DNA of 64,000 nucleotides from contig CAWAGF010000002.1 of NCBI GenBank assembly GCA_963781675.1, positions 249,776 through 313,775 on the forward strand. Direction: 5' to 3'. Numbering within the stretch: position 1 is the first letter of the stretch; each line of letters starts with the position of its first letter. Under the pieces are notes generated by a model. That model was not told where the DNA came from, did no database searches, and saw nothing but the letters and a program-made list of their open reading frames with translations. Made by a program: the position numbers and the translations under genes. This document shows positions 1 through 64,000 of the stretch, piece after piece. The DNA comes from an uncultured Actinomycetota bacterium. GTDB taxonomy: Bacteria; Actinomycetota; Actinomycetes; Mycobacteriales; SCTD01.

Positions 1-2090
1 GGCACGAACTCGGTGAACCCGCCGGTCTCGTCCTGCAGCCGGGCCAGCAGCTGCAGGTGCGCGACCCAGTGGTGCGGCTGGTCGACGTGGCCGTACATCA
101 TCGTGCTGGTCGTCGGCAGACCGAGCCGGTGCGCCGTCGTGACGACCTCGACCCACTGCGACGTCGGCAGCTTGCCCTTCGTCAGCACCCAGCGGACGTC
201 GTCGTCGAGGATCTCCGCGGCCGTGCCGGGGAGGCTGTCCACCCCGGCGTCGCGGGCCTGCGCGAGGAACTCCGCGATCGGCACCGCCATCCGCGCGGCG
301 CCGTTGACGACCTCCATCGGGCTGTACGCGTGCAGGTGCAGCCCGGGTGCGGCGGCCCTCACCGCGCGGGCCAGGTCGAGGTAGGCGGTGCCCGGCAGCT
401 GCGGGTCGATCCCGCCCTGCATGCAGACCTCGGTGGCGCCGACGTCCCACGCCTCCGCCGCGCGCTGGCCGACCTCGTCCAGGGAGAGCGAGTAGGCGTC
501 GGCGTCCGTACGGCGCTGGGCGAAGGCGCAGAAGCGGCAGCCGGTGTAGCAGACGTTGGTGAAGTTGATGTTCCGGTTGACGACGTACGTCACGTCGTCG
601 CCGACGGTGTCGCGCCGCACGTCGTCGGCCAGCGCGCAGACGGCCTCCAGGTCCGCGCCGTCGGCGGTGATGAGGGCCAGCGCCTGCGCCGCGGTCAGCG
701 CCGCGGGCCGGTCACGCGCGACGCGCAGCGCGGCGGCGACGTCGTGGTCGAGCGGCGCCACCTGCGCGGGCACCTGCAGCGCCGACCAGTCGCCGTAGAC
801 GTCGTCGAAGTCGGAGCGGCGCTCGGCGGAGCGGCCGGTGGTGTCGACGGTCGCGTGCAGGTCGGTGCGGCCGGACAGGACGAGCCCGCCGTCCGGCTCC
901 TGCCAGGGCAACCCCTTCGGCAGGACGTCCAGCGCCAGGCCGTCCGGACCGGCGAGGGCGTCGACGTGCGCGGCCAGCCGCGGGTCGAGCCACGGCTCGG
1001 CGAGGAACGGCGGGTGGGCGGTCAGCCGCTCGCGCAGCTCGAAGCCGGACGCCTCGGAAGCGCCTGCCAGCGCGGCGATCTGGGGCCAGGGCCGCTCGGG
1101 GTTCACGTGGTCCGGCGTCAGCGGGGAGACGCCGCCCCAGTCGTCGACCCCGGCACGCAGGAGCAGCGCGGTCTCGGCCAGGTCGACGAGGTTCGGCGGG
1201 GCCTGGACGCGCATGCGCGGGCCCATCACCAGCCGGGTCACGGCGATTGCCGCGAGGTACTCGTCCAGCGACGCGTCCGGCGCGCTGCGCATCGCGGTGT
1301 CGTCCTTGGCCCGGAAGTTCTGGACGATCACCTCCTGCACGTGGCCGTGCCGGCGGTGCGCCGCACGGATGGCGAAGACCGTCTCGGCGCGGTCGCGCAG
1401 CGTCTCGCCGATCCCGACGAGCAGCCCGGTCGTGAACGGGACGGCGTGCCGGCCGGCGTCCTCAAGGACGCGCAGCCGCACCGCGGGGTCCTTGTCCGGC
1501 GAGCCGTGGTGCGCCGGCACGTCGGCGGTCGTCTCGAGCATCATCCCCATCGAGGGGGCCACCGGCTTGAGCCGCTGCAGCTCGGCCCAGGTCATCACGC
1601 CCGGGTTCAGGTGCGGCAGCAGACCGGTCTCCTCGAGCACTGCGATCGCGCAGGCGCGGACGTAGGCGAGCGTGCTGTCGTAGCCCGCCTCGTCGAGCCA
1701 CTCCCGCGCGGCGTCCCAGCGGGCCTCCGGCCGGTCGCCGAGGGTGAACAGCGCCTCCTTGCAGCCGAGCGCCGCGCCCTGCCGCGCGATGTCCAGCACC
1801 TCGTCGACGGTGAGGTACGGCGCGGGCAGCCGGCCGGGCACCGTCGCGAAGGTGCAGTAGTGGCAGCGGTCCCGGCACAGGCGGGTCAGCGGGACGAAGA
1901 CCTTGCGGCTGTACGTGACGACGCCGGGGCGGCCCGCGTCGGCGAGCCCGGCGTCGCGGACGCGGCCCGCGACCTCGAGCAGCGCGTCGAGCGCCTCGCC
2001 CCGGGCGGACAGCAGGACGGTGGCCTCGTCGAGGTCGAGCGCCTTTCCGTCGCGGGCCCGCGCGAGTGCGCGCCGCATGCCCGACTCCAT
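1..2090 (-). CDS. fbiC: Bifunctional FO synthase (CofG-CofH fusion), 3' end runs off the window
   Basis: Manual minus-strand translation from ATG at 2090: [15 protein letters not shown]...[24 protein letters not shown] (radical SAM CxxxCxxC). A second motif, [17 protein letters not shown], lies near 530-575. Absent from the ORF track because there is no stop in the window. Confidence 0.95.
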
Positions 2091-2099
2091 CTCCCGACC

Positions 2100-3221
2100 C
2101 TACGTGCGGCCGGCCCGCAGCGGCCGCGTGACCAGGGCGAGGACCAGCTCGAGCGGGCCGCGCCCGACGTACCGCCGCCACACCGTCGCGAAGAGCAGCG
2201 CCACGAGCACCTGTGCCAGGTAGTACGGCTCCGGGTCGTCGGTCTCGGTGGACCCGAGGAAGGCGACGTGCGCGGTGTAGAGCGACAGCGGCATGCTGCC
2301 CGCCGACCACAGCGGCGTGAGCAGCGCCGCGAGCCGGCCCCGGACGAGCAGCGCGAGGCCGAGCACGAGCAGCGCGGTGCCGGTCGTGGCGAGCACGTCC
2401 AGCGGGGTGCTGGTGTGCGGCGCGTCGGTGGCCAGCCACCAGGCCGAGGTCGTGGGCACGTTGCCGAACCGGGCGGCGTCCACGACCTGCTCGACGGTGC
2501 GCCCGTCGTCGGCCCGCACCACGCCGGCCAGCTCTGCGTACCCCCCGAGCGGACCCAGCAGCAGGGCGCTGACGCCGACGGCGACCGCCGCGAGGACGGC
2601 GCCGCCGCCGGCCAGCCGCAGGGCGGTCCCGCGCTGACGCAGCGCGAGCCGGCCCACCGCGAGCCCGGTCAGCAGGTACGCCAGCCAGACGGCCGCCGGG
2701 TAGTAGCCGGTCAGCAGCAGCTCGCCGAGGAGCCGGCCGGGCTCGGCCAGGTCGGCGAGGACGGGGCTGGCGCTGTCGCGCGGCGGCAGCTCGTCGCGGA
2801 CCGCGAAGCTCACGAACGGCATCGCCAGCGCGACGACCGCGGCCGCCACGACCAGGGTCCGCGGCCCGGCCCGAAGCCACGGGAGCGCCAGCACGAAGAG
2901 CAGCGCGTAGTAGGTCAGGATCACGGCGATCCCGCTCTCCAGCGTCCCGAGCCAGAGGCCGACCGCGCCGATGAGCGCGGCCCGCAGCAGCAGGGCGGCG
3001 CCCGCGTGGGGCAGGCTCGGGCGCCGGCCGTAGGCCAGGGCGAGCCCGACCCCGGCGAGCACCGCGAACAGCGCCGCCGACCGGCCGCTCGCCACCTGGT
3101 CGGCCAGCGACGGGGAGCCGTCCGGGTCCTCCGACGGCAGGACGTGCACCGCCATCATCCCGAGCAGGGCGAGCCCGCGGGCGAGGTCGACGCCCACGAG
3201 GCGGTCCGGGCGGGGCGTCAC
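2100..3221 (-). CDS. Membrane protein, DUF418/heparan-alpha-glucosaminide N-acetyltransferase-like family
   Basis: RLVGVDLARGLALLGMMAVH, GRSAALFAVLAGV, GSMPLSLYTAH and RGPLE motifs; many TM segments; GTG start chosen at 3221. Confidence 0.8.
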   Translation of the reverse strand: MTPRPDRLVGVDLARGLALLGMMAVHVLPSEDPDGSPSLADQVASGRSAALFAVLAGVGLALAYGRRPSLPHAGAALLLRAALIGAVGLWLGTLESGIAVILTYYALLFVLALPWLRAGPRTLVVAAAVVALAMPFVSFAVRDELPPRDSASPVLADLAEPGRLLGELLLTGYYPAAVWLAYLLTGLAVGRLALRQRGTALRLAGGGAVLAAVAVGVSALLLGPLGGYAELAGVVRADDGRTVEQVVDAARFGNVPTTSAWWLATDAPHTSTPLDVLATTGTALLVLGLALLVRGRLAALLTPLWSAGSMPLSLYTAHVAFLGSTETDDPEPYYLAQVLVALLFATVWRRYVGRGPLELVLALVTRPLRAGRT

Positions 3222-3249
3222 CCGGCCAGTCTCCCGGACGGCCCGGAGG

Positions 3250-4065
3250 TCAGCCCGTCGCCGAGCCCAGCACCGCCGACGCCGGCAGCTCGACCCGTCC
3301 GTCGGAGGCCCCGAAGCGGCTGGCGGCCACCTCGACGTAGCGCTCACGCACCGCGGCGCGCTCCTCGTCGGAGGCGGCGGCCAGCACGGCGCCGGTGCGC
3401 GGGGTGGCCGCGGCCACCGCGTCGAACCACGCGCCGGGCTCGACCGCGACGATCCAGCCCACCCGCTCCACCCGCACGTCCGAGAAGGCCGTCGTGAGCA
3501 GCTCGTGCATCGCGCCGTCGCGCGAGTAGTGCTGGGAGTCCGGGCCGGGCGGTGCCGCGCCGGAAAGCCCGAGAGAGGCGGCCACCGGGCCGAACAGGCC
3601 GAGGGCGGCGTTGGCCTCCGGCAGGTCCCACACCGTCAGCGCGACGCGTCCGCCCGGCCGCAGCACCCGCGCCAGCGACGTGACCGCCGCCTGCGGCCGC
3701 GGCAGGTGGTTGAGCAGGTAGCCGGCGACGACCGCGTCGAAGCAGGCGTCGTCGTACGGCAGCTGCTCGACGGGGGCCGTCACCGCGTCGACGCCCGCCG
3801 CGCGGGCGATCTCGACCATGGCGCTGCTCTGGTCGGCGGCGGCCACCGAGGCGCCCCGCTCCAGCGCGGCGAGGGCGACGAAGCCCGGGCCGGTGCCGAC
3901 GTCGAGCACCCGCGACCCGGAGGCCACACCCGCCGCGTCCAGCAGCGCCGGGATGCTGCCGCGGGTGAGGTCGCCCAGGGAGGCGGCGTACGGCGCGGCC
4001 CGCACCTCCCACGCCGCCCGCTCCCACGCGCCGAAGGCGTCCAGCTCCTGCTCGGTGTGCGTCAT
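3250..4065 (-). CDS. Class I SAM-dependent methyltransferase
   Basis: VLDVGTGPG motif I; FDAVV; ARVLRPGGRV. Confidence 0.9.
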   Translation of the reverse strand: MTHTEQELDAFGAWERAAWEVRAAPYAASLGDLTRGSIPALLDAAGVASGSRVLDVGTGPGFVALAALERGASVAAADQSSAMVEIARAAGVDAVTAPVEQLPYDDACFDAVVAGYLLNHLPRPQAAVTSLARVLRPGGRVALTVWDLPEANAALGLFGPVAASLGLSGAAPPGPDSQHYSRDGAMHELLTTAFSDVRVERVGWIVAVEPGAWFDAVAAATPRTGAVLAAASDEERAAVRERYVEVAASRFGASDGRVELPASAVLGSATG

Positions 4066-4109
4066 GGCCGTGACCCTGTCACCCGTCCGCGGGCAGGCAG
4101 ACTGGCCGC

Positions 4110-4610
4110 ATGACCTCCACGCACGACGACGTCGCCTGCGCGATGGCGCACGGAACGGTGCCCGCCCCCACCGGTGACCGACGGCTGGTGGCGGTGTTCG
4201 CCTCGCCGGTCGCCGAGCAGCTGGTGCACCTGGCCGCGCACGTCGGCTACGCCTGCGTCGTGCTCGACCCGGCCGGCGGCGGCGACGCCACCACCGCGGC
4301 GGAGGCCGGCATCGACGGCACGACCGACGTCGTCGTCACCGACCACGACCGGCCCGAGCTCGGCGACGTGCTCACCGAGGTGCTGCGGACGCCGGCGCGC
4401 TGGGTCGGCGTCATGGGCAGCCCGCGGCACACCGCACCGCACGTCGCGGCGCTCGCGGAGCGCGGCGTGCCGGCCGACCAGATCGCCCGCGTCCACCGGC
4501 CGATCGGCCTCGACATCGGCTCGCACTCCCCCGCCGAGATCGCCGTCTCCACCGTCGCCGGCCTGCTCGCGGACCGCAACGGCCGCAGCGGCGGGACGTA
4601 CCGCGCATGA
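4110..4610 (+). CDS. XdhC family protein (C-terminal Rossmann domain only)
   Basis: [37 protein letters not shown] motifs. Confidence 0.85.
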
Positions 4611-5548
4611 GGATCGTGGCCCTCGCCGGGGGCATCGGCGGCGCGCGCTTCCTGCGCGGGCTCCAGGCAGCCGTCCCGGACGCGGAGCTGACGGTCGTCG
4701 TGAACACCGGCGACGACATCACGATGTACGGCCTGCGCATCTGCCCGGACCTCGACACCGTCATGTACACCCTCGGCGGCGGCATCGACGAGGAGCGCGG
4801 CTGGGGCCGGCAGGACGAGACGTTCCGCGCCAAGGAGGAGCTGCAGGCCTACGAGGTCCCGACCGCGTGGTTCGGCCTCGGCGACCGCGACCTCGCCACG
4901 CACCTGGTCCGCAGGCAGATGCTCGACGCCGGGTTCCCCCTGTCGCAGGTCACCCAGGCGCTGTGCGCGCGCTGGCAGCCCGGCGCCACGCTGCTGCCGA
5001 TGAGCGACGACCGCGTCGAGACGCACGTCCGCGTCGTCCTCGACGGCAGCGAGCGGGTCATCCACTTCCAGGAGTGGTGGGTCAAGCACCGTGCCGCCCT
5101 GCCCGCCAAGGCGATCGTGTCGGTCGGCGCGGAGCAGGCAGCGCCCGCGCCCGGTGTGCTGGACGCGATCGCGGCCGCGGACATGGTCGTGCTGCCGCCG
5201 AGCAACCCGGTCGTCAGCATCGGCAGCGTCCTGCAGGTGCCTGGCATCGCGGAGGCGCTGCGCAGCAAGACCGTCGTCGGGCTGTCCCCCGTCGTCGGCG
5301 GCGCGCCGGTGCGGGGGATGGCCGACGCCTGCCTCACCGCCATCGGCGTCGAGACCAGCGCGGAGGCGGTGGGCCGGCACTACGGCGCGAGGTCCGAGGG
5401 CGGCCTGCTCGACGGCTGGCTGGTGGACACCGCGGACGCCGGCGCCTCGGTGCCGGGGGTCGAGGTGCGCGCCGTGCCGCTGCTCATGACCGACCTTCCC
5501 GCGACGGCCGCCATGGCGCGGGCGGCGCTGGACCTCGCAGGTGCCTAG
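4607..5548 (+). CDS. cofD: 2-phospho-L-lactate transferase (CofD/FbiA)
   Basis: [55 protein letters not shown]. Confidence 0.97.
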
Positions 5549-6836
5549 CTACGAGGTCATCGGCGTCGAGGGGCTGCCCGAGGTGCGGCCCGGCGACGAC
5601 GTCGCGGCCCTCGTCGCGGGTGCGGTGGAGCTGCGCGACGGCGACATCGTGGTGGTCACCAGCAAGCTGCTCAGCAAGGCCGAGGGCCGGCTCGTCCCCG
5701 TCGGCGACGAGGACCGTGAGGTCGTCCGGCTGCGGGCCGTCGCCCAGGAGACGGTGCGCGAGGTGGCCCGCCGCGGCACGACCGTCATCGTCGAGAACCG
5801 CAACGGCCTGGTGCTCGCGGCCGCAGGCGTCGACGCCAGCAACGTGCGCGGCGACGAGATCGCCCTGCTGCCGGTGGATCCCGACGCCAGCGCCGACGGC
5901 CTGCGCACCCGCCTGCACGAGCTGACCGGCCGCACCGTGGCGGTCGTCGTGAGCGACACCATGGGGCGCGCCTGGCGGGTCGGCCAGGTGGACCAGGCGA
6001 TCGGCGCGGCCGGGCTCGCGCCGGTGCGGGACGCCCGCGGCACGACCGACTCGTACGGCGCGGTCCTGGAGGTCACCGAGATCGCCGTCGCCGACGAGCT
6101 GGCGGGCGCCGCGGAGCTGGTGAAGGGCAAGGCCGACGGGGTGCCGGTGGCGGTCGTGCGGGGGCTCGCGCTGCCCGACGACGGCCGGGGTGCGCTGGCG
6201 CTGGTCCGGCCCGCGCAGCAGGACTGGTTCCGGCTCGGCACCGCGGAGGCGCACCGCGGCACCCTCGCGCTGCGCCGGACCGTGCGCCGCTTCGACGACC
6301 GGCCGGTGGACCGTGAGGTCGTGCTGCGCGCCGTCGCGGCGGCGGTCACCGCCCCCGCACCGCACCACACGACGCCGTGGCGCTTCGTGCTCGTGGAGGA
6401 GCGCGCCGACGCGCTGCTGGACGCGATGGCGGCGCAGTGGGAGCGGGACCTGCGCGCGGACGGGTTCAGCGACGAGAGCATTTCCAGGCGGCTGCGGCGC
6501 GGGGAGGTGCTGCGCGGTGTGCCGTACCTCGTCGTGCCGTGCCTGGTGCGCGACGGCGCGCACGCCTACCCCGACGAGAGGCGCCGGCGGGCCGAGGAGC
6601 GGATGTTCCTGGTGGCCATGGGCGCCGGCGTGGAGAACCTGCTGGTGCAGCTCGCCGCCGAGGGGCTCGGCAGCGCGTGGGTGAGCAGCACGCTGTTCTG
6701 CCCCGACGTCGTGCGCGACGTGCTGGAGCTGCCCCCCGACTGGGAGCCGATGGGGGCGGTGGCCGTGGGTCACGCGGCCGAGCCGCCGGGCGAGCGCCCG
6801 CCCCGCGAGCCGCGCGACTACGTCGTGCTGCGCTGA
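5541..6836 (+). CDS. fbiB: Coenzyme F420-0:L-glutamate ligase with C-terminal nitroreductase domain
   Basis: [39 protein letters not shown]; C-terminal [12 protein letters not shown]. Confidence 0.96.
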
Positions 6837-7030
6837 CCCGCCGGAGCGGTCCACCCCTGCGCCTCGAGCTGCCTGCGCAGGGCCATGCCGGCCACCGCCT
6901 TGGCCTCAGCCAGGTCGAGGAGCGTCCGTGCCTCGGCGCCCACGCCCGCGGCGTCGTCCAGCGCCGTCGCCAGGTCGAGGTAGGCCGTCATCGCCGCCCG
7001 CAGGTCGGCATCGTCGAAGGCGAGCGTCAC
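6818..7030 (-). CDS. Small hypothetical protein
   Basis: 70-aa ORF with typical codon usage and a GAGGAGG RBS upstream. Confidence 0.6.
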
Positions 7031-7041
7031 GAGGTCCCTCC

Positions 7042-8820
7042 TCAGGCGGAGCGGCGGCGGGTCACCACCGCGACGGCGAGCAGCAGCAGCCCGGCCAGCG
7101 CCAGGACGGGCGCGCCGCCCGTGGCCGGCAGGCGACCACCGGAGACGGTCGGGGCGGAGACGTCCGGCTGCGCGACCGGACCGCCCGCCACGGGCACGGC
7201 GACGGGCGCCGCACCGGACAGCCGGGCGCAGGTGGCGGACGGTCCCTCAGGAGCCTTGTCGAAGGCCGCGTAGAGCCCGAGCCCGCAGGACTGCCGGGTG
7301 ATGGCGCCGATGTCCTCCTGGCTGTAGAGCTCGGCGAACTCCGCCTCGGTCAGGTCGGCGTCGCGGTCCATGTCGCGGTCCGCGAACTCCACGTTGGTGT
7401 TACGGGTGTGGCCCTCGGTCACGCACCGCCCGACGCAGCCGTCGGCCCAGCCCACGACGACCCGGCCGACCGAGTCGACCGCCACGTCGATGAAGTCGAG
7501 CAGGTTGCGCTTGTTGTTCTGGCACTCCGCGCCGTCGGTCGCGATGCCGCTGCCCCACCAGATGCAGCCGCGCTGCACCGGGTCGTTCGGCGTGACGTCG
7601 GTCGTCGTCCAGCTCGACCCGCCGTCGTAGGTCATCGCGACGTAGAGGTGCCAGCCCGCCTTCGGGTCGTTCCCGTCCGGGTCGAAGTCGAGGTCCTGGT
7701 TCTCCGGCTGGTCCTCGGTGTTCAGCGGGGCCTCGGTGGGCGTGCCGAAGAAGGCCACGACCGCGCGTCCGGCGCTGCCCGCCTGGACCGTCGCCATGGT
7801 GGCGTTCTCGAGGCCGTACGGGGCACCCAGGTCGACGCTCCTGGTGAAGGTCTCGCCGCGGTCGGTCGTCGTCGCGACCATCATGTTGCTCGTGGCGTTC
7901 TCGTAGGCGACGTAGGCGCGGTTGCCCTCGTCGACGTCCACGGCCGGGTCCGAGTCGAAGTTCGGCGAGGTCGCGTCGGGGACCTGGCGGATCGTCCAGG
8001 TCAGCCCGCCGTCGGGGCTCACGACCACCGACGGGCGGTTCACGTCGAGCGCGTCGGCGGAGTTGCAGGCGAAGTTCGGCAGGTAGGCCGTGCCGTCGAC
8101 CGGCGAGGTGTTCAGGTGGCCGTGCAGCCCCTCGCAGCCGACGACCAGCGGGTCGCTGACCAGGTCGCCCTTGAACGTGTAGACGGGCCGGCTCTGCTCG
8201 TACGCCACGCCGCCGCTCCGGCTCAGCGAGCAGGTCGACTCGACGACCACCTGCGAGCAGTACCAGCTGACGCGGTCCGGGCCGTAGAGCGGGTTCGGGT
8301 CGACGGACCTCCCGAAGTGCACGGTCTGGTGGTCGAAGTTGGAGCCGACGCCGCACGCCGCGGCCGGCGTGTAGCCGAGCGGGTTGGTGGCGGTGGGCTC
8401 GCCGTCGGAGTCGGTGAAGGCCGCGATGCTGCACGGCGGTGCGAGCTGGGAGATCAGCGTGCGTCCGGTGACCGGGTCGGTCTCGAGGATCGGGTCCAGC
8501 GACGCCAGGCTCGTCGGCGGGCGGCTGACGTCCTTCCACGTCGCCTTGGCCGGCAGCGTGCTGTCGTCGAAGGTGATCTGGTCGGTCTCGGTGAACGCCT
8601 GGAACAGGACCTTGCCGGTCTTCCAGTTCACGCCGATCGTCGGCTCGCCGGCGTCGCGGGCGAGCTCGCCCGGCGCCGTGAAGCTGACGAACGTCGCCGA
8701 GCCGGCGGCCGGCTGGGTCACCGCGGCGGTCGCCGGCGAGGCGGCCACGACGAGGGCGAGGGCGCCCGCGGCGGCCGCGGCCGTGCGCAGGCGGCTGCGC
8801 GTGGAGGTGCGGACCAGCAT
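7042..8820 (-). CDS. Secreted Asp-box (BNR/sialidase-like) protein with LPxTG-like C-terminal anchor
   Basis: Signal peptide; SPDGGLTW, TTDRGETF, TYDGGSSW Asp-boxes; C-terminal LPATG + hydrophobic stretch + RRR. Confidence 0.75.
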   Translation of the reverse strand: MLVRTSTRSRLRTAAAAAGALALVVAASPATAAVTQPAAGSATFVSFTAPGELARDAGEPTIGVNWKTGKVLFQAFTETDQITFDDSTLPAKATWKDVSRPPTSLASLDPILETDPVTGRTLISQLAPPCSIAAFTDSDGEPTATNPLGYTPAAACGVGSNFDHQTVHFGRSVDPNPLYGPDRVSWYCSQVVVESTCSLSRSGGVAYEQSRPVYTFKGDLVSDPLVVGCEGLHGHLNTSPVDGTAYLPNFACNSADALDVNRPSVVVSPDGGLTWTIRQVPDATSPNFDSDPAVDVDEGNRAYVAYENATSNMMVATTTDRGETFTRSVDLGAPYGLENATMATVQAGSAGRAVVAFFGTPTEAPLNTEDQPENQDLDFDPDGNDPKAGWHLYVAMTYDGGSSWTTTDVTPNDPVQRGCIWWGSGIATDGAECQNNKRNLLDFIDVAVDSVGRVVVGWADGCVGRCVTEGHTRNTNVEFADRDMDRDADLTEAEFAELYSQEDIGAITRQSCGLGLYAAFDKAPEGPSATCARLSGAAPVAVPVAGGPVAQPDVSAPTVSGGRLPATGGAPVLALAGLLLLAVAVVTRRRSA

Positions 8821-8899
8821 GGGAGGTGCCTCTCGATCGTCGTGCCGCGGCGACGGGGGTCCCGCACCGCAGCCTTCGTCGTACGTCCGGTCTGTCCTG

Positions 8900-9334
8900 C
8901 TACCCCGCCGGTGACGACTGGGTCACAGGCGTGCTCAGCGTGAAGCCTGTCAGGCCGCGCGGGCAGGTCAGCAGGGCGACCGTCACCCCGACGTCCCCGG
9001 CGGCGGCGAACAGCTGCAGCCGGCCGGTCCGGCCCTCGTCCTCGTCACGGCTGACGACCGCCCCGGGCAGGCCGCGGAAGTGGTCGAGCACCTCGTCCAC
9101 GGTGGCCTCCACCCGGCCGGTGAGCAGGCGCTGGCCGGCCTGCTCGTCCAGGCCGACGACGACCGAGCCGGGCGGCAGGGCCACCGGGGGCGACGGCACC
9201 GCCGCCAGCGGCGAGGGCGGGGAGCAGGTCACCCCCGGAGCCTGCGTGCTCTCGCCCTCCACCGCCACCGGCGGCGGCTCGTCGGCCGGTGCGCAGCCGG
9301 TCAGCAGCAGCGCGACGAGGAGCAGGTGGCGCAC
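8900..9334 (-). CDS. Putative lipoprotein
   Basis: Lipobox LLTGC after a hydrophobic leader. Confidence 0.7.
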   Translation of the reverse strand: MRHLLLVALLLTGCAPADEPPPVAVEGESTQAPGVTCSPPSPLAAVPSPPVALPPGSVVVGLDEQAGQRLLTGRVEATVDEVLDHFRGLPGAVVSRDEDEGRTGRLQLFAAAGDVGVTVALLTCPRGLTGFTLSTPVTQSSPAG

Positions 9335-10279
9335 TCAGTGCCCCCGGTGGTCCTGCACGGTCATCCGGGGCCCGAAGCGCGGCTTGGCGAAGCCGCTGCA
9401 CTCCAGCAGCCGCACGACCCGGTAGCGGTGCGGCCGCCACGGCTCGAGCAGCGCGACCATGCCGTCGTCGTCGACCGGCCGGCCGGCCAGCGCCCAGCCG
9501 ACGTAGGCGGACAGGTGGTAGTCGCCGACGCTGAGCGCGTCGGTGTCGCCGAGCGCCCGCTGGGCGACCTCCGCGACGGTCCACGCGCCGATGCCAGGCA
9601 CGGCGGAGAGCCGGCGCGCGGCGTCGTCGCGCTCCATGCCGACGGCCTGCTCGAGCCGGGCGGCGTGCTGCATGGCCAGGCAGATCGTCCGGGACCGCTT
9701 CGGGTCCACCGCCGCGCGGTGCCACTCCCACGACGGGATCCGGCGCCAGGTCTCCGCCGACGGCGGGACGCGCATGCCGTCCGGCGCGGGTCCGGGGGCG
9801 GGCGTGCCGAAGGCCAGCACCAGCCGGCGGAAGGCTGCCCGGGCCTCCTTGCCGGTGACCTTCTGCTCCAGCACGGCGGGGACGAGGGCCTCGACGACCC
9901 GGCCGCTGCGGGGCACGCGGAGCCCCGGGTGCCGGGCGTGCGTCTCGGCCAGCAGCGGGTGCCGCGGCACGAAGCCGGCTGCGTCGTCGCGGGCGCCGAG
10001 CAGGTCCGGCACGCCGGCGACCGCCTCGTCCGCGCCCGGGCCCCAGGCCACGCACTCGACCTCGTGCAGGCCGCGCTGCGACAGCCGGTAGGTCACCGGT
10101 CCGGTCGGCATGAGGGAGGTGCGCCAGACGGCGCCGTCCTCGGTGACCCGGTGCGTCGGGTCCGCGCTCCCCCGGCGCAGCGGCGACAGGGTGCGCCGGA
10201 CGTCGACGGGGAGCTGCGGCCGCCAGGTGGTCGCCGCGGCCGGGCGCAGGTCCGCCGGAGCGGGGGCAGCGGGGGTCAC
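9335..10279 (-). CDS. DNA-3-methyladenine glycosylase (AlkA/HhH-GPD family)
   Basis: EALVPAVLEQKV; HhH motif LSAVPGIGAWT; DALSVGDYH. Confidence 0.9.
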   Translation of the reverse strand: MTPAAPAPADLRPAAATTWRPQLPVDVRRTLSPLRRGSADPTHRVTEDGAVWRTSLMPTGPVTYRLSQRGLHEVECVAWGPGADEAVAGVPDLLGARDDAAGFVPRHPLLAETHARHPGLRVPRSGRVVEALVPAVLEQKVTGKEARAAFRRLVLAFGTPAPGPAPDGMRVPPSAETWRRIPSWEWHRAAVDPKRSRTICLAMQHAARLEQAVGMERDDAARRLSAVPGIGAWTVAEVAQRALGDTDALSVGDYHLSAYVGWALAGRPVDDDGMVALLEPWRPHRYRVVRLLECSGFAKPRFGPRMTVQDHRGH

Positions 10280-10335
10280 GCGCCACAGTCTGCCGCTAGG
10301 GTCCGTCCTCCGGAGCCTGGAGCAGGAGGTCGCGC

Positions 10336-11103
10336 GTGGACAAGGTCGTCGGCAGCGCCGCCGAGGCCGTCGCGGACGTGGCGAGCGGGTCGTCGCTCGC
10401 GGTCGGCGGGTTCGGCCTGTGCGGCATCCCCAGCGCCCTCATCGAGGCCCTGCTCGCCGCGGGCGTCGACGAGCTGGAGACGGTGAGCAACAACTGCGGC
10501 GTGGACCAGTGGGGCCTCGGGATGCTGCTGGCCGCCAAGCGGATCCGCCGCACCACCGGCTCGTACGTCGGGGAGAACAAGGAGTTCGAGCGGCAGTTCC
10601 TCGGCGGCGAGCTCGAGGTCGAGCTCGTCCCGCAGGGCACCCTCGCGGAGCGGCTGCGCGCGGGTGGCGCCGGCATCCCGGCCTTCTTCACCCCCGCAGG
10701 GGTCGGCACGCAGGTGGCCGAGGGCGGCCTGCCGCTGCGCTACGACGGCTCCGGCGGCATCGCGCTGGCCAGCGAGCCCAAGGAGGTGCGCGAGTTCGAC
10801 GGCGTGCCGTACGTCCTCGAGCGCGCGATCCGCACGGACTTCGCGCTCGTGCACGCGCGCTACGGCGACCGGCACGGCAACCTCGTCTACGAGAAGTCGG
10901 CGCAGAACTTCAACCCGCTGTGCGCGGCCGCCGGTCGCGTCACGATCGCCGAGGTGGAGGAGCTGCTCGACCCGGGCGAGATCGACCCGATGGACGTGCA
11001 CACGCCGGGGATCTTCGTGCAGCGCGTCGTGCACGTCGCCGAGGTGGAGAAGCGCATCGAGAAGCGGACCGTGCAGGCCGCCCCGCTCGAGGAGGTGGCC
11101 TGA
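10336..11103 (+). CDS. scoA: 3-oxoacid CoA-transferase subunit A
   Basis: [40 protein letters not shown]. Confidence 0.93.
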
Positions 11104-11104
11104 G

Positions 11105-11740
11105 ATGGCGCTGACTCGCGACCAGCTCGCCGCGCGCGTGGCCCGCGAGCTCGAGGACGGCCAGTACGTCAACCTCGGAATCGGCCTCCCGACGCTCGTG
11201 CCGAACCACGTGCCGCAGGGCGTCCACGTCGTGCTGCAGTCCGAGAACGGCGTGCTGGGCGTCGGCCCCTACCCGGCCGAGGACGGCGTCGACCCGGACC
11301 TCATCAACGCCGGCAAGGAGACCGTGACGGTCCTGCCGGGGGCGTCCTACTTCGACAGCGCCGCGTCGTTCTCGATGATCCGCGGCGGGCACGTCGACGT
11401 CGCGATCCTCGGCGCGATGCAGGTGGCCCGCAACGGCGACCTGGCCAACTGGATGATCCCCGGGAAGATGGTCAAGGGGATGGGCGGCGCGATGGACCTC
11501 GTCCACGGCGCGAAGCGGGTGCTCGTGATGATGGAGCACGTGTCGCGCGACGGCACGCACAAGGTCGTCGAGCAGTGCACCCTGCCGCTGACCGGCAAGG
11601 CCTGCATCCAGCGCATCATCACCGACCTCGCCGTCATCGACGTCGAGCCCGAGGGCCTGGTCCTGCGGGAGACCGCGCCCGGCGTCAGCGTCGACGACGT
11701 CCGCGCCGCGACCGGTCCGGAGCTGACGGTCGCGCTCTAG
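11105..11740 (+). CDS. scoB: 3-oxoacid CoA-transferase subunit B
   Basis: [10 protein letters not shown], catalytic [14 protein letters not shown]; ATG at 11105. Confidence 0.93.
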
Positions 11741-12619
11741 GTGCCCCCGCCCACCCTGGACGCCTTCGAGCAGCAGCGGAAGGTGCTGCTGGGCCTGGCC
11801 TACCGGCTGCTCGGCACCTACGCCGATGCCGAGGACGTCGTGCAGGAGGCATGGGTCCGCTGGTCGGCTGCGGCGCCGCCGGACAACCCGGCCGCCTGGC
11901 TGCGCACCGTCGTCACGCGGCTGTGCCTCGACGAGCTGCGGTCGGCGCGGGTGCGGCGCGAGGCGTACGTCGGGCCGTGGCTGCCGGAGCCGGTGCACAC
12001 CGCGGACGGCGCGCTCGGGCCGCTGGACACCGCTGAGCTGCGGGACTCGCTCTCGCTCGGCTTCCTGCTGCTGCTCGAGCGGCTGTCGCCGTCCGAGCGC
12101 GCGGTCTTCGTGCTGCGGGAGGCCTTCGCGCTGCCGTACGACGAGGTCGCGGCAGCGGTCGGCAAGGAGCCGCCGGCCTGCCGGCAGCTGCACGTCCGGG
12201 CCCGCTCCAAGCTCGGCCAGGACGCCCCTGCGCCGCCGCGCGCCGGCCGGCGTGCACTGCTCGAACAGCTGCTGCTCGCCGTCGCCTCCGCGGACGTGCC
12301 GGGCCTGACCGCGCTGCTCGCCGAGGACGCCGTCCTCGTCTCCGACGGCGGCGGAGTGGTCAGCGCCGCCCGGCGGCCGGTCACGGGGGCGGACCGGGTC
12401 GCCCGCTTCCTCATCGGCGTCGGCACCCGGGTCCCGCCCGGCGCCACGATGGACGAGGAGGAGGTGAACGGCACCACCTGCCTGGTCGTGCGCGAGCGCG
12501 AGCGGGTGACGCAGGTCGTCGCCTTCGACGCCGGTGACACGCAGGTGCGGGCGCTGCAGATCGTGGCCAACCCCGAGAAGCTGTCACACCTCGCGGGGCT
12601 GCCTCGTCGTACGGGCTGA
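11741..12619 (+). CDS. sigJ: ECF sigma factor SigJ (ECF41, SnoaL-like C-terminal extension)
   Basis: DAEDVVQEAW, YVGPWLPEP, SDGGG and NPEKL motifs characteristic of ECF41. Confidence 0.92.
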   Translation: MPPPTLDAFEQQRKVLLGLAYRLLGTYADAEDVVQEAWVRWSAAAPPDNPAAWLRTVVTRLCLDELRSARVRREAYVGPWLPEPVHTADGALGPLDTAELRDSLSLGFLLLLERLSPSERAVFVLREAFALPYDEVAAAVGKEPPACRQLHVRARSKLGQDAPAPPRAGRRALLEQLLLAVASADVPGLTALLAEDAVLVSDGGGVVSAARRPVTGADRVARFLIGVGTRVPPGATMDEEEVNGTTCLVVRERERVTQVVAFDAGDTQVRALQIVANPEKLSHLAGLPRRTG

Positions 12620-12641
12620 GACCCCGACGAGAGGAACCCCG

Positions 12642-13193
12642 GTGCCGCGCATCGCCCCTGTGACCCGCCCCGGCCCGCTGGGCCGCATCGCCTACGCCGT
12701 CTCCCGCCGCCGCTACGGGCAGGTGCCCGAGCCGCTGACCGTCTGGGCGCACCACCGCGGCGTGATGGTGGCGACCCTCCGGCACGAGTCGTCCGTCGCG
12801 CGCTGGAAGGCGCTGGACCCGACCTGCAAGAGCCTGGCCGTGCTGCGTGCCGCGCAGGTGATCGGCTGCCCGTGGTGCATCGACTTCGGCTCGTTCCTGT
12901 CCGAGGACGAGGGCGTCACCTCCGCGCAGCTGCGCGACCTGCACCGCTGGCGCGAGAGCGACGCCTACACCCGCGAGCAGCGCCTGTGCCTGGAGTACGC
13001 CGAGGGCGCCAGCGCCACCCCCCTCGCCGTGACCGACGACCTGGTGGCCCAGCTGCGCGACGCGCTGGGCGAGAAGGCCGTCGTGGAGCTGGCGATGATG
13101 GTCGCGCTGGAGAACGAGCGCTCGCGCTTCAACGGCGGCCTGGGCTGCACGTCCCAGGGCTACGCCTCGGAGGCCTGCGCCGTCCCCGTCTGA
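12642..13193 (+). CDS. Carboxymuconolactone decarboxylase/AhpD family protein
   Basis: GCPWCIDFG CxxC motif; follows an ECF41 sigma factor, a typical association. Confidence 0.88.
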   Translation: MPRIAPVTRPGPLGRIAYAVSRRRYGQVPEPLTVWAHHRGVMVATLRHESSVARWKALDPTCKSLAVLRAAQVIGCPWCIDFGSFLSEDEGVTSAQLRDLHRWRESDAYTREQRLCLEYAEGASATPLAVTDDLVAQLRDALGEKAVVELAMMVALENERSRFNGGLGCTSQGYASEACAVPV

Positions 13194-13447
13194 GCGCGCC
13201 GGCGGCCCTCGCGGACGTACGCCGCCGTCAGCCCCGCGCACCACAGCGCGTTGACGACCGCAGCCGGCAGGTTGCCCTTGGCGAGCCAGCCGCCCGCGAT
13301 GAGCAGCGCGCCGAGCTGGGCGACCGCGAAGACCTCCACCTCGCGGCGGCGCCACAGCCGCAGGAAGCCCGGCACGAACAGCGTGAACGGCACGGCCAGC
13401 ACGTAGCCGAACAGCAGGGCGGTGTCGGCGGCGCTCACGGTCGTCAT
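13160..13447 (-). CDS. Small membrane protein
   Basis: MTTVSAADTALLFGYVLAVPFTLFVPGF...; about three hydrophobic segments. Confidence 0.65.
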   Translation of the reverse strand: MTTVSAADTALLFGYVLAVPFTLFVPGFLRLWRRREVEVFAVAQLGALLIAGGWLAKGNLPAAVVNALWCAGLTAAYVREGRRRAQTGTAQASEA

Positions 13448-13501
13448 GCTGCCGGACCGCCCCGCTGCCGGTCCACGCGACGCGCACGGCAGGATCGTGC
13501 G

Positions 13502-14560
13502 GTGACCGGATTCACGGACGAGCCGCGGGACCTGCGGGCCGAGGACGCCTTCGACACCGACGCCCTGCACGCCTGGCTGTCCGCCCGCGTGGACGGGCTC
13601 GGCGACGCCCCGCCCGAGGTGCAGCAGTTCGGCGGCGGCGCGTCCAACCTGACCTACCTGCTGCGCTACCCGTCCCGCGACCTGGTCCTGCGGCGCCCGC
13701 CCGCGGGGGTCAAGGCCGCCAGCGCGCACGACATGCGGCGCGAGCACCGGGTGCAGGCCGCGCTCGCGCCGCACTACCCGTACGTCCCGCAGATGGTCGC
13801 GTTCTGCGACGACGAGTCCGTCCTCGGCGCCGACTTCTACGTGATGCAGCGGCTCGCCGGGACGATCCTGCGCGGACGGCTGCCCAAGGGGATGGAGCTG
13901 GCGCCGGGACAGGCGCGCGAGCTCGGCTTCCGCGCCGTGGACAGCCTCGTGGAGCTGCACCAGGTCGACGCCGCCGCGGCCGGGCTGGGCGACCTCGGCA
14001 AGGGCCTGGGCTACGTGGGCCGGCAGGTGTCCGGCTGGTCGGACCGCTACCGCCGGGCGCGTACCGAGAACGTCCCGGACTTCGAGGCGGTGATGGCCTG
14101 GCTCGCCGAGCGGCAGCCCGAGGACGTGGCGAACTGCCTGGTGCACAACGACTTCCGGCTCGACAACCTCGTGCTGGACGAGGACCTCCAGGTGATCGGC
14201 GTCCTGGACTGGGAGATGGCGACCCTCGGCGACCCGCTGATGGACCTCGGCGGCGCCCTGGCCTACTGGGTGCAGGCGGACGACGACGACGTGTTCCGGC
14301 TGTCCAAGCGCCAGCCGACCGACCTGCCCGGCATGCCGACGCGCGCCGAGGTCGTCGAGCACTACCGCGCGCGCACGGGGCTGGCCGTCGACGACTGGGC
14401 CTTCTACGAGGTGTTCGGGCTGTTCCGGCTGGCCGGCATCGCGCAGCAGATCTACTACCGCTACCACCACGGCCAGACGACCAACGAGGCGTTCAAGGAC
14501 TTCTGGTTCTTCGTCACCTACCTCGACGAGCGCTGCCGGCGCCTCGCCGGTCTCGCCTGA
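13502..14560 (+). CDS. Phosphotransferase family protein (APH-like, ACAD10/11 N-terminal type)
   Basis: GGASNLTY, SAHDMRRE, LVHNDFRLDN, VLDWEMATLGDP. Confidence 0.9.
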   Translation: MTGFTDEPRDLRAEDAFDTDALHAWLSARVDGLGDAPPEVQQFGGGASNLTYLLRYPSRDLVLRRPPAGVKAASAHDMRREHRVQAALAPHYPYVPQMVAFCDDESVLGADFYVMQRLAGTILRGRLPKGMELAPGQARELGFRAVDSLVELHQVDAAAAGLGDLGKGLGYVGRQVSGWSDRYRRARTENVPDFEAVMAWLAERQPEDVANCLVHNDFRLDNLVLDEDLQVIGVLDWEMATLGDPLMDLGGALAYWVQADDDDVFRLSKRQPTDLPGMPTRAEVVEHYRARTGLAVDDWAFYEVFGLFRLAGIAQQIYYRYHHGQTTNEAFKDFWFFVTYLDERCRRLAGLA

Positions 14561-15195
14561 TGCCGGTCGTCCTGCTGGTCCGGCACGGCCAGGCGTCCTT
14601 CGGCGCCGACGACTACGACGTGCTGTCCGACCTCGGGCGCGAGCAAGCCGCCGTGGTCGGTCAGGAGCTCGCCCGCCGCGCGCTGCGCTCCCCCGCCGTC
14701 GCGTGCGGGTCGCTGCGCCGCCAGCGCGACACGGCGGAGATCGCCCTGCCCGCAGCCGATCTCCGGAGCGACCCGCGCTGGGACGAGTACGACCACCTGG
14801 GGCTGCTGCAGCGGTACGTGCCGGTGGACTCGGCGCACGACGGCACCTCGAAGGGCGTCCAGGGGCTGCTCGACCAGGCGCTCGCCGCGTGGGTCGACGA
14901 CCCGCACGGGGGCTGGGACGCCTTCTCCGACGGCGCCGCCGCCGCGCTCGCCGAGCTGGGCGCCGGCCTCGAGCGCGGACAGGACGCCGTCGTGTTCACC
15001 TCCGGCGGCATCGTCGCCGCCGTCTGCGCCGGCCTGCTCGGGCTCGGGGCGTCCGGTGTCGTGGCGCTCAACCGGGTCACCGCGAACGGCGCGATCACCA
15101 AGGTGGTGCTGGGCGGCTCCGGCGCCAGCCTGGTGGCGTTCAACGACCACGCGCACTTCGAGGGCGACGCGCGCAGGCTGCTGACCTACCGCTGA
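14560..15195 (+). CDS. Histidine phosphatase family protein
   Basis: LLVRHGQASFG; overlaps the upstream stop (TGATG). Confidence 0.9.
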   Translation: MPVVLLVRHGQASFGADDYDVLSDLGREQAAVVGQELARRALRSPAVACGSLRRQRDTAEIALPAADLRSDPRWDEYDHLGLLQRYVPVDSAHDGTSKGVQGLLDQALAAWVDDPHGGWDAFSDGAAAALAELGAGLERGQDAVVFTSGGIVAAVCAGLLGLGASGVVALNRVTANGAITKVVLGGSGASLVAFNDHAHFEGDARRLLTYR

Positions 15196-15225
15196 GCGCG
15201 GCGCCTCGCGCGACGGGCGCGGCCC

Positions 15226-15483
15226 CTAGTGGTTGCGCAGGGCGTCGACCAGCTGCTCCTTGCTCATCGACGACCGGCCGTCGATCCCGATCTCGCGGGC
15301 CCGGCCGAGGAGGTCCTTCTTGGTCCAGTCGTCGTAGCTGCCCGCCTCGCCGCCCTTGCGACCCGTCTCGGAGCGCGACGTCCCCGCCGACGCGTTGGAG
15401 ATGCGCGCGGCCTTCTCCTTGCTCGCTCCGTCGCGCCGGAGCGCCTCGTACTGCTTCTCGTCCTTGATGCTGCTCGCCGGCAT
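15226..15483 (-). CDS. Small protein with Rho-termination-factor N-terminal-like domain
   Basis: SIKDEKQYEALRRDGASKEKAARISN...YDDWTKKDLLGRAREIGIDGRSSMSKEQLVDALR. Confidence 0.8.
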   Translation of the reverse strand: MPASSIKDEKQYEALRRDGASKEKAARISNASAGTSRSETGRKGGEAGSYDDWTKKDLLGRAREIGIDGRSSMSKEQLVDALRNH

Positions 15484-15557
15484 GTCCTCACCCTCCGCAG
15501 GTCTGCTGGTGCCTGCCGGGTACCCCGGCCCCCGCGAGTGACACGGCTGCCGGCGGT

Positions 15558-16523
15558 CTACAGCGACCGCAGCGCCGGCAGGAGCTCCTCCTCGGCCCAG
15601 GCGCAGAACTCCGCCTGCGTCTCCGCGCCGATCTGCACCAGGGCCACCTCGGTGAACCCGGCCTCGACGAACGGCCTGATCTTCTCGACGTGCTCGGCCA
15701 CGTCCGGTCCGCACGGCAGCTGCTCGCCGACCTGGTCGGGGGTGACGAACTGCGTCGCGGCCTCGAAGGACGACGGCGCAGGCAGGTCGGCGTTGACCTT
15801 CCAGCCGAGCCCGAACCACCGGAACTGCTCATGGGCCCGCTGCACCGCCGCGTCGCGTGACCTGTCGTAGCAGACCGCGATCTGCCCCACCCGGGGCTTG
15901 CCGGCTCCGCCGGCAGCGTCGTACATCTGCCCGAGCTCGGGCTTCGGCTCGGTGGCGATCATGAGGTCGGCCTTGCGGCCGGCGAGCGAGCAGGACCGCT
16001 CGCCGGAGACAGCGATGCCGACCGGCACGCGCTCGTCCGGCAGGTCGTACAGGCGCGCGGACTCGACGTCGAAGTGCTTCCCGCGGTGGTTGAGGTGCTC
16101 GCCGTCCAGCAGCGCGGTGATGACGTCCACGGCCTCGGCGAGCATCTCGTGGCGGACGCCGACGGCCGGCCAGCGCTTGCCGACGACGTGCTCGTTCAGG
16201 TTCTCGCCGGCACCGAGGCCGAGGCGGAACCGGCCGCCGGACAGGATGCCCATGGTCGCCGCCTTCTGCGCGACGACGGCCGGGTGGTAGCGCATCGTCG
16301 GGCAGGTCACGTACGTCATCAGCGGGATGCTCGAGGTCGCCTGCGCGGCCGCGCCCAGGACGGACCAGGCGTAGCCCGAGTGGCCCTGGGACTCGAGCCA
16401 GGGGTTGAAGTGGTCGCTGATGACGGAGAAGTCGAACCCGCTGTCCTCCGCGACCTGCAGGTCGCGCACCAGCTGGTCCGGGCGGGACTGCTCGCACATC
16501 ATCGTGTAGCCGAAGGACGTCAT
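15558..16523 (-). CDS. F420-dependent LLM-class oxidoreductase (TIGR03557-like)
   Basis: GYTMMCEQ, ISDHFNPW, VTCPTMRYHPAVVAQ, GLGAGENLNEH. Confidence 0.92.
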   Translation of the reverse strand: MTSFGYTMMCEQSRPDQLVRDLQVAEDSGFDFSVISDHFNPWLESQGHSGYAWSVLGAAAQATSSIPLMTYVTCPTMRYHPAVVAQKAATMGILSGGRFRLGLGAGENLNEHVVGKRWPAVGVRHEMLAEAVDVITALLDGEHLNHRGKHFDVESARLYDLPDERVPVGIAVSGERSCSLAGRKADLMIATEPKPELGQMYDAAGGAGKPRVGQIAVCYDRSRDAAVQRAHEQFRWFGLGWKVNADLPAPSSFEAATQFVTPDQVGEQLPCGPDVAEHVEKIRPFVEAGFTEVALVQIGAETQAEFCAWAEEELLPALRSL

Positions 16524-16642
16524 GACACCTGGTCTTGCCGCCTGTCGGCCACTCGAACCCGGGCCCGCCGACGGCCGGGCTCCGGACGACCCGCAGCCGG
16601 TCAGCGGGACGGCGAGCAGCAGGACTGAGCGGGCGCTGCGGC

Positions 16643-17588
16643 TCAGCGGCCGCGGCGGGTGAGCTCGGCGGCGACGGTCGTCATGTGCGGGACGGTCAGC
16701 CCGAGCACGGCGGCGAAGGCGTGGTCGCTGGCCCGCTCCGGGTCCGCGACCGCGAGCGCTCCGGCCCCGAGCAGGCCGACGCCGGCGGCCCAGGCGCTGC
16801 GCCGGCCGAGGGTGGCGACGGCCGCGGGCAGCGAGCGCTGCGCCGGGAGCTGGCCGTCCGCGACGAGGGTGTCCACGACCCGCGCGGTGTGCCGCAGGGC
16901 GTGCCAGCCGCCGAAGTAGGCCGCGAACGACAGCGACGGCGGGGCCAGCAGCGCCAGGGCGACGAGCAGCGCGGTGTCCCCCGCCGCCTCGCGGTCCCCG
17001 GCAGCGGCGAGCGCCACGGTGGCCCCGGCAGCCACCGCGGCCAGCCCGGCGACCGCCGGCCGCGTGGCGGGATCGCGCAGCAGGGCGAGGCCGGTCCGGT
17101 CGCCCGTGGCGCGGCGTGGGCAGCGCGCCGTTCACCCCGACCTCAGGGTCGCGCCGGGCGGCCGTGCCCACCGCCGCCGGAAGGCCGACGGTCGTCACCG
17201 CGGCGGCGAGCAGCCGCAGCGCCGAGCGTGCGCGGGAAGGCGTGCCGGACCAGCAGGCGAGCTCGCCCTCGCCGAAGTGCGCCGCGCTGGCCAGCAGGAC
17301 GGCGCGGTCGACGCCGCTGCCACCACGACGGACCAGCACCGTGGACACCGCGGCCAGGGCGGCGTAGCCGGAGGTCAGCGCTACGTGGCGCGGACGGCTG
17401 CCTCGTGCCGCCGCGCGCAGCAGCTCGGTGTCCGCCGCGCCGTGCGGCATCCCGAGGGCGAGCGCGCCGAGCACCAGCGCCTGCTGCGCGCGGCCGTCCG
17501 GCCGGTGCCGCAGCAGCGCGCTGCTGCCGAGCGCCCCGAGCACGAGCAGCCGCGAGGTGCGACGCGCCCGAGGCAGCAGCGCGGTCAC
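16643..17588 (-). pseudogene. Brp/Blh family beta-carotene 15,15'-dioxygenase, interrupted by a frameshift near 17110-17125
   Basis: GMPHGAAD and AHFG in one frame; YFGGWHALRH and LTVPHM in another. These are the His motifs of Blh. Could be a sequencing error. Confidence 0.75.
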
Positions 17589-18799
17589 GAGGAGGCGCGC
17601 GCCCGCTGCAGGTAGGGAGCGAGCTCGATCTTCGCGACCACCCCGCGGTGCACCTCGTCGGGGCCGTCGGCGATCCGCAGCGCCCGCGCGACGAGCCAGG
17701 CCGGGCCGAGCGGCACGTCCTGCGACAGGCCCGCACCGCCGTGCAGCTGGATGGCCATGTCGACGACGGCCTGCGCCATGTTCGGCACGACGACCTTGAT
17801 CTGGCTGATGGCGCTCAGCGCGCCGAGCAGCCCCTCGGTGTCGAGCAGCCAGGCGGCGTGCAGCACGAGCAGGCGCGCCTGCTGGATGGCCATGCGCGCG
17901 TCGGCGATCCGCTCCCGGTTGCCGCCGAGGTTCGCGATCGGCTTGCCGAAGGCGGTCCGGGTGACGGCCCGCTCGCAGGCCAGCTCGAGCGCCATCTCGG
18001 CCAGGCCGATGGCGCGCATGCAGTGGTGGATGCGACCGGGACCGAGCCGGCCCTGGGCGATGGTGAACGCCCCGCCGGGCTGGCCGATCACGTTTGACAG
18101 CGGCACGCGGACGTCGTCGAAGCGGACCTGCCCGTGGCCGGACGGTGCGTCGTACCAGCCCATCGTCTGCAGCATCCGTTCGACGGTCACCCCGGGGGCG
18201 TCGCGCGGGACGAGGACCATCGAGTGCTGGCTGTGCCGCGGTGCCTCCGCGTCGGTCAGCGCCATGACGATGAGCAGCTCGCAGTCGGGGTGGCCGACCC
18301 CGGTGCTCCACCACTTCACGCCGTTGACGACGACCTCGTCGCCCTCGACGACGGCGGTCGCCTCCATGTTCGTCGCGTCCGAGGAGGCGACGTCCGGCTC
18401 GGTCATGCAGAACGCGGAGCGGATGTCGCCCTCGAGCAGCGGGGTCAGCCAGCGGTCCTTCTGCTCCTGGCTGCCGAACGCGTGCAGCACCTCCATGTTT
18501 CCGGTGTCGGGGGCGCTGCAGTTCATGACCTCGGCGCCCCAGTGGCTGCGGCCCATGAGCTCGGCGAGCGGCGCGTAGTCGACGTTCGAGAGGCCCGACA
18601 CCGACGGCAGGAACAGGTTCCAGAGGCCGGTCGCCTTGGCCTCGGCCTTGAGGGCCGCCAGCTCCGGCGGCGCCGTCCAGTCGGTGCTCGTCATCAGGCG
18701 CTCCCGCGCCGCCTGCTCGACGGGTGCGACCCGCTCGCGCAGGAACGTGCCGACCTGGTCGATCAGCTCGACGGCGCGGGGTGAGTGCGAGAAGTCCAT
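17585..18799 (-). CDS. Acyl-CoA dehydrogenase family protein (ACAD10/11-like)
   Basis: NCSAPDTGNME, FCMTEPDVASSDA, AQGRLGPGRIHHCMR, RIADGPDEVH. Confidence 0.93.
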   Translation of the reverse strand: MDFSHSPRAVELIDQVGTFLRERVAPVEQAARERLMTSTDWTAPPELAALKAEAKATGLWNLFLPSVSGLSNVDYAPLAELMGRSHWGAEVMNCSAPDTGNMEVLHAFGSQEQKDRWLTPLLEGDIRSAFCMTEPDVASSDATNMEATAVVEGDEVVVNGVKWWSTGVGHPDCELLIVMALTDAEAPRHSQHSMVLVPRDAPGVTVERMLQTMGWYDAPSGHGQVRFDDVRVPLSNVIGQPGGAFTIAQGRLGPGRIHHCMRAIGLAEMALELACERAVTRTAFGKPIANLGGNRERIADARMAIQQARLLVLHAAWLLDTEGLLGALSAISQIKVVVPNMAQAVVDMAIQLHGGAGLSQDVPLGPAWLVARALRIADGPDEVHRGVVAKIELAPYLQRARASS

Positions 18800-18854
18800 G
18801 GCTGCAGTCTCACCAGCGCGCCGCCGGGCCGCGACACCGGGCTGCGACGCCGGG

Positions 18855-19943
18855 TCAGGCCAGCTCGGGCGCGACCTCCGCCACGCGGGCGTGCAGCTCC
18901 TTGACCCGCTGGGCGTCGGCGGCGGGCATGACCAGCGTGGCCGTCGGCGTGTGCACGACGACCAGGCCCTCGCAGCCGACCAGCGTGACGAGGTGGTCCG
19001 GGTCGGAGGAGGCGACGACGTTGCCGCGACTGGCGTGCAGCACGGCCTTCGCGGCGCCGACCATGTTGCCGTCCTCGTCCGCGCCGAGCGCCTCGCCGTA
19101 CGCCGGCCAGGAGCCGACGTCGAGCCAGCGCGCGGCCAGCGGGAGCGCCGCCACGGTGAAGTCCGGCGACACGGAGGCGGGCTCCATGACGCCGTAGTCG
19201 ATGGAGAGCCTGGCCAGGGTCGGCCACGCGTCGCGGGCGAGCGGCTCCCACTCGGGCGTCCCGTACGCCGCCCCCATGGCGCGCAGCACCGGAGCCGACT
19301 GCGGCACGAACGCGTCGACGGCGCGCAGCAGCGTCGAGGCGCGCCAGACGAACATGCCGCTGTTCCAGAGGTAGCGCGACGGGCCCGCGGCGAGGAAGTC
19401 GGAGGCGACCGACAGGGTCGGCTTCTCGCGGAACTGCGACACCACGTGGCTGCCGGCGTCCAGCGGCTCCCCGAGCTCGAGGTAGCCGAAGCCGGTGGCC
19501 GCGTGGTCCGGCACGACGCCGAAGGTGACCAGCGCGTCCTCGCGCGCCTCCGCCAGCGCGAACGCGGCGTCCAGCGTCTCGGCGAACGAGTCGAGCGGCT
19601 CGATCAGGTGGTCGGCGGTGAGCACCGCGACGACCGCGTCCGGGTCGTGCGCGGCGATGACGGCGCAGCCCAGCGCGACGGCGGGCAGGGTGTCGCGGCC
19701 GGACGGCTCGACGACGAGCCGGTCCGCCTGCAGCCCCTCGACGTGCGAGACGGCCTCCCGCAGCTGCTCCCCCGCGCCGAGCCACACCTGCGCCGGCGGC
19801 ACCACCGACGTGGCGCGGGCGACGGCGATGTCGAGCAGCGAGCGGCCCTGCAGCAGCGGCACCAGCTGCTTGGGCAGGCCGGCGGTCGAGAACGGCCAGA
19901 GCCGGGTGCCCGACCCGCCGGCCAGGATCAGCGCGTGCCTCAT
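18855..19943 (-). CDS. manC: Mannose-1-phosphate guanylyltransferase
   Basis: ILAGGSGTRLWP, EPSGRDT, WNSGMF, SIDYGVME, WLDVGSW. Confidence 0.92.
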   Translation of the reverse strand: MRHALILAGGSGTRLWPFSTAGLPKQLVPLLQGRSLLDIAVARATSVVPPAQVWLGAGEQLREAVSHVEGLQADRLVVEPSGRDTLPAVALGCAVIAAHDPDAVVAVLTADHLIEPLDSFAETLDAAFALAEAREDALVTFGVVPDHAATGFGYLELGEPLDAGSHVVSQFREKPTLSVASDFLAAGPSRYLWNSGMFVWRASTLLRAVDAFVPQSAPVLRAMGAAYGTPEWEPLARDAWPTLARLSIDYGVMEPASVSPDFTVAALPLAARWLDVGSWPAYGEALGADEDGNMVGAAKAVLHASRGNVVASSDPDHLVTLVGCEGLVVVHTPTATLVMPAADAQRVKELHARVAEVAPELA

Positions 19944-20836
19944 GAGGAGTCCTCCAGGACGTCGGCCGAGCGGGTGGGCGCCGCCCCCTCGCCGACCGAG
20001 CGGACCCGCGCGGCGAGCAGGTAGCGCAGCAGCAGGCCGACGCCGAGCAGCAGGCGCACCGGCGCCCACTGCGGGCCGGCGTACTGCCGCGACAGGTAGC
20101 GGTAGATCGCGCGGTGGTGCTCGCGCAGCATCGGTCCGGCCGAGCGCGAGGTCGCGTGGCCGCCCTCGTGCGTGATGGTCGCCGCGGGCGCGTAGACGCT
20201 CTCCCAGCCTGCCTCCCCCAGGCGGCGGCACAGGTCCATGTCCTCGCAGTACATGAAGTACGACGGGTCGAAGCCGCCGACCGCGGCGAAGGCCTCGCGG
20301 CGCAGCAGCATGCAGGAGCCGGACAGCCACCCGGTCGTGCCCTCGACGGGCGAGCCCGCCTCCTCGCGGTACGAGCGGGTCCAGGGGTTGCCCGGCCACC
20401 ACCAGCCGCACAGCGCGTGGCCGATCCCGCGGCCCAGCGAGGGGAACGCGCGCGCCGACGGGTAGAGCTGCCCGTCCGGGGTGCGGATCGCGGGGCCGAG
20501 GCAGCCGGCGCGGGGCCAGCGCTCCCCGGCCTCCAGCAGCGCGTCCAGCGCGCCGGGCGACCAGGTCACGTCCGGGTTCGCGACGACCAGCCACTCGCCC
20601 TCGAAGCCGGACGCCCCGAGGTTCGCCGCCTTGCCGTAGCCGAGGTTGCCGCCGGTCGGCAGCAGCCGCACGCCGTCGCGGACCGCTGCCTCGGGGGCGC
20701 CGTCGGTGCTGCCGTTGTCGGCCAGCACCACGTCGTACGACCGCGTGGTCGCGGTGCCGAGCGTGTCGAGGAAGTGCGTCAGCGACTCACCCGGCGAGTA
20801 GGTGACGACGACGACGCGCAGCGCCGCCGCGGTCAC
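19940..20836 (-). CDS. GT2 glycosyltransferase, WbbL-like rhamnosyltransferase
   Basis: VVTYSPGE, DNGSTDG, NLGYG, NPD, YPSARAFPS, WLSGSC, YFMYCEDMDL; adjacent to manC. Confidence 0.85.
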   Translation of the reverse strand: MTAAALRVVVVTYSPGESLTHFLDTLGTATTRSYDVVLADNGSTDGAPEAAVRDGVRLLPTGGNLGYGKAANLGASGFEGEWLVVANPDVTWSPGALDALLEAGERWPRAGCLGPAIRTPDGQLYPSARAFPSLGRGIGHALCGWWWPGNPWTRSYREEAGSPVEGTTGWLSGSCMLLRREAFAAVGGFDPSYFMYCEDMDLCRRLGEAGWESVYAPAATITHEGGHATSRSAGPMLREHHRAIYRYLSRQYAGPQWAPVRLLLGVGLLLRYLLAARVRSVGEGAAPTRSADVLEDSS

Positions 20837-21984
20837 TGCTCGAGCGCGCGGGCGAAGGCCGCCATGTGCGCCTCGGCGCTGGCCGCCCAGGTGAACTCCA
20901 GCGACCGCTGGTGGCCGGCCTCGCCGAGCCGGGCGCGGCGGTCCGGGTCATCGAGCAGCGCGTTGAGGTGCGTCGCGATCGCGTCCGGGTCGGGCTCGGT
21001 GTAGGCCACGGCGTCGCCGCCGACCTCGGGCAGCGAGAGCCGGTCGGTCGTGAGGACCGGTGCGCCGCAGGCCATCGCCTCGAGCACCGGCAGGCCGAAG
21101 CCCTCGCCGTGGCTCGGGTAGGCGACCAGCGTCGCCCCGCCGAGGTAGCCGGGCAGGTCGGTGAAGCGCAGGTACCCCGGGCGCAGCACCCGCAGGTGCG
21201 ACGGCACCTCGGCCACGGTGGCGTCGATGGTGTCGTCCCAGCCGGAGCCACCGGCCAGGACCAGCGCGGGCGTGAGCTCGCGGCCCTCGCAGGCCTTGAC
21301 CCAGCCGCGGATCAGGCCGGGGACGTTCTTGCGCGGCTCGAGCATGCCGAGGAAGGCGATGTACGACTGGCCCGCGAGGCCGAGACGCGCCTGCACGCGG
21401 GCCTTCTCGGCGTCGGTGGGCACGTGGAACGTGTGCTGGTCGACGCCGTGGTAGGCCACGTCGATGGTCGTCGCGTCGGCGTCCAGGACCCGCACGAGCT
21501 CGTCCCTCGTGGCCTTGGACGGTGTGACGACGCGAGCCGCGCGGCGCAGCGCGGTGCGGGTGGCCGAGCGGAAGAAGGTGCCCTTGACCGAGCTGTGCAG
21601 GTCGGGCTCGGTGAAGAAGGTGGCGTCGTGGACGGTCACGACGACGGGCCGGCCGGAGCGCAGCGGCATCGTGTAGTGCGGTGAGTGCAGGACCTGCGCG
21701 CTCACCTGCTGGGCGACCATCGGCAGGCCGGTCTGCTCCCACGCCAGCCGGGCGGGGCGGTGCGCGATGGCGGCCGGGCCGGGGACGACCTCGGCGTGCG
21801 GGGCGAGCCGGCCGTAGCGCTCGGCGTCCGCGCGCTGGCAGACGATCGCGAGGTCCGCGCCACCCGCGGCCAGCGCGGCGATGAGGCCGTCGACGTAGCG
21901 CCCGACCCCGCCGCGGTCCGCGGGGACCGCGGTCGCGTCGACGAGGACGCGGGGACCGCTCGGTCCTGTGCTGCCGGCGGTCAC
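20833..21984 (-). CDS. GT4 glycosyltransferase
   Basis: GGVGRY, LEPRKN, EGFGLPVLEAMACG. Confidence 0.92.
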   Translation of the reverse strand: MTAGSTGPSGPRVLVDATAVPADRGGVGRYVDGLIAALAAGGADLAIVCQRADAERYGRLAPHAEVVPGPAAIAHRPARLAWEQTGLPMVAQQVSAQVLHSPHYTMPLRSGRPVVVTVHDATFFTEPDLHSSVKGTFFRSATRTALRRAARVVTPSKATRDELVRVLDADATTIDVAYHGVDQHTFHVPTDAEKARVQARLGLAGQSYIAFLGMLEPRKNVPGLIRGWVKACEGRELTPALVLAGGSGWDDTIDATVAEVPSHLRVLRPGYLRFTDLPGYLGGATLVAYPSHGEGFGLPVLEAMACGAPVLTTDRLSLPEVGGDAVAYTEPDPDAIATHLNALLDDPDRRARLGEAGHQRSLEFTWAASAEAHMAAFARALEQ

Positions 21985-22038
21985 GCGTCGGCTCCTCTCG
22001 GGGGCAGGTGGTGAGGGGTGGCTGGGCCGTCCGCGAGC

Positions 22039-23106
22039 CTACGCCCGCCGGGGGGTCGCGAGCCCGCGCAGCGCCGACCACAGCGAGGCGGCCGCGGCGT
22101 CCCAGGAGTAGTGCGCGGCGCGCAGCCGACCGGCCTCGGCCATGCGCGCGCGCAGCGCCGGGTCGTCCGCGACCTCGCGCAGCGCGGCGGCCAGCGCGGC
22201 CGGCTCGAGCGGGCTCACCCGGGCGGCGCCGCCGCCGACCTCGACCAGCGCGGGGGCGTCGCTGGTGACGACCGGCGTGCCCGCGGCCATCGCCTCGAGC
22301 AGCGGCAGGCCGAAGCCCTCCGCACGGCTCGGCACCACGAGCGCGGTCGCCCGGTCGAGCAGCACCGCGAGGTCGGCGTCCGGGACCCGGCCGAGCGCCC
22401 GCGCGCCGGTCACCTCGACGCCGCCCCACCCGGGCTGGCCGACGCAGAGCAGCGGCAGGTCGGGTGCACCGGGCAGAGCGAGCGCCTCCAGCAGGACGTC
22501 GAGCCCCTTGCGGGGCTCGAGCGTCGCGACCGTCAGCAGGTAGCGGTCCGGCAGCTGCAGCCGCACTGCCCGCGCGTGGGCGTCAGGCGGGAGGGCGAGG
22601 TCACCGCTGACGCCCTCCCCCACGACCAGCAGCTCGCGCAGCGGCACGTGCCGGCGCAGCTCGTCCGCGACGGCGAGGGTCGGCACCACGACGAGGGCGG
22701 CCTCAGCGGCTGCGCGTGAGACCTGCGAGCGGTGCCACGCGACGCCGCGCGGGGTCAGCGTCTCCGGGTGGGTCCACGGGACGGCGTCGTGCACGACCAC
22801 GACCCGCGGGGCGGGGCCGGGCGGGAAGAGCGGCGTCGGGGCGAGCACCACGTCGCCGGGCACCTGCGGGCCGAGACCGCGTTCCCAGGCGGCGACCAGC
22901 CCGCGGCGGGGCAGCGGCAGCCGGCGCGGACCGCTGACCCCCGGCACGACCGCGGCGGCTGTGGTGCGGTGCCAGGCGACGACGCCGGTCACCTCGTCCT
23001 TCGGCCCGGCGCTCCGCGCGAGCGCCGCGGCGACCTCCCGGCTGTAGCGGCCGGTCCCGCCGGGGACGGGCGCGAGGCACTGCTCGAGGACGACGCCCAG
23101 CCTCAT
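22039..23106 (-). CDS. GT4 glycosyltransferase
   Basis: PGGTGRY, TLEPRKG, EGFGLPLLEAMAAG. Confidence 0.92.
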   Translation of the reverse strand: MRLGVVLEQCLAPVPGGTGRYSREVAAALARSAGPKDEVTGVVAWHRTTAAAVVPGVSGPRRLPLPRRGLVAAWERGLGPQVPGDVVLAPTPLFPPGPAPRVVVVHDAVPWTHPETLTPRGVAWHRSQVSRAAAEAALVVVPTLAVADELRRHVPLRELLVVGEGVSGDLALPPDAHARAVRLQLPDRYLLTVATLEPRKGLDVLLEALALPGAPDLPLLCVGQPGWGGVEVTGARALGRVPDADLAVLLDRATALVVPSRAEGFGLPLLEAMAAGTPVVTSDAPALVEVGGGAARVSPLEPAALAAALREVADDPALRARMAEAGRLRAAHYSWDAAAASLWSALRGLATPRRA

Positions 23107-25622
23107 CCGACGCCGACGTACCGCGGTCCCAGGCCCTTGAAGACCGGCGTGCTGCGGACGCGGGCCGCACGCGGCGTCGCCCCCGTGACGGTGACGTCGG
23201 TGGCGACCTGCGGGCCGTAGCGCGCGTTCGCGTGCAGGGCCTGCACGACGAGGCGGTACGTCCCGGCCGCCTTGCCGGTCGAGGAGACCGGGATGCGCCA
23301 CTCGCCGATCTCGCCGGGGTGCACGGCGGTGGCACCGGGCCGGACCGCGTTGCCGGCCAGCGCCGGCGGGGTCGTCGGGGAGGACCAGGCGGCGGTCGCG
23401 AGGGCGTACGGCCGGTCGGTCACCAGTCGCTCGGTCCCGACCTGCCAGGGCGACCCGCCGAGGTTGCGCAGCCGGACCACCAGGGTCGTCGAACCGTCCA
23501 GGGCGGTGGTCGCGGACGGACCCGCGTGCAGCATCGCGAGCCGGCTGACGGCCGGGTCGACGCGCACGACGTTCAGGGTGCGGGCGGCGCCCTCGATCCA
23601 GCCCTGGCCTGCCCACAGGGGCTCGAAGGCCTCGGGCGTGATGCCCACCGGGCGGCCTGCGCCGTGCAGGACGAGGTCGAAGGCGCCGGTCGCGCCGGGC
23701 CCGGTGGCGGCGGCGAGTCGGGCGGCGCGGCTGGCGCTCGGCCAGTCGTCCCCGGCGGCGGTGCTGGCGCGGTTGCGGGGACCCGACGTGCCGAGCTGGA
23801 CAGCGGTGACCGGCCAGAGGAGGTTGCCGGTGTTCTTGACCTGCCAGCGCACCGGGGTCGTGCCGCTGCGCGCGACGACGACGGTGCGGCCGTCGGCGAA
23901 GACGGGCGACGGGCCGCCGGTGGTGGCCGGCTGTGCGCCGGGGCCGGCCTGCGGCGCCGCAGCGGTGGCCGTGAGCGCCGCCGCCTCGACGGGGACGCGC
24001 CAGGCGACGGTGGCGCCGAACAGCGGGCCGTCACCGAGGCGCAGGCGGTAGGCGCGGCCGTGCGTGCCGGGCTGCACGCCGGCGGCGTCGAGCCGGATCA
24101 CGAAGTCCGCTGTCTGCCCCGGCTCGATCGTCGCCGCACTCGTCACGGGCGCCCCGGGCCGGGTAGCGCCGCCGGCCAGCGGGTCGGCCTCACCGGGCGG
24201 GGAGGCCACGGCCAGGTGCAGACCCGCGACCGGCCACGCGGTCGCGCCGGTGTTCTTGAACGTGGCGGTCAAGGTCCCGGTGGACGCGCCGGGCGGGCGC
24301 ACCAGCGTCGGAGCCGCCGACTGCGCGGTGACGCTGCTGGTGGTCTGCGGCACGACGACGCGCCACCAGGAGGAGCGCAGGCCGTCGCTGCTGCCCGGCC
24401 AGGGGCGTGCGTTGTAGACGCCCGCCCCGGTCGTGCTGACGCTGGTGGCAGCCCCGCTGCTGCTGACGCCCTCGAGGACGACGGTCTTGACCCGGCCGCC
24501 CCACTCGCCGTTGCCGTCGCGACCGGTCACCCGGATCCGCCGCAGCGTCCCGACGGCCGGGAAGCGCCGCTCGAGGTCGCTCGCGCGCAGGGTCGCCTTC
24601 CAGCTGTGCACCGGGTTGCTCACGGCGCCGTCCCAGTCGTCGCGCTGCGCGACGAGGTAGGGCACGTCGCCCTTGGTGGACCAGCCGCCGTTCGAGCTGC
24701 TGAACTCCGCGAAGACCGGCTTCCCCTCGTACGTCCGGACGACGCCGGCCGTGGCCCGCACCGCCTCGGTCGTCGACGCCGGCTCGAGCTCGGTCACGCC
24801 GCCGCTGCTCGCGTAGAGGCGGCTGCCGCCGAAGACCTGGCACTGCGTGGTGTCGCAGATGTCCCAGTGGCCGCTGCCGGCGACGCGGTCGCGCTTGTTC
24901 GCGCTGTACGACCTGGCGGCGATGGCCTGCGCCTGCAGCGCCGCGGGCTTCCACCCGCTGGACGCCTCGCGCGGGACGACGCCGAGCAGGTAGTCCTCGA
25001 GCGGCAGCACCACGACGCTGGCCAGGCTCTTCGGCGCCGTCTTCACGGCCTGCACGCCGCCGCGGTAGTCGCGGCTGGTGCCGCCGGGGAACGCCACGCG
25101 CACGAAGGCGGGGCCGCTGAAGCGCACCGGGCCGCCGTGCGTCGTGCCGCCGCCGAGGGCGTACGGCGTCCAGGCCGAGCCGGTCAGCGACTGCACGTGC
25201 AGGCCGGCGTCGTCGACGGTCACCCGCCAGCGGGTCGGGCCGGTCGGGAGCTCGGCGGTCGTGCCGGTGCTGGTGTCGGTCACCTTCAGTCCGGTGGCCG
25301 GGAAGACCTGCAGGTCGGTGCCGTCGTCGCCCATGAGCTTGACCCGGATCGGCGCCGGCGCGAGGACGGTGCGCGCGGTGCCCGGGTAGTAGGTGCTGAC
25401 GATGGTGTCGGCGCTGACGCCCTGGCTGGCCGCGCCCTGCGCGCCCCACTGGCTCATGCCGCGGCCGTGGCCCCAGCCGTGGCCCTCGACCGTGAAGACG
25501 CCGTCGGACGGGCGCTCGGCGACGTCCTCGGCCGCCGCGGGAGCGGCACCGCCGACGACGAGGGCTCCGCTGGCGAGCAGGCCGGCCAGGGCGGTCCAGG
25601 CGGTGCGAGAAGGGCGGCGCAT
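23103..25622 (-). CDS. SpoIID/LytB domain secreted protein with three C-terminal Ig-like repeats
   Basis: GHGWGHGRGMSQWGA, YLLGVVPRE, AQAIAARSY, DICDTTQCQVF; repeated KNTG..W/RNLG..W modules. Confidence 0.88.
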   Translation of the reverse strand: MRRPSRTAWTALAGLLASGALVVGGAAPAAAEDVAERPSDGVFTVEGHGWGHGRGMSQWGAQGAASQGVSADTIVSTYYPGTARTVLAPAPIRVKLMGDDGTDLQVFPATGLKVTDTSTGTTAELPTGPTRWRVTVDDAGLHVQSLTGSAWTPYALGGGTTHGGPVRFSGPAFVRVAFPGGTSRDYRGGVQAVKTAPKSLASVVVLPLEDYLLGVVPREASSGWKPAALQAQAIAARSYSANKRDRVAGSGHWDICDTTQCQVFGGSRLYASSGGVTELEPASTTEAVRATAGVVRTYEGKPVFAEFSSSNGGWSTKGDVPYLVAQRDDWDGAVSNPVHSWKATLRASDLERRFPAVGTLRRIRVTGRDGNGEWGGRVKTVVLEGVSSSGAATSVSTTGAGVYNARPWPGSSDGLRSSWWRVVVPQTTSSVTAQSAAPTLVRPPGASTGTLTATFKNTGATAWPVAGLHLAVASPPGEADPLAGGATRPGAPVTSAATIEPGQTADFVIRLDAAGVQPGTHGRAYRLRLGDGPLFGATVAWRVPVEAAALTATAAAPQAGPGAQPATTGGPSPVFADGRTVVVARSGTTPVRWQVKNTGNLLWPVTAVQLGTSGPRNRASTAAGDDWPSASRAARLAAATGPGATGAFDLVLHGAGRPVGITPEAFEPLWAGQGWIEGAARTLNVVRVDPAVSRLAMLHAGPSATTALDGSTTLVVRLRNLGGSPWQVGTERLVTDRPYALATAAWSSPTTPPALAGNAVRPGATAVHPGEIGEWRIPVSSTGKAAGTYRLVVQALHANARYGPQVATDVTVTGATPRAARVRSTPVFKGLGPRYVGVG

Positions 25623-25654
25623 CGGGTCGTCTCCACAAGAAGGGGGCGTACCTG

Positions 25655-26635
25655 TCAGACGTCGGCAGCCTTCCCCGGCTGCTGAACAGGTCGGACAGTA
25701 GTCACATCCGTCCCATCCGCACCAGACTCGTGATCGGATCGTGGCCGAAGCGCGGCACCGGCGGCACCCCACAGCAGGTCGCCGAGCGTCATCAGCACCC
25801 GGCTGAGCACCGCGACGGCCAGGGCTGCGGCCTCGTCCAGCACGGGGGCGAGCGCCGCGATGAGGGCCACCTCGCGCACGCCCGCACCCGCCGGCGCGAT
25901 GACGAACAGGAAGCCCGCCGTCCAGGCCAGCGCGTAGGCGCCGACGCTGAGCAGCAGCAGGTCCGCGCGGCCCTGGGTGTCCTGCGGCCGCACCAGCAGC
26001 CACAGGTGCACGCCGTACGCCGCCCACATCCCGAGCGCCCAGCCCAGCGCGGCGCCGACCCCGCGGCGGCTCAGCGGGCGCTCCAGCGCGTCCCGCTTGA
26101 GGACGCGGAGCAGCACGGTCACGAGGCGGGTCAGCACCGGCGGGTGCAGCACCCCCAGCACGACCGGCAGCAGGAGCAGCACCCACGCGTAGTGGCGCAG
26201 CGCGTCCGGGCTCGTCAGCGGCAGCGCCACTGCCGCGCTGAGCAGCCCGGCGGCCACCAGCACGCCCATGAACAGCAGGCTCGCCGTGCCGACCCGGCTG
26301 CGCGGGGCGCCCTGCGAGCGGCCCAGCTCCATCTGCGCGGCGATCGCGAAGACCTGCCCGGGGACGTACTTGCCGAGCTGGCCGAGGAAGAAGACGTGCA
26401 GCGCCGGCCGGAGCGGCAGCGGCGTGCCGAGGTCGGCCAGCAGCGCGCGCCACACCATGGCGCTGGCGAGCAGCCCCGCCAGCACGGCCAGCAGCGACCC
26501 GACGGCGGCGGCAGCACCCACGTCGCGGGCGGCGTCCAGGGCCTCGTCGCCCTTGTCGCGCAGCGCGAGCACGAGCAGGAGCAGGGCCAGCAGCAGGAAG
26601 CCGATCCGCGCGGCTCGCCCCAGCGTCTGCTTCAC
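25655..26635 (-). CDS. Lysylphosphatidylglycerol synthase TM domain (flippase-like) protein
   Basis: FFLGQLGKYVPG, PAGAGVRE; multiple TM segments. Confidence 0.85.
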   Translation of the reverse strand: MKQTLGRAARIGFLLLALLLLVLALRDKGDEALDAARDVGAAAAVGSLLAVLAGLLASAMVWRALLADLGTPLPLRPALHVFFLGQLGKYVPGQVFAIAAQMELGRSQGAPRSRVGTASLLFMGVLVAAGLLSAAVALPLTSPDALRHYAWVLLLLPVVLGVLHPPVLTRLVTVLLRVLKRDALERPLSRRGVGAALGWALGMWAAYGVHLWLLVRPQDTQGRADLLLLSVGAYALAWTAGFLFVIAPAGAGVREVALIAALAPVLDEAAALAVAVLSRVLMTLGDLLWGAAGAALRPRSDHESGADGTDVTTVRPVQQPGKAADV

Positions 26636-26641
26636 GGGGTC

Positions 26642-26651
26642 ACGCTAGCCT
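26642..26651. promoter_or_regulatory. Overlapping divergent -10-like boxes (TAGCGT minus, TAGCCT plus)
   Basis: 23-bp intergenic gap; TANNNT hexamers 6-7 nt before each start codon. Confidence 0.5.
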
Positions 26652-26658
26652 CGCCGCC

Positions 26659-27297
26659 ATGACTGTCACTGGTTCCGGAGCGCCCGAGACGCCCGGCGTG
26701 GTGATCGGCAACCACACCAAGAAGTACACGGCCAAGAACCCGGCCATCAAGTGGCTGACCGAGCGCTTCGTCGCCCGGCTGGACGGCATGGTCGGCGACA
26801 TCGCCTCCGACGCCAAGCCCGCCACCACGCCGCTCGAGGTGGGCGCCGGCGAGGGCGTCATCAGCCTGAAGATGAAGGAGCGCTTCGGCTCCTGCGTCGG
26901 CATCGACCTCCCCGACGCCGGCCTGCGCGAGGAGTGGCGCTCCCGGCCGGGCCCGCACTACCTGCACGCCGATGCCGAGCGGCTGCCGTTCAAGGACGAG
27001 CAGTTCGACCTGGTGGTCTGCGTCGAGGTGCTCGAGCACCTGCGCGACCCCGACGCCGGCCTGCGCGAGCTCGCCCGCGTCACGTCCCGTCACCTGCTGC
27101 TGTCGGTCCCGCACGAGCCGTTCTTCCGCGGCTCCAACCTGCTGACCGGGCGCTACCTCAAGGACCTGGGCAACACGCCGGGCCACCTCAACCACTGGAC
27201 CGGCGCCGGCTTCCAGCGGTTCGTCTCGCAGTGCGCGACGGTCCGCCAGGTCGCCTCGCCGTACCCGTGGACGATCGTCTGGGCCACCAAGGCCTGA
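26659..27297 (+). CDS. Class I SAM-dependent methyltransferase
   Basis: LEVGAGEG, FDLVVCVEVLEH, SVPHEP. Confidence 0.9.
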   Translation: MTVTGSGAPETPGVVIGNHTKKYTAKNPAIKWLTERFVARLDGMVGDIASDAKPATTPLEVGAGEGVISLKMKERFGSCVGIDLPDAGLREEWRSRPGPHYLHADAERLPFKDEQFDLVVCVEVLEHLRDPDAGLRELARVTSRHLLLSVPHEPFFRGSNLLTGRYLKDLGNTPGHLNHWTGAGFQRFVSQCATVRQVASPYPWTIVWATKA

Positions 27298-27310
27298 CCC
27301 CCGTACGACC

Positions 27311-27342
27311 GAGCGCCCCCGCCCAGCCGGACGGAGGCGCTC
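27311..27342. terminator. Hairpin between convergent genes
   Basis: GAGCGCC...GGCGCTC inverted repeat. Confidence 0.45.
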
Positions 27343-27354
27343 CGCAGTCTCGGG

Positions 27355-28941
27355 CTACGCCGTGCGGCGGCGGCGCAGCAGCAGGCCGGACACCACCAGC
27401 AGCAGGACGCCGGAGGCGCCGAGCGCGCCGCTCAGGCCGGTGGCGGCCAGCACCGGGCCGGACGCCGCGGGCGTCTCGGACGCGGGCGGCGCCGAGGTGC
27501 CTGCGCCGCTGCCGGTCTGCGGGGCGGTGCCCGTGCCGGGCACGACGGTGCCGGTCGTGGCCGGCGTGATCAGCGCGGGGCCGCCGACCTGCCGGGCGAT
27601 CGTCGCCTTCTGGAAGCGGCTGGCCGTGGTGCACTCCGCGGTGCCGGGGCAGCCGTCGGCGTAGCCCACGACGACGCGGCCGGTGCGCGGGTCGATCTGC
27701 ATGTCGTTGAAGTCGAGCAGGTTGCGGGAGTCGCCGCAGGTGGTGCCGCTCGTGCAGATCGGGCCGACCTGGACGGGGTGCCTCGGGGTGGCCAGCAGGG
27801 TCTTCCAGGTCTTGCCGAAGTCCTCGGTGAAGGACACGTAGAGGTCCCAGCGCCCGGCGAAGTCCGCCGCGCTGCCGTCGCCGCCGGTCTTCGAGCCGAC
27901 GTAGCCGAACGCCGCCTTGCCTGGGTCGCCGGCGACCATGACCGGGAAGCGGGTGTTGACGATGCCGGCGTCCTTGCCGACGTTGACCGGCGCGGTCCAG
28001 GTAAGGCCCTTGTCCTTGCTGAACGCGGCCATCGGCGGGCCGCTCTGGAAGACGGTCGTGCCGTCGAGCGGGCCGCCGTAGCCGAAGTAGACGTCGCCGT
28101 TCAGGCCGGCGGCGACCGACGGGTGACCCGCGTCGCCGTAGACGCTGCCCGGGACCTCGCGGACGTCCCACGTGATGCCGTTGTCCTCGCTGACGGCGGT
28201 GCCGGTCTGGTACTCGCCGGCGGTCAGGTCCGGGCAGTAGCGCGGCGGCAGGTAGACGGTGCCGTCGGGAGCGCTCTTGATGTGGCCGAAGATGCCGCCG
28301 AGCTGGCACTCCGCGGTCGTGTAGACGACGGAGGTGGTCGGGAAGGTGATGCCGCCGTCGGTGCTCATCGAGCACTTCGCCGTCGCGACGTCCTGGGCGC
28401 AGTAGTAGACGACGTTCGGGTAGTCGGTCACCGGGTTCTTCAGCAGGGCGAGCGGGCTGCCCTCCACGTACTTGCCGAAGCCGACCGTCTGGTGGTCGAA
28501 GGCGGACGCCGGGCCGCAGCCCTGCGACAGCGTGAAGCTCTTGCCGTCGTCGTCGGTGAAGCCGCCCTGGCTGCAGGCCAGCAGCAGCTGCGAGGTGAAC
28601 GTCCGGCCGGTCTCGGTGTCGGTGCGCAGGATCGGGTCGAAGCTGCGCGGCTGCGGCACCGGGAACGAGCCGAGCTCCCAGGTGGCCGTGCCGTCGGGCT
28701 TCAGGTCGGTCACGCGCAGGGTCTCGGTGTAGGCCTGGAACAGGATCGCCCCGGTCTTCGGGTTCACGCCCAGAGTGGGCTCACCGGCGCGGTCACCGAG
28801 GCCCTCCGGCGCCTGGTAGTTCACGAAGGCCGGCGTCGCCGCGGCCTGCGTGGGGGCCACCGCGGCGAGCGCGGAGCCGGCGAGCATCGACAGGCCCGCG
28901 ACAGCGGTGAGGACGGACAGGCCGAGGCGCGGTGGGCGCAC
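27355..28941 (-). CDS. Secreted Asp-box (BNR/sialidase-like) protein with LAATG anchor; paralog of 7042..8820
   Basis: Signal peptide; STDGGITF, SEDNGITW, SKDKGLTW; shares GEPT, FDHQTV, RNLLDF and ADGC blocks with the paralog. Confidence 0.75.
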   Translation of the reverse strand: MRPPRLGLSVLTAVAGLSMLAGSALAAVAPTQAAATPAFVNYQAPEGLGDRAGEPTLGVNPKTGAILFQAYTETLRVTDLKPDGTATWELGSFPVPQPRSFDPILRTDTETGRTFTSQLLLACSQGGFTDDDGKSFTLSQGCGPASAFDHQTVGFGKYVEGSPLALLKNPVTDYPNVVYYCAQDVATAKCSMSTDGGITFPTTSVVYTTAECQLGGIFGHIKSAPDGTVYLPPRYCPDLTAGEYQTGTAVSEDNGITWDVREVPGSVYGDAGHPSVAAGLNGDVYFGYGGPLDGTTVFQSGPPMAAFSKDKGLTWTAPVNVGKDAGIVNTRFPVMVAGDPGKAAFGYVGSKTGGDGSAADFAGRWDLYVSFTEDFGKTWKTLLATPRHPVQVGPICTSGTTCGDSRNLLDFNDMQIDPRTGRVVVGYADGCPGTAECTTASRFQKATIARQVGGPALITPATTGTVVPGTGTAPQTGSGAGTSAPPASETPAASGPVLAATGLSGALGASGVLLLVVSGLLLRRRRTA

Positions 28942-29033
28942 GGAGGGCTCCAGACAGACGGGGACGTTCCGGACGTGTTCGACGTCGGGTGCACCCGGCC
29001 CTGCCTGCGGACCGTGATCGGTAGCATCGCCGC

Positions 29034-30047
29034 GTGCGCCTCGTGGTCCAGGTCCCCTGTCTGAACGAGGAGGAGACCCTGCCCGCGGTCCTCTCCACGA
29101 TCCCGACCGAGATCCCGGGGATCGACGAGATCCTCGTGCTGATCATCGACGACGGGTCGACGGACCGGACCATCGAGGTCGCCCGGGAGCACGGCGTCGA
29201 GCACTTCGTGCGGCACGCCCGCAACCGCGGCCTGGGCCGTTCCTTCCACGACGGCGTGCAGCGGGCCCTCGAGCTCGGCGCCGACATCGTGGTGAACACC
29301 GACGGCGACAACCAGTACCCCCAGGAGCGCATCGGCGACCTGTGCCAGCCGATCCTCGAGGGCCGGGCCGACATCGTCATCGCCGACCGGCAGGTGCACC
29401 TCGTCGAGCACTTCTCCGGACCCAAGGTGGCGCTGCAGAAGCTGGGCAGCCGCATCGTCAACAAGGCCGCCGGCACCAACCTGCCGGACGCCGCCAGCGG
29501 CTTCCGCGCCTACTCCCGCGACTCCTTGATGCTGCTGAACACCATCACGCAGTTCAGCTACTGCATGGAGACGATCATCCAGGCCGGCAACAAGCGGATG
29601 GCGATCGAGAGCGTCCCGATCCGCACGAACGCCAAGACGCGCGAGTCGCGCCTGTTCTCGAGCACCTACCAGCACGTCCTGAAGTCGGCCGGCGCCATCG
29701 TCAAGGCCTACATCATGTACAAGCCGTACGTGATCTTCAGCTTCTTCGCCGTGCTGCTCGGGGCGCTGGGGCTGCTGCCGTTCGTCCGCTACGCCGCCCT
29801 CAAGGCGGTCGGCGACGACGGCAACCACCTGCAGTCGCTGCTCGTCGGCACGATCCTGCTGGTGATGAGCTTCATGAGCGTGATCGTCGGGATCATCGGC
29901 GACCTGCTGCGCACCAACCGCGCGCTCATCGAGGACCAGCTCGAGCACGTGAAGAAGATGCGCTTCGGCATGCTCGACCCGGCCGGCGCCGCGCCCGTGG
30001 ACATGGCCGAGCGCGCCGCCGCACCGCGCCGACGCCGCGCAGGCTGA
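29034..30047 (+). CDS. GT2 glycosyltransferase (polyprenol-phosphate glycosyltransferase/DPM-like) with C-terminal TM helices
   Basis: [29 protein letters not shown]. Confidence 0.88.
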
Positions 30048-30712
30048 TGGCCGAGGACACCGAGTACGACACCTACAAGCAGGCGATGCAGTCGCTGCGC
30101 GGGGCGAGGGAGACGTCGGCGCGCGCCTTCTACGCCGGGCTGCGCCACCGCAAGCGGCACATCTGGATCGGCTCGAGGACGGTGCTCGACGGCGCGGAGC
30201 GCATCACCGTCCGCGAGGGCGGCGCGCTGCGGATCGGGCTCGGCTCCTTCGGGCTGTCCAGCGAGGACGACACCTCCGTGGTCAGGGTGCGCGAGGGCGC
30301 GGCGTTCCGCTGCGAGGGCGTCGTCTCGCTGCAGCGCGGCGTGCGGGTGGTCGTCGACGGCGGCACCCTCACGATGGGCCACGGCACCAACGTGAACGGC
30401 ATCGGCACCAAGGTGCTCTGCGCGACCGGCATCACCATCGGCGAGTTCTGCACGTTCTCGTGGGACGTGCAGCTGCTCGACACCGACTTCCACGCCATCA
30501 CCGTCGACGGGGTGGAGCAGCCGTCGACGGCGCCCATCACCATCGGCGACCGGGTGTGGGTCGGCACCCGCGCGGTCGTGCTCAAGGGCGTGACCATCGG
30601 CGACGGGGCCGTCGTCGCGGCCGGCGCCGTCGTGACGAAGGACGTGCCCGCAGGCGCAGTGGTCGGCGGGATGCCGGCGAAGGTGATCGGCCGCGCCGAC
30701 AGCTGGGCCTAG
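30047..30712 (+). CDS. Left-handed beta-helix acyltransferase (sugar O-acetyltransferase family)
   Basis: [37 protein letters not shown]. Confidence 0.9.
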
Positions 30713-32433
30713 CGCGCCAGGCCCAGCTCCACGCGGCGCTCGCGCGGCTGCACGTCGTACCAGGCGCTGACGCCGCCGGTGACCTCGTCCGGGCCGCGGC
30801 CGAGCACCTGCTCGACCATCCGTGCGACGGCCTCCGCACCCGCCCCGTCGGCCACCAGCACCGAAGCGACCTCCAGCCGCTCCATCTCGAGCAGCAGCGC
30901 CGCGACGACCTGCGGCGCGACCGGCCCGAGCCGACCAGCGGGCGCCGGCCCGACGACGCGCTCCCAGGCCGTGACGCCGCCGGTGAACGTGCCGGAGCCG
31001 TCCTCCTCCGGTGTGATGACGTAGCCGCCCACCGACCGGTAGCGGTAGTCGGCGCGGGCCTGCCACAGCATCGGCGCGCTGGAAGGGAAGCGCGGCACCG
31101 GGAAGGTCAGCGCGAGCGAGCCCTCCGGCACGCGCTCCACCGCACCGCCGGTGAAGTAGGCCGGCACGTCGGCCCGCTCGTAGGAGTACGGCCAGCTCGG
31201 CAGCAGCGGGACCGCGCACAGCAGCGCGACCGGGACCGCGACGGCGGGCCGCAGCCGGCCGCTGGCGTGCAGGCGGTCCAGCCCCACTGCGAGCACCAGC
31301 GCCGCGCAGAGCACGACGTACAGGCTGAAGCGCACCGCCGCCATGTTGTGCAGGACCGGCAGCCGGGCCACCACGGCGTACGGCAGCGGCACCCCGGTGT
31401 CGTGGTCCGCGACGTGCAACGACTGCCCCAGCGACAGCACCCACGCCACGACCCCGAGCACGGCAGCGAAGCGGGCGACGGCGACCTCGCGGAAGCGCCA
31501 CGCCAGCAGGCCGAGCACGGCCAGCAGCGGCAGCCCGAGGTAGGAGCCGTTCTCGCTGTCGTTGCCGCCCCAGCCCGTCGTCGCGTCCGTGCCCAGCACC
31601 TGGTGGATCGTCGGCACGACCGTGCCGAGCAGGTCGGCGGCGTACGGCGAGGCGTCCTGCACCGGCTCGAGCACCGCCTGCGGCCCGGCGAACAGCACCG
31701 ACAGCGGCCAGGCCGCGAGGACGCTGAGCACGAGGGCGGCGGTGGCCAGGCCGACCAGCGCGTGCCGTAGCCGCGGCCGGTCGAGGCGGCGCCGGTGCTG
31801 GAGCGCGAGCACGGCGGTGCCGCAGACGGCGACGACCAGCGTCGAGGCGAGCACCTCGAGCGTCGTCATCATCTGCGCGAAGGCGAGCAGCCCCAGCAGC
31901 GCCCCGGCGACGACCGCGCGCAGGCGCTGCCGGACGTAGAGCTCGTGCGCGAGCAGCAGCACCAGCGGGGGCAGCGCGACCAGCGACAGGTTGAGGTGGC
32001 CGGTCCCCTGCGCGACGAGGTAGGGCGAGAAGCCGTAGAGCAGCCCGGCGGCGAACCGGGCCCACGGCCACGGCGCGAACCGCCCGGCCACGAGCCACAT
32101 CGACGTGGCGCTGCCGGCGAAGGCGGCGACCGCGAGCAGCGTGTGCGAGGCGAGCACCCCCGCGGTGGCCGTCACGGGCCACGCGAGCACGCCCGGCAGC
32201 GGCAGCAGCGTGTTCCACATGAGGTTCACGCCCTCGGGCGCGACCAGGTGCGAGCTGAACCACGGCGACCGGCCGTGCGACAGCGCGTACGGCGTCCAGC
32301 CGAGGTACCAGTCGGTCTGCGGCGCGTCCTCGCAGGCGCACTGCGTCGTCGTCGCGAGCGAGCGGAAGGCGGGGAGGTGGCCGAGAACCGCCAGCAGCAG
32401 GTAGGTCAGCGGCGCGAGCAGCCGGGCGGTCAC
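30709..32433 (-). CDS. Polytopic membrane protein, putative GT-C glycosyltransferase
   Basis: [34 protein letters not shown]; many TM segments; inside the glycan locus. Confidence 0.65.
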
Positions 32434-34541
32434 GTCCCGTCGACGCGCCAGACCGACACGTGCACGGGGACCTCGCGCGCCTCGTCCGGCCGCTCGAGGT
32501 CGTTCTCCTCCCACATCGGCAGCGTCCGCTCGATGTCCAGGACCGGCGTGACGGTCGTCGGGTCGATGCCCTCGGGCAGCTCGCCGTTGTCGGCGACCAC
32601 GAAGACCGGGCGGTCCGGGAAGCGCGCCGCCGTCATCTCGATGACCGTGGTCCGGGCGTTGCCGTCGATGGCCATCGCGTCGTTGCTGGCGAGCAGGCCG
32701 GACAGCTGGCCGTGCTGGAGCCACACCGGCGTGGCGAACAGCCGGGTGACGTTGGCGCAGCACCCCTGGTCGAACTCCCAGAGGAAGACGCCCTCCTGCT
32801 CACCGGCGAGGTCGGCGATCTGCTGCGAGATGGCGAACGACCCCTTCCACTCGTCGTGCGCGCGCAGGGGCAGCGACTGCGACAGGAAGAAGGCCAGCAG
32901 GCCGGCGAGCGCGAGCACCGCGGGCACGAGGGTGAGCAGCCGGTCGCGGTGCCGCCACACGACGAGGAAGGCCAGCGCCAGCGCGACCAGCGCGAGGACG
33001 CCGGGCAGCACGGTCGGGACGTAGCGGCGGGTCCACCACAGCAGCCGGGTGGAGTTCTTGGCGTTGTAGCCGTAGACCACGAACAGCAGCAGCGTCGGCA
33101 GCACCAGCGTCCACACCGACGCGCTCCACCGGCGGAGCGCCACGACCGCGACGCCGCCCAGCATCAGCAGGAAGCCCGGCAGGCTGATGAACCAGGTGAG
33201 GCGGGCCATGATCTGCTCGTCGTACGAGCGCACGATCCGGCCGTTGTAGTCGAAGTAGGCCTCGCCGAACAGCCGCGGCCGCAGGTAGGCCAGCGCCATC
33301 AGCCCGGCGGCGCCGAGCACCACGAGGAGGCCGAGCCCGAGCTGCACGCGCCGCTGCGCGAGCTGGTCTGCGAGCCGGTGCACCGGCAGGAAGCGCAGCA
33401 CGGCAGCCAGCGCGAAGCAGCCGACCGTCACCGCGGCGACGGTGCGCAGCGGCGGGATGCTGTTGGCGTTGGAGTAGTTCAGCGCCAGGTCGTACGCCTG
33501 GTAGAGCGCGTGCGGCGTGCCGAGCGCGAGGGCGGCCGCGAACCAGGTGGCGCGCGCGTCCCAGCGGCGGGTCGCCAGCAGCGCGGCGCCGAGGCCCACC
33601 GAGAGCAGGACGAGCAGCAGGCCGTCCGCGCGGTTGAGCCAGCCGATCGCGACGAGCAGCCCGGCGAAGCCCGCCGCCGGCCGCCAGCCGGTCTGCAGCG
33701 CGACGACGATGCCGAGCAGCACGCCGAGGTACAGCGCCTGCGCGAACACCTCCGTGCTCGGGAAGCGCGCCTGCCAGACCTGCAGCATGTTGGTGGCGAG
33801 CAGCAGCCCGCCCGCGCCGGCGGCCACCAGCCCGGCTGCCGGACCGGCCCGGTTGGCCATCATGGCGCTGCCGACGCGACGCAGGACGGCGCACAGCGCG
33901 AGCACCGACAGGACCCCCATGAGGGGGACCGTCGTGAGCAGCGCGGAGCGTCCGCCGAGGTCGTACGACGTCGCCAGCAGGGCCGGCCACAGGTGGTAGA
34001 ACTGCGGGACGATCAAGCCCGTCGAGGCGTCCCGGACCCAGATCCCGGAGAAGCGCGCACCGGGCGAGGTGAGCTGGACCGGGAAGGTCGGGTCCTGCGC
34101 CGCGGTGGCGAGCAGCGGGTCGACGAAGCCGACGTCGCCGGTGCGGCTGATCGAGATGGCGTGCGAGACGTAGCCGCCGGGGTCCTTGTCCGAGACGCCG
34201 TAGGCGAAGCCCGGGAAGGTGAGCGCTGCCGCGACGGCCGCGCAGCCGAGGGCGACGCCGACCCCGGGCAGGTCGGCGGTCACGGTCAGCCGTCGGCGGG
34301 GCACGAGCAGCGCGAGCGCGACGAGCAGCCCCAGCGCCAGCAGGGACAGCCCGAGCACGGCCGGCAGCGAGTGGGCGGACAGGTGCGCCAGACCCAGGGA
34401 CACCCAGGCGACCACGCCGACCACCAGCAGCGCACCGCCGGCGAGCAGGTCCAGGCCGGTCAGCGTCAGGCGAGCGACGGCAGGGACCGCGTCGGGGTCG
34501 GGTGACAGCGTCGCGGCGGGCCCGGCGAGCGTCGAGGTCAC
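32430..34541 (-). CDS. Polytopic membrane protein, putative GT-C glycosyltransferase
   Basis: DKDPGGY, PQFYHLWP, QVWQARFPSTE, WWTRRYVP; many TM segments. Confidence 0.65.
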   Translation of the reverse strand: MTSTLAGPAATLSPDPDAVPAVARLTLTGLDLLAGGALLVVGVVAWVSLGLAHLSAHSLPAVLGLSLLALGLLVALALLVPRRRLTVTADLPGVGVALGCAAVAAALTFPGFAYGVSDKDPGGYVSHAISISRTGDVGFVDPLLATAAQDPTFPVQLTSPGARFSGIWVRDASTGLIVPQFYHLWPALLATSYDLGGRSALLTTVPLMGVLSVLALCAVLRRVGSAMMANRAGPAAGLVAAGAGGLLLATNMLQVWQARFPSTEVFAQALYLGVLLGIVVALQTGWRPAAGFAGLLVAIGWLNRADGLLLVLLSVGLGAALLATRRWDARATWFAAALALGTPHALYQAYDLALNYSNANSIPPLRTVAAVTVGCFALAAVLRFLPVHRLADQLAQRRVQLGLGLLVVLGAAGLMALAYLRPRLFGEAYFDYNGRIVRSYDEQIMARLTWFISLPGFLLMLGGVAVVALRRWSASVWTLVLPTLLLFVVYGYNAKNSTRLLWWTRRYVPTVLPGVLALVALALAFLVVWRHRDRLLTLVPAVLALAGLLAFFLSQSLPLRAHDEWKGSFAISQQIADLAGEQEGVFLWEFDQGCCANVTRLFATPVWLQHGQLSGLLASNDAMAIDGNARTTVIEMTAARFPDRPVFVVADNGELPEGIDPTTVTPVLDIERTLPMWEENDLERPDEAREVPVHVSVWRVDGT

Positions 34542-34621
34542 GCGGTCGAGAGTACGCCGCGGCCTGCCTGCCGAAGATCGACGGCGCCGGTCACCACGCC
34601 CCCGGCACTAGGCTGCCGACC

Positions 34622-35530
34622 GTGCCCGCCCCCGTCCGCGCCGCCCTGCCCGAGGGCCGGTCTGCGCTGGCCCGCGAGCGTGCCGCGGCCCAGGGACGGC
34701 TGCGCTGGGAGCTGCTGAGCCAGCTCATCCGCAAGGACCTGAAGGTGAAGTACCAGGGGTCGACCCTGGGCTTCGTCTGGAGCCTGGCGAACCCGCTGCT
34801 GCTGCTCGGCATCTACTACGTGATCTTCGCCGTGGTCTTCGACAACGGCATCCCGAGCTACCACGTCTACCTGATGAGCGGCCTGCTGGCCTTCACCGCG
34901 TTCAGCCAGGGCGTGGGATCGGCCTCCGGCAGCGTCGTCAGCAACTCCGGGCTGGTGAAGAAGGTCCGCTTCCCGCTGCTGGTGCTGCCGCTGTCCGGGG
35001 TCGGCTTCGCGATGGTGCAGTTCGCCCTGCAGTTCCCGGTCCTGCTGGTCATCGCGCTGATCAGCGGCGTGAACTTCCTGCACCCCCCGCTGCTCCTGCT
35101 GCTCCCGGCGGCCGCGCTGCTGGTGCTGTTCTCCACCGCGCTGGGGGTGCTCACGGCGGCGCTCAACGTGCGCTACCGGGACACCAGCCACTTCGTCGAG
35201 ATCGCGATGCTGATCTGGTTCTGGCTCAACCCGATCCTCTACCCGGCCGGCCTGGTCAAGACGGCGCTGGACCGGCACGGCCTGTCCGACGTGTTCTGGC
35301 TGTACTTCCTCAACCCGATGGCGACCGTCGTGTCGACCTTCCAGCGGGCGATCTACCAGACGCCGACCTACGTCGACAAGGAAGGCGTGACGCGCGAGCT
35401 GCTCGTCGACGGCGGCTACGCGGTCTACGCGCGCAACCTGCTGATGGGCTTCGTCATCGCCGGGCTGCTGCTGCTGCTCGCGCGCCGCACCTTCAACCGC
35501 CTCCAGGCCGACTTCGCGGAAGACCTGTGA
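34622..35530 (+). CDS. Polysaccharide ABC exporter permease (Wzm/TagG-like)
   Basis: KDLKVKYQGSTLGFVWSLANPL, LVKKVRFP, NVRYRD, LNPM. Confidence 0.92.
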   Translation: MPAPVRAALPEGRSALARERAAAQGRLRWELLSQLIRKDLKVKYQGSTLGFVWSLANPLLLLGIYYVIFAVVFDNGIPSYHVYLMSGLLAFTAFSQGVGSASGSVVSNSGLVKKVRFPLLVLPLSGVGFAMVQFALQFPVLLVIALISGVNFLHPPLLLLLPAAALLVLFSTALGVLTAALNVRYRDTSHFVEIAMLIWFWLNPILYPAGLVKTALDRHGLSDVFWLYFLNPMATVVSTFQRAIYQTPTYVDKEGVTRELLVDGGYAVYARNLLMGFVIAGLLLLLARRTFNRLQADFAEDL

Positions 35531-35573
35531 GCGCTCCGGAGCGAGCTGCGCGCGCCAGCGAGCAGGTGTCGCT

Positions 35574-36778
35574 GTGAGCGAGCGATCATCCTGGCGCGCG
35601 ACGTCAGCAAGCGCTACCTCACGCACTCCAGCAAGGCCACGCAGCTCAAGGAGCGCTTCGTGCGCGGCCGGGGCGGCAGCACCGAGGAGTTCTGGGCGCT
35701 GCGCGACGTCGACGTGCAGATCGGCGCCGGCGAGACGGTCGGGCTGATCGGGCCGAACGGCGCCGGCAAGTCCACGCTGCTGAAGATCCTCGCCGGCATC
35801 CTGCGCCCGACCACCGGCCAGGTCGAGGTGCAGGGCCGCATCGCGTCGCTGCTCGAGCTCGGCGCCGGCTTCAACGGCGAGCTCACCGGCCGCGAGAACG
35901 TCTACCTCAACGCCGCGCTGCTCGGGCTGTCCCGCCGCGAGGTGGACGGCCTGCTCGAGTCGATCGTCGACTTCTCCGAGCAGGGGCCGCGCATCGACGA
36001 CCCGGTCAAGCACTACAGCTCCGGGGAGTACGTCAAGCTCGCCTTCTCGATCGCCGTCCACGTCGACCCGGACGTGCTGCTCGTCGACGAGGTGCTCGCC
36101 GTCGGCGACGAGGCCTTCGCGCGCAAGTGCCTGACGAAGATCGAGGAGTTCCAGCAGGCGGGCAAGACGATCCTGCTCGTCACGCACTCGCTCGACCTGG
36201 TCACCCAGCTCTGCACCCGCGGGATCGTCGTCGACCACGGCCAGGTGCAGTACGACGGCGACGCCGCCTTCGCGGTCGGCACGCTGCGCAAGATCCTCGG
36301 CACCGACCGCCCGGTCGACGCGCCGGCCGGTCCGGTGGAGATGGGCGGCATCGTCGTGCACTCCGCGGTGCCGTCCGCCTCCCCGGGCGGGCCGCGGCGG
36401 AGCCGCTTCTCGGCGGGGGAGCCGTTCCACCTGCGGGTCGAGTGCGAGGTCTTGCGTGGTGACGAGGTCTACCCGGGCGAGGTGGGCGTCGTGGTCATGG
36501 GCGCCGGCGACATCCCCGTCTTCGCGATGCGCACGCCGAAGGGCGCCGGCCTGCCGACCACCCCGGGCCGGTACTCCGTCGACTTCTCCGCCGAGGCGGT
36601 CCCGCCGCTGAACGGCGCGTTCATCGTCGGGGTGCAGGTCGAGCACGCCGAGACCGGGCTGCCGATCACCGCCCGCAGGTTCGACGACGCCATCTGGGTC
36701 GAGACCGGCTCGCTGCCGGGCCTGCTCGACGTGCCCGCGACGACCACCGTCACCGCCCTGCACGGGAGCCCCGCATGA
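35574..36778 (+). CDS. Polysaccharide ABC exporter ATPase (Wzt) with C-terminal accessory domain; start apparently off-frame by one base
   Basis: Walker A GPNGAGKST, YSSGE, LLVDE. The in-frame N-terminus AIILARDVSKRY begins at 35582, but the likely GTG at 35574 is out of frame. Confidence 0.88.
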
Positions 36779-37593
36779 CCCGGCTCGAGAGCGACTACTA
36801 CGCCTACATGGGCTACGACCCGGAGAACGCCAAGGCCGGGCTGCGCCACTACCTGCAGTGGTTCCCGCAGGGCCCGGTGCTCGAGCTGGCCTGCGGGCGC
36901 GGCGAGTTCCTCGACCTGCTGCGCGAGGCGGGCGTGCCCGGTGAGGGCATCGACCTCGACGACGGGATGGTGGCGCTGGCCCGCAAGGCCGGCCACACCG
37001 TGCAGCTGGCCGACGCGCTGTCCGGCCTGCAGAGCCGCGCCGACGGCTCCGTGCACGGCGTCTTCTCCGCGCACTTCGCCGAGCACCTGCAGCCCGACGA
37101 CCTGGAGGCCGTCGTCGCCGAGTCGGCGCGGGTGCTGGCGCCCGGCGGGCACTTCGTCGCCGCGACGCCCAACGCCGCGTGCCTCTCGGTGATGGGTCAC
37201 GACTTCTGGCGCGACCCGACGCACATCCGCTTCTACGAGCCGCGCCTGCTCGCCTTCTACTGCGCGAAGGCCGGGCTCGAGGTGGTCGAGACCGGCGGCA
37301 ACCCCCTGAACCACGCCGGCCCGCCGCCGCACGCGCTCGCGCCCGCGGTGACCGTCGACGCCGACCTGCGACCGGACCTGGCGACCGCCATCCAGCGCAT
37401 CACCGACCCCAAGAGCAAGGGCAAGGCCGACCCCGGCTCCCCCTGGCACGTCTTCGGCCACTTCCTGTCGGTGCTCGAGGAGCGGCTGCGCACCACGCAG
37501 GAGGAGCTCACCTCGCTGCGCCGGTCGTACGCGCACCTGCTCGACGCCCTCTACCCGTCCAACGAGGTCTACGTGGTCGCCCGTGCCGTCTGA
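36775..37593 (+). CDS. SAM-dependent methyltransferase with C-terminal coiled-coil-like segment
   Basis: VLELACGRGEF, FWRDPTH, LEERLRTTQEELTSLRR. Confidence 0.85.
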   Translation: MTRLESDYYAYMGYDPENAKAGLRHYLQWFPQGPVLELACGRGEFLDLLREAGVPGEGIDLDDGMVALARKAGHTVQLADALSGLQSRADGSVHGVFSAHFAEHLQPDDLEAVVAESARVLAPGGHFVAATPNAACLSVMGHDFWRDPTHIRFYEPRLLAFYCAKAGLEVVETGGNPLNHAGPPPHALAPAVTVDADLRPDLATAIQRITDPKSKGKADPGSPWHVFGHFLSVLEERLRTTQEELTSLRRSYAHLLDALYPSNEVYVVARAV

Positions 37594-38938
37594 GCAGCAG
37601 CCGGTCGCGACGGTGGTGGTCGTCAACTGGAACGGCGAGCGCTGGCTGCGGCCGTGCCTGGACGCGCTGGTCCGGCAGCAGACGAGCCAGACGTTCCTCA
37701 CCTGGGTCGTCGACAACGCCAGCAGCGACGGGTCGGTGGCTCTGCTCGAGCGCGAGTACCCCCACGTGCGGGTGCTGCGCAACGACGAGAACCTCGGCTT
37801 CGCCGGCGGCAACAACACCGCCCTGCGCCAGGTGACGACGCCGTACGCCGTCCTGCTCAACAACGACGCGACGCCGGAGCCGGACTGGCTCGAGCGGCTG
37901 CTCGCGCCCTTCGACGAGCCGGGTGCGGAGAAGGTCGCGGCGGTGACCAGCAAGGTGGTCTTCGCGCCGCGCTTCCTGCCGCTGCGCCTCGAGGTGCCCG
38001 GCTTCGTGCCGGGCGGTGCCGACCCGCGCGAGCTCGGGCTGCGGCTGTCCCGCGTGGTGGTGGACGGCGAGGACGTCACCGGCCGGGTGCTCTGGGAGCG
38101 GCTCGTCTACGGCGCCGAGGGCGTCGACGAGGACCGCTTCTGGTGGACGCGGCCCACGGGCGAGCTGCTCGTGCCGCTGCCGCAGGACTCCGGGCCGTGG
38201 GAGGTGACGGTCGACTGGGCCGCCGAGACGGAGAAGTCGGCGACGCTGGCGTGGGACGGCGGGGAGGTGACGCTGCCGGTGACGACGGAGCGTTCCGAGC
38301 ACTCCTTCACCGTGCCTCCCGGAACCCCCGCCGTCGACGTCGTGAACAACGTCGGGTCGCTCGTGTTCACCGCCGGCTACGGCGCCGACCGCGGCTACCA
38401 GGAGGTCGACAACGGCCAGTACGACGACCCGCAGGACGTCTTCGCGATCTGCGGCTGCGCCGTCGCGTTCCGCACCGAGGCCGGGCGCGAGATGGACTGG
38501 TTCGACGACGACTTCTTCCTCTACTACGAGGACACCGACCTGTCGTGGCGGCTGCGGCTGGCCGGCTGGCGGCTGCGCTACGAGCCGAGCGCGGTGGTCC
38601 GCCACGTGCACTCGGCCAGCAGCATCGAGTGGTCGCCCACCTTCGTCTTCCACACCACGCGCAACCGGCTGCTGATGCTGGTCAAGGACGCGACGCCGTC
38701 GCGGGCACGGCGCGAGTACCTCGCCTTCCTCGGCGAGACGCTGCAGATGACGCGCCCGGTCATCGGGGCGCTGCGGCGCGGGCGCCGGCCGGCCGCGCGG
38801 CCGCTGCGTGCGCGGGCCAAGGCGACCGGGTCGCTGCTGCGGCTGACGCCGGCCGCGCTGCGCAAGCGCCGCTCCGTCGGGCGCTCCGCCGTGGTCGCCC
38901 GCGAGCGGATCGACAGCGAGCTGGTGACCAGCCGATGA
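37583..38938 (+). CDS. GT2 glycosyltransferase with an inserted domain of about 120 aa
   Basis: VNWNG, DNASSDGS, NLGFAGGNN, LNNDA, FFLYYEDTDLSWR. Confidence 0.9.
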   Translation: MPSEQQPVATVVVVNWNGERWLRPCLDALVRQQTSQTFLTWVVDNASSDGSVALLEREYPHVRVLRNDENLGFAGGNNTALRQVTTPYAVLLNNDATPEPDWLERLLAPFDEPGAEKVAAVTSKVVFAPRFLPLRLEVPGFVPGGADPRELGLRLSRVVVDGEDVTGRVLWERLVYGAEGVDEDRFWWTRPTGELLVPLPQDSGPWEVTVDWAAETEKSATLAWDGGEVTLPVTTERSEHSFTVPPGTPAVDVVNNVGSLVFTAGYGADRGYQEVDNGQYDDPQDVFAICGCAVAFRTEAGREMDWFDDDFFLYYEDTDLSWRLRLAGWRLRYEPSAVVRHVHSASSIEWSPTFVFHTTRNRLLMLVKDATPSRARREYLAFLGETLQMTRPVIGALRRGRRPAARPLRARAKATGSLLRLTPAALRKRRSVGRSAVVARERIDSELVTSR

Positions 38939-40482
38939 GAGCTGCCGTCTACAACCGCTTCTGGCACAGCCAAGGCGGCGGCGAGCGCCACTCCGGGATG
39001 ATCGCGCAGGTCCTGTCGCAGGACGGCGTCGAGGTCGACCTCGTCGGCCACACCGAGGTCGACCGGGACGAGCTGGCCGACCACCTCGGTCTCGACCTGT
39101 CCCGCGTGCAGCTGCGGATCGTCCCGGACCGCGGCGACCTGGCGCTCGCTGCGCTGTCCGAGGAGTACGACCTGTTCGTCAACGGGTCGTACATGAGCCG
39201 GCTCGCGCCGCGCGCCCGGCACAACGCCTACCTCTGCTACTTCCCGACGCCCTTCGACGTCGACCTGCCGCCGTGGAAGAAGAAGGTCGCCAAGACCTTC
39301 GGCGGCCTCGTCGCCCAGCACACCGGCGGCTTCGACTACGGCGACGGCTGGTACCCGCCCGAGGGCGGTCGCCGGCGCACCTGGCGCTGGACCTCCGACG
39401 ACGCGGTGCTGTCCTTCCCGCCGAGCCGGGTCGACCGCTCGCTGCGCCTCGAGCTCGGCGGACCGGCCCTGCCCCGCCCGGTGGAGCTGCGCGTCGAGGA
39501 CGAGAGCGGCGCCGTGCTGTTCCGCACCGGGGTGACCTCCTCCTTCGCGCTGCACCACGTACCGGTCCCGCGCTCGGTGAAGGGCAAGGAGCTGCACCTG
39601 CGGGCGCAGACGTTCGCTCCCGGCGGCACGGACACCCGCGACCTCGGCGTCGCGGTGTCCCGGATGCGCCTGGAGGGTGCGGCGTACGGGCCGCGGCAGC
39701 GGATCGCGCACCACTACCCGTGGCTGCTCAGGGCTCCCCGCGACTTCTCCTTCCTCGACTCCTACGACGTCGTGATGGCCAACAGCGAGTACACCCGCGG
39801 CTGGATCCGCCGGATGTGGTCGGCGGAGAGCGACGTGCTGTTCCCGCCGATCCAGGTGCAGAAGCTGCACCCCGCCGCCGAGCGCGAGAAGACGGTCGTC
39901 ACGGTGGGCCGCTTCTTCGCGCCGGGTCTCGGGCACGCCAAGCGGCAGCAGGAGATGGTGACCTTCTTCGCCGACGCCTCGCGCGCCGGGCGGCTGCCGG
40001 GCTGGCGGATGTACGTCGTCGGCGGCATGGAGGACTCCCAGCGCGGCTACGTCGAGCAGGTGCGGGCGGCCGGCCGCGACGTGCCGGTGGAGGTCATCAC
40101 GAACGCGCCGCGCGCCCGCGTCGAGGAGCTGCTCTCCACGGCGTCGGTCTTCTGGTCGGCCACCGGCTACGGCGGCGACGAGGAGTCGATGCCCTGGGCT
40201 GCCGAGCACTTCGGCATGACGACGGTCGAGGCGATGGCCGGTGGCTGCGTGCCCGTCGTCATCGACATGGCCGGTCAGAAGGAGATCGTGCGCGAGGGCG
40301 TGGACGGCTACCGCTGGTCGACGCCCGAGCAGCTGGTGGAGCGCACGGCGCAGGTCGCCGCCGACGGTGAGCTGCGCGCGCGGCTCGCGGCGTCCGCGGT
40401 CGAGCGGGCCCAGCAGTTCAGCGAGACCGCCTTCGCCGACCGCTGGCACGCCATCGCCGCGAAGCACTCGCTGCTCGGATGA
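38935..40482 (+). CDS. GT4 glycosyltransferase with an inserted domain
   Basis: GGGERH, ANSEYT, VGRFF, EHFGMTTVEAMAGG. Confidence 0.9.
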   Translation: MRAAVYNRFWHSQGGGERHSGMIAQVLSQDGVEVDLVGHTEVDRDELADHLGLDLSRVQLRIVPDRGDLALAALSEEYDLFVNGSYMSRLAPRARHNAYLCYFPTPFDVDLPPWKKKVAKTFGGLVAQHTGGFDYGDGWYPPEGGRRRTWRWTSDDAVLSFPPSRVDRSLRLELGGPALPRPVELRVEDESGAVLFRTGVTSSFALHHVPVPRSVKGKELHLRAQTFAPGGTDTRDLGVAVSRMRLEGAAYGPRQRIAHHYPWLLRAPRDFSFLDSYDVVMANSEYTRGWIRRMWSAESDVLFPPIQVQKLHPAAEREKTVVTVGRFFAPGLGHAKRQQEMVTFFADASRAGRLPGWRMYVVGGMEDSQRGYVEQVRAAGRDVPVEVITNAPRARVEELLSTASVFWSATGYGGDEESMPWAAEHFGMTTVEAMAGGCVPVVIDMAGQKEIVREGVDGYRWSTPEQLVERTAQVAADGELRARLAASAVERAQQFSETAFADRWHAIAAKHSLLG

Positions 40483-41766
40483 GCGTGGGCCGGGTCCGCG
40501 CCGTCGTCGTCAACTACGGCGGCGGCGAGGAGGTCCTGGCCTGCGTGCGCTCGCTGCTCGCCAGCGGCTGGCCCGACCTCGAGGTCGTCGTGGTCGACAA
40601 CGGCTCCACCGACGGCAGTCCCGAGCGGATCGAGCGGGAGCTGCCCGAGGTCCGGCTCCTGCGCTCGCCCGCCAACCTCGGCTACCCCGGGCTCAACCAG
40701 GCCCTCGAGGACCTCACCGGCGTGGACGCCGTGCTCGTGCTCAACCCCGACGCGGTGCTCGAGGACGGCTGCGTGCAGGCGCTCGCGGCGGCCCTCGACG
40801 CGGACCCCGGCGTCGGCGCGGCCTGCCCGCTGATCCTGCTCGACGGCGGCTACCGCGAGGTGCGCCTCGCGCTGGACGGGCCGGCCCGGGCCGGCCTCGA
40901 CCTGCTGGCGGTCGAGGGGCCGGCCGGTGGCACCTGACCGGCCCGCGGGTGCGCCGTCGCTGGCTGCGCGGGGTGGCGTGGTCGGTGGGCGACGGCAGCA
41001 TCCTGCGCACGACGGGCGAGGCCGTGACCCTGCGGGTCCGGGCGCACAGCCGGTGCGCCTGCGGCTGACGTCCGGGACGCACGAGGCCGCGGTCGACGTC
41101 GGGCGACGCCCGGTGCAGGTCTCGCTGCCGGTGGGCGGCGAGCCGTTCCCGGTCGTGCAGAACGCCGGGTCGGTGATCGGGCCGCACGGCCTCGGGATCA
41201 ACCGCGGCTACCACCGCCCGCTCGGGCCCGAGCTCGCGCAGCCGGTCGACGTGCCCGCCTGGTGCGGGGCGGCCGTCCTGCTGCGCAGCGACTACCTGCG
41301 GGAGGTCGGCCTGCTCGACCCGCGCTGGTTCCTCTACTACGAGGACACCGACCTGGCCTGGCGCGGTCTGCTGCGGGGCTGGCGCCACCGCTACGTGCCG
41401 CAGGCGCGGGTGCGGCACGCGCACTCCACGACGATCGGGCACGGCAGCGGCCTGTACGACGTGCAGCACCACCGCAACCGCGTCCTCACCGTCACCAAGA
41501 ACGCACCGCTCGCGGAGGTCGTCGCCACCTGGCGGGACGCGCTCGCCCTCGTCGGGCAGCAGCTGCGCGGCGACGTGGTGGCCCGGCTGCGCGACCGCCG
41601 CGTCCCCGAGCCGGTGCTGACAGCGCGACGCCTGCGCGGGCTGGCCTCCGCCGCCCGGCTGACCCCGTCGGTCCTGCGCGACCGGCGGACCACCCGGCAG
41701 GATGCGGTCGCGGACCAGAGCCTCCCGGTGCTCGGCCGGTGGCACGACCCGGCAGGAGCCTCCTGA
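40479..41766 (+). pseudogene. GT2 glycosyltransferase with two apparent frameshifts (about 40920 and 41045)
   Basis: N-terminal VNYG/DNGSTDGS/LNPD and C-terminal GAAVLLR/FLYYEDTDLAWR lie in different frames, linked by a third-frame segment. May be sequencing error. Confidence 0.8.
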
Positions 41767-42725
41767 TGCAGCTCGTCGTCCTCAGCGCCCGGCCGGCGAT
41801 GCTCGCCGGGACGCTGCGCCACGTCCGCGCGCACCTGTCCTGGGTGGACTCCGTGCTGGTGGTCACCCCCGAGCGCCTGCGCGCGAAGGTGGCCGAGCTC
41901 GGCGTGGACACCGTGACCGACGAGGAGCTGCTGGCCGGCCCCGGCCCGTCGGACCACGCGCGGCGCAACTACGCGCTGCGCGCGGCGCTGGCCACCAGCC
42001 CGGCCGTGGACGAGGTCTTCCTGTCCGCCGACGACGACAACCGCCCCCTGGTGCCGGTCCCGGAGACGACGTTCGTGCGCGACGGCCGCTACCGGCGCTA
42101 CACCTTCGGCCACCTCGACGACTGGGACCGCCGGGCGACCTCGCACGACCTGTGCCAACTGGGGTCCCGCGCCGTCCTCGGGCTGCACGCGATGCCGCGG
42201 CGCGCCTATGCGGCGCACCAGCCGCAGGTCGTCGACAAGGAGCTGCTGGCCGAGGTCGTCGCGCTCTTCGCGACCGCCGCCGCGCGGCACCCGCTCGACG
42301 AGTGGGCCACCTACCTCAACGCCGCGCCGCACCTGCACCCCGACCGCTTCGAGCAGCCCGAGCCGTACCTCACCCTCGGCTGGCCGGACGACACCGCGAC
42401 CTGGCAGGCGGTCGTCGACCCGGGCGCGCTGCTGTTCGAGAACTGCTTCCTCGAGCACTACGCGACCGGCCAGGTGTTCGCCGGCCTGGACCCCGACGAC
42501 ACCTCGTACGAGACGGCCGTCGAGAAGTCGGTGCGCTGGCGGACCTACGAGCTCGAGGTGCTGGCCGGCGCGCGGCCCGCCGCGCTCGCACCGCCGGTGT
42601 CGCACACCCGGCTGGGCGCGGCGCTGCGCCGGCTGCGCGCCGCGACGGTCGGCGACCCGGTCCTGCGCGACCGCCGCGAGCAGGCCGCGACGGCCACGGT
42701 GCTGCGCGGCCTCAACCGCCGCTGA
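41766..42725 (+). CDS. Hypothetical protein resembling Stealth-like sugar-phosphotransferases
   Basis: TLRHVRAHLSWVDSVLVVT and DEVFLSADDDNRPLVPV...F recall the Stealth CR2 pattern; last gene of the GT operon. Confidence 0.5.
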   Translation: MQLVVLSARPAMLAGTLRHVRAHLSWVDSVLVVTPERLRAKVAELGVDTVTDEELLAGPGPSDHARRNYALRAALATSPAVDEVFLSADDDNRPLVPVPETTFVRDGRYRRYTFGHLDDWDRRATSHDLCQLGSRAVLGLHAMPRRAYAAHQPQVVDKELLAEVVALFATAAARHPLDEWATYLNAAPHLHPDRFEQPEPYLTLGWPDDTATWQAVVDPGALLFENCFLEHYATGQVFAGLDPDDTSYETAVEKSVRWRTYELEVLAGARPAALAPPVSHTRLGAALRRLRAATVGDPVLRDRREQAATATVLRGLNRR

Positions 42726-42733
42726 GCTGAGGC
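42711..42733 (+). repeat. Left island-boundary direct repeat
   Basis: CTCAACCGCCGCTGAGCTGAGGC, 21/23 identical to 56654-56676. Confidence 0.75.
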
Positions 42734-42936
42734 AACGAGGCGTGCTTGAAGGACGACTGCCCACAGCGGACGTCGGTCTAGCCTTCGACACCGCGGGCCT
42801 TCCGTCAGGCGGTAGTGCCTGCTGCGGAAGGCGGCCGCGAGGAAACTGCCCGCACCCTGGCGGGTGCAGTCACCGAGGGCGCCCGACCGCCGCTGGCGCC
42901 GATCGTCCCGGCCACGAAACATGCCCCGATCAGCAC

Positions 42937-43569
42937 GTGAGCATCGAGACGATCCTTGCCTTCGCGGCGCTGGCAGCGGTGCTGGTGGTCATTCCCGGCC
43001 CCGCGGTCATCCTCGTGCTCAAGAGCGCGATGTTGCGTGGGCGCGGGTCCGCGATCATGACGGCGGTGGGCGTGCTCGCCGCCGACCTGATCTGGGCGAC
43101 GGCCTCCGTCGTCGGGCTCACGGCCCTGCTCGTCTCGTCGCAGGTGGCGCTCGACGTCGTCCGGGTCGTCGGTGCGGCCTACCTCTTCCTCCTCGGCGTG
43201 CGCCTTCTGATGACGCGCGAGTTCAGTCCCTCGGCCGACGCTCCTGCCCGTGGGAGCGGCAGCGTCACCCTGCGACGAGCCTTCGGTGAGGGCCTCGTCT
43301 GCGATTTGTCCAACCCCAAGACCGTCCTCGTCTACGCCAGAGTCATCCCGCAGTTCCTCAGCGCGTCCAGCTCGGGCTCGGACGTCTTGCTCCTGGGCGT
43401 CGTCTTCGCCGCCCCGGGTTTCGCCTTCTCGGCCCTCTACGCGTTCGTCTTCGGCGCAGCGCGACAGCTGCTCAGCAACGGGCCGGTCATGCGCAACGTC
43501 CTTCGCGGCAGCGGTGGACTTCTGATGGTCTTCAGGGTCGGCCTGGTGGTCGAGCGGCCTTCTCACTGA
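42937..43569 (+). CDS. LysE family translocator
   Basis: VIPGP, GAAYL..LG, LSNPK. Confidence 0.88.
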   Translation: MSIETILAFAALAAVLVVIPGPAVILVLKSAMLRGRGSAIMTAVGVLAADLIWATASVVGLTALLVSSQVALDVVRVVGAAYLFLLGVRLLMTREFSPSADAPARGSGSVTLRRAFGEGLVCDLSNPKTVLVYARVIPQFLSASSSGSDVLLLGVVFAAPGFAFSALYAFVFGAARQLLSNGPVMRNVLRGSGGLLMVFRVGLVVERPSH

Positions 43570-43680
43570 CGGGGCCGACCCGCCGAGGCCCTCCACGCCC
43601 TGCTTGCTCTCGCGGCGGTTCGTGGCCCCGAACGACGACCTGGGCCGAACGCGCCGACGGCGCCCCGCCGTCAGCGGGGC

Positions 43681-43699
43681 TGATCGCACTCGTCCCGGT
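43681..43699 (+). repeat. Degenerate copy of the island internal repeat
   Basis: TGATCGCACTCGTCCCGGT versus consensus TGATCGCACCCGCCCCGCC. Confidence 0.45.
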
Positions 43700-43731
43700 G
43701 TTCCGGACACGACGTCGGCCACTAGCGGTGT

Positions 43732-44358
43732 CTACACGCCGAGACCGGCGGCTCGACCCAGGGCCACGGCCTCTTCGCGGTTCGCCACGCCGAGCTTGGC
43801 GACGATGTCGGACACCCGGTTGCGGATGGTCTTCGGCGCCAGGAACAAGCGCGCGGCAACCTGCGAGGTGGGCAGCCCCTGCACCAGGAGGGACAGGATC
43901 TCGCGGTCGCGGGCGTCGAGGACAGCGAGCGCATCGCTCTGCGGCGCGCGCGCGGCGGCAGCGGTCACGGCCCGGCTCGCGCCCCGCCCCAGCACCATCG
44001 TGCCGCGGGCGGCGGAGTGGATCGCCGTGAGGATCTCCTCCGGATCGCTGTCCTTGAGCAGGTAGCCGTCCAGGCCGCCGCCCAGGCTCCGCAGCACGGC
44101 GTCATTGTCGGCGTGCATGGTGAGCACGAGGACGTGCAGCTCAGGCCAGCGCTCCTTGAGACGCCGCCCGAGCTCGATGCCGTCCCCGTCCGGGAGCTCC
44201 AGGTCGACCACCGCGACATCAGGTTCTCGATCCAGCGCGAGTGCCTCGGCGACGGATCGTCCCGTGCCGACGAGCTCGAGCCCCCCTTCGGATCGCACGA
44301 GTGCAGCAAGCCCCGAGAGGACGATCGGGTGGTCGTCGACGAGCAGCACCCGCGTCAT
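43732..44358 (-). CDS. NarL/LuxR family response regulator
   Basis: VLLVDDHP, DVAVVDL, GYLLKD; HTH LFLAPKTIRNRVS. Confidence 0.93.
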   Translation of the reverse strand: MTRVLLVDDHPIVLSGLAALVRSEGGLELVGTGRSVAEALALDREPDVAVVDLELPDGDGIELGRRLKERWPELHVLVLTMHADNDAVLRSLGGGLDGYLLKDSDPEEILTAIHSAARGTMVLGRGASRAVTAAAARAPQSDALAVLDARDREILSLLVQGLPTSQVAARLFLAPKTIRNRVSDIVAKLGVANREEAVALGRAAGLGV

Positions 44359-46052
44359 GCTGCGACGCCGCCGGTCGGCAGCTGGACGCACAGTCGGGTG
44401 CCGGTGGTCGCCGGGTGCACGTCGAGCCGGCCGCCGAGGTCTTCGGCACGCCGCCGCAATGAGGTGAGTCCGACGCCCGGGACGACGGCTCCACCGGCGC
44501 CGTCGTCGCACACCTCGACGAGGACGTGGGCGTCCCGGGTCGACACCTCGACCCGCACCTGCGTGGCGCTCGCGTGGCGGATGGCGTTCGTGATGCCTTC
44601 GGCGACGCAGCGGTAGATCGCGACGGTGACGTCGGCAGTCAGGTCCTCGTCGACCTGCGTCGTCAGCTCGATGCCGGGGGCCGTGGCCCCGAAGGAGCGG
44701 ACAAGGCGCTGGAGAGCCGAGGGGAGGTCGTCTCGGGCGAGCGCCGAGGGCGTGAGCCCCGAGACGATCCGACGAAGGTCACCCCGGCACTCGGCGAGCT
44801 CGGCCGACAAGGCGCTCAGCAGCGGTCCCGGCTGGGTCCGCAGCTGCGCCTGCACCCGCATGCTCATGCCTGCGAGGACCGGACCCAGGCCGTCGTGCAG
44901 GTCCCCCAGGATGCGGGCGCGTTCGGCCTCGCGCTGTCGAGTCACGTCCTGCCGGGCGTGCTCAGCCTCGACGGCCAGGCCGACGGCCCGAGCCACCAGG
45001 GCCACGGTGGGGAGCAGCTGGTCGACCCGCGCCACTTGACGCGGTTCCGGCCCCTCGGGCTGAGGCGACTGCAGGAGCAGGAACCCGACGCGGTCGCCAC
45101 CGACGTCGAGCGGGTGGACCAGCCAGCCCGGTTCGGGATCCGGCGCTTCGGCGCTGAGGAGCAGACGTCCCTGCGGATGACCGCTGGCGGCCGCGACCAT
45201 CGCTGCGGCCTTGCCGGCGAGCTCGCGGGGGGCGGCGTCGCGGTGGAGGTCGGCAGTGATCGCCGACACGTCCGCCGGCGTGAGGACGCCCGTCCCGTAA
45301 CGGCTTTCGACGGTGAAGCGGCGCAGCCGCAGGGCCGCTGGGGCGAGGAGCCCGGCCGCGGCCACGGCCACCACGGCAGCGGCGAGGTCGGGGTTCGGGG
45401 CCTGCACCCGATCGGCCACCCAACCCACGCCCACGCCGAGGGCGGCCGCGGTCAGCACTGTCCCCAGAGCCAGTCCGGCGTCCACCAGCGGCTCGTCGAC
45501 CGGGCGGAGGTTCACGGCCAGGACGAGCACCAGCACGAGTCCCGCCATCAGTAGGAGGCCGACAGACGTCACGGTGGCTGTGGCGCGGGGCGTTGCGGTC
45601 GCCGCTGCCGAGCTGACCGCCGCGACCAGCACGGCACCCCCCAGCACCAGCCACACCAGGCGGCGGCGGGACAGCCGGTCGGCGGCCGCGCCGTGCGCCC
45701 ACGTGAGCACACCCACGGCCAGCACGACACAGGTCACCAGGAGCTCCCGCCAGGTCTGCTCGTACGCAGGCCAGAAGCCTCCGTCGAGACGGGCGAGCGT
45801 CGTGCCGGCGGCCAGCAACGGGACGAGCGCCACCGCGATCAGTGCCCAGCCGAGCCGAGTCGTCGCCCCGCGGTCGAGCAGCAGGGTCCCGACAAACCCG
45901 AACAGCGGCCACGACATGGCGAAGACCGCACCGGTGGGCACCTCAGGGGCTGTCATTGCGACCATGGCCGGGAGCGCGGCCGCGGCCGTGGCGAGGGCGC
46001 CGACCGTCGAGGCGGCCGTCATCCCGCGCGTGGCAGGCACCATCGAGGTCAC
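44355..46052 (-). CDS. Membrane sensor histidine kinase (HisKA_3 type)
   Basis: ERARILGDLHDGLG, EGITNAIRHA, DDGAG, GVGL; N-terminal TM segments; start uncertain. Confidence 0.9.
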   Translation of the reverse strand: MTSMVPATRGMTAASTVGALATAAAALPAMVAMTAPEVPTGAVFAMSWPLFGFVGTLLLDRGATTRLGWALIAVALVPLLAAGTTLARLDGGFWPAYEQTWRELLVTCVVLAVGVLTWAHGAAADRLSRRRLVWLVLGGAVLVAAVSSAAATATPRATATVTSVGLLLMAGLVLVLVLAVNLRPVDEPLVDAGLALGTVLTAAALGVGVGWVADRVQAPNPDLAAAVVAVAAAGLLAPAALRLRRFTVESRYGTGVLTPADVSAITADLHRDAAPRELAGKAAAMVAAASGHPQGRLLLSAEAPDPEPGWLVHPLDVGGDRVGFLLLQSPQPEGPEPRQVARVDQLLPTVALVARAVGLAVEAEHARQDVTRQREAERARILGDLHDGLGPVLAGMSMRVQAQLRTQPGPLLSALSAELAECRGDLRRIVSGLTPSALARDDLPSALQRLVRSFGATAPGIELTTQVDEDLTADVTVAIYRCVAEGITNAIRHASATQVRVEVSTRDAHVLVEVCDDGAGGAVVPGVGLTSLRRRAEDLGGRLDVHPATTGTRLCVQLPTGGVAA

Positions 46053-46102
46053 GTGCGCATCATGGCGGGCATCTGACCCGTCGCGCAGCGGCCGGGGCGG
46101 GC

Positions 46103-46139
46103 CGGGACACGGGCGGGACGCTGCGGGAGCGATCGGGAC
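46103..46139 (+). promoter_or_regulatory. Helically phased CGGGA direct repeats, candidate response-regulator operator
   Basis: CGGGA at 46103, 46114, 46124 and 46134, between the divergent kinase and membrane-protein genes. Confidence 0.5.
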
Positions 46140-46222
46140 GGGAGGGGCCTTACGTACGGGACCCTCGCTCCTGCACGGTGGCGCCAGCCCCCGGACCCGC
46201 CGGGACGTACAGGAGGACATCG

Positions 46223-46720
46223 ATGACCGCTCCGACGCAAACCCCGTCCGCGCACGTCCCAGACACCCGCCGCCTGTCGCCTGCGCTCCTCGTCGCAGGC
46301 GCCGTCGCGCTGACGACGGTGACCAACCTGCTGTTCCAGGTGGCCGACATCGTGTTCACCGACAAGGACCCTCACCGCGCTGAAGGCCCGATCCAGAGCC
46401 TCAAGGGCATCAGCGTCATCGGGGCTGTCGCCCTAGCCGTAGCGCTGGCGATCGCCATCACCTGTTCCCGCGAAGCCAGCAAGGCGCGGACGGGCGCGAT
46501 GGCTCTCGGCGGCCTGTCCATCCTGACAGTCCCGATCTTCTGGTCGGGAGCGCCCGCCATCTTCGGCGCTTGCGCGGCGTGGCTCGGCGGGCTCGCCCGC
46601 GGATCGCACCCACAGGACGGAGCGGCGCGAGCACTCGGCCTCACGGGCGCCGTGATCGCGATGCTCTGCGTCGTCGCGACCTGGGGCGGCTACATCGCCT
46701 ACCTCATCAGCGAGTCCTGA
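46223..46720 (+). CDS. Membrane protein, likely target of the adjacent two-component system
   Basis: AGGAGG RBS; four to five hydrophobic segments. Confidence 0.75.
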   Translation: MTAPTQTPSAHVPDTRRLSPALLVAGAVALTTVTNLLFQVADIVFTDKDPHRAEGPIQSLKGISVIGAVALAVALAIAITCSREASKARTGAMALGGLSILTVPIFWSGAPAIFGACAAWLGGLARGSHPQDGAARALGLTGAVIAMLCVVATWGGYIAYLISES

Positions 46721-46990
46721 CCGCGACCGCGCACACGCTCGGCACGCCGCTGATGGCGCTACCAGGGCCGCCGTCGCTGCGATGGCGATGCCGGCCTCGT
46801 CCATGACGTGCTCATGCCGTTCTTGCTCATCACCGCCGCAATCGCCATCGCCCGCCGGCAGGCGGCCGATGGGGACCGCGAACACGTCCTGCTGTCCAGT
46901 GCATGAACCGCCCGGTCGTCTAGGACGTGCAGACCGCGCCGCCCCGGGTGGCCGGCTGCACACTCTCACCTTCTCCAGAGGGGGATCTAC

Positions 46991-48121
46991 ATGCGCGTGC
47001 TGATGTCGACGACGTCCGGGACCGGGCACTTCCGGCCACTCCTGCCGATCGCCGCCGCGTTGATCCGAGCAGGCCACGAGGTGGCGTGCGCTGCTCCCGC
47101 GGACGCGGCGGCGATGATCGCGCGGGAGGGCCTGCGGCACCTGCCCTTCGACGGGGTTGCGCCGGACGATCCCGAGCGCGCAGCGGCCTTCGCCCAGGTA
47201 CCCGCACTGGCGCCGGACGAGGCTGTCCAGCTCATCGGGTCCGTCATCTTCGGTCGGCTGAACACCACCGCGGCGCTGCCCGGCGCGCGGGCAGCCGTCG
47301 CGGAGTTCGCCCCAGACCTCGTGCTGCACGAGGCCGCAGAGCAGGGGGTCCGGCTGGCCGCCGAGGCTGCCGGAGTACCCGCCGTCGCGGTCGCGCCCTC
47401 GCTGTGGATCCGCGACTTCCCGCTCGCGATCGCGGCCGGCATAGCCGACCTGCGCGAGTCGCTTGGGCTAGAGCGGGACGCGGATGCACGCGCAGTCCTT
47501 GAAGGCGCAGGCACGTCCTGGTTCCCGCCGTCCTTCGACCTGCCCGACGCCCCCGCTCAGGTACGGCGGTTCCGCGACCCGTCACTGCCGGCACCGACGC
47601 CGGTCGAGGGCCGGTCGGTCGTCTACGTCACGCTGGGCACTGAAGCGCCGAACCTGCCGTTCTTCGAGCACGTGCTTCCGCAGATGGTGCGCGGGGCGGC
47701 GCGAGCGGGCTTCCCCGTCGTCGTCGCGACAGGCCGGCCGATCGAGCCAGCGCTGCTGGACGGCATCGACGGCGACGTACGGGTCGAGTCCTGGGTCGAC
47801 CAGGCCGAGGTCCTCCGTGCGGCACGCGTCGTGGTCTGCCACGCCGGTTCGGGCACCGTCTTGGGAGCGCTCGCCGCCCAGGTGCCGATCGTCGCCGTAC
47901 CGCTCTTCGCCGACCAACCCGACAACGCCGCGCGCATCGAAGCCACGGTCTGCGGCCTCAAGGTGCCGCCCGATGCCGACCGCATCGCGGCAGCCACCCG
48001 ACAGCTCTCCGCCAGCCAGCCCGACGGCTGCGTCCCCATGGGACAGGAGCTGAGCGCCCTTCCTCCCGCCGGTGACTCGGTGCCGTGGCTCGAGTCGTTG
48101 GCGGCTCGATCGCCTTCTTGA
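46991..48121 (+). CDS. GT1 family glycosyltransferase (macrolide/natural-product UDP-GT-like)
   Basis: GHFRPLLP, VYVTLGT, WVDQ, HAGSGT, PLFADQ. Confidence 0.9.
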   Translation: MRVLMSTTSGTGHFRPLLPIAAALIRAGHEVACAAPADAAAMIAREGLRHLPFDGVAPDDPERAAAFAQVPALAPDEAVQLIGSVIFGRLNTTAALPGARAAVAEFAPDLVLHEAAEQGVRLAAEAAGVPAVAVAPSLWIRDFPLAIAAGIADLRESLGLERDADARAVLEGAGTSWFPPSFDLPDAPAQVRRFRDPSLPAPTPVEGRSVVYVTLGTEAPNLPFFEHVLPQMVRGAARAGFPVVVATGRPIEPALLDGIDGDVRVESWVDQAEVLRAARVVVCHAGSGTVLGALAAQVPIVAVPLFADQPDNAARIEATVCGLKVPPDADRIAAATRQLSASQPDGCVPMGQELSALPPAGDSVPWLESLAARSPS

Positions 48122-48159
48122 CGACGGAGTACCCGCCCGCTTCGTCGAGGCATGGTGGA

Positions 48160-48174
48160 CGCACCCGCCCCGCC
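48160..48174 (+). repeat. Island internal repeat, copy 1
   Basis: Exact CGCACCCGCCCCGCC; its 3' part forms the hairpin CGCCCCGCC-TCG-GGCGGGGCG. Confidence 0.85.
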
Positions 48175-48310
48175 TCGGGCGGGGCGACAGCACAGTCAGG
48201 GTCAAGCTTTGCCTACCCCACCGAGCATCGGAAACGGCACTCCCCGCAGATCGCCGTCAGCATCCTCGGGGCGCCTCGACGTGGCAGCCTTCCGCTGTCA
48301 CGCTGCCGGC

Positions 48311-48481
48311 ATGAGCAACGACCCGGACCGCCGCTACGACGTAGCGCTGGAAGACCTAGAGCGCTCGGTGCACATCTGTCCGCAGGAGCTGACCGAAGCA
48401 GCGCCGGATCCGGAGCCGCATCTGTCTGCTTGGGCATGGGACGAACAGCGCAGGCAGGCGCGCCTGGCTGGTGGTGCGTAG
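48311..48481 (+). CDS. Small hypothetical protein (56 aa)
   Basis: MSNDPDRRYDVALEDLERSVH...; only ORF of note between two repeat copies. Confidence 0.45.
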   Translation: MSNDPDRRYDVALEDLERSVHICPQELTEAAPDPEPHLSAWAWDEQRRQARLAGGA

Positions 48482-48574
48482 CCCCGCTTTGCAGATGCCG
48501 CTAGGCCGGGGAAGTGACGACGGGTTCCGCCGGTTGCCGATGAGCCGCGCGGAAGCGCGAGAGCCGGCCAAGGT

Positions 48575-48594
48575 TGATCGCACCCGCCCCGCCT
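48575..48594 (+). repeat. Island internal repeat, copy 2
   Basis: TGATCGCACCCGCCCCGCCT. Confidence 0.85.
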
Positions 48595-48619
48595 GAAGCT
48601 GCTGGCCCGGCCGGGGCGC

Positions 48620-49100
48620 TCAGACCGACGCTGACGGCGGCACAGCCTGGAGCGGCACGTCCTTGGTCACCTCGATCTGTCCGAGGTGCTGGAAGACCTC
48701 TTCAAGGAGGTGCAGCACGACGGCATCGTCGTCGCCAACCCCGCCGTGCAGACGCCGCCGGGCGTCGTGGGGCACGCCCCCGCCCTCGGCCAGCCGGTGC
48801 ATGTCCTGCTCTACGTGCTGCAGGGCGAGGTCGACGGCGTCCCGGCACTCGGACAGCGTCGTGCGCCGGCTGAACTCGGAGTCCCGGTCGCGCGGCGTCG
48901 TGGGGCGGCCGAGGGCCACGTGACCCAGCCAGAACTCCGACACGATGCAGCAGTGCAGGACCAGCGCGCCCCACCGGGTTCGTCCCGCTGGCCGTTGGTC
49001 GCTCGTTGAGCAGCTTGTCACCCAGCGTCGTGGCGACGGCAAGCATCTGGCCGAAGCCGTAGCGGAGGTACGCGAGACCGGTGTCCGGTGCGAGCTGCAC
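48620..49100 (-). pseudogene. DinB/DUF664 family protein, frameshifted near 48970
   Basis: LNERP..SGTNPVG and ALVLHCCIVSEFW..RDRDSEF..LHLLEEVFQHLGQIE are split across two frames at a G run. Confidence 0.7.
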
Positions 49101-49153
49101 AGCGCAGCCTAGGCAGCTCGCGCCGGACAGCTGCGCAGGAGCCGGGACTCGGC

Positions 49154-49173
49154 TGCTCGCACCCGCCCCGCCT
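49154..49173 (+). repeat. Island internal repeat, copy 3
   Basis: TGCTCGCACCCGCCCCGCCT. Confidence 0.85.
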
Positions 49174-49206
49174 CATGCGCGATGAAGCGCCATCCTCGCT
49201 GAGGTG

Positions 49207-49854
49207 TCACAAGGCCGGGCTCTGCTCTGGCGTCGTCGCGAAGTGCCGCCAGGTCCGGTAGCGCCAGTGCCGGTACTCCTGAGGGGACCACCTGGTCGTG
49301 CGGGTCATCTGGAGATAGGTCTCCGGGCTTCCGAGAAGTCCGCAGGTGGCGATGATCCAGGGCAGGTCGCAGTCCGGGTCCAGGAGTGCGTCGTCCTGAA
49401 GGGTCGACCAGAACGTCTGGATGGCGTTCAGGACGCTGCCTCGGCCTCGCTGCGCTGAGGCTGCGATCACGGGCTCATCGAGTTCGACCTGCAGTGCCAC
49501 CGCGATGAGCGGAGCCAGACGCACGAACAACGCGGTGTTGCCCGCGGCCTCCGCGTAGAGCCGCTCTTCGAGGGTGGGGGCGGTAAGGGTGGTCCTCACC
49601 CAGTCGCGGTCGGCTAACGGGATCTGCCGGGCGTCGCCGACGATGGCCACGTCCATGACGCGCTTGAGCAGGTCGGCCTTCGTCGCGAAGCGGACGTAGA
49701 TGGTCCTGTCGGCAACGCCGGCGCTCAGCGCGACGTCGGTCAGCTTGGTGGCCCGGTAGCCGCGCTCCAGGAAGAGCTTCTGCGCTGCGGCAAGGATCCG
49801 CGCCTCCGTGCGCTCTGCCCGCGTACCGAACTGAGGGTTGACATCCGTCGACAC
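49207..49854 (-). CDS. TetR/AcrR family regulator
   Basis: RILAAAQKLFLERGY...VALSAGVADRTIYVRFATKADL HTH. Confidence 0.92.
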   Translation of the reverse strand: MSTDVNPQFGTRAERTEARILAAAQKLFLERGYRATKLTDVALSAGVADRTIYVRFATKADLLKRVMDVAIVGDARQIPLADRDWVRTTLTAPTLEERLYAEAAGNTALFVRLAPLIAVALQVELDEPVIAASAQRGRGSVLNAIQTFWSTLQDDALLDPDCDLPWIIATCGLLGSPETYLQMTRTTRWSPQEYRHWRYRTWRHFATTPEQSPAL

Positions 49855-49856
49855 GA

Positions 49857-49896
49857 AATGCAGTCTAACTGCATTCTGATATGCAGTCAGACTGCA
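49857..49896. promoter_or_regulatory. Two TGCAGT-N3-ACTGCA palindromes, candidate TetR operators
   Basis: AATGCAGTCTAACTGCATT (49857-49875) and TGCAGTCAGACTGCA (49882-49896) between the divergent tetR and VOC genes. Confidence 0.8.
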
Positions 49897-49912
49897 AGAG
49901 GAGAGGGTCCTC

Positions 49913-50401
49913 ATGACGACGGCAACATCCGCCCCGCGGCTGGCGGGCGTGCACCACCTGAAGCTGCCGGTAGCAGACCTCCTCCGCTCCCGCCAGTGGT
50001 ACGAGTCCCGGCTCGGCTACGAGGTCGTCCAGGAGTTCCTTGAGGAGGGGGTGCTCATGGGCCTGGTCATGGCGCACCCCGACGGCGGCCCCTCGTTCGC
50101 ACTGCGCCTCGACAGCGAGCGCGCGAAGGCGGCGGCCGGCTTCGACTACTTCTCCATCGGGGTGCCGGACAAGGAGGCCATCGAGACCCTGGCGACTCGA
50201 CTATTGGATCTCGGCGAGGAGCACGCCGGCGTGCACTTCGCCACCATCGGCTGGGTGCTGCCGATGCTGCACGACCCGGACGGGCACGAAGTCCGCTTCT
50301 ACACGGTGGCGCAGCACACCAGCGCCACCCCCGAGCACGTTCTCGTCGTCGAGGACGCCGTCGGATCTGAGGCCGAGCGGGAGCGGCAGCAGCTGTCGTG
50401 A
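49913..50401 (+). CDS. VOC/glyoxalase family protein
   Basis: VHHLKLPVADL..SRQWY..LG, DPDGHEVRF. Confidence 0.9.
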   Translation: MTTATSAPRLAGVHHLKLPVADLLRSRQWYESRLGYEVVQEFLEEGVLMGLVMAHPDGGPSFALRLDSERAKAAAGFDYFSIGVPDKEAIETLATRLLDLGEEHAGVHFATIGWVLPMLHDPDGHEVRFYTVAQHTSATPEHVLVVEDAVGSEAERERQQLS

Positions 50402-50532
50402 CCCGCCAGCTCCGCCCAAGCTCGCTCCACCGCATCGTCCGCGCCACCGCTCCTGCGTCGGGTGCGTGCCCGGTGCTTCGGGCCCGCCCGCTCGCCGCCC
50501 CGTCCACCCACCACTAGCGCAGGAGACTGCTC

Positions 50533-50853
50533 ATGGAACTGATACTGATGGTCTTGCTGCCCTTCCCCCTCGGCTTCCTCGTGCGGCAGCGCCTCGTGGC
50601 GATGGTCGCCTACATGGCCGTCCAGGCGTTCGTGTTCACCGTTCAGACGACATCGCTGCTCTTGGAGTGGGCCGGCGGCTCCTCCCGCGCCTTCGGCGGC
50701 CGCTTCCCGCAGTACGAGCAGAGCGAGGTCTTCGCGTACGCCCTGGTGAACGCCGTCATCTACGCCGTCGGCATCGGGCTGGTCTACCTCGGCCACCGAG
50801 TCGCCGCCCGCCGGCGGGCCGCGAACAGGTCGCCAGCTGAGCTGGTGCACTGA
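50533..50853 (+). CDS. Small membrane protein
   Basis: AGGAG RBS; three hydrophobic segments. Confidence 0.7.
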   Translation: MELILMVLLPFPLGFLVRQRLVAMVAYMAVQAFVFTVQTTSLLLEWAGGSSRAFGGRFPQYEQSEVFAYALVNAVIYAVGIGLVYLGHRVAARRRAANRSPAELVH

Positions 50854-50887
50854 CCTTGGCCGTCGAGCCCCCAGCGCGGCGGCCGCG

Positions 50888-51364
50888 GTGAGCGGTCAGA
50901 ACCGGTCCGTGCGCGTGGGGCTCGTGCCGCTCGACGACGAGTCCGCTCTGTTGCTGGTGCGCGCCCAGATGCGAGAGCTGATGGAGACCTGGCAGCACCG
51001 GGAGGTCAGCGACGACGACGTCACGGCAGAGCTGGGCACACGACCGATGGCCGGGCTGGCGTTGATGGCGCTCGCCCGGTCGGAGGAGGCGCCCGTCGGC
51101 TGCGGCGCCCTGCGCGTCGTCGGCACCATCGGCGAGCTGACGAAGGTGTACGTGGTGCCAACGGCACGAGGAACCGGAGTCGGGGAAGCCGTCGTCGGCG
51201 CCCTCGAACAAGCCGCCCGCGCACGCGGACTGGTCCTCATCCGTCTCGACACCCGCGCCGACCTGCCCGCTCCGGCCGCGCTCTACCGCCGTCTCGGCTA
51301 CCAGGAGGTGCCGCCATGGCACGACCGCCCCTACGCCGACCACTTCTTCACCAAGGACCTCTAG
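50888..51364 (+). CDS. GNAT family N-acetyltransferase
   Basis: PVGCGAL, VYVVPTARGTGVG, ALYRRLGY. Confidence 0.9.
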   Translation: MSGQNRSVRVGLVPLDDESALLLVRAQMRELMETWQHREVSDDDVTAELGTRPMAGLALMALARSEEAPVGCGALRVVGTIGELTKVYVVPTARGTGVGEAVVGALEQAARARGLVLIRLDTRADLPAPAALYRRLGYQEVPPWHDRPYADHFFTKDL

Positions 51365-51501
51365 CGGCATGCGGCGAACGTCGCGAGCCCCGTTCCGACA
51401 CACGGCCGCAGGTCATCGGCGAGCGCCGGGCGGTGCCGCTCCACCGACCGCGTCCAAGCGCCTACCCCGGCCGGGCGCGGGACGCGCCGTCGGCCGGATC
51501 A

Positions 51502-51551
51502 GGAGGTGATCGCACCCGCCCCGCCACAGGCGCCTGTGTCCTGGCGGGTGC
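51502..51551 (+). repeat. Island internal repeat, copy 4, forming a full hairpin
   Basis: GGAGGTGATCGCACCCGCCCCGCC; GCACCCGCC pairs with downstream GGCGGGTGC around an inner CACAGG-CG-CCTGTG stem. Confidence 0.85.
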
Positions 51552-51679
51552 CAGCACCGAGCCGCTCTACGGCATACGAGTCGCACTCGACGATCGACTG
51601 CTGCGGCGGGTCGCGGCCAGCAGCCGTCGCAGCGGCACCCGGGCCGCCCGCACGACCCACCGCCGTCCCGACCTCAGGG

Positions 51680-51850
51680 TCAGGACGCCAGGGGGATCAG
51701 CGGGTGGATGACGGGCAGCCCGGCCAGTGCTTCCCCGGCGGCCCCAAGAGCTATGCGCACATGAGGCGTTCCCATGTGCGCATCGAGGTCTGCCTGCGCC
51801 CGCCAGGTCTCGATGGTGATGAACGTTCCCAGCTGGGCCGCAGGACTCCG
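51680..51850 (-). pseudogene. 3' remnant of an antibiotic-biosynthesis-monooxygenase (ABM) family gene
   Basis: GTFITIETWRAQADLDAHMGTPH; N-terminal half missing. Confidence 0.6.
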
Positions 51851-51898
51851 TTCGGGTTGGCACGTGTACGACATCGCCTCGCGGCACGTACCACTGGC

Positions 51899-52687
51899 TT
51901 AGTGCTTGAACGGGTTGAGCCTGCGTCCGAGGGCGTACTGCAGCCGGAACGGCACGGGCCGGTTCATGTGGGACAGCACCTTGTTGACGGTGCCGGGGAC
52001 GCAGACGGGCTTGCCGGCGTTGACGGCGGCCCAGCCCTCGCGCACGACGTCGCCGGCCTCCTGCCACAGGACCTCGGGGAGCTTGGCGGCGGCGTCGGCG
52101 GTGCCCATCTCCTGGTGGAACTCGGTGCGGGTGAAGCCGGGGCACAGAGCGGTGACGTGGAGGCCGTGGGGCTTGAGCTCCATGTCCAGGCTCTGCGACA
52201 TCTGCAGGACGTAGCTCTTGATGCCGCCGTAGAGCAGGCTCGCGGAGGGCGGGGCGAAGGCCGCGAGCGAGCTGACGTTGACGATGCGCCCGTAGCCGCG
52301 CTGCTTCATGCCGGGGATGACGAGGTGCGTGAGCTCTGTGACGGCGGTGACCATGAGCTGAATCTCGCCGGCGAGGGACGACCAGGGGGTGTCGGCGAAG
52401 GCGGTCGAGCCGGACATGCCGGCATTGTTGATGAGCACGTCGACCGTGAGGCCCTGCTCCGCACCGTGGTCCATGACGGCACGGGGCGCTGCCGAGTCGG
52501 TGAGGTCGGCGGAGAGGGTCTCCACGCGGACGCCGTGCCGGGCGGTGAGGTCGGCGGCGAGCTCGGTGAGCCGGTCGGCCCGGCGCGCGACCAGGAGCAG
52601 GTCGTGTCCGTCGGCGGCCAGGGTCCGCGCGAAGCTGGCGCCGATGCCGGCGGAGGCGCCGGTGACGAGGGCGGTGCGGCGGGTCAT
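51899..52687 (-). CDS. Short-chain dehydrogenase/reductase
   Basis: TGASAGIG, NNAG, YGGIK, CPGFTRTEF. Confidence 0.93.
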   Translation of the reverse strand: MTRRTALVTGASAGIGASFARTLAADGHDLLLVARRADRLTELAADLTARHGVRVETLSADLTDSAAPRAVMDHGAEQGLTVDVLINNAGMSGSTAFADTPWSSLAGEIQLMVTAVTELTHLVIPGMKQRGYGRIVNVSSLAAFAPPSASLLYGGIKSYVLQMSQSLDMELKPHGLHVTALCPGFTRTEFHQEMGTADAAAKLPEVLWQEAGDVVREGWAAVNAGKPVCVPGTVNKVLSHMNRPVPFRLQYALGRRLNPFKH

Positions 52688-53634
52688 GCGGAGGCTCCGG
52701 GGGCAGGTGTGCCGGGCGTCCCCGTCGTGGGGTCGACCGGGACGTGGGTGGTGAGGAAGGCGAGCTGGTCGGTGAGGGTGGTGGCGAAGTACGGCTCGAC
52801 GTAGGGGTCGAAGTGGCCGCAGTCGTAGACGTGCACGGTGGCGTCGGCCATCCGCGCCGCGGCCTTCTCGGCGACGTGGCGCGGTGTGACGGCGTCGTGG
52901 GCGGCGATCTGGATCAGCGCCGGACAGCGAACGTCGGCCGCGTGCCTGATCGGGGAGTACCGGCCGATCTTGAGGCCGATGCGGGCGGCGACGTGCTGCG
53001 GGTAGTCGCCCGTCTTCAAGCCGGCCGCGGCGATCTGCGTGTCGAGGCCGGGGACGGCGTCGGGGCTGGTCATGACGGCCGTCGTGCCGGGCAGTCCGAC
53101 GGCCTCGACGTAGACGGGGTCCCGGCCGAGCAGTGCCGCGGCCTGGTCGCGCAGCGCGAATCTCGCCAGGCGCAGTGATGACCGCAGTCCGGTCGCGCGG
53201 ACGGCGGCGGGGCCGCTGACGTGCGGGACCTGGGCGATGATCGCGGCAAGCGGCTCGCCCTTCCCGGCGAGGGTGATGACGTGGCCGCCGCCGAAGGAGG
53301 TGCCCCAGGCGACGACCCGTCGGGCGTCGGCGCCCGGCAGGGCCCGGGCGAAGCGCAGCGCCGCGCGCCAGTCCTGGAGCTGCATCGTCACGTCGAGGAC
53401 CTGTCGGGGCGTGCCCTCGCTCTCGCCGAAGCCGCGGTAGTCGAAGACGACGACGACGTAGCCGGCCTCGGCGAAGCGCTCGGCGTAGGCGTACAGGCGC
53501 AGCGCCCGGACGCCGCCGAAGCCGTGCCCCATCACGATCACCGGTCGCGCGCCTGTACCGCCGGGGCGGTACAGGCGCGCCGCGCAGCGCACGCCCTGGG
53601 ACAGGACGTGCTCCTCGGCGGTCTGGAACGTCAT
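52684..53634 (-). CDS. Alpha/beta hydrolase
   Basis: MGHGFGG, FDYRGFGES, nucleophile GTSFGGG, GHFDPY. Confidence 0.9.
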   Translation of the reverse strand: MTFQTAEEHVLSQGVRCAARLYRPGGTGARPVIVMGHGFGGVRALRLYAYAERFAEAGYVVVVFDYRGFGESEGTPRQVLDVTMQLQDWRAALRFARALPGADARRVVAWGTSFGGGHVITLAGKGEPLAAIIAQVPHVSGPAAVRATGLRSSLRLARFALRDQAAALLGRDPVYVEAVGLPGTTAVMTSPDAVPGLDTQIAAAGLKTGDYPQHVAARIGLKIGRYSPIRHAADVRCPALIQIAAHDAVTPRHVAEKAAARMADATVHVYDCGHFDPYVEPYFATTLTDQLAFLTTHVPVDPTTGTPGTPAPGASA

Positions 53635-53662
53635 GCGCACCTCGCTGGTCCGGTCGCTCACG

Positions 53663-55042
53663 TCAGACGTACGCGAGCTGCGCGTGGGTCGGCTTGCTGG
53701 CGGCTCGGCGGCTGCCGGCCTTGCGCTCGGTACGCAGCGCCAGCATGTACTCGTCGAAGTCGACCTGGATGGTGTGCCGCTTGCTGTTGACGTAGCGCTT
53801 GGCGATGGCGTCACGGTGCCGCTGGATCTCGGCGGCCATCTCGGCATCGGACGGCAGCGCGTAGCGGCCCTGGAAGTGGTCGGCGACGAGCTCGGACTGG
53901 CGCTCCGCGATCGGCATGATCGCCCCCAGCGGCTGTACCAGGCCGATGAAGCAGAGGCCCGGCACGCTCGGGTGGAACATGCGCTCGTACAGCCTGACCT
54001 CGTTGTCGCCGCGGGGGTCGAGGAAGTCGCGGTCTAAGAACGGGAAGCTGATCTTGTAACCGGTGCAGTACACGACGAGGTCTGCGGCGACCCGGCTGCC
54101 GTCGGTGAAGACGACGTCGGCGCCCTCGAACCGGTCGATGTTCGGCTTGGGCGTGACCGCACCGTGGGCGAGCCGGTCCAGGATGCGGCTGCTCATGGTC
54201 GGGTGGGCCTGGGCGAACTTGTGGTCCGGCTCCTGCAGGCCGTACTTGGACATCGAGCCGGTGGCGGCGCGCATCATGAGCCGGGCGAGGGGCCAGCGGA
54301 TCGCCGAGGGGATCCGCTCGTGGCCGGCGATCTGGTCGTAGGGCTTGCCGAAGACGTACTTCGGGATGATGTGCACGCCGCGGCGGTGCGCCAAGTAGGT
54401 CTCGGCAGCGTGGTAGCTGGCGTCGACGGAGATGTCCATGGCCGAGTTGCCCATGCCGAGCACGACGACCTTCTTGCCGGCGAGCTGCTGCTCGTCCTTG
54501 TAGTCGTGGGAGTGGATCTGCTCGCCGGTGAAGGTACCGGCGCCGGGAAAGCCGGGCTCGGGCAGGCGCGGGTCCCAGTGATGGCCGTTGGCCACCATGA
54601 CCGCGCCGTAGCGGCGGGTCTCGCCAGTGGTCAGCCGTAGGTCGAAGCCTCCGCCGGCCAGTGGCTGGACGTGCGCGACACCGGTCTGGAAGGTGATCTT
54701 GTCGCGGAAGCCGAAGTGGTCGACGTAGTCGTCGAAGTACTTGGCGATCTGGTCGTGCCGGGCGAAGTTCGGGAGGTGCTCCGGCATCGGGAAGTCGCTG
54801 AACTCCATGCGGCTGCGCGAGGTGTTGATGTGCAGCGACTTGTACGACGCCGACACGCCGTTGCTGTTGCCCCACACCCAGTTGCCGCCGACGCGGTCGG
54901 ACAGCTCGAAGCAGTCGAACGGGATCCCGCGCTCGTGCAGGACCTTCGCCGAGGCGATGCCCGACGAGCCGGCCCCGATGACGCAGACGCGCTCGCGCTC
55001 CTCGGCGGTCAGAGCGTCTGTCGGCGTGCTCACGGTGGTCAT
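53663..55042 (-). CDS. Flavin-containing monooxygenase (FMO family)
   Basis: IGAGSSG, FTGEQIHSHDYK fingerprint, GMGNSA, CTGY. Confidence 0.93.
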   Translation of the reverse strand: MTTVSTPTDALTAEERERVCVIGAGSSGIASAKVLHERGIPFDCFELSDRVGGNWVWGNSNGVSASYKSLHINTSRSRMEFSDFPMPEHLPNFARHDQIAKYFDDYVDHFGFRDKITFQTGVAHVQPLAGGGFDLRLTTGETRRYGAVMVANGHHWDPRLPEPGFPGAGTFTGEQIHSHDYKDEQQLAGKKVVVLGMGNSAMDISVDASYHAAETYLAHRRGVHIIPKYVFGKPYDQIAGHERIPSAIRWPLARLMMRAATGSMSKYGLQEPDHKFAQAHPTMSSRILDRLAHGAVTPKPNIDRFEGADVVFTDGSRVAADLVVYCTGYKISFPFLDRDFLDPRGDNEVRLYERMFHPSVPGLCFIGLVQPLGAIMPIAERQSELVADHFQGRYALPSDAEMAAEIQRHRDAIAKRYVNSKRHTIQVDFDEYMLALRTERKAGSRRAASKPTHAQLAYV

Positions 55043-55061
55043 GCGGGCTCCTCTACGCGGA

Positions 55062-55093
55062 AGTGACCAGCGGTCATATGACCAGTGGTCACT
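55062..55093. promoter_or_regulatory. Tandem TGACC-N3-GGTCA palindromes, candidate TetR operators upstream of the FMO operon
   Basis: GTGACCAGCGGTCAT followed by ATGACCAGTGGTCAC; the same motif recurs at 56324-56338. Confidence 0.8.
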
Positions 55094-55109
55094 GTAGGGT
55101 GCGGTGTCA

Positions 55110-55632
55110 TACCGCGCAACCCCTTCGTCGAGACCGGCGTTGGACCACGCGGGCTCGAGCTGGTGTCCGCGCGGCTTTCGGGCCCCGGACTCCGCCGGCG
55201 TCCTGGTTGCCCCCGTCCCGGCCCGTCCCGCGCTCGGGTCGCTGCTGTCGATCGCCCGGCGGCGCCCGGCCGACGCCGCCCGGGTCGTGGTCGGAGGCTC
55301 ACTGCCCCTGGCGCCGCGAGTACCTGTCCAACCAGCAGAAGGCCGCTGACGCCCAGCGGCTTGCCGACCGGTGCGGCCCAGAGTCGCCACTGGTGCAGTA
55401 CCAGCTCCTGCTGCACCGCCCGGCCGTGCAGCCACGAGGCGATGCTCCAGTGCTCGTGCTCGCTACCCGGGACGACGCTCTCGTGCCCTTCGCCGACGTC
55501 CGCCGCACCGCCGCGCACTACGACGCCGAGCTGCGAACCTTCCCCGGCACGGGCCTTGACCTCATGCTCGACGCCGACTGGAGCACCGTTCACCGCCATG
55601 ATCAATGGGTGGAGGACGTCCTCGCCGGCTGA
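55110..55632 (+). pseudogene. Degraded alpha/beta hydrolase remnant
   Basis: PVLVLATRDDALVP...FPGTGLDLMLD (the expected GHDLML His is lost); 5' half absent or frameshifted. Confidence 0.6.
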
Positions 55633-55644
55633 CCCCGGCGCCCC

Positions 55645-56307
55645 TCAGTGCCCGACATCCTCATGCGGACCGAACGCATCGCGCAGCGTAGCGATCACGC
55701 GGTCGATCGCGCGCACACGCTCAGCCCGGTCCTCGCTGCCCAGGCCCAGCACGGGGTCCAGGCCAGGGCTGTGCGACGCCAGGGCGATGTGCGGCAGCAG
55801 GACCAGCAGCAGGGCCAGGAACGCGTCGACATCAGCGTCCTCCCGCAGGTGGCCCCGCTGCTGCGCCCCTGCCATGAGCGGCCGGAGCACGGCCAGGTAG
55901 TGCTCGTTGGCCGCGCCCCGTACCGCCATCCGTGCGGAGCGGTCCGGCTCCAAGTTCACCGCCACCGTCATCGCGAGCTCCAACGGGTGCGAGTGGAAGT
56001 ACTCCTCCCACGCCACGACGAGGTCCCGCAACGGCCCGAAGAACCCCTGCCCCCAGTCCATCGCCCTGATGGCGCTCTCCATGTCGGAGTGGATCCGGGC
56101 GCTCGCCCGCTCGGACAGGTAGGCGTACAGGTCCTGCTTGTCGTGGAAGTACTGGAACAAGCTGCCCTTGGCCACTCCCGCCTCGCGGGCGATGACGTTC
56201 AGGCTTCCTCCGGAGAACCCGCGCACCGCGAACTCGTCCTGAGCTGCTCTCGTCACAGCCTGCCGACGGGCTTCAGGCAGGCGCTCCCAGGTCGACGTCG
56301 GCACCAT
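55645..56307 (-). CDS. TetR/AcrR family regulator
   Basis: EFAVRGFSGGSLNVIAREAGVAKGSLFQYFHDK. Confidence 0.92.
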   Translation of the reverse strand: MVPTSTWERLPEARRQAVTRAAQDEFAVRGFSGGSLNVIAREAGVAKGSLFQYFHDKQDLYAYLSERASARIHSDMESAIRAMDWGQGFFGPLRDLVVAWEEYFHSHPLELAMTVAVNLEPDRSARMAVRGAANEHYLAVLRPLMAGAQQRGHLREDADVDAFLALLLVLLPHIALASHSPGLDPVLGLGSEDRAERVRAIDRVIATLRDAFGPHEDVGH

Positions 56308-56323
56308 CCCCACCCCCTGATCC

Positions 56324-56338
56324 GTGACCACCGGTCAC
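56324..56338. promoter_or_regulatory. TGACC-N3-GGTCA palindrome, candidate autoregulatory TetR operator
   Basis: GTGACCACCGGTCAC just upstream of the tetR start. Confidence 0.75.
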
Positions 56339-56535
56339 ATCCTCGCAGACGACGGTGGCAGGAGCACTGACGCACGACCGGCGGCCGGGGTCGCGACGCG
56401 AGCAGGCCCGTCAGATCGTGCGGGAACCCGATCCGCGCGAGAAGTCCAGCACCAGTGCGGCGATCGTCCTGAGGGCAGCGGTCACCCGGTCGGCACCCCC
56501 TGTCGCCGCGAGGCCCGGTGCCGCTCGAGCGGGAT

Positions 56536-56560
56536 GGAGGTGATCGCACCCGCCCCGCCT
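56536..56560 (+). repeat. Island internal repeat, copy 5
   Basis: GGAGGTGATCGCACCCGCCCCGCCT; 24 bp identical to the copy at 51502. Confidence 0.85.
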
Positions 56561-56653
56561 CGATCACGTCACGATCGGGCCGTCGAGCCCGCACCAGCGG
56601 GCCGCAACGCCGCACCCGCTGACTCATGAGCGGCCTTACGTCTTGCTGCCGAA

Positions 56654-56676
56654 CTCGACCGGCGCTGAGCTGAGGC
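56654..56676 (+). repeat. Right island-boundary direct repeat
   Basis: CTCGACCGGCGCTGAGCTGAGGC, 21/23 identical to 42711-42733. Confidence 0.75.
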
Positions 56677-56704
56677 TGCCCGCCGGCAGCAGACCGCCTC
56701 AGCT
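56668..56704. terminator. Hairpin at the end of the convergent GT4 gene
   Basis: AGCTGAGGC...GCCTCAGCT inverted repeat. Confidence 0.5.
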
Positions 56705-58207
56705 GCCGTCGAGCCCGGCGATCAGCTTCTCGAGCCGGGCGTCGAAGGCGTCCAGCGAGAAGTCCTGCGCCCGTACGACGGCGGAGGCAGACATCTCGGC
56801 CCGGCGCTCGGGGTCGTCGACCAGCTCGCGGGTGCGTTCGGCGAAGCCGTCCAGGTCGAGGACGTGCCGGCCGTCCACGCCGTCGCGCACCGTCTCCACC
56901 AGGCCGCCGGCGCCGAGGACGACCGGCACCGCTCCCGCCGACATCGCCTCGACCGTCGAGATGCCGAAGTGCTCGAGGCGGTCGGGGTCGGCGTCCGCGT
57001 CCTCCCCGAGACCGGCCGCGTGCCAGTAGACGGCGGCCTGCGCGTAGAGGGTGTCGAGCTCCGACCCCAGCGCGTTCGCGTGCACCTCGACCGGGTAGCG
57101 GCCGGCGGCCTCCTGCACGCTGCGCAGGTAGTCGCGCCCCTCGGCCGCGCAGCCGCCGACCAGGTGCAGCGTCCAGCCCGCGAGGCCGCCGTCGACCAGC
57201 CGCCGGAAGGCCTGCACCAGCTCGAGCTGCTTCTTGCTGTGGCCGCGGCCGGTGGGGAAGAACCGCCCGACGCTCAGCACCACCGGCCCCTTGTCGCCCG
57301 GCGACCGCATGGAGACGGGCGGGTGCAGGACGTCGGCCGGGCGCTGCCAGAGCCGCTGCACCCAGCCGGCGGTGAACGCGGAGTTCGCGACCAGGGCGTC
57401 GTAGCCGTCCAGCCAGTCGGTGGAGGTGCCCGGCTCGAGGCCGCGACGGGTGGCGCGCGCCACCCAGCCGCCGCGGCCGAGGGCGACGCCGACCACCGGC
57501 ACGCCGAGCGTCCGGGTGTCGTCGCCGCCGACGAGCTCGGCCGGCACGAAGCCGTCCGAGGCGACGACCACCTGCACCGGCACGCCCGCGGCCGGGCTGA
57601 CGACCCGCGTGCGCAGCGCCCGGCCGCTCCACCGCTCGACCGGCGCCGGAGCGGCCAGCTCGGTCGCCGCACTCTCCTGGCCGTCCACGAGCAGCCGCAC
57701 GCGGGTCGGCCCCGCCGCGGGAGGGCGGGCGAACCCGACGAGCACGGTGAGGTCGACGGGCTGCCCGGGCGCGGTCGTGACGAGCAGCGTCCCCTCGCCG
57801 TCGGTCCACGTCGTACGCCCCTCGCGGCCGTGGAAGCCGGCGCCCCACTCGACCCGCGGCAGCTGCGTGCCCGGCGCTGCCGTGAGGCCGCTCATCGACG
57901 TCGGGAAGTGCACGACGTAGACGTTGCGGCGGGCCGCACCGGCCTCGCGGCTGCGGTGGCTGACGTTGACGAACAGCTCGAGGTCCCGGCTGGCCGCCGT
58001 CACCGCGCGCGAGGTCTGCGGGACGACCCGCACGGTGCAGCCCGACAGGTCCAGCGACAGCCGCTCGCCGAGCCGGTCGAGGTCGAGCTCCTCGTGCGCG
58101 AGCAGCTGCACCGGTCCGCGCCGGGCGAGCAGCTGCGCGACGGCGCCGCCGTAGGTCTCGGCCCCGCCGCCGGTGCTCCAGTAGCGGTTGTACACGGCGG
58201 CAGTCAC
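56699..58207 (-). CDS. GT4 glycosyltransferase with an inserted domain; paralog of 38935..40482
   Basis: AAVYNRYWSTGGGAE, ANSAFT, VGRFF..GHSKKQ, EHFGISTVEAMSAG. Confidence 0.9.
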   Translation of the reverse strand: MTAAVYNRYWSTGGGAETYGGAVAQLLARRGPVQLLAHEELDLDRLGERLSLDLSGCTVRVVPQTSRAVTAASRDLELFVNVSHRSREAGAARRNVYVVHFPTSMSGLTAAPGTQLPRVEWGAGFHGREGRTTWTDGEGTLLVTTAPGQPVDLTVLVGFARPPAAGPTRVRLLVDGQESAATELAAPAPVERWSGRALRTRVVSPAAGVPVQVVVASDGFVPAELVGGDDTRTLGVPVVGVALGRGGWVARATRRGLEPGTSTDWLDGYDALVANSAFTAGWVQRLWQRPADVLHPPVSMRSPGDKGPVVLSVGRFFPTGRGHSKKQLELVQAFRRLVDGGLAGWTLHLVGGCAAEGRDYLRSVQEAAGRYPVEVHANALGSELDTLYAQAAVYWHAAGLGEDADADPDRLEHFGISTVEAMSAGAVPVVLGAGGLVETVRDGVDGRHVLDLDGFAERTRELVDDPERRAEMSASAVVRAQDFSLDAFDARLEKLIAGLDGS

Positions 58208-58210
58208 GCA

Positions 58211-58230
58211 GCCGCACGCTAGCGTGCGGC
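58211..58230. promoter_or_regulatory. Perfect 20-bp palindrome with a TAGCGT -10-like box on both strands
   Basis: GCCGCACGCTAGCGTGCGGC fills the 27-bp gap between divergent GT4 genes. Confidence 0.6.
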
Positions 58231-58234
58231 CCTC

Positions 58235-59293
58235 ATGAGACTCGGCCTCGACGCGACGCCGCTGCTGGGCGCGCGCACGGGGATCGGCCGCTACACCGAG
58301 GCCCTCCTGGGCGCGCTGGCCGACGCCGGGAGCGACCAGCTGGTCGCCACCGCGTTCACCCTGCGCGGCCGCGGCGGTCTGCAGGTGCCGGCGGGCGTCG
58401 AGGTCCGGGCCCGGCCGCTGCCCGCCCGCGGCCTGCAGGAGGCGTGGGCGCGCACCGAGCTGCCGCCGGTGGAGTGGCTCACCGGCCGGCTCGACGTCTT
58501 CCACGCGACCAACTTCGTGCTGCCACCGCTGGCCCGCGCCCGCGGCGTCGTCACCGTCCACGACCTGGCCTTCCTGCGGATGACCGACACCGTGCGCGCC
58601 GCGAGCGCGCGCTACCGGGGCCTGGTCCCCCGGTCGATCGGCCGCGCCGCGGTGGTCCTCACGCCCAGCGAGGCAGTGGCCGACCAGGTGCGGGAGGCGT
58701 ACGCGCCGCGCGTCCCGGTGCTGGCCGTTCCGCACGGGGTCGCCCCCGGCTGGGCGACCACCTCACCGCCGGACGACGCGCTGCGCCGCAGCCTGGGCCT
58801 GCCGCGCGAGTACGTGCTGTTCGTCGGGACGCTGGAGCCGCGCAAGGACGTGCGGACGCTGCTCGCCGCGCACCGGCTGCTGCCGGACGCGCCGCCGCTC
58901 GTGCTGGTCGGACCGCCGGGGTGGGGCGAGCAGGTCGACGTCACGGGGGCGGTGACGACCGGCTACCTGGACGACGCGGTGCTGCGGCCGGTCGTGGCCG
59001 GGGCGGCTGCGCTGGTGCTGCCCAGCCGCGACGAGGGGTTCGGGCTGCCGCTGCTGGAGGCGCTGGCCGCCGGGACCCCGGTCGTGGCCAGCGACCTGCC
59101 GGTGCTGCGCGAGGTCGGCGCGGACCTCGTGACGTACGCGCCCGTCGGCGACGCGGAGGGCTTCGCCGCCGCGCTGCGCACCGTGCTGGACAGCCCCGGG
59201 GACGGCGCCGCGCGACGCGCCCACGCCGCCCGCTTCACCTGGGCGGCGTCCGCCGCGGGCCACCGCGCCGCCTATACGCTTGCGCTGTCCTGA
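58235..59293 (+). CDS. GT4 glycosyltransferase
   Basis: TGIGRY, VHDLAF, GTLEPRK, EGFGLPLLEALAAG. Confidence 0.92.
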   Translation: MRLGLDATPLLGARTGIGRYTEALLGALADAGSDQLVATAFTLRGRGGLQVPAGVEVRARPLPARGLQEAWARTELPPVEWLTGRLDVFHATNFVLPPLARARGVVTVHDLAFLRMTDTVRAASARYRGLVPRSIGRAAVVLTPSEAVADQVREAYAPRVPVLAVPHGVAPGWATTSPPDDALRRSLGLPREYVLFVGTLEPRKDVRTLLAAHRLLPDAPPLVLVGPPGWGEQVDVTGAVTTGYLDDAVLRPVVAGAAALVLPSRDEGFGLPLLEALAAGTPVVASDLPVLREVGADLVTYAPVGDAEGFAAALRTVLDSPGDGAARRAHAARFTWAASAAGHRAAYTLALS

Positions 59294-59315
59294 ACCCCGT
59301 GGAAGGTGCTCTCCC

Positions 59316-60203
59316 GTGCGCTTGGCCGACCAGCTCCTCGAGCACGTGCACCTCACCCAGCGGCAGGTCGCCGAGACGCGCTGGCTGAAGAAGAAGGGCG
59401 ATGCCCGCACGCTGGTCTGGCCCGAGGCGGCCGAGGTCAGCAAGATCACCAAGGTCACGAGCGCCTGCAACATCTGCGGCTGGCGCGAGCGCGGCTTCGA
59501 GGGCGTGGAGCACAGCGAGTCCGCCCTGTGCCCGATCTGCGGGTCGATCGCCCGGGACCGCTTCCTCTACTGGTGCTGGACCTCCCGCACGTCGTACGAC
59601 CCGAAGGCGTCCGTGCTGGAGACCTCGCCGCGCCTGGGTGGCACCTACCGGCACCGGATGAGCGAGCGGGTCGACTACACCTGCAGCGACTACGACCTGT
59701 CGATGCACAGCGCGATGATCCAGCTCGACCTGCAGGCCATCGACCTGCCGGACGCCTCGCTCGACGTCGTCCTCACGCCGCACGTGCTCGAGCACGTGCC
59801 CGACACCGACAAGGCGCTGTCCGAGCTGTTCCGCGTCATGAAGCCGGGCGGCCACGTCTTCCTGCAGGTGCCGATCCCGCAGGCGGTCACGAAGGTCCCG
59901 GACGAGCCGGAGTACCACGGCGACATGACGCTGGTGTTCTTCCGCTTCGGGTGGGACCTGGCTGCCAGGATCCGCGAGCACGGCTTCGCCTGCGACACGC
60001 TCGTCACGCAGGAGCTGCGCGACGCCGCGGCGGCGGGCACCTGCCCGTGGACGCACGAGGGCTCGGACTGCGACGTCGAGGACCTGATGGCCGGTGCGGA
60101 CGCGTCCGCGATGACGGTCGTCGCGAGCACGCAGGAGGCGAAGCTGTACGGCTTCCGCCCGGCCTACCAGTTCGTGACGTTCGACTGCCACAAGCCGGGC
60201 TAG
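59316..60203 (+). CDS. Methyltransferase-domain protein with N-terminal CxxC...CxxC zinc-ribbon
   Basis: CNICG, CPICGS..RDR, HVLEHVPD, RVMKPGG. Confidence 0.8.
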   Translation: MRLADQLLEHVHLTQRQVAETRWLKKKGDARTLVWPEAAEVSKITKVTSACNICGWRERGFEGVEHSESALCPICGSIARDRFLYWCWTSRTSYDPKASVLETSPRLGGTYRHRMSERVDYTCSDYDLSMHSAMIQLDLQAIDLPDASLDVVLTPHVLEHVPDTDKALSELFRVMKPGGHVFLQVPIPQAVTKVPDEPEYHGDMTLVFFRFGWDLAARIREHGFACDTLVTQELRDAAAAGTCPWTHEGSDCDVEDLMAGADASAMTVVASTQEAKLYGFRPAYQFVTFDCHKPG

Positions 60204-60448
60204 AGCCCCGGCCGCTCCATGAGGTGGAGCATCTGCGCCTGCGACTGCTCCTGGTGGTCGCGCACGCACTTGGCGAGCGTGAAGCTCGACGAGACGAGGA
60301 AGAGCGCGCCGAGGGCGAGGAAGCCGCGGATCCAGCGGTCGACCGGCAGGTAGGTGATGCCGATCCCGACGGCGACAGCGGCGACGCCGAAGGAGAGGGC
60401 GGCCTGGGCGAAGAACGCGGTGGTGTTGCGCGAAGGTGTGAGGTCCAT
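60200..60448 (-). CDS. YiaA/YiaB family membrane protein
   Basis: TTAFFAQA..SF, LPVDRWIRGFL, FTLAKCVRD. Confidence 0.85.
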   Translation of the reverse strand: MDLTPSRNTTAFFAQAALSFGVAAVAVGIGITYLPVDRWIRGFLALGALFLVSSSFTLAKCVRDHQEQSQAQMLHLMERPGL

Positions 60449-60495
60449 GCCGTCAGGGTGCTGCCGGCGGCCGGGCCGCACCTGAGCAGAAGCCC

Positions 60496-62013
60496 CTAGC
60501 CCGGCCGCTTGCTGGCCTTGCAACGCGCGCGCTCGAGCGGGTTGCCGCGGCAGGCCTGCCCCTTGACCAGCACGGCGACCTCGTACGGCAGGGCGCGGTC
60601 GCCGTCCCGGGAGCCGGCCAGCCGCAGCCGGTAGGCCCCCGGCGGCACGGACCTGCCTGCGGCGTCGGTGAGGTCCCACGAAAGAGAAACGGGGCCGGCC
60701 AGCTCGTTGCGGCCGCTGGTCGTGCGCAGGACGGTGCCGTCCGCGGCCTCCACCGTGGTCGTCCAGTCGAGCGCGCCGCGGGTGCGCGCCGTCGCCGTCA
60801 CCGGACCGCGGTCGCCGCGCGGGTGCTCCCCCGCACCGGCGGAGACCGGGTCGACGAAGCCGGCGCCCAGCTTCTCGGCGACCTGCTGGCGGATGGCGCC
60901 CATCCGCGCGTAGGTCGTCGCGCCTGGGCAGGTCGTGCTGCCGGCGTCCCGGTGCCCGCTGACGACGTCGAAGGACACCTTCGTGCCGGCGCTGTACTTC
61001 GACGTGCCGCCGCCCGCGGAGGTGAGCACGGCCTTCCCGAGCGGCTCGCGGTAGGCGCTGCCCAGCTTCCAGGCGAGCACGTCGGTGAGCATCCCGACGG
61101 TGGCCGTGTCCGGCGCGACCGTCGTGAAGTCGCCGAGCAGCGAGACGGCGAAGCTGTCGGAGTTGAAGCCACCCGTGTGGGCGCCGACCACGAACGCGTC
61201 CAGCCCGCCGGCGCGGCCTTCGTACGCCCTGCCGTAGCGGTCGACGAGGTAGTTGTAGCCGATGTCGGACCAGCCGTTGCTCTTCACGTGGTAGGCGTAG
61301 ATCCCGCGGACCATGGCCGCCGCCTGCTCCCGCGTGTAGTCGTTGCTGCTGGCCGTGTGGTGCACGAAGCCCACCTTGACGGTCCTGTTGTACGAGGGCT
61401 TGCCGCGGCGGATCGACTCGTCAGCTCCCCACTGCGCGCGGGTGATGATCTGCGGCCGCGCCTCCTCGGCGTGGGCCCGGTCGCGCGGGCCGTCCACGAG
61501 CGCGTCGGCCGGTGAGGTGCCGGGGTCGACCAGCTCGATCCGCACGTCGCGCGGCGTGGTGCCGGACAGCGCGTTGACGCGCACCTGGACGCCGTCGGAC
61601 GGCCCGGTCCAGACCGGAGCGGTGCCGAGGCGGAAGTCCGGCCCGCGGGCGTCGGCGCTGCCGGCGTCGGGGGCGTCGTCGGACTCGGCCTCGACGCTCT
61701 CCCAGTCCGACCAGCGGCCGGCGGCGCGGTGCCGCACCAGCACCTCGACGTCGCCGATGCCGGCGTCCGGCGCCCAGGTGACGCCCATGAGCGAGAACGG
61801 CCTGGTGTCGCGCGCCGAGCTCAGGTAGGCGGGCCTGACCTTGACGGAGCCGAGGGTGCGCAGGGCGGTCGCGTCGACCGCGCCGATCGGGATCCGCTCG
61901 ACGCTGGCCGGCACCGGGCGGGGCGCGGCACCTGCCGTCGTGAGGGTCGGCAGGGAGACCAGGACGGTCGACAGGGCGGCGACGAACAGGAGGAACGTGA
62001 GCAGGCGGCGCAC
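60496..62013 (-). CDS. N-acetylmuramoyl-L-alanine amidase (PGRP/Amidase_2) with C-terminal FlgD-Ig-like domain
   Basis: ITRAQWGADE, FVHHTA, GWSDIGYN, GAHTGGFN, GHRD..TTCPG; WDLTDAAGRSVPPGAY. Confidence 0.9.
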   Translation of the reverse strand: MRRLLTFLLFVAALSTVLVSLPTLTTAGAAPRPVPASVERIPIGAVDATALRTLGSVKVRPAYLSSARDTRPFSLMGVTWAPDAGIGDVEVLVRHRAAGRWSDWESVEAESDDAPDAGSADARGPDFRLGTAPVWTGPSDGVQVRVNALSGTTPRDVRIELVDPGTSPADALVDGPRDRAHAEEARPQIITRAQWGADESIRRGKPSYNRTVKVGFVHHTASSNDYTREQAAAMVRGIYAYHVKSNGWSDIGYNYLVDRYGRAYEGRAGGLDAFVVGAHTGGFNSDSFAVSLLGDFTTVAPDTATVGMLTDVLAWKLGSAYREPLGKAVLTSAGGGTSKYSAGTKVSFDVVSGHRDAGSTTCPGATTYARMGAIRQQVAEKLGAGFVDPVSAGAGEHPRGDRGPVTATARTRGALDWTTTVEAADGTVLRTTSGRNELAGPVSLSWDLTDAAGRSVPPGAYRLRLAGSRDGDRALPYEVAVLVKGQACRGNPLERARCKASKRPG

Positions 62014-62136
62014 GGGAAGGACTCCAGACAGCTGGACGGCCGGACGTGTGAGGTCACCGCGGCTTCCCCACCGCGGCGTCCCCGTCCACTGTCACCCATG
62101 CCGCCCGAGAATGCGGGGAGTCGGGCGAAGCGTGTC

Positions 62137-64000
62137 CTAGCGGACAGCCGTCGCGCGCACCGGTGAGGCGTTCCCGTCCGAGCGGGCGTACCAGGAGTGC
62201 GGGCTCGTCGGCGCGAAGGAGGTCGTCCAGCGGCCGTCGCTGCCGGCCGTGACGGTGCGGCCGACGCGGAACGTCGGCAGGTCGCGGTCGCGCCGGCCGC
62301 CCACGGTGAGCGACGGCCCGCTGTCGCGGCGGAACAGCACCTCGACGGCCGCGCCCGGCCGGGCGGTGCCGGAGAGGGCCACCGGGGTGCCTCGCCGGAC
62401 GGCGGCCGCCCCGGCCACGGTGGGGGCCACCGTGGTGCGGCGCAGGGTGCCGACGCGGCTGGCGGCGAGGGGGCGGTACTCGTACTCGTCGTCCGCGGCG
62501 TAGCTGGTGCTGAACGTGCCGAAGCGGTCGGCGGTCAGGGTGGTGCGCGTGAAGGCGGCCGCGCCACGCCGGCGGGACTCGACGACGACGCTGTCGCCGG
62601 GGCGGGCGTGGCCGGCGAGCTGGACCTTCGTGCCGAGCGGTGCGCTCGGCGGGCCGACGACGACGGGGATCGTCAGGGTGGCGGTGTCGGGGGAGCCGGC
62701 GCCGCCGGAGGACGCCCAGTACTCGTGGTCGTCGACGCCGACGTACGAGGTGCTCCAGCGGCCGGCGCCGTCGAAGCGGCCCTCGCGCAGGCGGCTCCAC
62801 GTCTCGGAGCCGCGCCGGCGGAACCACAGCTCGACCGGCGCACCAGCCGGGCCGCTGACCGTGACGGCGACGCTGCTGCCGGCCTCGACGGCCTTGGGCG
62901 CGCTGACGGTCAGCCGCGGCGCGGCGGGCGCGACCTGCGCCGGAAGCGTGGACAGGCGGGTGCGGACGCGCTTGCTGGTCCGCCCGCCGGAGACGGCGAA
63001 GTAGCTGTACTCGTCGTTCGCGACGAAGCTCGTGCGGAAGGTGCCGTCGGGGGCGAGCTCGGCGGCGCGGCGGCGCGTGTAGGCGCCCTCGCCGCGGCGC
63101 GCGAACCACACCTCCACCTCCTGGCCCGGCTCGCCCTGCACGACGACCTCGACGGTGCGGCCCGGCTCCACGCCGGCGGGTGCGGTCACGTCGAGGCCGT
63201 TCGGCACCTCGCCGACCAGCGTCGTCGCGTCGGCGCTGGTGACCGACGAGCTCTTCACGAAGTACTCGTGCGGCAGGTCGGCGGTGTAGCTGGTCGTGTA
63301 CGTCCCCGTGGCGTCGAGCACGCCGGCCCGGCGCTGGACGAACGCCGCGTCGCCCTGCCGCCGGAACCACACGGTGACGGCGACGCCGGCCGGCCCCTTC
63401 GCGGTGAGCAGCACGTCGCTGCCGGCCTTGGCCGTGACCGGTCCCTGGATGCGGAGCACCGACGGCGTGCCGGTGGTGGCCGTGCTGGTGGTGCCGGCGC
63501 GGGTGGAACGGCGCGGCGAGGCGACGCCGCCCGAGATCGCGAAGAAGGAGTAGTCGTCGTCGGCGGGGAAGCTCGTGCGGTAGGCGCCGGTGCCGGAGAG
63601 CACCGCGTCGCGCCGCTTGCTGAAGCCGGCGTCGCCCTTGCGGCTGAACCACACCTCGACCGGGGCGCCCGGGGTGCCGCCCGTGACCGTGAGCGGCACG
63701 GTGCTGCCGGGGGTGGCGCTGGTCGGCGCCGACACCTCGAGCGACGTCGGCCCGAGGTCGATCGCGCCGGCGCCGCCCGCCAGCGCGGCGGCGCGCTCGC
63801 GGATCTGCGGCAGCGCGGCGAAGCCCAGCGTCCCCGGGCAGGAGGTCATGCTGACCTGCCGGTGCGCGAACACCGTGGGAAGCGGCACCGGGGTGCCGGC
63901 GGCGTAGCGGGTGCTTCCGCCGGAGGTCATCGTGAGGCTGCCGCGCGGGTCGACGCCGGCCAGCGAGAGCCGCCAGGCCGCCACCTGCGCCACCGACTCC
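62137..64000 (-). CDS. Probable second amidase (5' end outside the window) with six tandem 80-90 aa repeats
   Basis: Amidase C-terminal end AAWRL..GVDP..SGGSTRY..AHRQVSMTSCPG, followed by repeats of V.VWF.R.G...RR...G...TS...D.Y. Confidence 0.8.
   Translation of the reverse strand, partial: ESVAQVAAWRLSLAGVDPRGSLTMTSGGSTRYAAGTPVPLPTVFAHRQVSMTSCPGTLGFAALPQIRERAAALAGGAGAIDLGPTSLEVSAPTSATPGSTVPLTVTGGTPGAPVEVWFSRKGDAGFSKRRDAVLSGTGAYRTSFPADDDYSFFAISGGVASPRRSTRAGTTSTATTGTPSVLRIQGPVTAKAGSDVLLTAKGPAGVAVTVWFRRQGDAAFVQRRAGVLDATGTYTTSYTADLPHEYFVKSSSVTSADATTLVGEVPNGLDVTAPAGVEPGRTVEVVVQGEPGQEVEVWFARRGEGAYTRRRAAELAPDGTFRTSFVANDEYSYFAVSGGRTSKRVRTRLSTLPAQVAPAAPRLTVSAPKAVEAGSSVAVTVSGPAGAPVELWFRRRGSETWSRLREGRFDGAGRWSTSYVGVDDHEYWASSGGAGSPDTATLTIPVVVGPPSAPLGTKVQLAGHARPGDSVVVESRRRGAAAFTRTTLTADRFGTFSTSYAADDEYEYRPLAASRVGTLRRTTVAPTVAGAAAVRRGTPVALSGTARPGAAVEVLFRRDSGPSLTVGGRRDRDLPTFRVGRTVTAGSDGRWTTSFAPTSPHSWYARSDGNASPVRATAVR

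Follow-up and report, generated by a model that had tools for sequence, protein, structure and literature searches.

The window, the whole stretch of 64,000 nucleotides that we analysed, contains a genomic island divided into accessory-gene modules by seven co-oriented sites of one family. A 15-mer that recurs in the island is the conserved arm, together with the C-rich spacer, of an imperfectly palindromic site of about 30-58 bp. This site is restricted to the island within the genome, recurs in other soil Actinomycetota and coincides with homology breakpoints in other contigs. We give about even weight to the reading that the array is a set of site-bounded cassettes, either fossil or acted on in trans.

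The island and its borders

The island is a 13.9-kb insertion (42728-56710) between two convergent core genes. It is absent from the same-genus genomes G002 and G018, which show empty sites, and G003 and G010 carry different content at the same spot. This comparison with relatives supports the preliminary description of the region as an island, since it shows a true insertion between conserved genes. The flanking features are as follows.

41262-42725, + strand: left flank gene, conserved, no Pfam family; stop codon 42723-42725
42713-42733, + strand: left copy of a 21-nt direct repeat, covering the last codons and stop of the flank gene
56657-56677, + strand: right copy of the 21-nt direct repeat
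56699-58735, - strand: right flank gene, GT4-type glycosyltransferase (Pfam); stop codon 56699-56701

Homology of the left flank to G002, G003, G010 and G018 (77-84%) stops at 42727, and homology of the right flank to relatives begins at 56710/56711. The repeat copies are identical at 19 of 21 positions with a 14-nt exact stretch. This 14-mer occurs twice in the genome, exactly at both island borders, and 3 of 500 shuffles produced a common word of 14 nt or longer. The region thus has the marks of a genomic island, namely absence from close relatives and a direct repeat derived from the target. Because it has its own flanking repeat, the island may have entered in one piece. No integrase gene was found at an island end, and no recombinase family among the island ORFs or in the window.

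Anatomy and distribution of the site

The exact 15-mer occurs on the + strand at 48160, 48579, 49158, 51511 and 56545, all within 8.4 kb, and every window copy is intergenic on our gene map, as had been claimed. The copies at 51511 and 56545 have 24 nt in common (GGAGGTGATC, the 15-mer and further letters), and the degenerate copy at 43681 agrees at 18 of 20 nt, counted by eye, with a '...CCCCGGTG' variant known from other genomes; both had been noted in the preliminary description and hold. Four of the five window copies continue '...CCGCCT', and both copies in contig L088 continue '...CCCCGGTG'. The motif had been described as a bare 15-24-mer, but it makes up half of an imperfect palindrome, whose complete form (51505-51558) consists of two inverted 16-nt arms with a loop of about 20 nt between them, and compact forms in other genomes consist of two 11-12-nt arms flanking 'CGCCCC(G)'. 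The outer heptamers of the site are G[GT]TGATC and GATCACC. The seven window sites, all on the + strand, are listed below.

S0, 42852-42874: orphan second-arm half-site, agreeing with the loop end and second arm at 51540-51558
S1, 43681-43700: degenerate copy, the '...CCCCGGTG' variant
S2, 48154-48186: first arm with 2 changes, C-rich spacer, 9-bp complement 3 nt downstream
S3, 48573-48593: GTTGATC variant
S4, 49152-49172: GCTGCTC variant
S5, 51505-51558: first arm 51505-51520, loop, second arm 51543-51558
S6, 56539-56568: first arm, spacer, partial second arm (CGATCAC)

S0 had been overlooked previously; arrays in L087 and L094 begin with its exact 16-mer too, which recurs in L089 with one mismatch. 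No window site other than S5 is a complete long hairpin; some 55 nt of S5 align with sites in L075, L078, L087 and L089, and 30 nt of S6 are identical to a site in metagenome contig L083. The folding z value was -3.60 for S5 (0 of 200 shuffles equally stable) and -2.14 for S2. Folding was significant against shuffled sequence at 2 of the 7 window sites, most internal sites having no clear second arm, and hairpin potential was significant in 4 of 27 family copies. Across copies, the first arm and spacer are invariant and the second arm varies without compensating changes. This pattern points to a protein-recognised half-site rather than a selected hairpin.

The whole genome (3,535,381 bases, 7 contigs) contains six exact copies of the 15-mer, five of them inside the island. 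The sixth (C6:325022, - strand) lies at the start of a signal-peptide-like coding frame. The claimed island-specificity stands, with a single outside copy that falls in a coding region. A search with an 18-mer allowing up to 2 mismatches gave 7 matches genome-wide versus 1 for the reversed control, and an HMM built from 28 family copies recovered only the five island copies in the genome at E < 0.2. Motif counts in relatives were at background level, and in a sample of 400 other genomes of the class no genome had more than two matches. An Rfam search gave no match.

Gene modules between the sites

The seven sites delimit six intervals, whose cargo comprises a two-component system with GT1, DinB, TetR-VOC-GNAT and TetR-FMO-hydrolase-SDR genes in addition to LysE.

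42937-43569, + strand: LysE-type exporter gene (Pfam PF01810, E 2e-28)
43732-44511, - strand: LuxR-type response regulator (Pfam, frame plot; start uncertain)
44355-46220 (ORF), - strand: HisKA_3 histidine kinase (Pfam, frame plot; overlaps the LuxR ORF, start uncertain)
45842-46720, + strand: weak DUF7937-like membrane ORF (Pfam)
46991-48121, + strand: GT1-family glycosyltransferase (Pfam)
48187-48572, no strand: interval without a convincing coding frame (GC3 0.60; neither ORF with a Pfam family)
48620-49042, - strand: DinB / mycothiol-S-transferase-like gene (Pfam PF04978 and PF12867, weak)
49207-49914, - strand: TetR (Pfam)
49913-50401, + strand: VOC/glyoxalase (Pfam)
50533-50853, + strand: small membrane protein
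50888-51364, + strand: GNAT (Pfam)
51567-51898: no clear coding frame over 330 nt (GC3)
51899-52687, - strand: SDR (Pfam)
52684 to about 53640, - strand: alpha/beta hydrolase (Pfam)
53663 to about 55000, - strand: FMO (Pfam)
55039-55605, - strand: ORF between FMO and TetR
55645-56331, - strand: TetR of the FMO operon (Pfam), co-directional with the operon

Two entries amend the preliminary description. A 56-aa ORF had been placed in the interval 48175-48578, which has no convincing coding frame and is possibly a cassette without an ORF, and the TetR gene of the FMO operon is now placed on the - strand in the same direction as the operon.

No sites were found beside window-module homologues in G010, G018, G022 and G169, and most homology limits in relatives coincide with gene ends, not with the motif. 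G010 has the TetR-VOC pair next to the GNAT gene but in another arrangement, so the TetR-VOC-membrane protein-GNAT interval, previously regarded as a coherent unit, is itself rearranged relative to that genome. In regards to the FMO module, soil contigs cover 51540-56349 at 90-99% identity, and G169 contains 52726-56348 at 84-88%. The match of one soil contig (92%) begins at 51540, where the second arm of S5 starts, with 553 letters of the contig preceding the matched part. The right limit in G169 and the soil contigs is 56348/56349, which falls 190 nt from S6 and does not agree with a motif boundary on that side. No excision joint at the motif was present among the 15 joints listed of 31, all in contigs.

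The site family in other soil Actinomycetota

Other soil Actinomycetota assemblies contain 18-26 nt of the site in identical form. Co-oriented copies numbered four in L078, three in L083 and two each in L017, L087, L088, L089 and L122, compared with six in the window, which is the largest array found in this analysis. All additional copies were co-oriented with the first on their contig (15 of 15), as were all eight arrays. The highest number among the genomes searched was 8 copies, in G412, arranged as co-oriented pairs. In each of the four arrays examined for this feature, the upstream end carries an orphan second-arm half-site (window 42852, L087 19063, L094 416 and L089 9799). The cargo of the other arrays includes PadR+ABC+FtsX, two GmrSD genes, EEP, HTH-IrrE and MarR/EamA; homologues of the PadR-ABC module of G412 were found without the site in G424 and G435.

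Homology breakpoints at the sites

We compared 35 sites with 400-nt flanks, which gave 225 pairwise alignments covering the site in both partners. In 219 of these the similarity was confined to the site; 3 extended to the left only, 3 to the right only, and none by 40 nt or more on both sides. Homology therefore stops at the site in all six informative pairs and passes through both flanks in none, these pairs coming from few contigs, some of which are possibly related. One unit with a site at each end is shared by L026 (245-1176) and L083 (1538-609) with 92% identity over 933 nt; the match begins exactly at one site and stops about 12 nt past the next, with no relation between the outer flanks. 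The occurrence of both left-sharing and right-sharing pairs indicates that the site is not tied to either of its neighbouring genes alone. Modules between co-oriented copies are thus seen in other genomes and metagenome contigs, with breakpoints at the sites, and this part of the preliminary description stands; it does not extend to the homologues of the window modules. The integron-like recombination site proposed there has the co-oriented arrays and the breakpoints elsewhere in its favour, and the site-free module homologues and lack of an excision joint against it.

Search for a recombinase

Profile searches of the genome and window agreed with the earlier claim that the region encodes no recombinase. 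PF00589 gave three matches in the genome, none within the window; two of the genes are Xer-like and probably are Xer. The integron integrase profile TIGR02249 reached at best 79.6 bits, on the Xer-like genes, against a cut-off of 265. Serine recombinase, Y1 transposase and DDE_Tnp_1 were not found in the genome. A recombinase consistently beside the motif elsewhere had been suggested as a check, but no tyrosine recombinase was found on the motif-bearing contigs of G411-G414, nor any recombinase near the sites in any genome examined. This absence is weak evidence, since completeness of the genome is just 85% and the remaining contigs are short.

Proposed origin of the array

We propose that exchangeable accessory-gene modules are joined at the sites, each module having a second-arm half at one end and a first-arm half at the opposite end. 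Such ends would be the outcome of a circle with a complete site recombining inside the site, and suggest that the arrays were built or reshuffled by site-specific recombination. The exchange would then be site-specific rather than homologous, the crossover would lie within the site, and the recombinase would be supplied in trans. The window array probably results from a past import or assembly and may now be inactive. Somewhat more tentatively, soil Actinomycetota may carry an undescribed cassette system, in which a palindrome of about 30-58 bp, distinct from attC and dif, is recombined by an enzyme to give one-directional arrays of efflux modules, defence modules and modules that pair a regulator with an enzyme.

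If these are recombination sites, cassette capture would occur in a phylum thought to lack it, with detoxification, efflux and anti-phage genes as cargo. The site would serve as a short tag by which mobile accessory modules could be recognised in soil metagenomes, and would point to a new recombinase, findable by co-occurrence. If they are merely junctions of short-homology exchange, the sites still account for a mosaic hotspot between two core genes.

Alternative explanations

An unlikely alternative is that the site is a REP- or terminator-like palindrome at gene ends in horizontally moving DNA that involves no dedicated recombinase. The breakpoints would then arise by homologous or illegitimate recombination or template switching at the 18-26-nt word, and the island would be a single import from a donor with many such elements. 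To the right of each window site, the nearest credible coding gene is on the - strand (six of six cases), with its stop codon 27-37 nt from the motif at three sites (27 nt for the DinB-like gene), complete sites form stable hairpins and the island has its own flanking repeat, all of which fit this explanation, as do the missing recombinase and the site-free module homologues. REP/BIME elements, small GC-rich imperfect palindromes in intergenic DNA like the site, occur in hundreds of copies across a genome and are associated with RAYT transposases. In contrast, the site has five copies in one island, no genome-wide dispersal and no Y1/RAYT gene; a dispersed high-copy family was found in no genome searched, including the 400 of the class and G412. 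A T-run is absent, and 0 of 3 terminator-like calls lie at a site. We therefore rejected both REP/BIME membership and an intrinsic terminator, and the generic element that had been named as a possible refutation is ruled out. The few significant hairpins and the decay of the second arm beside an invariant first arm indicate that sequence is kept rather than structure, and the left- and right-sharing pairs tie the site to neither gene. Moreover, 18-26 nt of identity is short for RecA-dependent exchange.

It is quite improbable that the modules are non-autonomous, TIR-bounded cassettes resembling mobile insertion cassettes, with a transposase encoded elsewhere, and that each complete palindrome formed where the right end of one element abuts the left end of its neighbour. 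The FMO module has inverted 16-nt ends (51543-51558 and 56539-56554), the ends of the whole array (42859-42874 and 56539-56554) agree at 14 of 16 positions, and DDE transposase genes lie near two arrays (L021 and L083). However, these two transposases are mutually unrelated, no target-site duplication was seen by eye next to the ends, and in the genome DDE_Tnp_1 is lacking, no matching insertion sequence was found and the single IS110-type gene has no motif at its borders. The internal copies are all co-oriented, and complete sites in different genomes have homologous loops, which is not expected from independent side-by-side insertions.

A shared operator, at which one regulator would control all modules jointly, is highly improbable: the copies are intergenic and the GGAGGTGATC part (two window copies; L075, L082 and L087) complements what we take to be the 3' end of 16S rRNA, but no start codon follows this Shine-Dalgarno-like part, the copies lie at 3' ends or in convergent intergenic gaps and not at promoters, the arrays of other genomes have no common regulator, and 18-26 nt of identity would be unusual for an operator shared by distant taxa.

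Comparison with known systems

For the preferred reading of site-bounded cassettes, the comparisons below suggest, at even chances in our estimation, that the array works like an integron cassette array or the dif modules of Acinetobacter and is a member of neither. Genomic islands that grow by tandem accretion at an attachment site comprise cis-mobilisable elements beside integrative conjugative elements. The present island resembles them in its insertion between core genes, a direct repeat copying the 3' end of a gene, internal repeated sites and the lack of an integrase. It differs from them in that the internal site and the flanking repeat are different sequences, the intervals go down to 0.4 kb and no conjugation or integration genes were seen.

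The R''/R' cores of attC are RYYYAAC ... GTTRRRY. The array is similar to CALIN (integron cassette arrays without a nearby integrase) in having co-oriented imperfect-palindromic sites between accessory cassettes, site variants that tend to agree within one array, some intervals without an ORF and no integrase nearby. The sites are co-oriented in all eight arrays and breakpoints fall at them, as in arrays whose sites bound exchangeable cassettes. Unlike CALIN, the modules are multi-gene with members on both strands and have regulators of their own, no IntI exceeded the family cut-off in this genome, and the outer heptamers are not attC cores, in agreement with the earlier remark that GTTRRRY is absent. 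Membership of integrons or CALIN was rejected on the IntI and attC-core results. The survey by Cury et al. (2016; PMC4889954) reports no complete integron in the phylum.

The Acinetobacter dif modules are likewise recombinase-free, are delimited by short sites in which a short spacer separates two inverted arms of unequal conservation, and depend on a housekeeping enzyme in trans; two Xer-like genes are present here. According to one report, pdif sites (XerC/XerD) are similar to host dif, alternate in orientation and have a 6-bp spacer (PMC13141974). In contrast, the present copies are co-oriented and chromosomal, with a spacer of about 7-8 bp or much longer. The best ungapped identity of the site to the dif of F. 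alni (PMC3025954) was 8/28, and Xer-dependent dif modules were rejected on this value and the lack of alternating orientation. The published actinobacterial dif has a single relative in the genome, a dif-like site at C6:548917.

Distribution of the repeated sequence

We searched the window, which spans 249776-313775 of contig C2, and the whole source genome (3,535,381 bases in 7 contigs, 74.5% G+C) for the 15-mer reported in the preliminary description. The search confirmed the five exact copies and their + strand orientation, the 24 nt common to the copies at 51511 and 56545, and a degenerate relative at 43681.

Exact copies of the 15-mer in the window
48160, + strand
48579, + strand
49158, + strand
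51511, + strand
56545, + strand

The genome contains six exact copies, five of which lie in the island (42728-56710); the sixth, on another contig, forms the start of a signal-peptide-like reading frame. An 18-mer built around the motif gave 7 matches with ≤2 mismatches against 1 for the reversed control, and an HMM made from 28 copies of the family detected just the five island copies at E<0.2, the next match having an E of 0.68. The 40 relatives examined carry 0-3 copies each, and the 400 other sampled genomes of the class gave ≤2 matches per genome for the 18-mer with ≤1 mismatch. These tallies include the unpublished genomes G021, G030, G455, G508 and G515, which enter the analysis as counts alone; G508 has one exact 18-mer match. 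Single matches occurred in 38 of the 400 genomes. Most of the 14 retrieved sit in strongly periodic coding sequence and, judged by that context, look like chance matches; L114 and L116 look like members of the family, and L107 and L113 possibly belong to it. These counts indicate a real motif that is clustered and co-oriented rather than repeated throughout the genome. A generic REP or terminator spread through the genome, the case set against the original proposal, is excluded by the counts in the source genome and its relatives and by a terminator scan.

Anatomy of the site and its arrays

The alignment revealed a complete site of about 55-58 nt that forms an imperfect palindrome and is represented in the window by S5, one of the seven sites (S0-S6) of the array.

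Complete site S5 (from the alignment)
51505-51520, first arm (16 nt)
51543-51558, second arm

The loop of the complete form is 14-22 nt long and is itself partly conserved. The invariant part consists of the first arm and the C-rich stretch that follows it, and the second arm varies without compensating change. In compact forms, such as those of L093 and L095, the second arm comes directly after '...CCCCG', and numerous copies, four of them in the window, consist of the first arm and spacer alone, after which the sequence is unrelated or barely related. This anatomy indicates that the 15-mer corresponds to part of the first arm plus spacer; thus, the repeated word described as a bare 15-24 bp site is real but belongs to a longer palindrome. 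A plasmid or phage origin of the complete site was rejected, as neither collection gave a match.

Exact-word scanning found 14 stretches in metagenome contigs, of which some are chance coding matches; L075, L078, L081, L082 and L083 have 22-58 nt in common with the window copies. In species genomes the same scan found 47 single matches, among which the true relatives are L017, L021, L026 and L044, from Egibacteraceae, Mycobacteriales and Frankiales assemblies. The copies are co-oriented on every contig that has more than one.

Co-oriented copies per contig
L078, 4 copies
L083, 3 copies
L017, L087, L088 and L089, 2 copies each
L122 (a same-genus genome), 2 copies

The sites enclose accessory, self-contained cargo, which elsewhere includes PadR with an ABC ATPase and FtsX permease, two GmrSD-type genes, an EEP-family enzyme, an HTH-IrrE pair and MarR/EamA. 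The Pfam-supported cargo genes are mostly antisense to the site in the orientation chosen for the analysis. To the right of each window site, the next credible gene lies on the - strand (6 of 6 cases), with stop codons 27-37 nt off in three. All four arrays examined have, at their upstream end, an orphan second-arm half-site sharing one 16-mer.

Orphan second-arm half-sites
42852, window
19063, L087
416, L094
9799, L089 (one mismatch)

These orphan halves indicate that each module ends in a second-arm half on one side and in a first-arm half on the other.

Two minor features adjoin some sites. The 10 nt before the motif (GGAGGTGATC), which we take to be complementary to the 3' tail of 16S rRNA, were observed at 51501-51510 and 56535-56544 in the window and also in L075, L082 and L087, in about 5 of the 28 copies, with no start codon after them. 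One site subtype has a conserved extension of 60-76 nt on its left (L017, 5059-5124; L078, 6767-6832, - strand; L114, about 390-461), containing two ~12-nt direct repeats (TCGACG..CGCTCA) and a short ATG-started frame that stops at a TGA within the site; it could contain accessory binding sites or a tiny ORF.

Homology breakpoints

L026 and L083 are alike over 933 nt (92%) with unrelated outer flanks, and the match begins exactly at one site and stops about 12 nt beyond the next. L017, L078 and L114 have the site and the 60-76 nt on its left in common and diverge at '...CCCCG', while L114 and L122 have the right side alone in common. We compared 35 sites, with flanks of 400 nt each, all against all. 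Among the 225 alignments covering the site in both partners, 219 were site-only, 3 left-only and 3 right-only, and none extended 40 nt on both sides.

Soil-metagenome contigs covered mainly 51540-56349 of the window and have unmatched right parts of 88-210 nt. The match of one 974-letter contig begins at 51540, where the 'CCT' preceding the second arm of S5 starts, with 553 letters before the matched part. Among the joints listed for soil contigs aligned to the island (contigs only), none was at the motif. The read runs found contained just small shares (0.05-0.14) of the sampled words and were in the form of contigs; neither the joints listed nor the uncovered parts of the island are informative on excision.

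No site was found near the SDR and hydrolase homologues in G010 and G022, the TetR-VOC and GNAT homologues in G010 and G018, or the hydrolase-FMO-TetR homologue in G169, and the homology limits of window-module homologues in relatives are mostly gene ends. The homologues in G424 and G435 of the PadR-ABC module of G412 likewise lack a site and are limited mostly by gene ends. The FMO module has its right limit at 56348/56349, 190 nt short of S6. The expected coincidence of homology breaks with the motif was observed for sites on other contigs but mostly not for homologues of the window modules in relatives.

The summed soil-contig depths were about 3-32 over the SDR-hydrolase-FMO-TetR module (51706-56241) and mostly <6 over the remaining island and the two flanks, which indicates that the module has close relatives in those soils far more often than the remainder of the island does. 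A paralogue of the FMO (70% identical) is encoded at 1576116-1577381 of contig C1.

Possible mechanism and search for a recombinase

We judge the chance to be about even that the junctions were made by site-specific recombination at the palindromic site. Recombination of a circle within the complete site that it carries would give a module with a second-arm half and a first-arm half at its ends.

Exchange driven by short repeats or hairpins, with no dedicated enzyme, is possible though doubtful. Pairing with downstream sequence was better than in shuffles for 4 of 27 copies, and significant folding in the window was confined to S5 (z = -3.6) and S2 (z = -2.1), 2 of the 7 sites; these values speak against the hairpin as the conserved feature.

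No recombinase was found near any array, as the preliminary description had stated for this one; given incomplete assemblies and short contigs, this absence is weak evidence. PF00589 had three matches in the source genome, two Xer-like and one weak, at 4528-4839 of contig C2 and 245 kb away, and the genome gave no IntI above the cut-off, serine recombinase, Y1 transposase or DDE_Tnp_1. In G411-G414, the 23 tyrosine-recombinase matches all lie on contigs without the motif.

Cassettes bounded by inverted repeats and moved by a transposase in trans are unlikely. DDE transposases near two arrays were rejected as movers, being mutually unrelated and absent from the source genome. Its one IS110-family (DEDD) transposase gene (contig C1, 1298839-1299297), which is single-copy, has no motif at its borders. 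A regulatory site is a highly improbable reading. The frames differ among copies by eye, which speaks against the GTG of the motif as a small-ORF start and against - strand ORFs ending at the motif.

The kind of arrangement, site-bounded gene cassettes, is already known. The likeness to integron cassette arrays without an integrase lies in the way of working, but the present system differs in having no IntI and no attC cores. The consulted part of a 2016 survey reports no complete integron in Actinobacteria (PMC4889954). Acinetobacter dif modules also resemble it in the way of working, as the consulted part of their account describes them (PMC13141974), whereas the present sites are co-oriented rather than alternating and their best likeness to a published actinobacterial dif is just 8/28, which excludes the motif as a dif-like site. 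The motif strings were not found in the literature searched (supplementary files outside its scope), and keyword searches, judged by their listings, gave no description of such sites in Actinobacteria. There is a fair chance that the arrays bear the trace of a recombination system not yet described.

Contig C6 of the source genome carries its only dif-like site, at 548917-548944; this site has 6 mismatches against the dif published for Frankia alni and is ~25 kb from an Xer-like recombinase gene (574433-575248).

The island and its borders

Homology to same-genus DNA ends at 42727 and restarts at 56710/56711, between two convergent core genes. The two flanks adjoin directly in G002, with overlapping stop codons, and are 34 nt apart in G018; G003 and G010 have 3.6 kb and 2.2 kb of different DNA at the same spot, without the motif or comparable repeats. 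The empty site of the relatives has no motif within 4 mismatches.

Direct repeat (21 nt) bracketing the insertion, 19/21 positions identical
42713-42733, left copy
56657-56677, right copy

The repeat is a copy of the last codons of the left gene together with their stop. No further copy of its exact 14-mer exists in the genome, and an equally long shared word occurred in 3 of 500 shuffles. The island may have arrived in a single step, as its own flanking repeat allows. The array was probably inherited with the island and is now decaying: the full palindrome is present at 1 of the 7 sites (S5), the second arm is weak or partial at a few, and erosion is strongest at S1.

The intervals have a G+C of 0.69-0.73, compared with 0.745 genome-wide. 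The window contains no tRNA or tmRNA gene, and so no such attachment site, and no known RNA family was found in 42000-58000 at E≤1. The gene content agrees with that first listed, except that the second TetR gene lies on the - strand and that two small ORFs appear not to be coding; the - strand ORFs 48213-48437 and 51567-51896 were rejected as genes (GC3 of 0.60 and 0.66, no Pfam family).

A 16-pair inverted repeat (TGCAGTCTGACTGCAT...) at 49859-49896, in the divergent gap between TetR (49207-49914, - strand) and VOC (from 49913, + strand), is probably the TetR operator. A perfect 11-nt inverted repeat (ATGCGCACATG ... CATGTGCGCAT) with a 9-nt spacer, at about 51775-51810, sits downstream of the SDR gene, in 330 nt that lack a clear coding frame. 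Finally, a 106-nt inverted repeat (77% complementary) links 40203-40308, in a gene left of the island, to 56870-56975, in the GT4 gene on its right; the pair probably represents paralogous glycosyltransferase segments.
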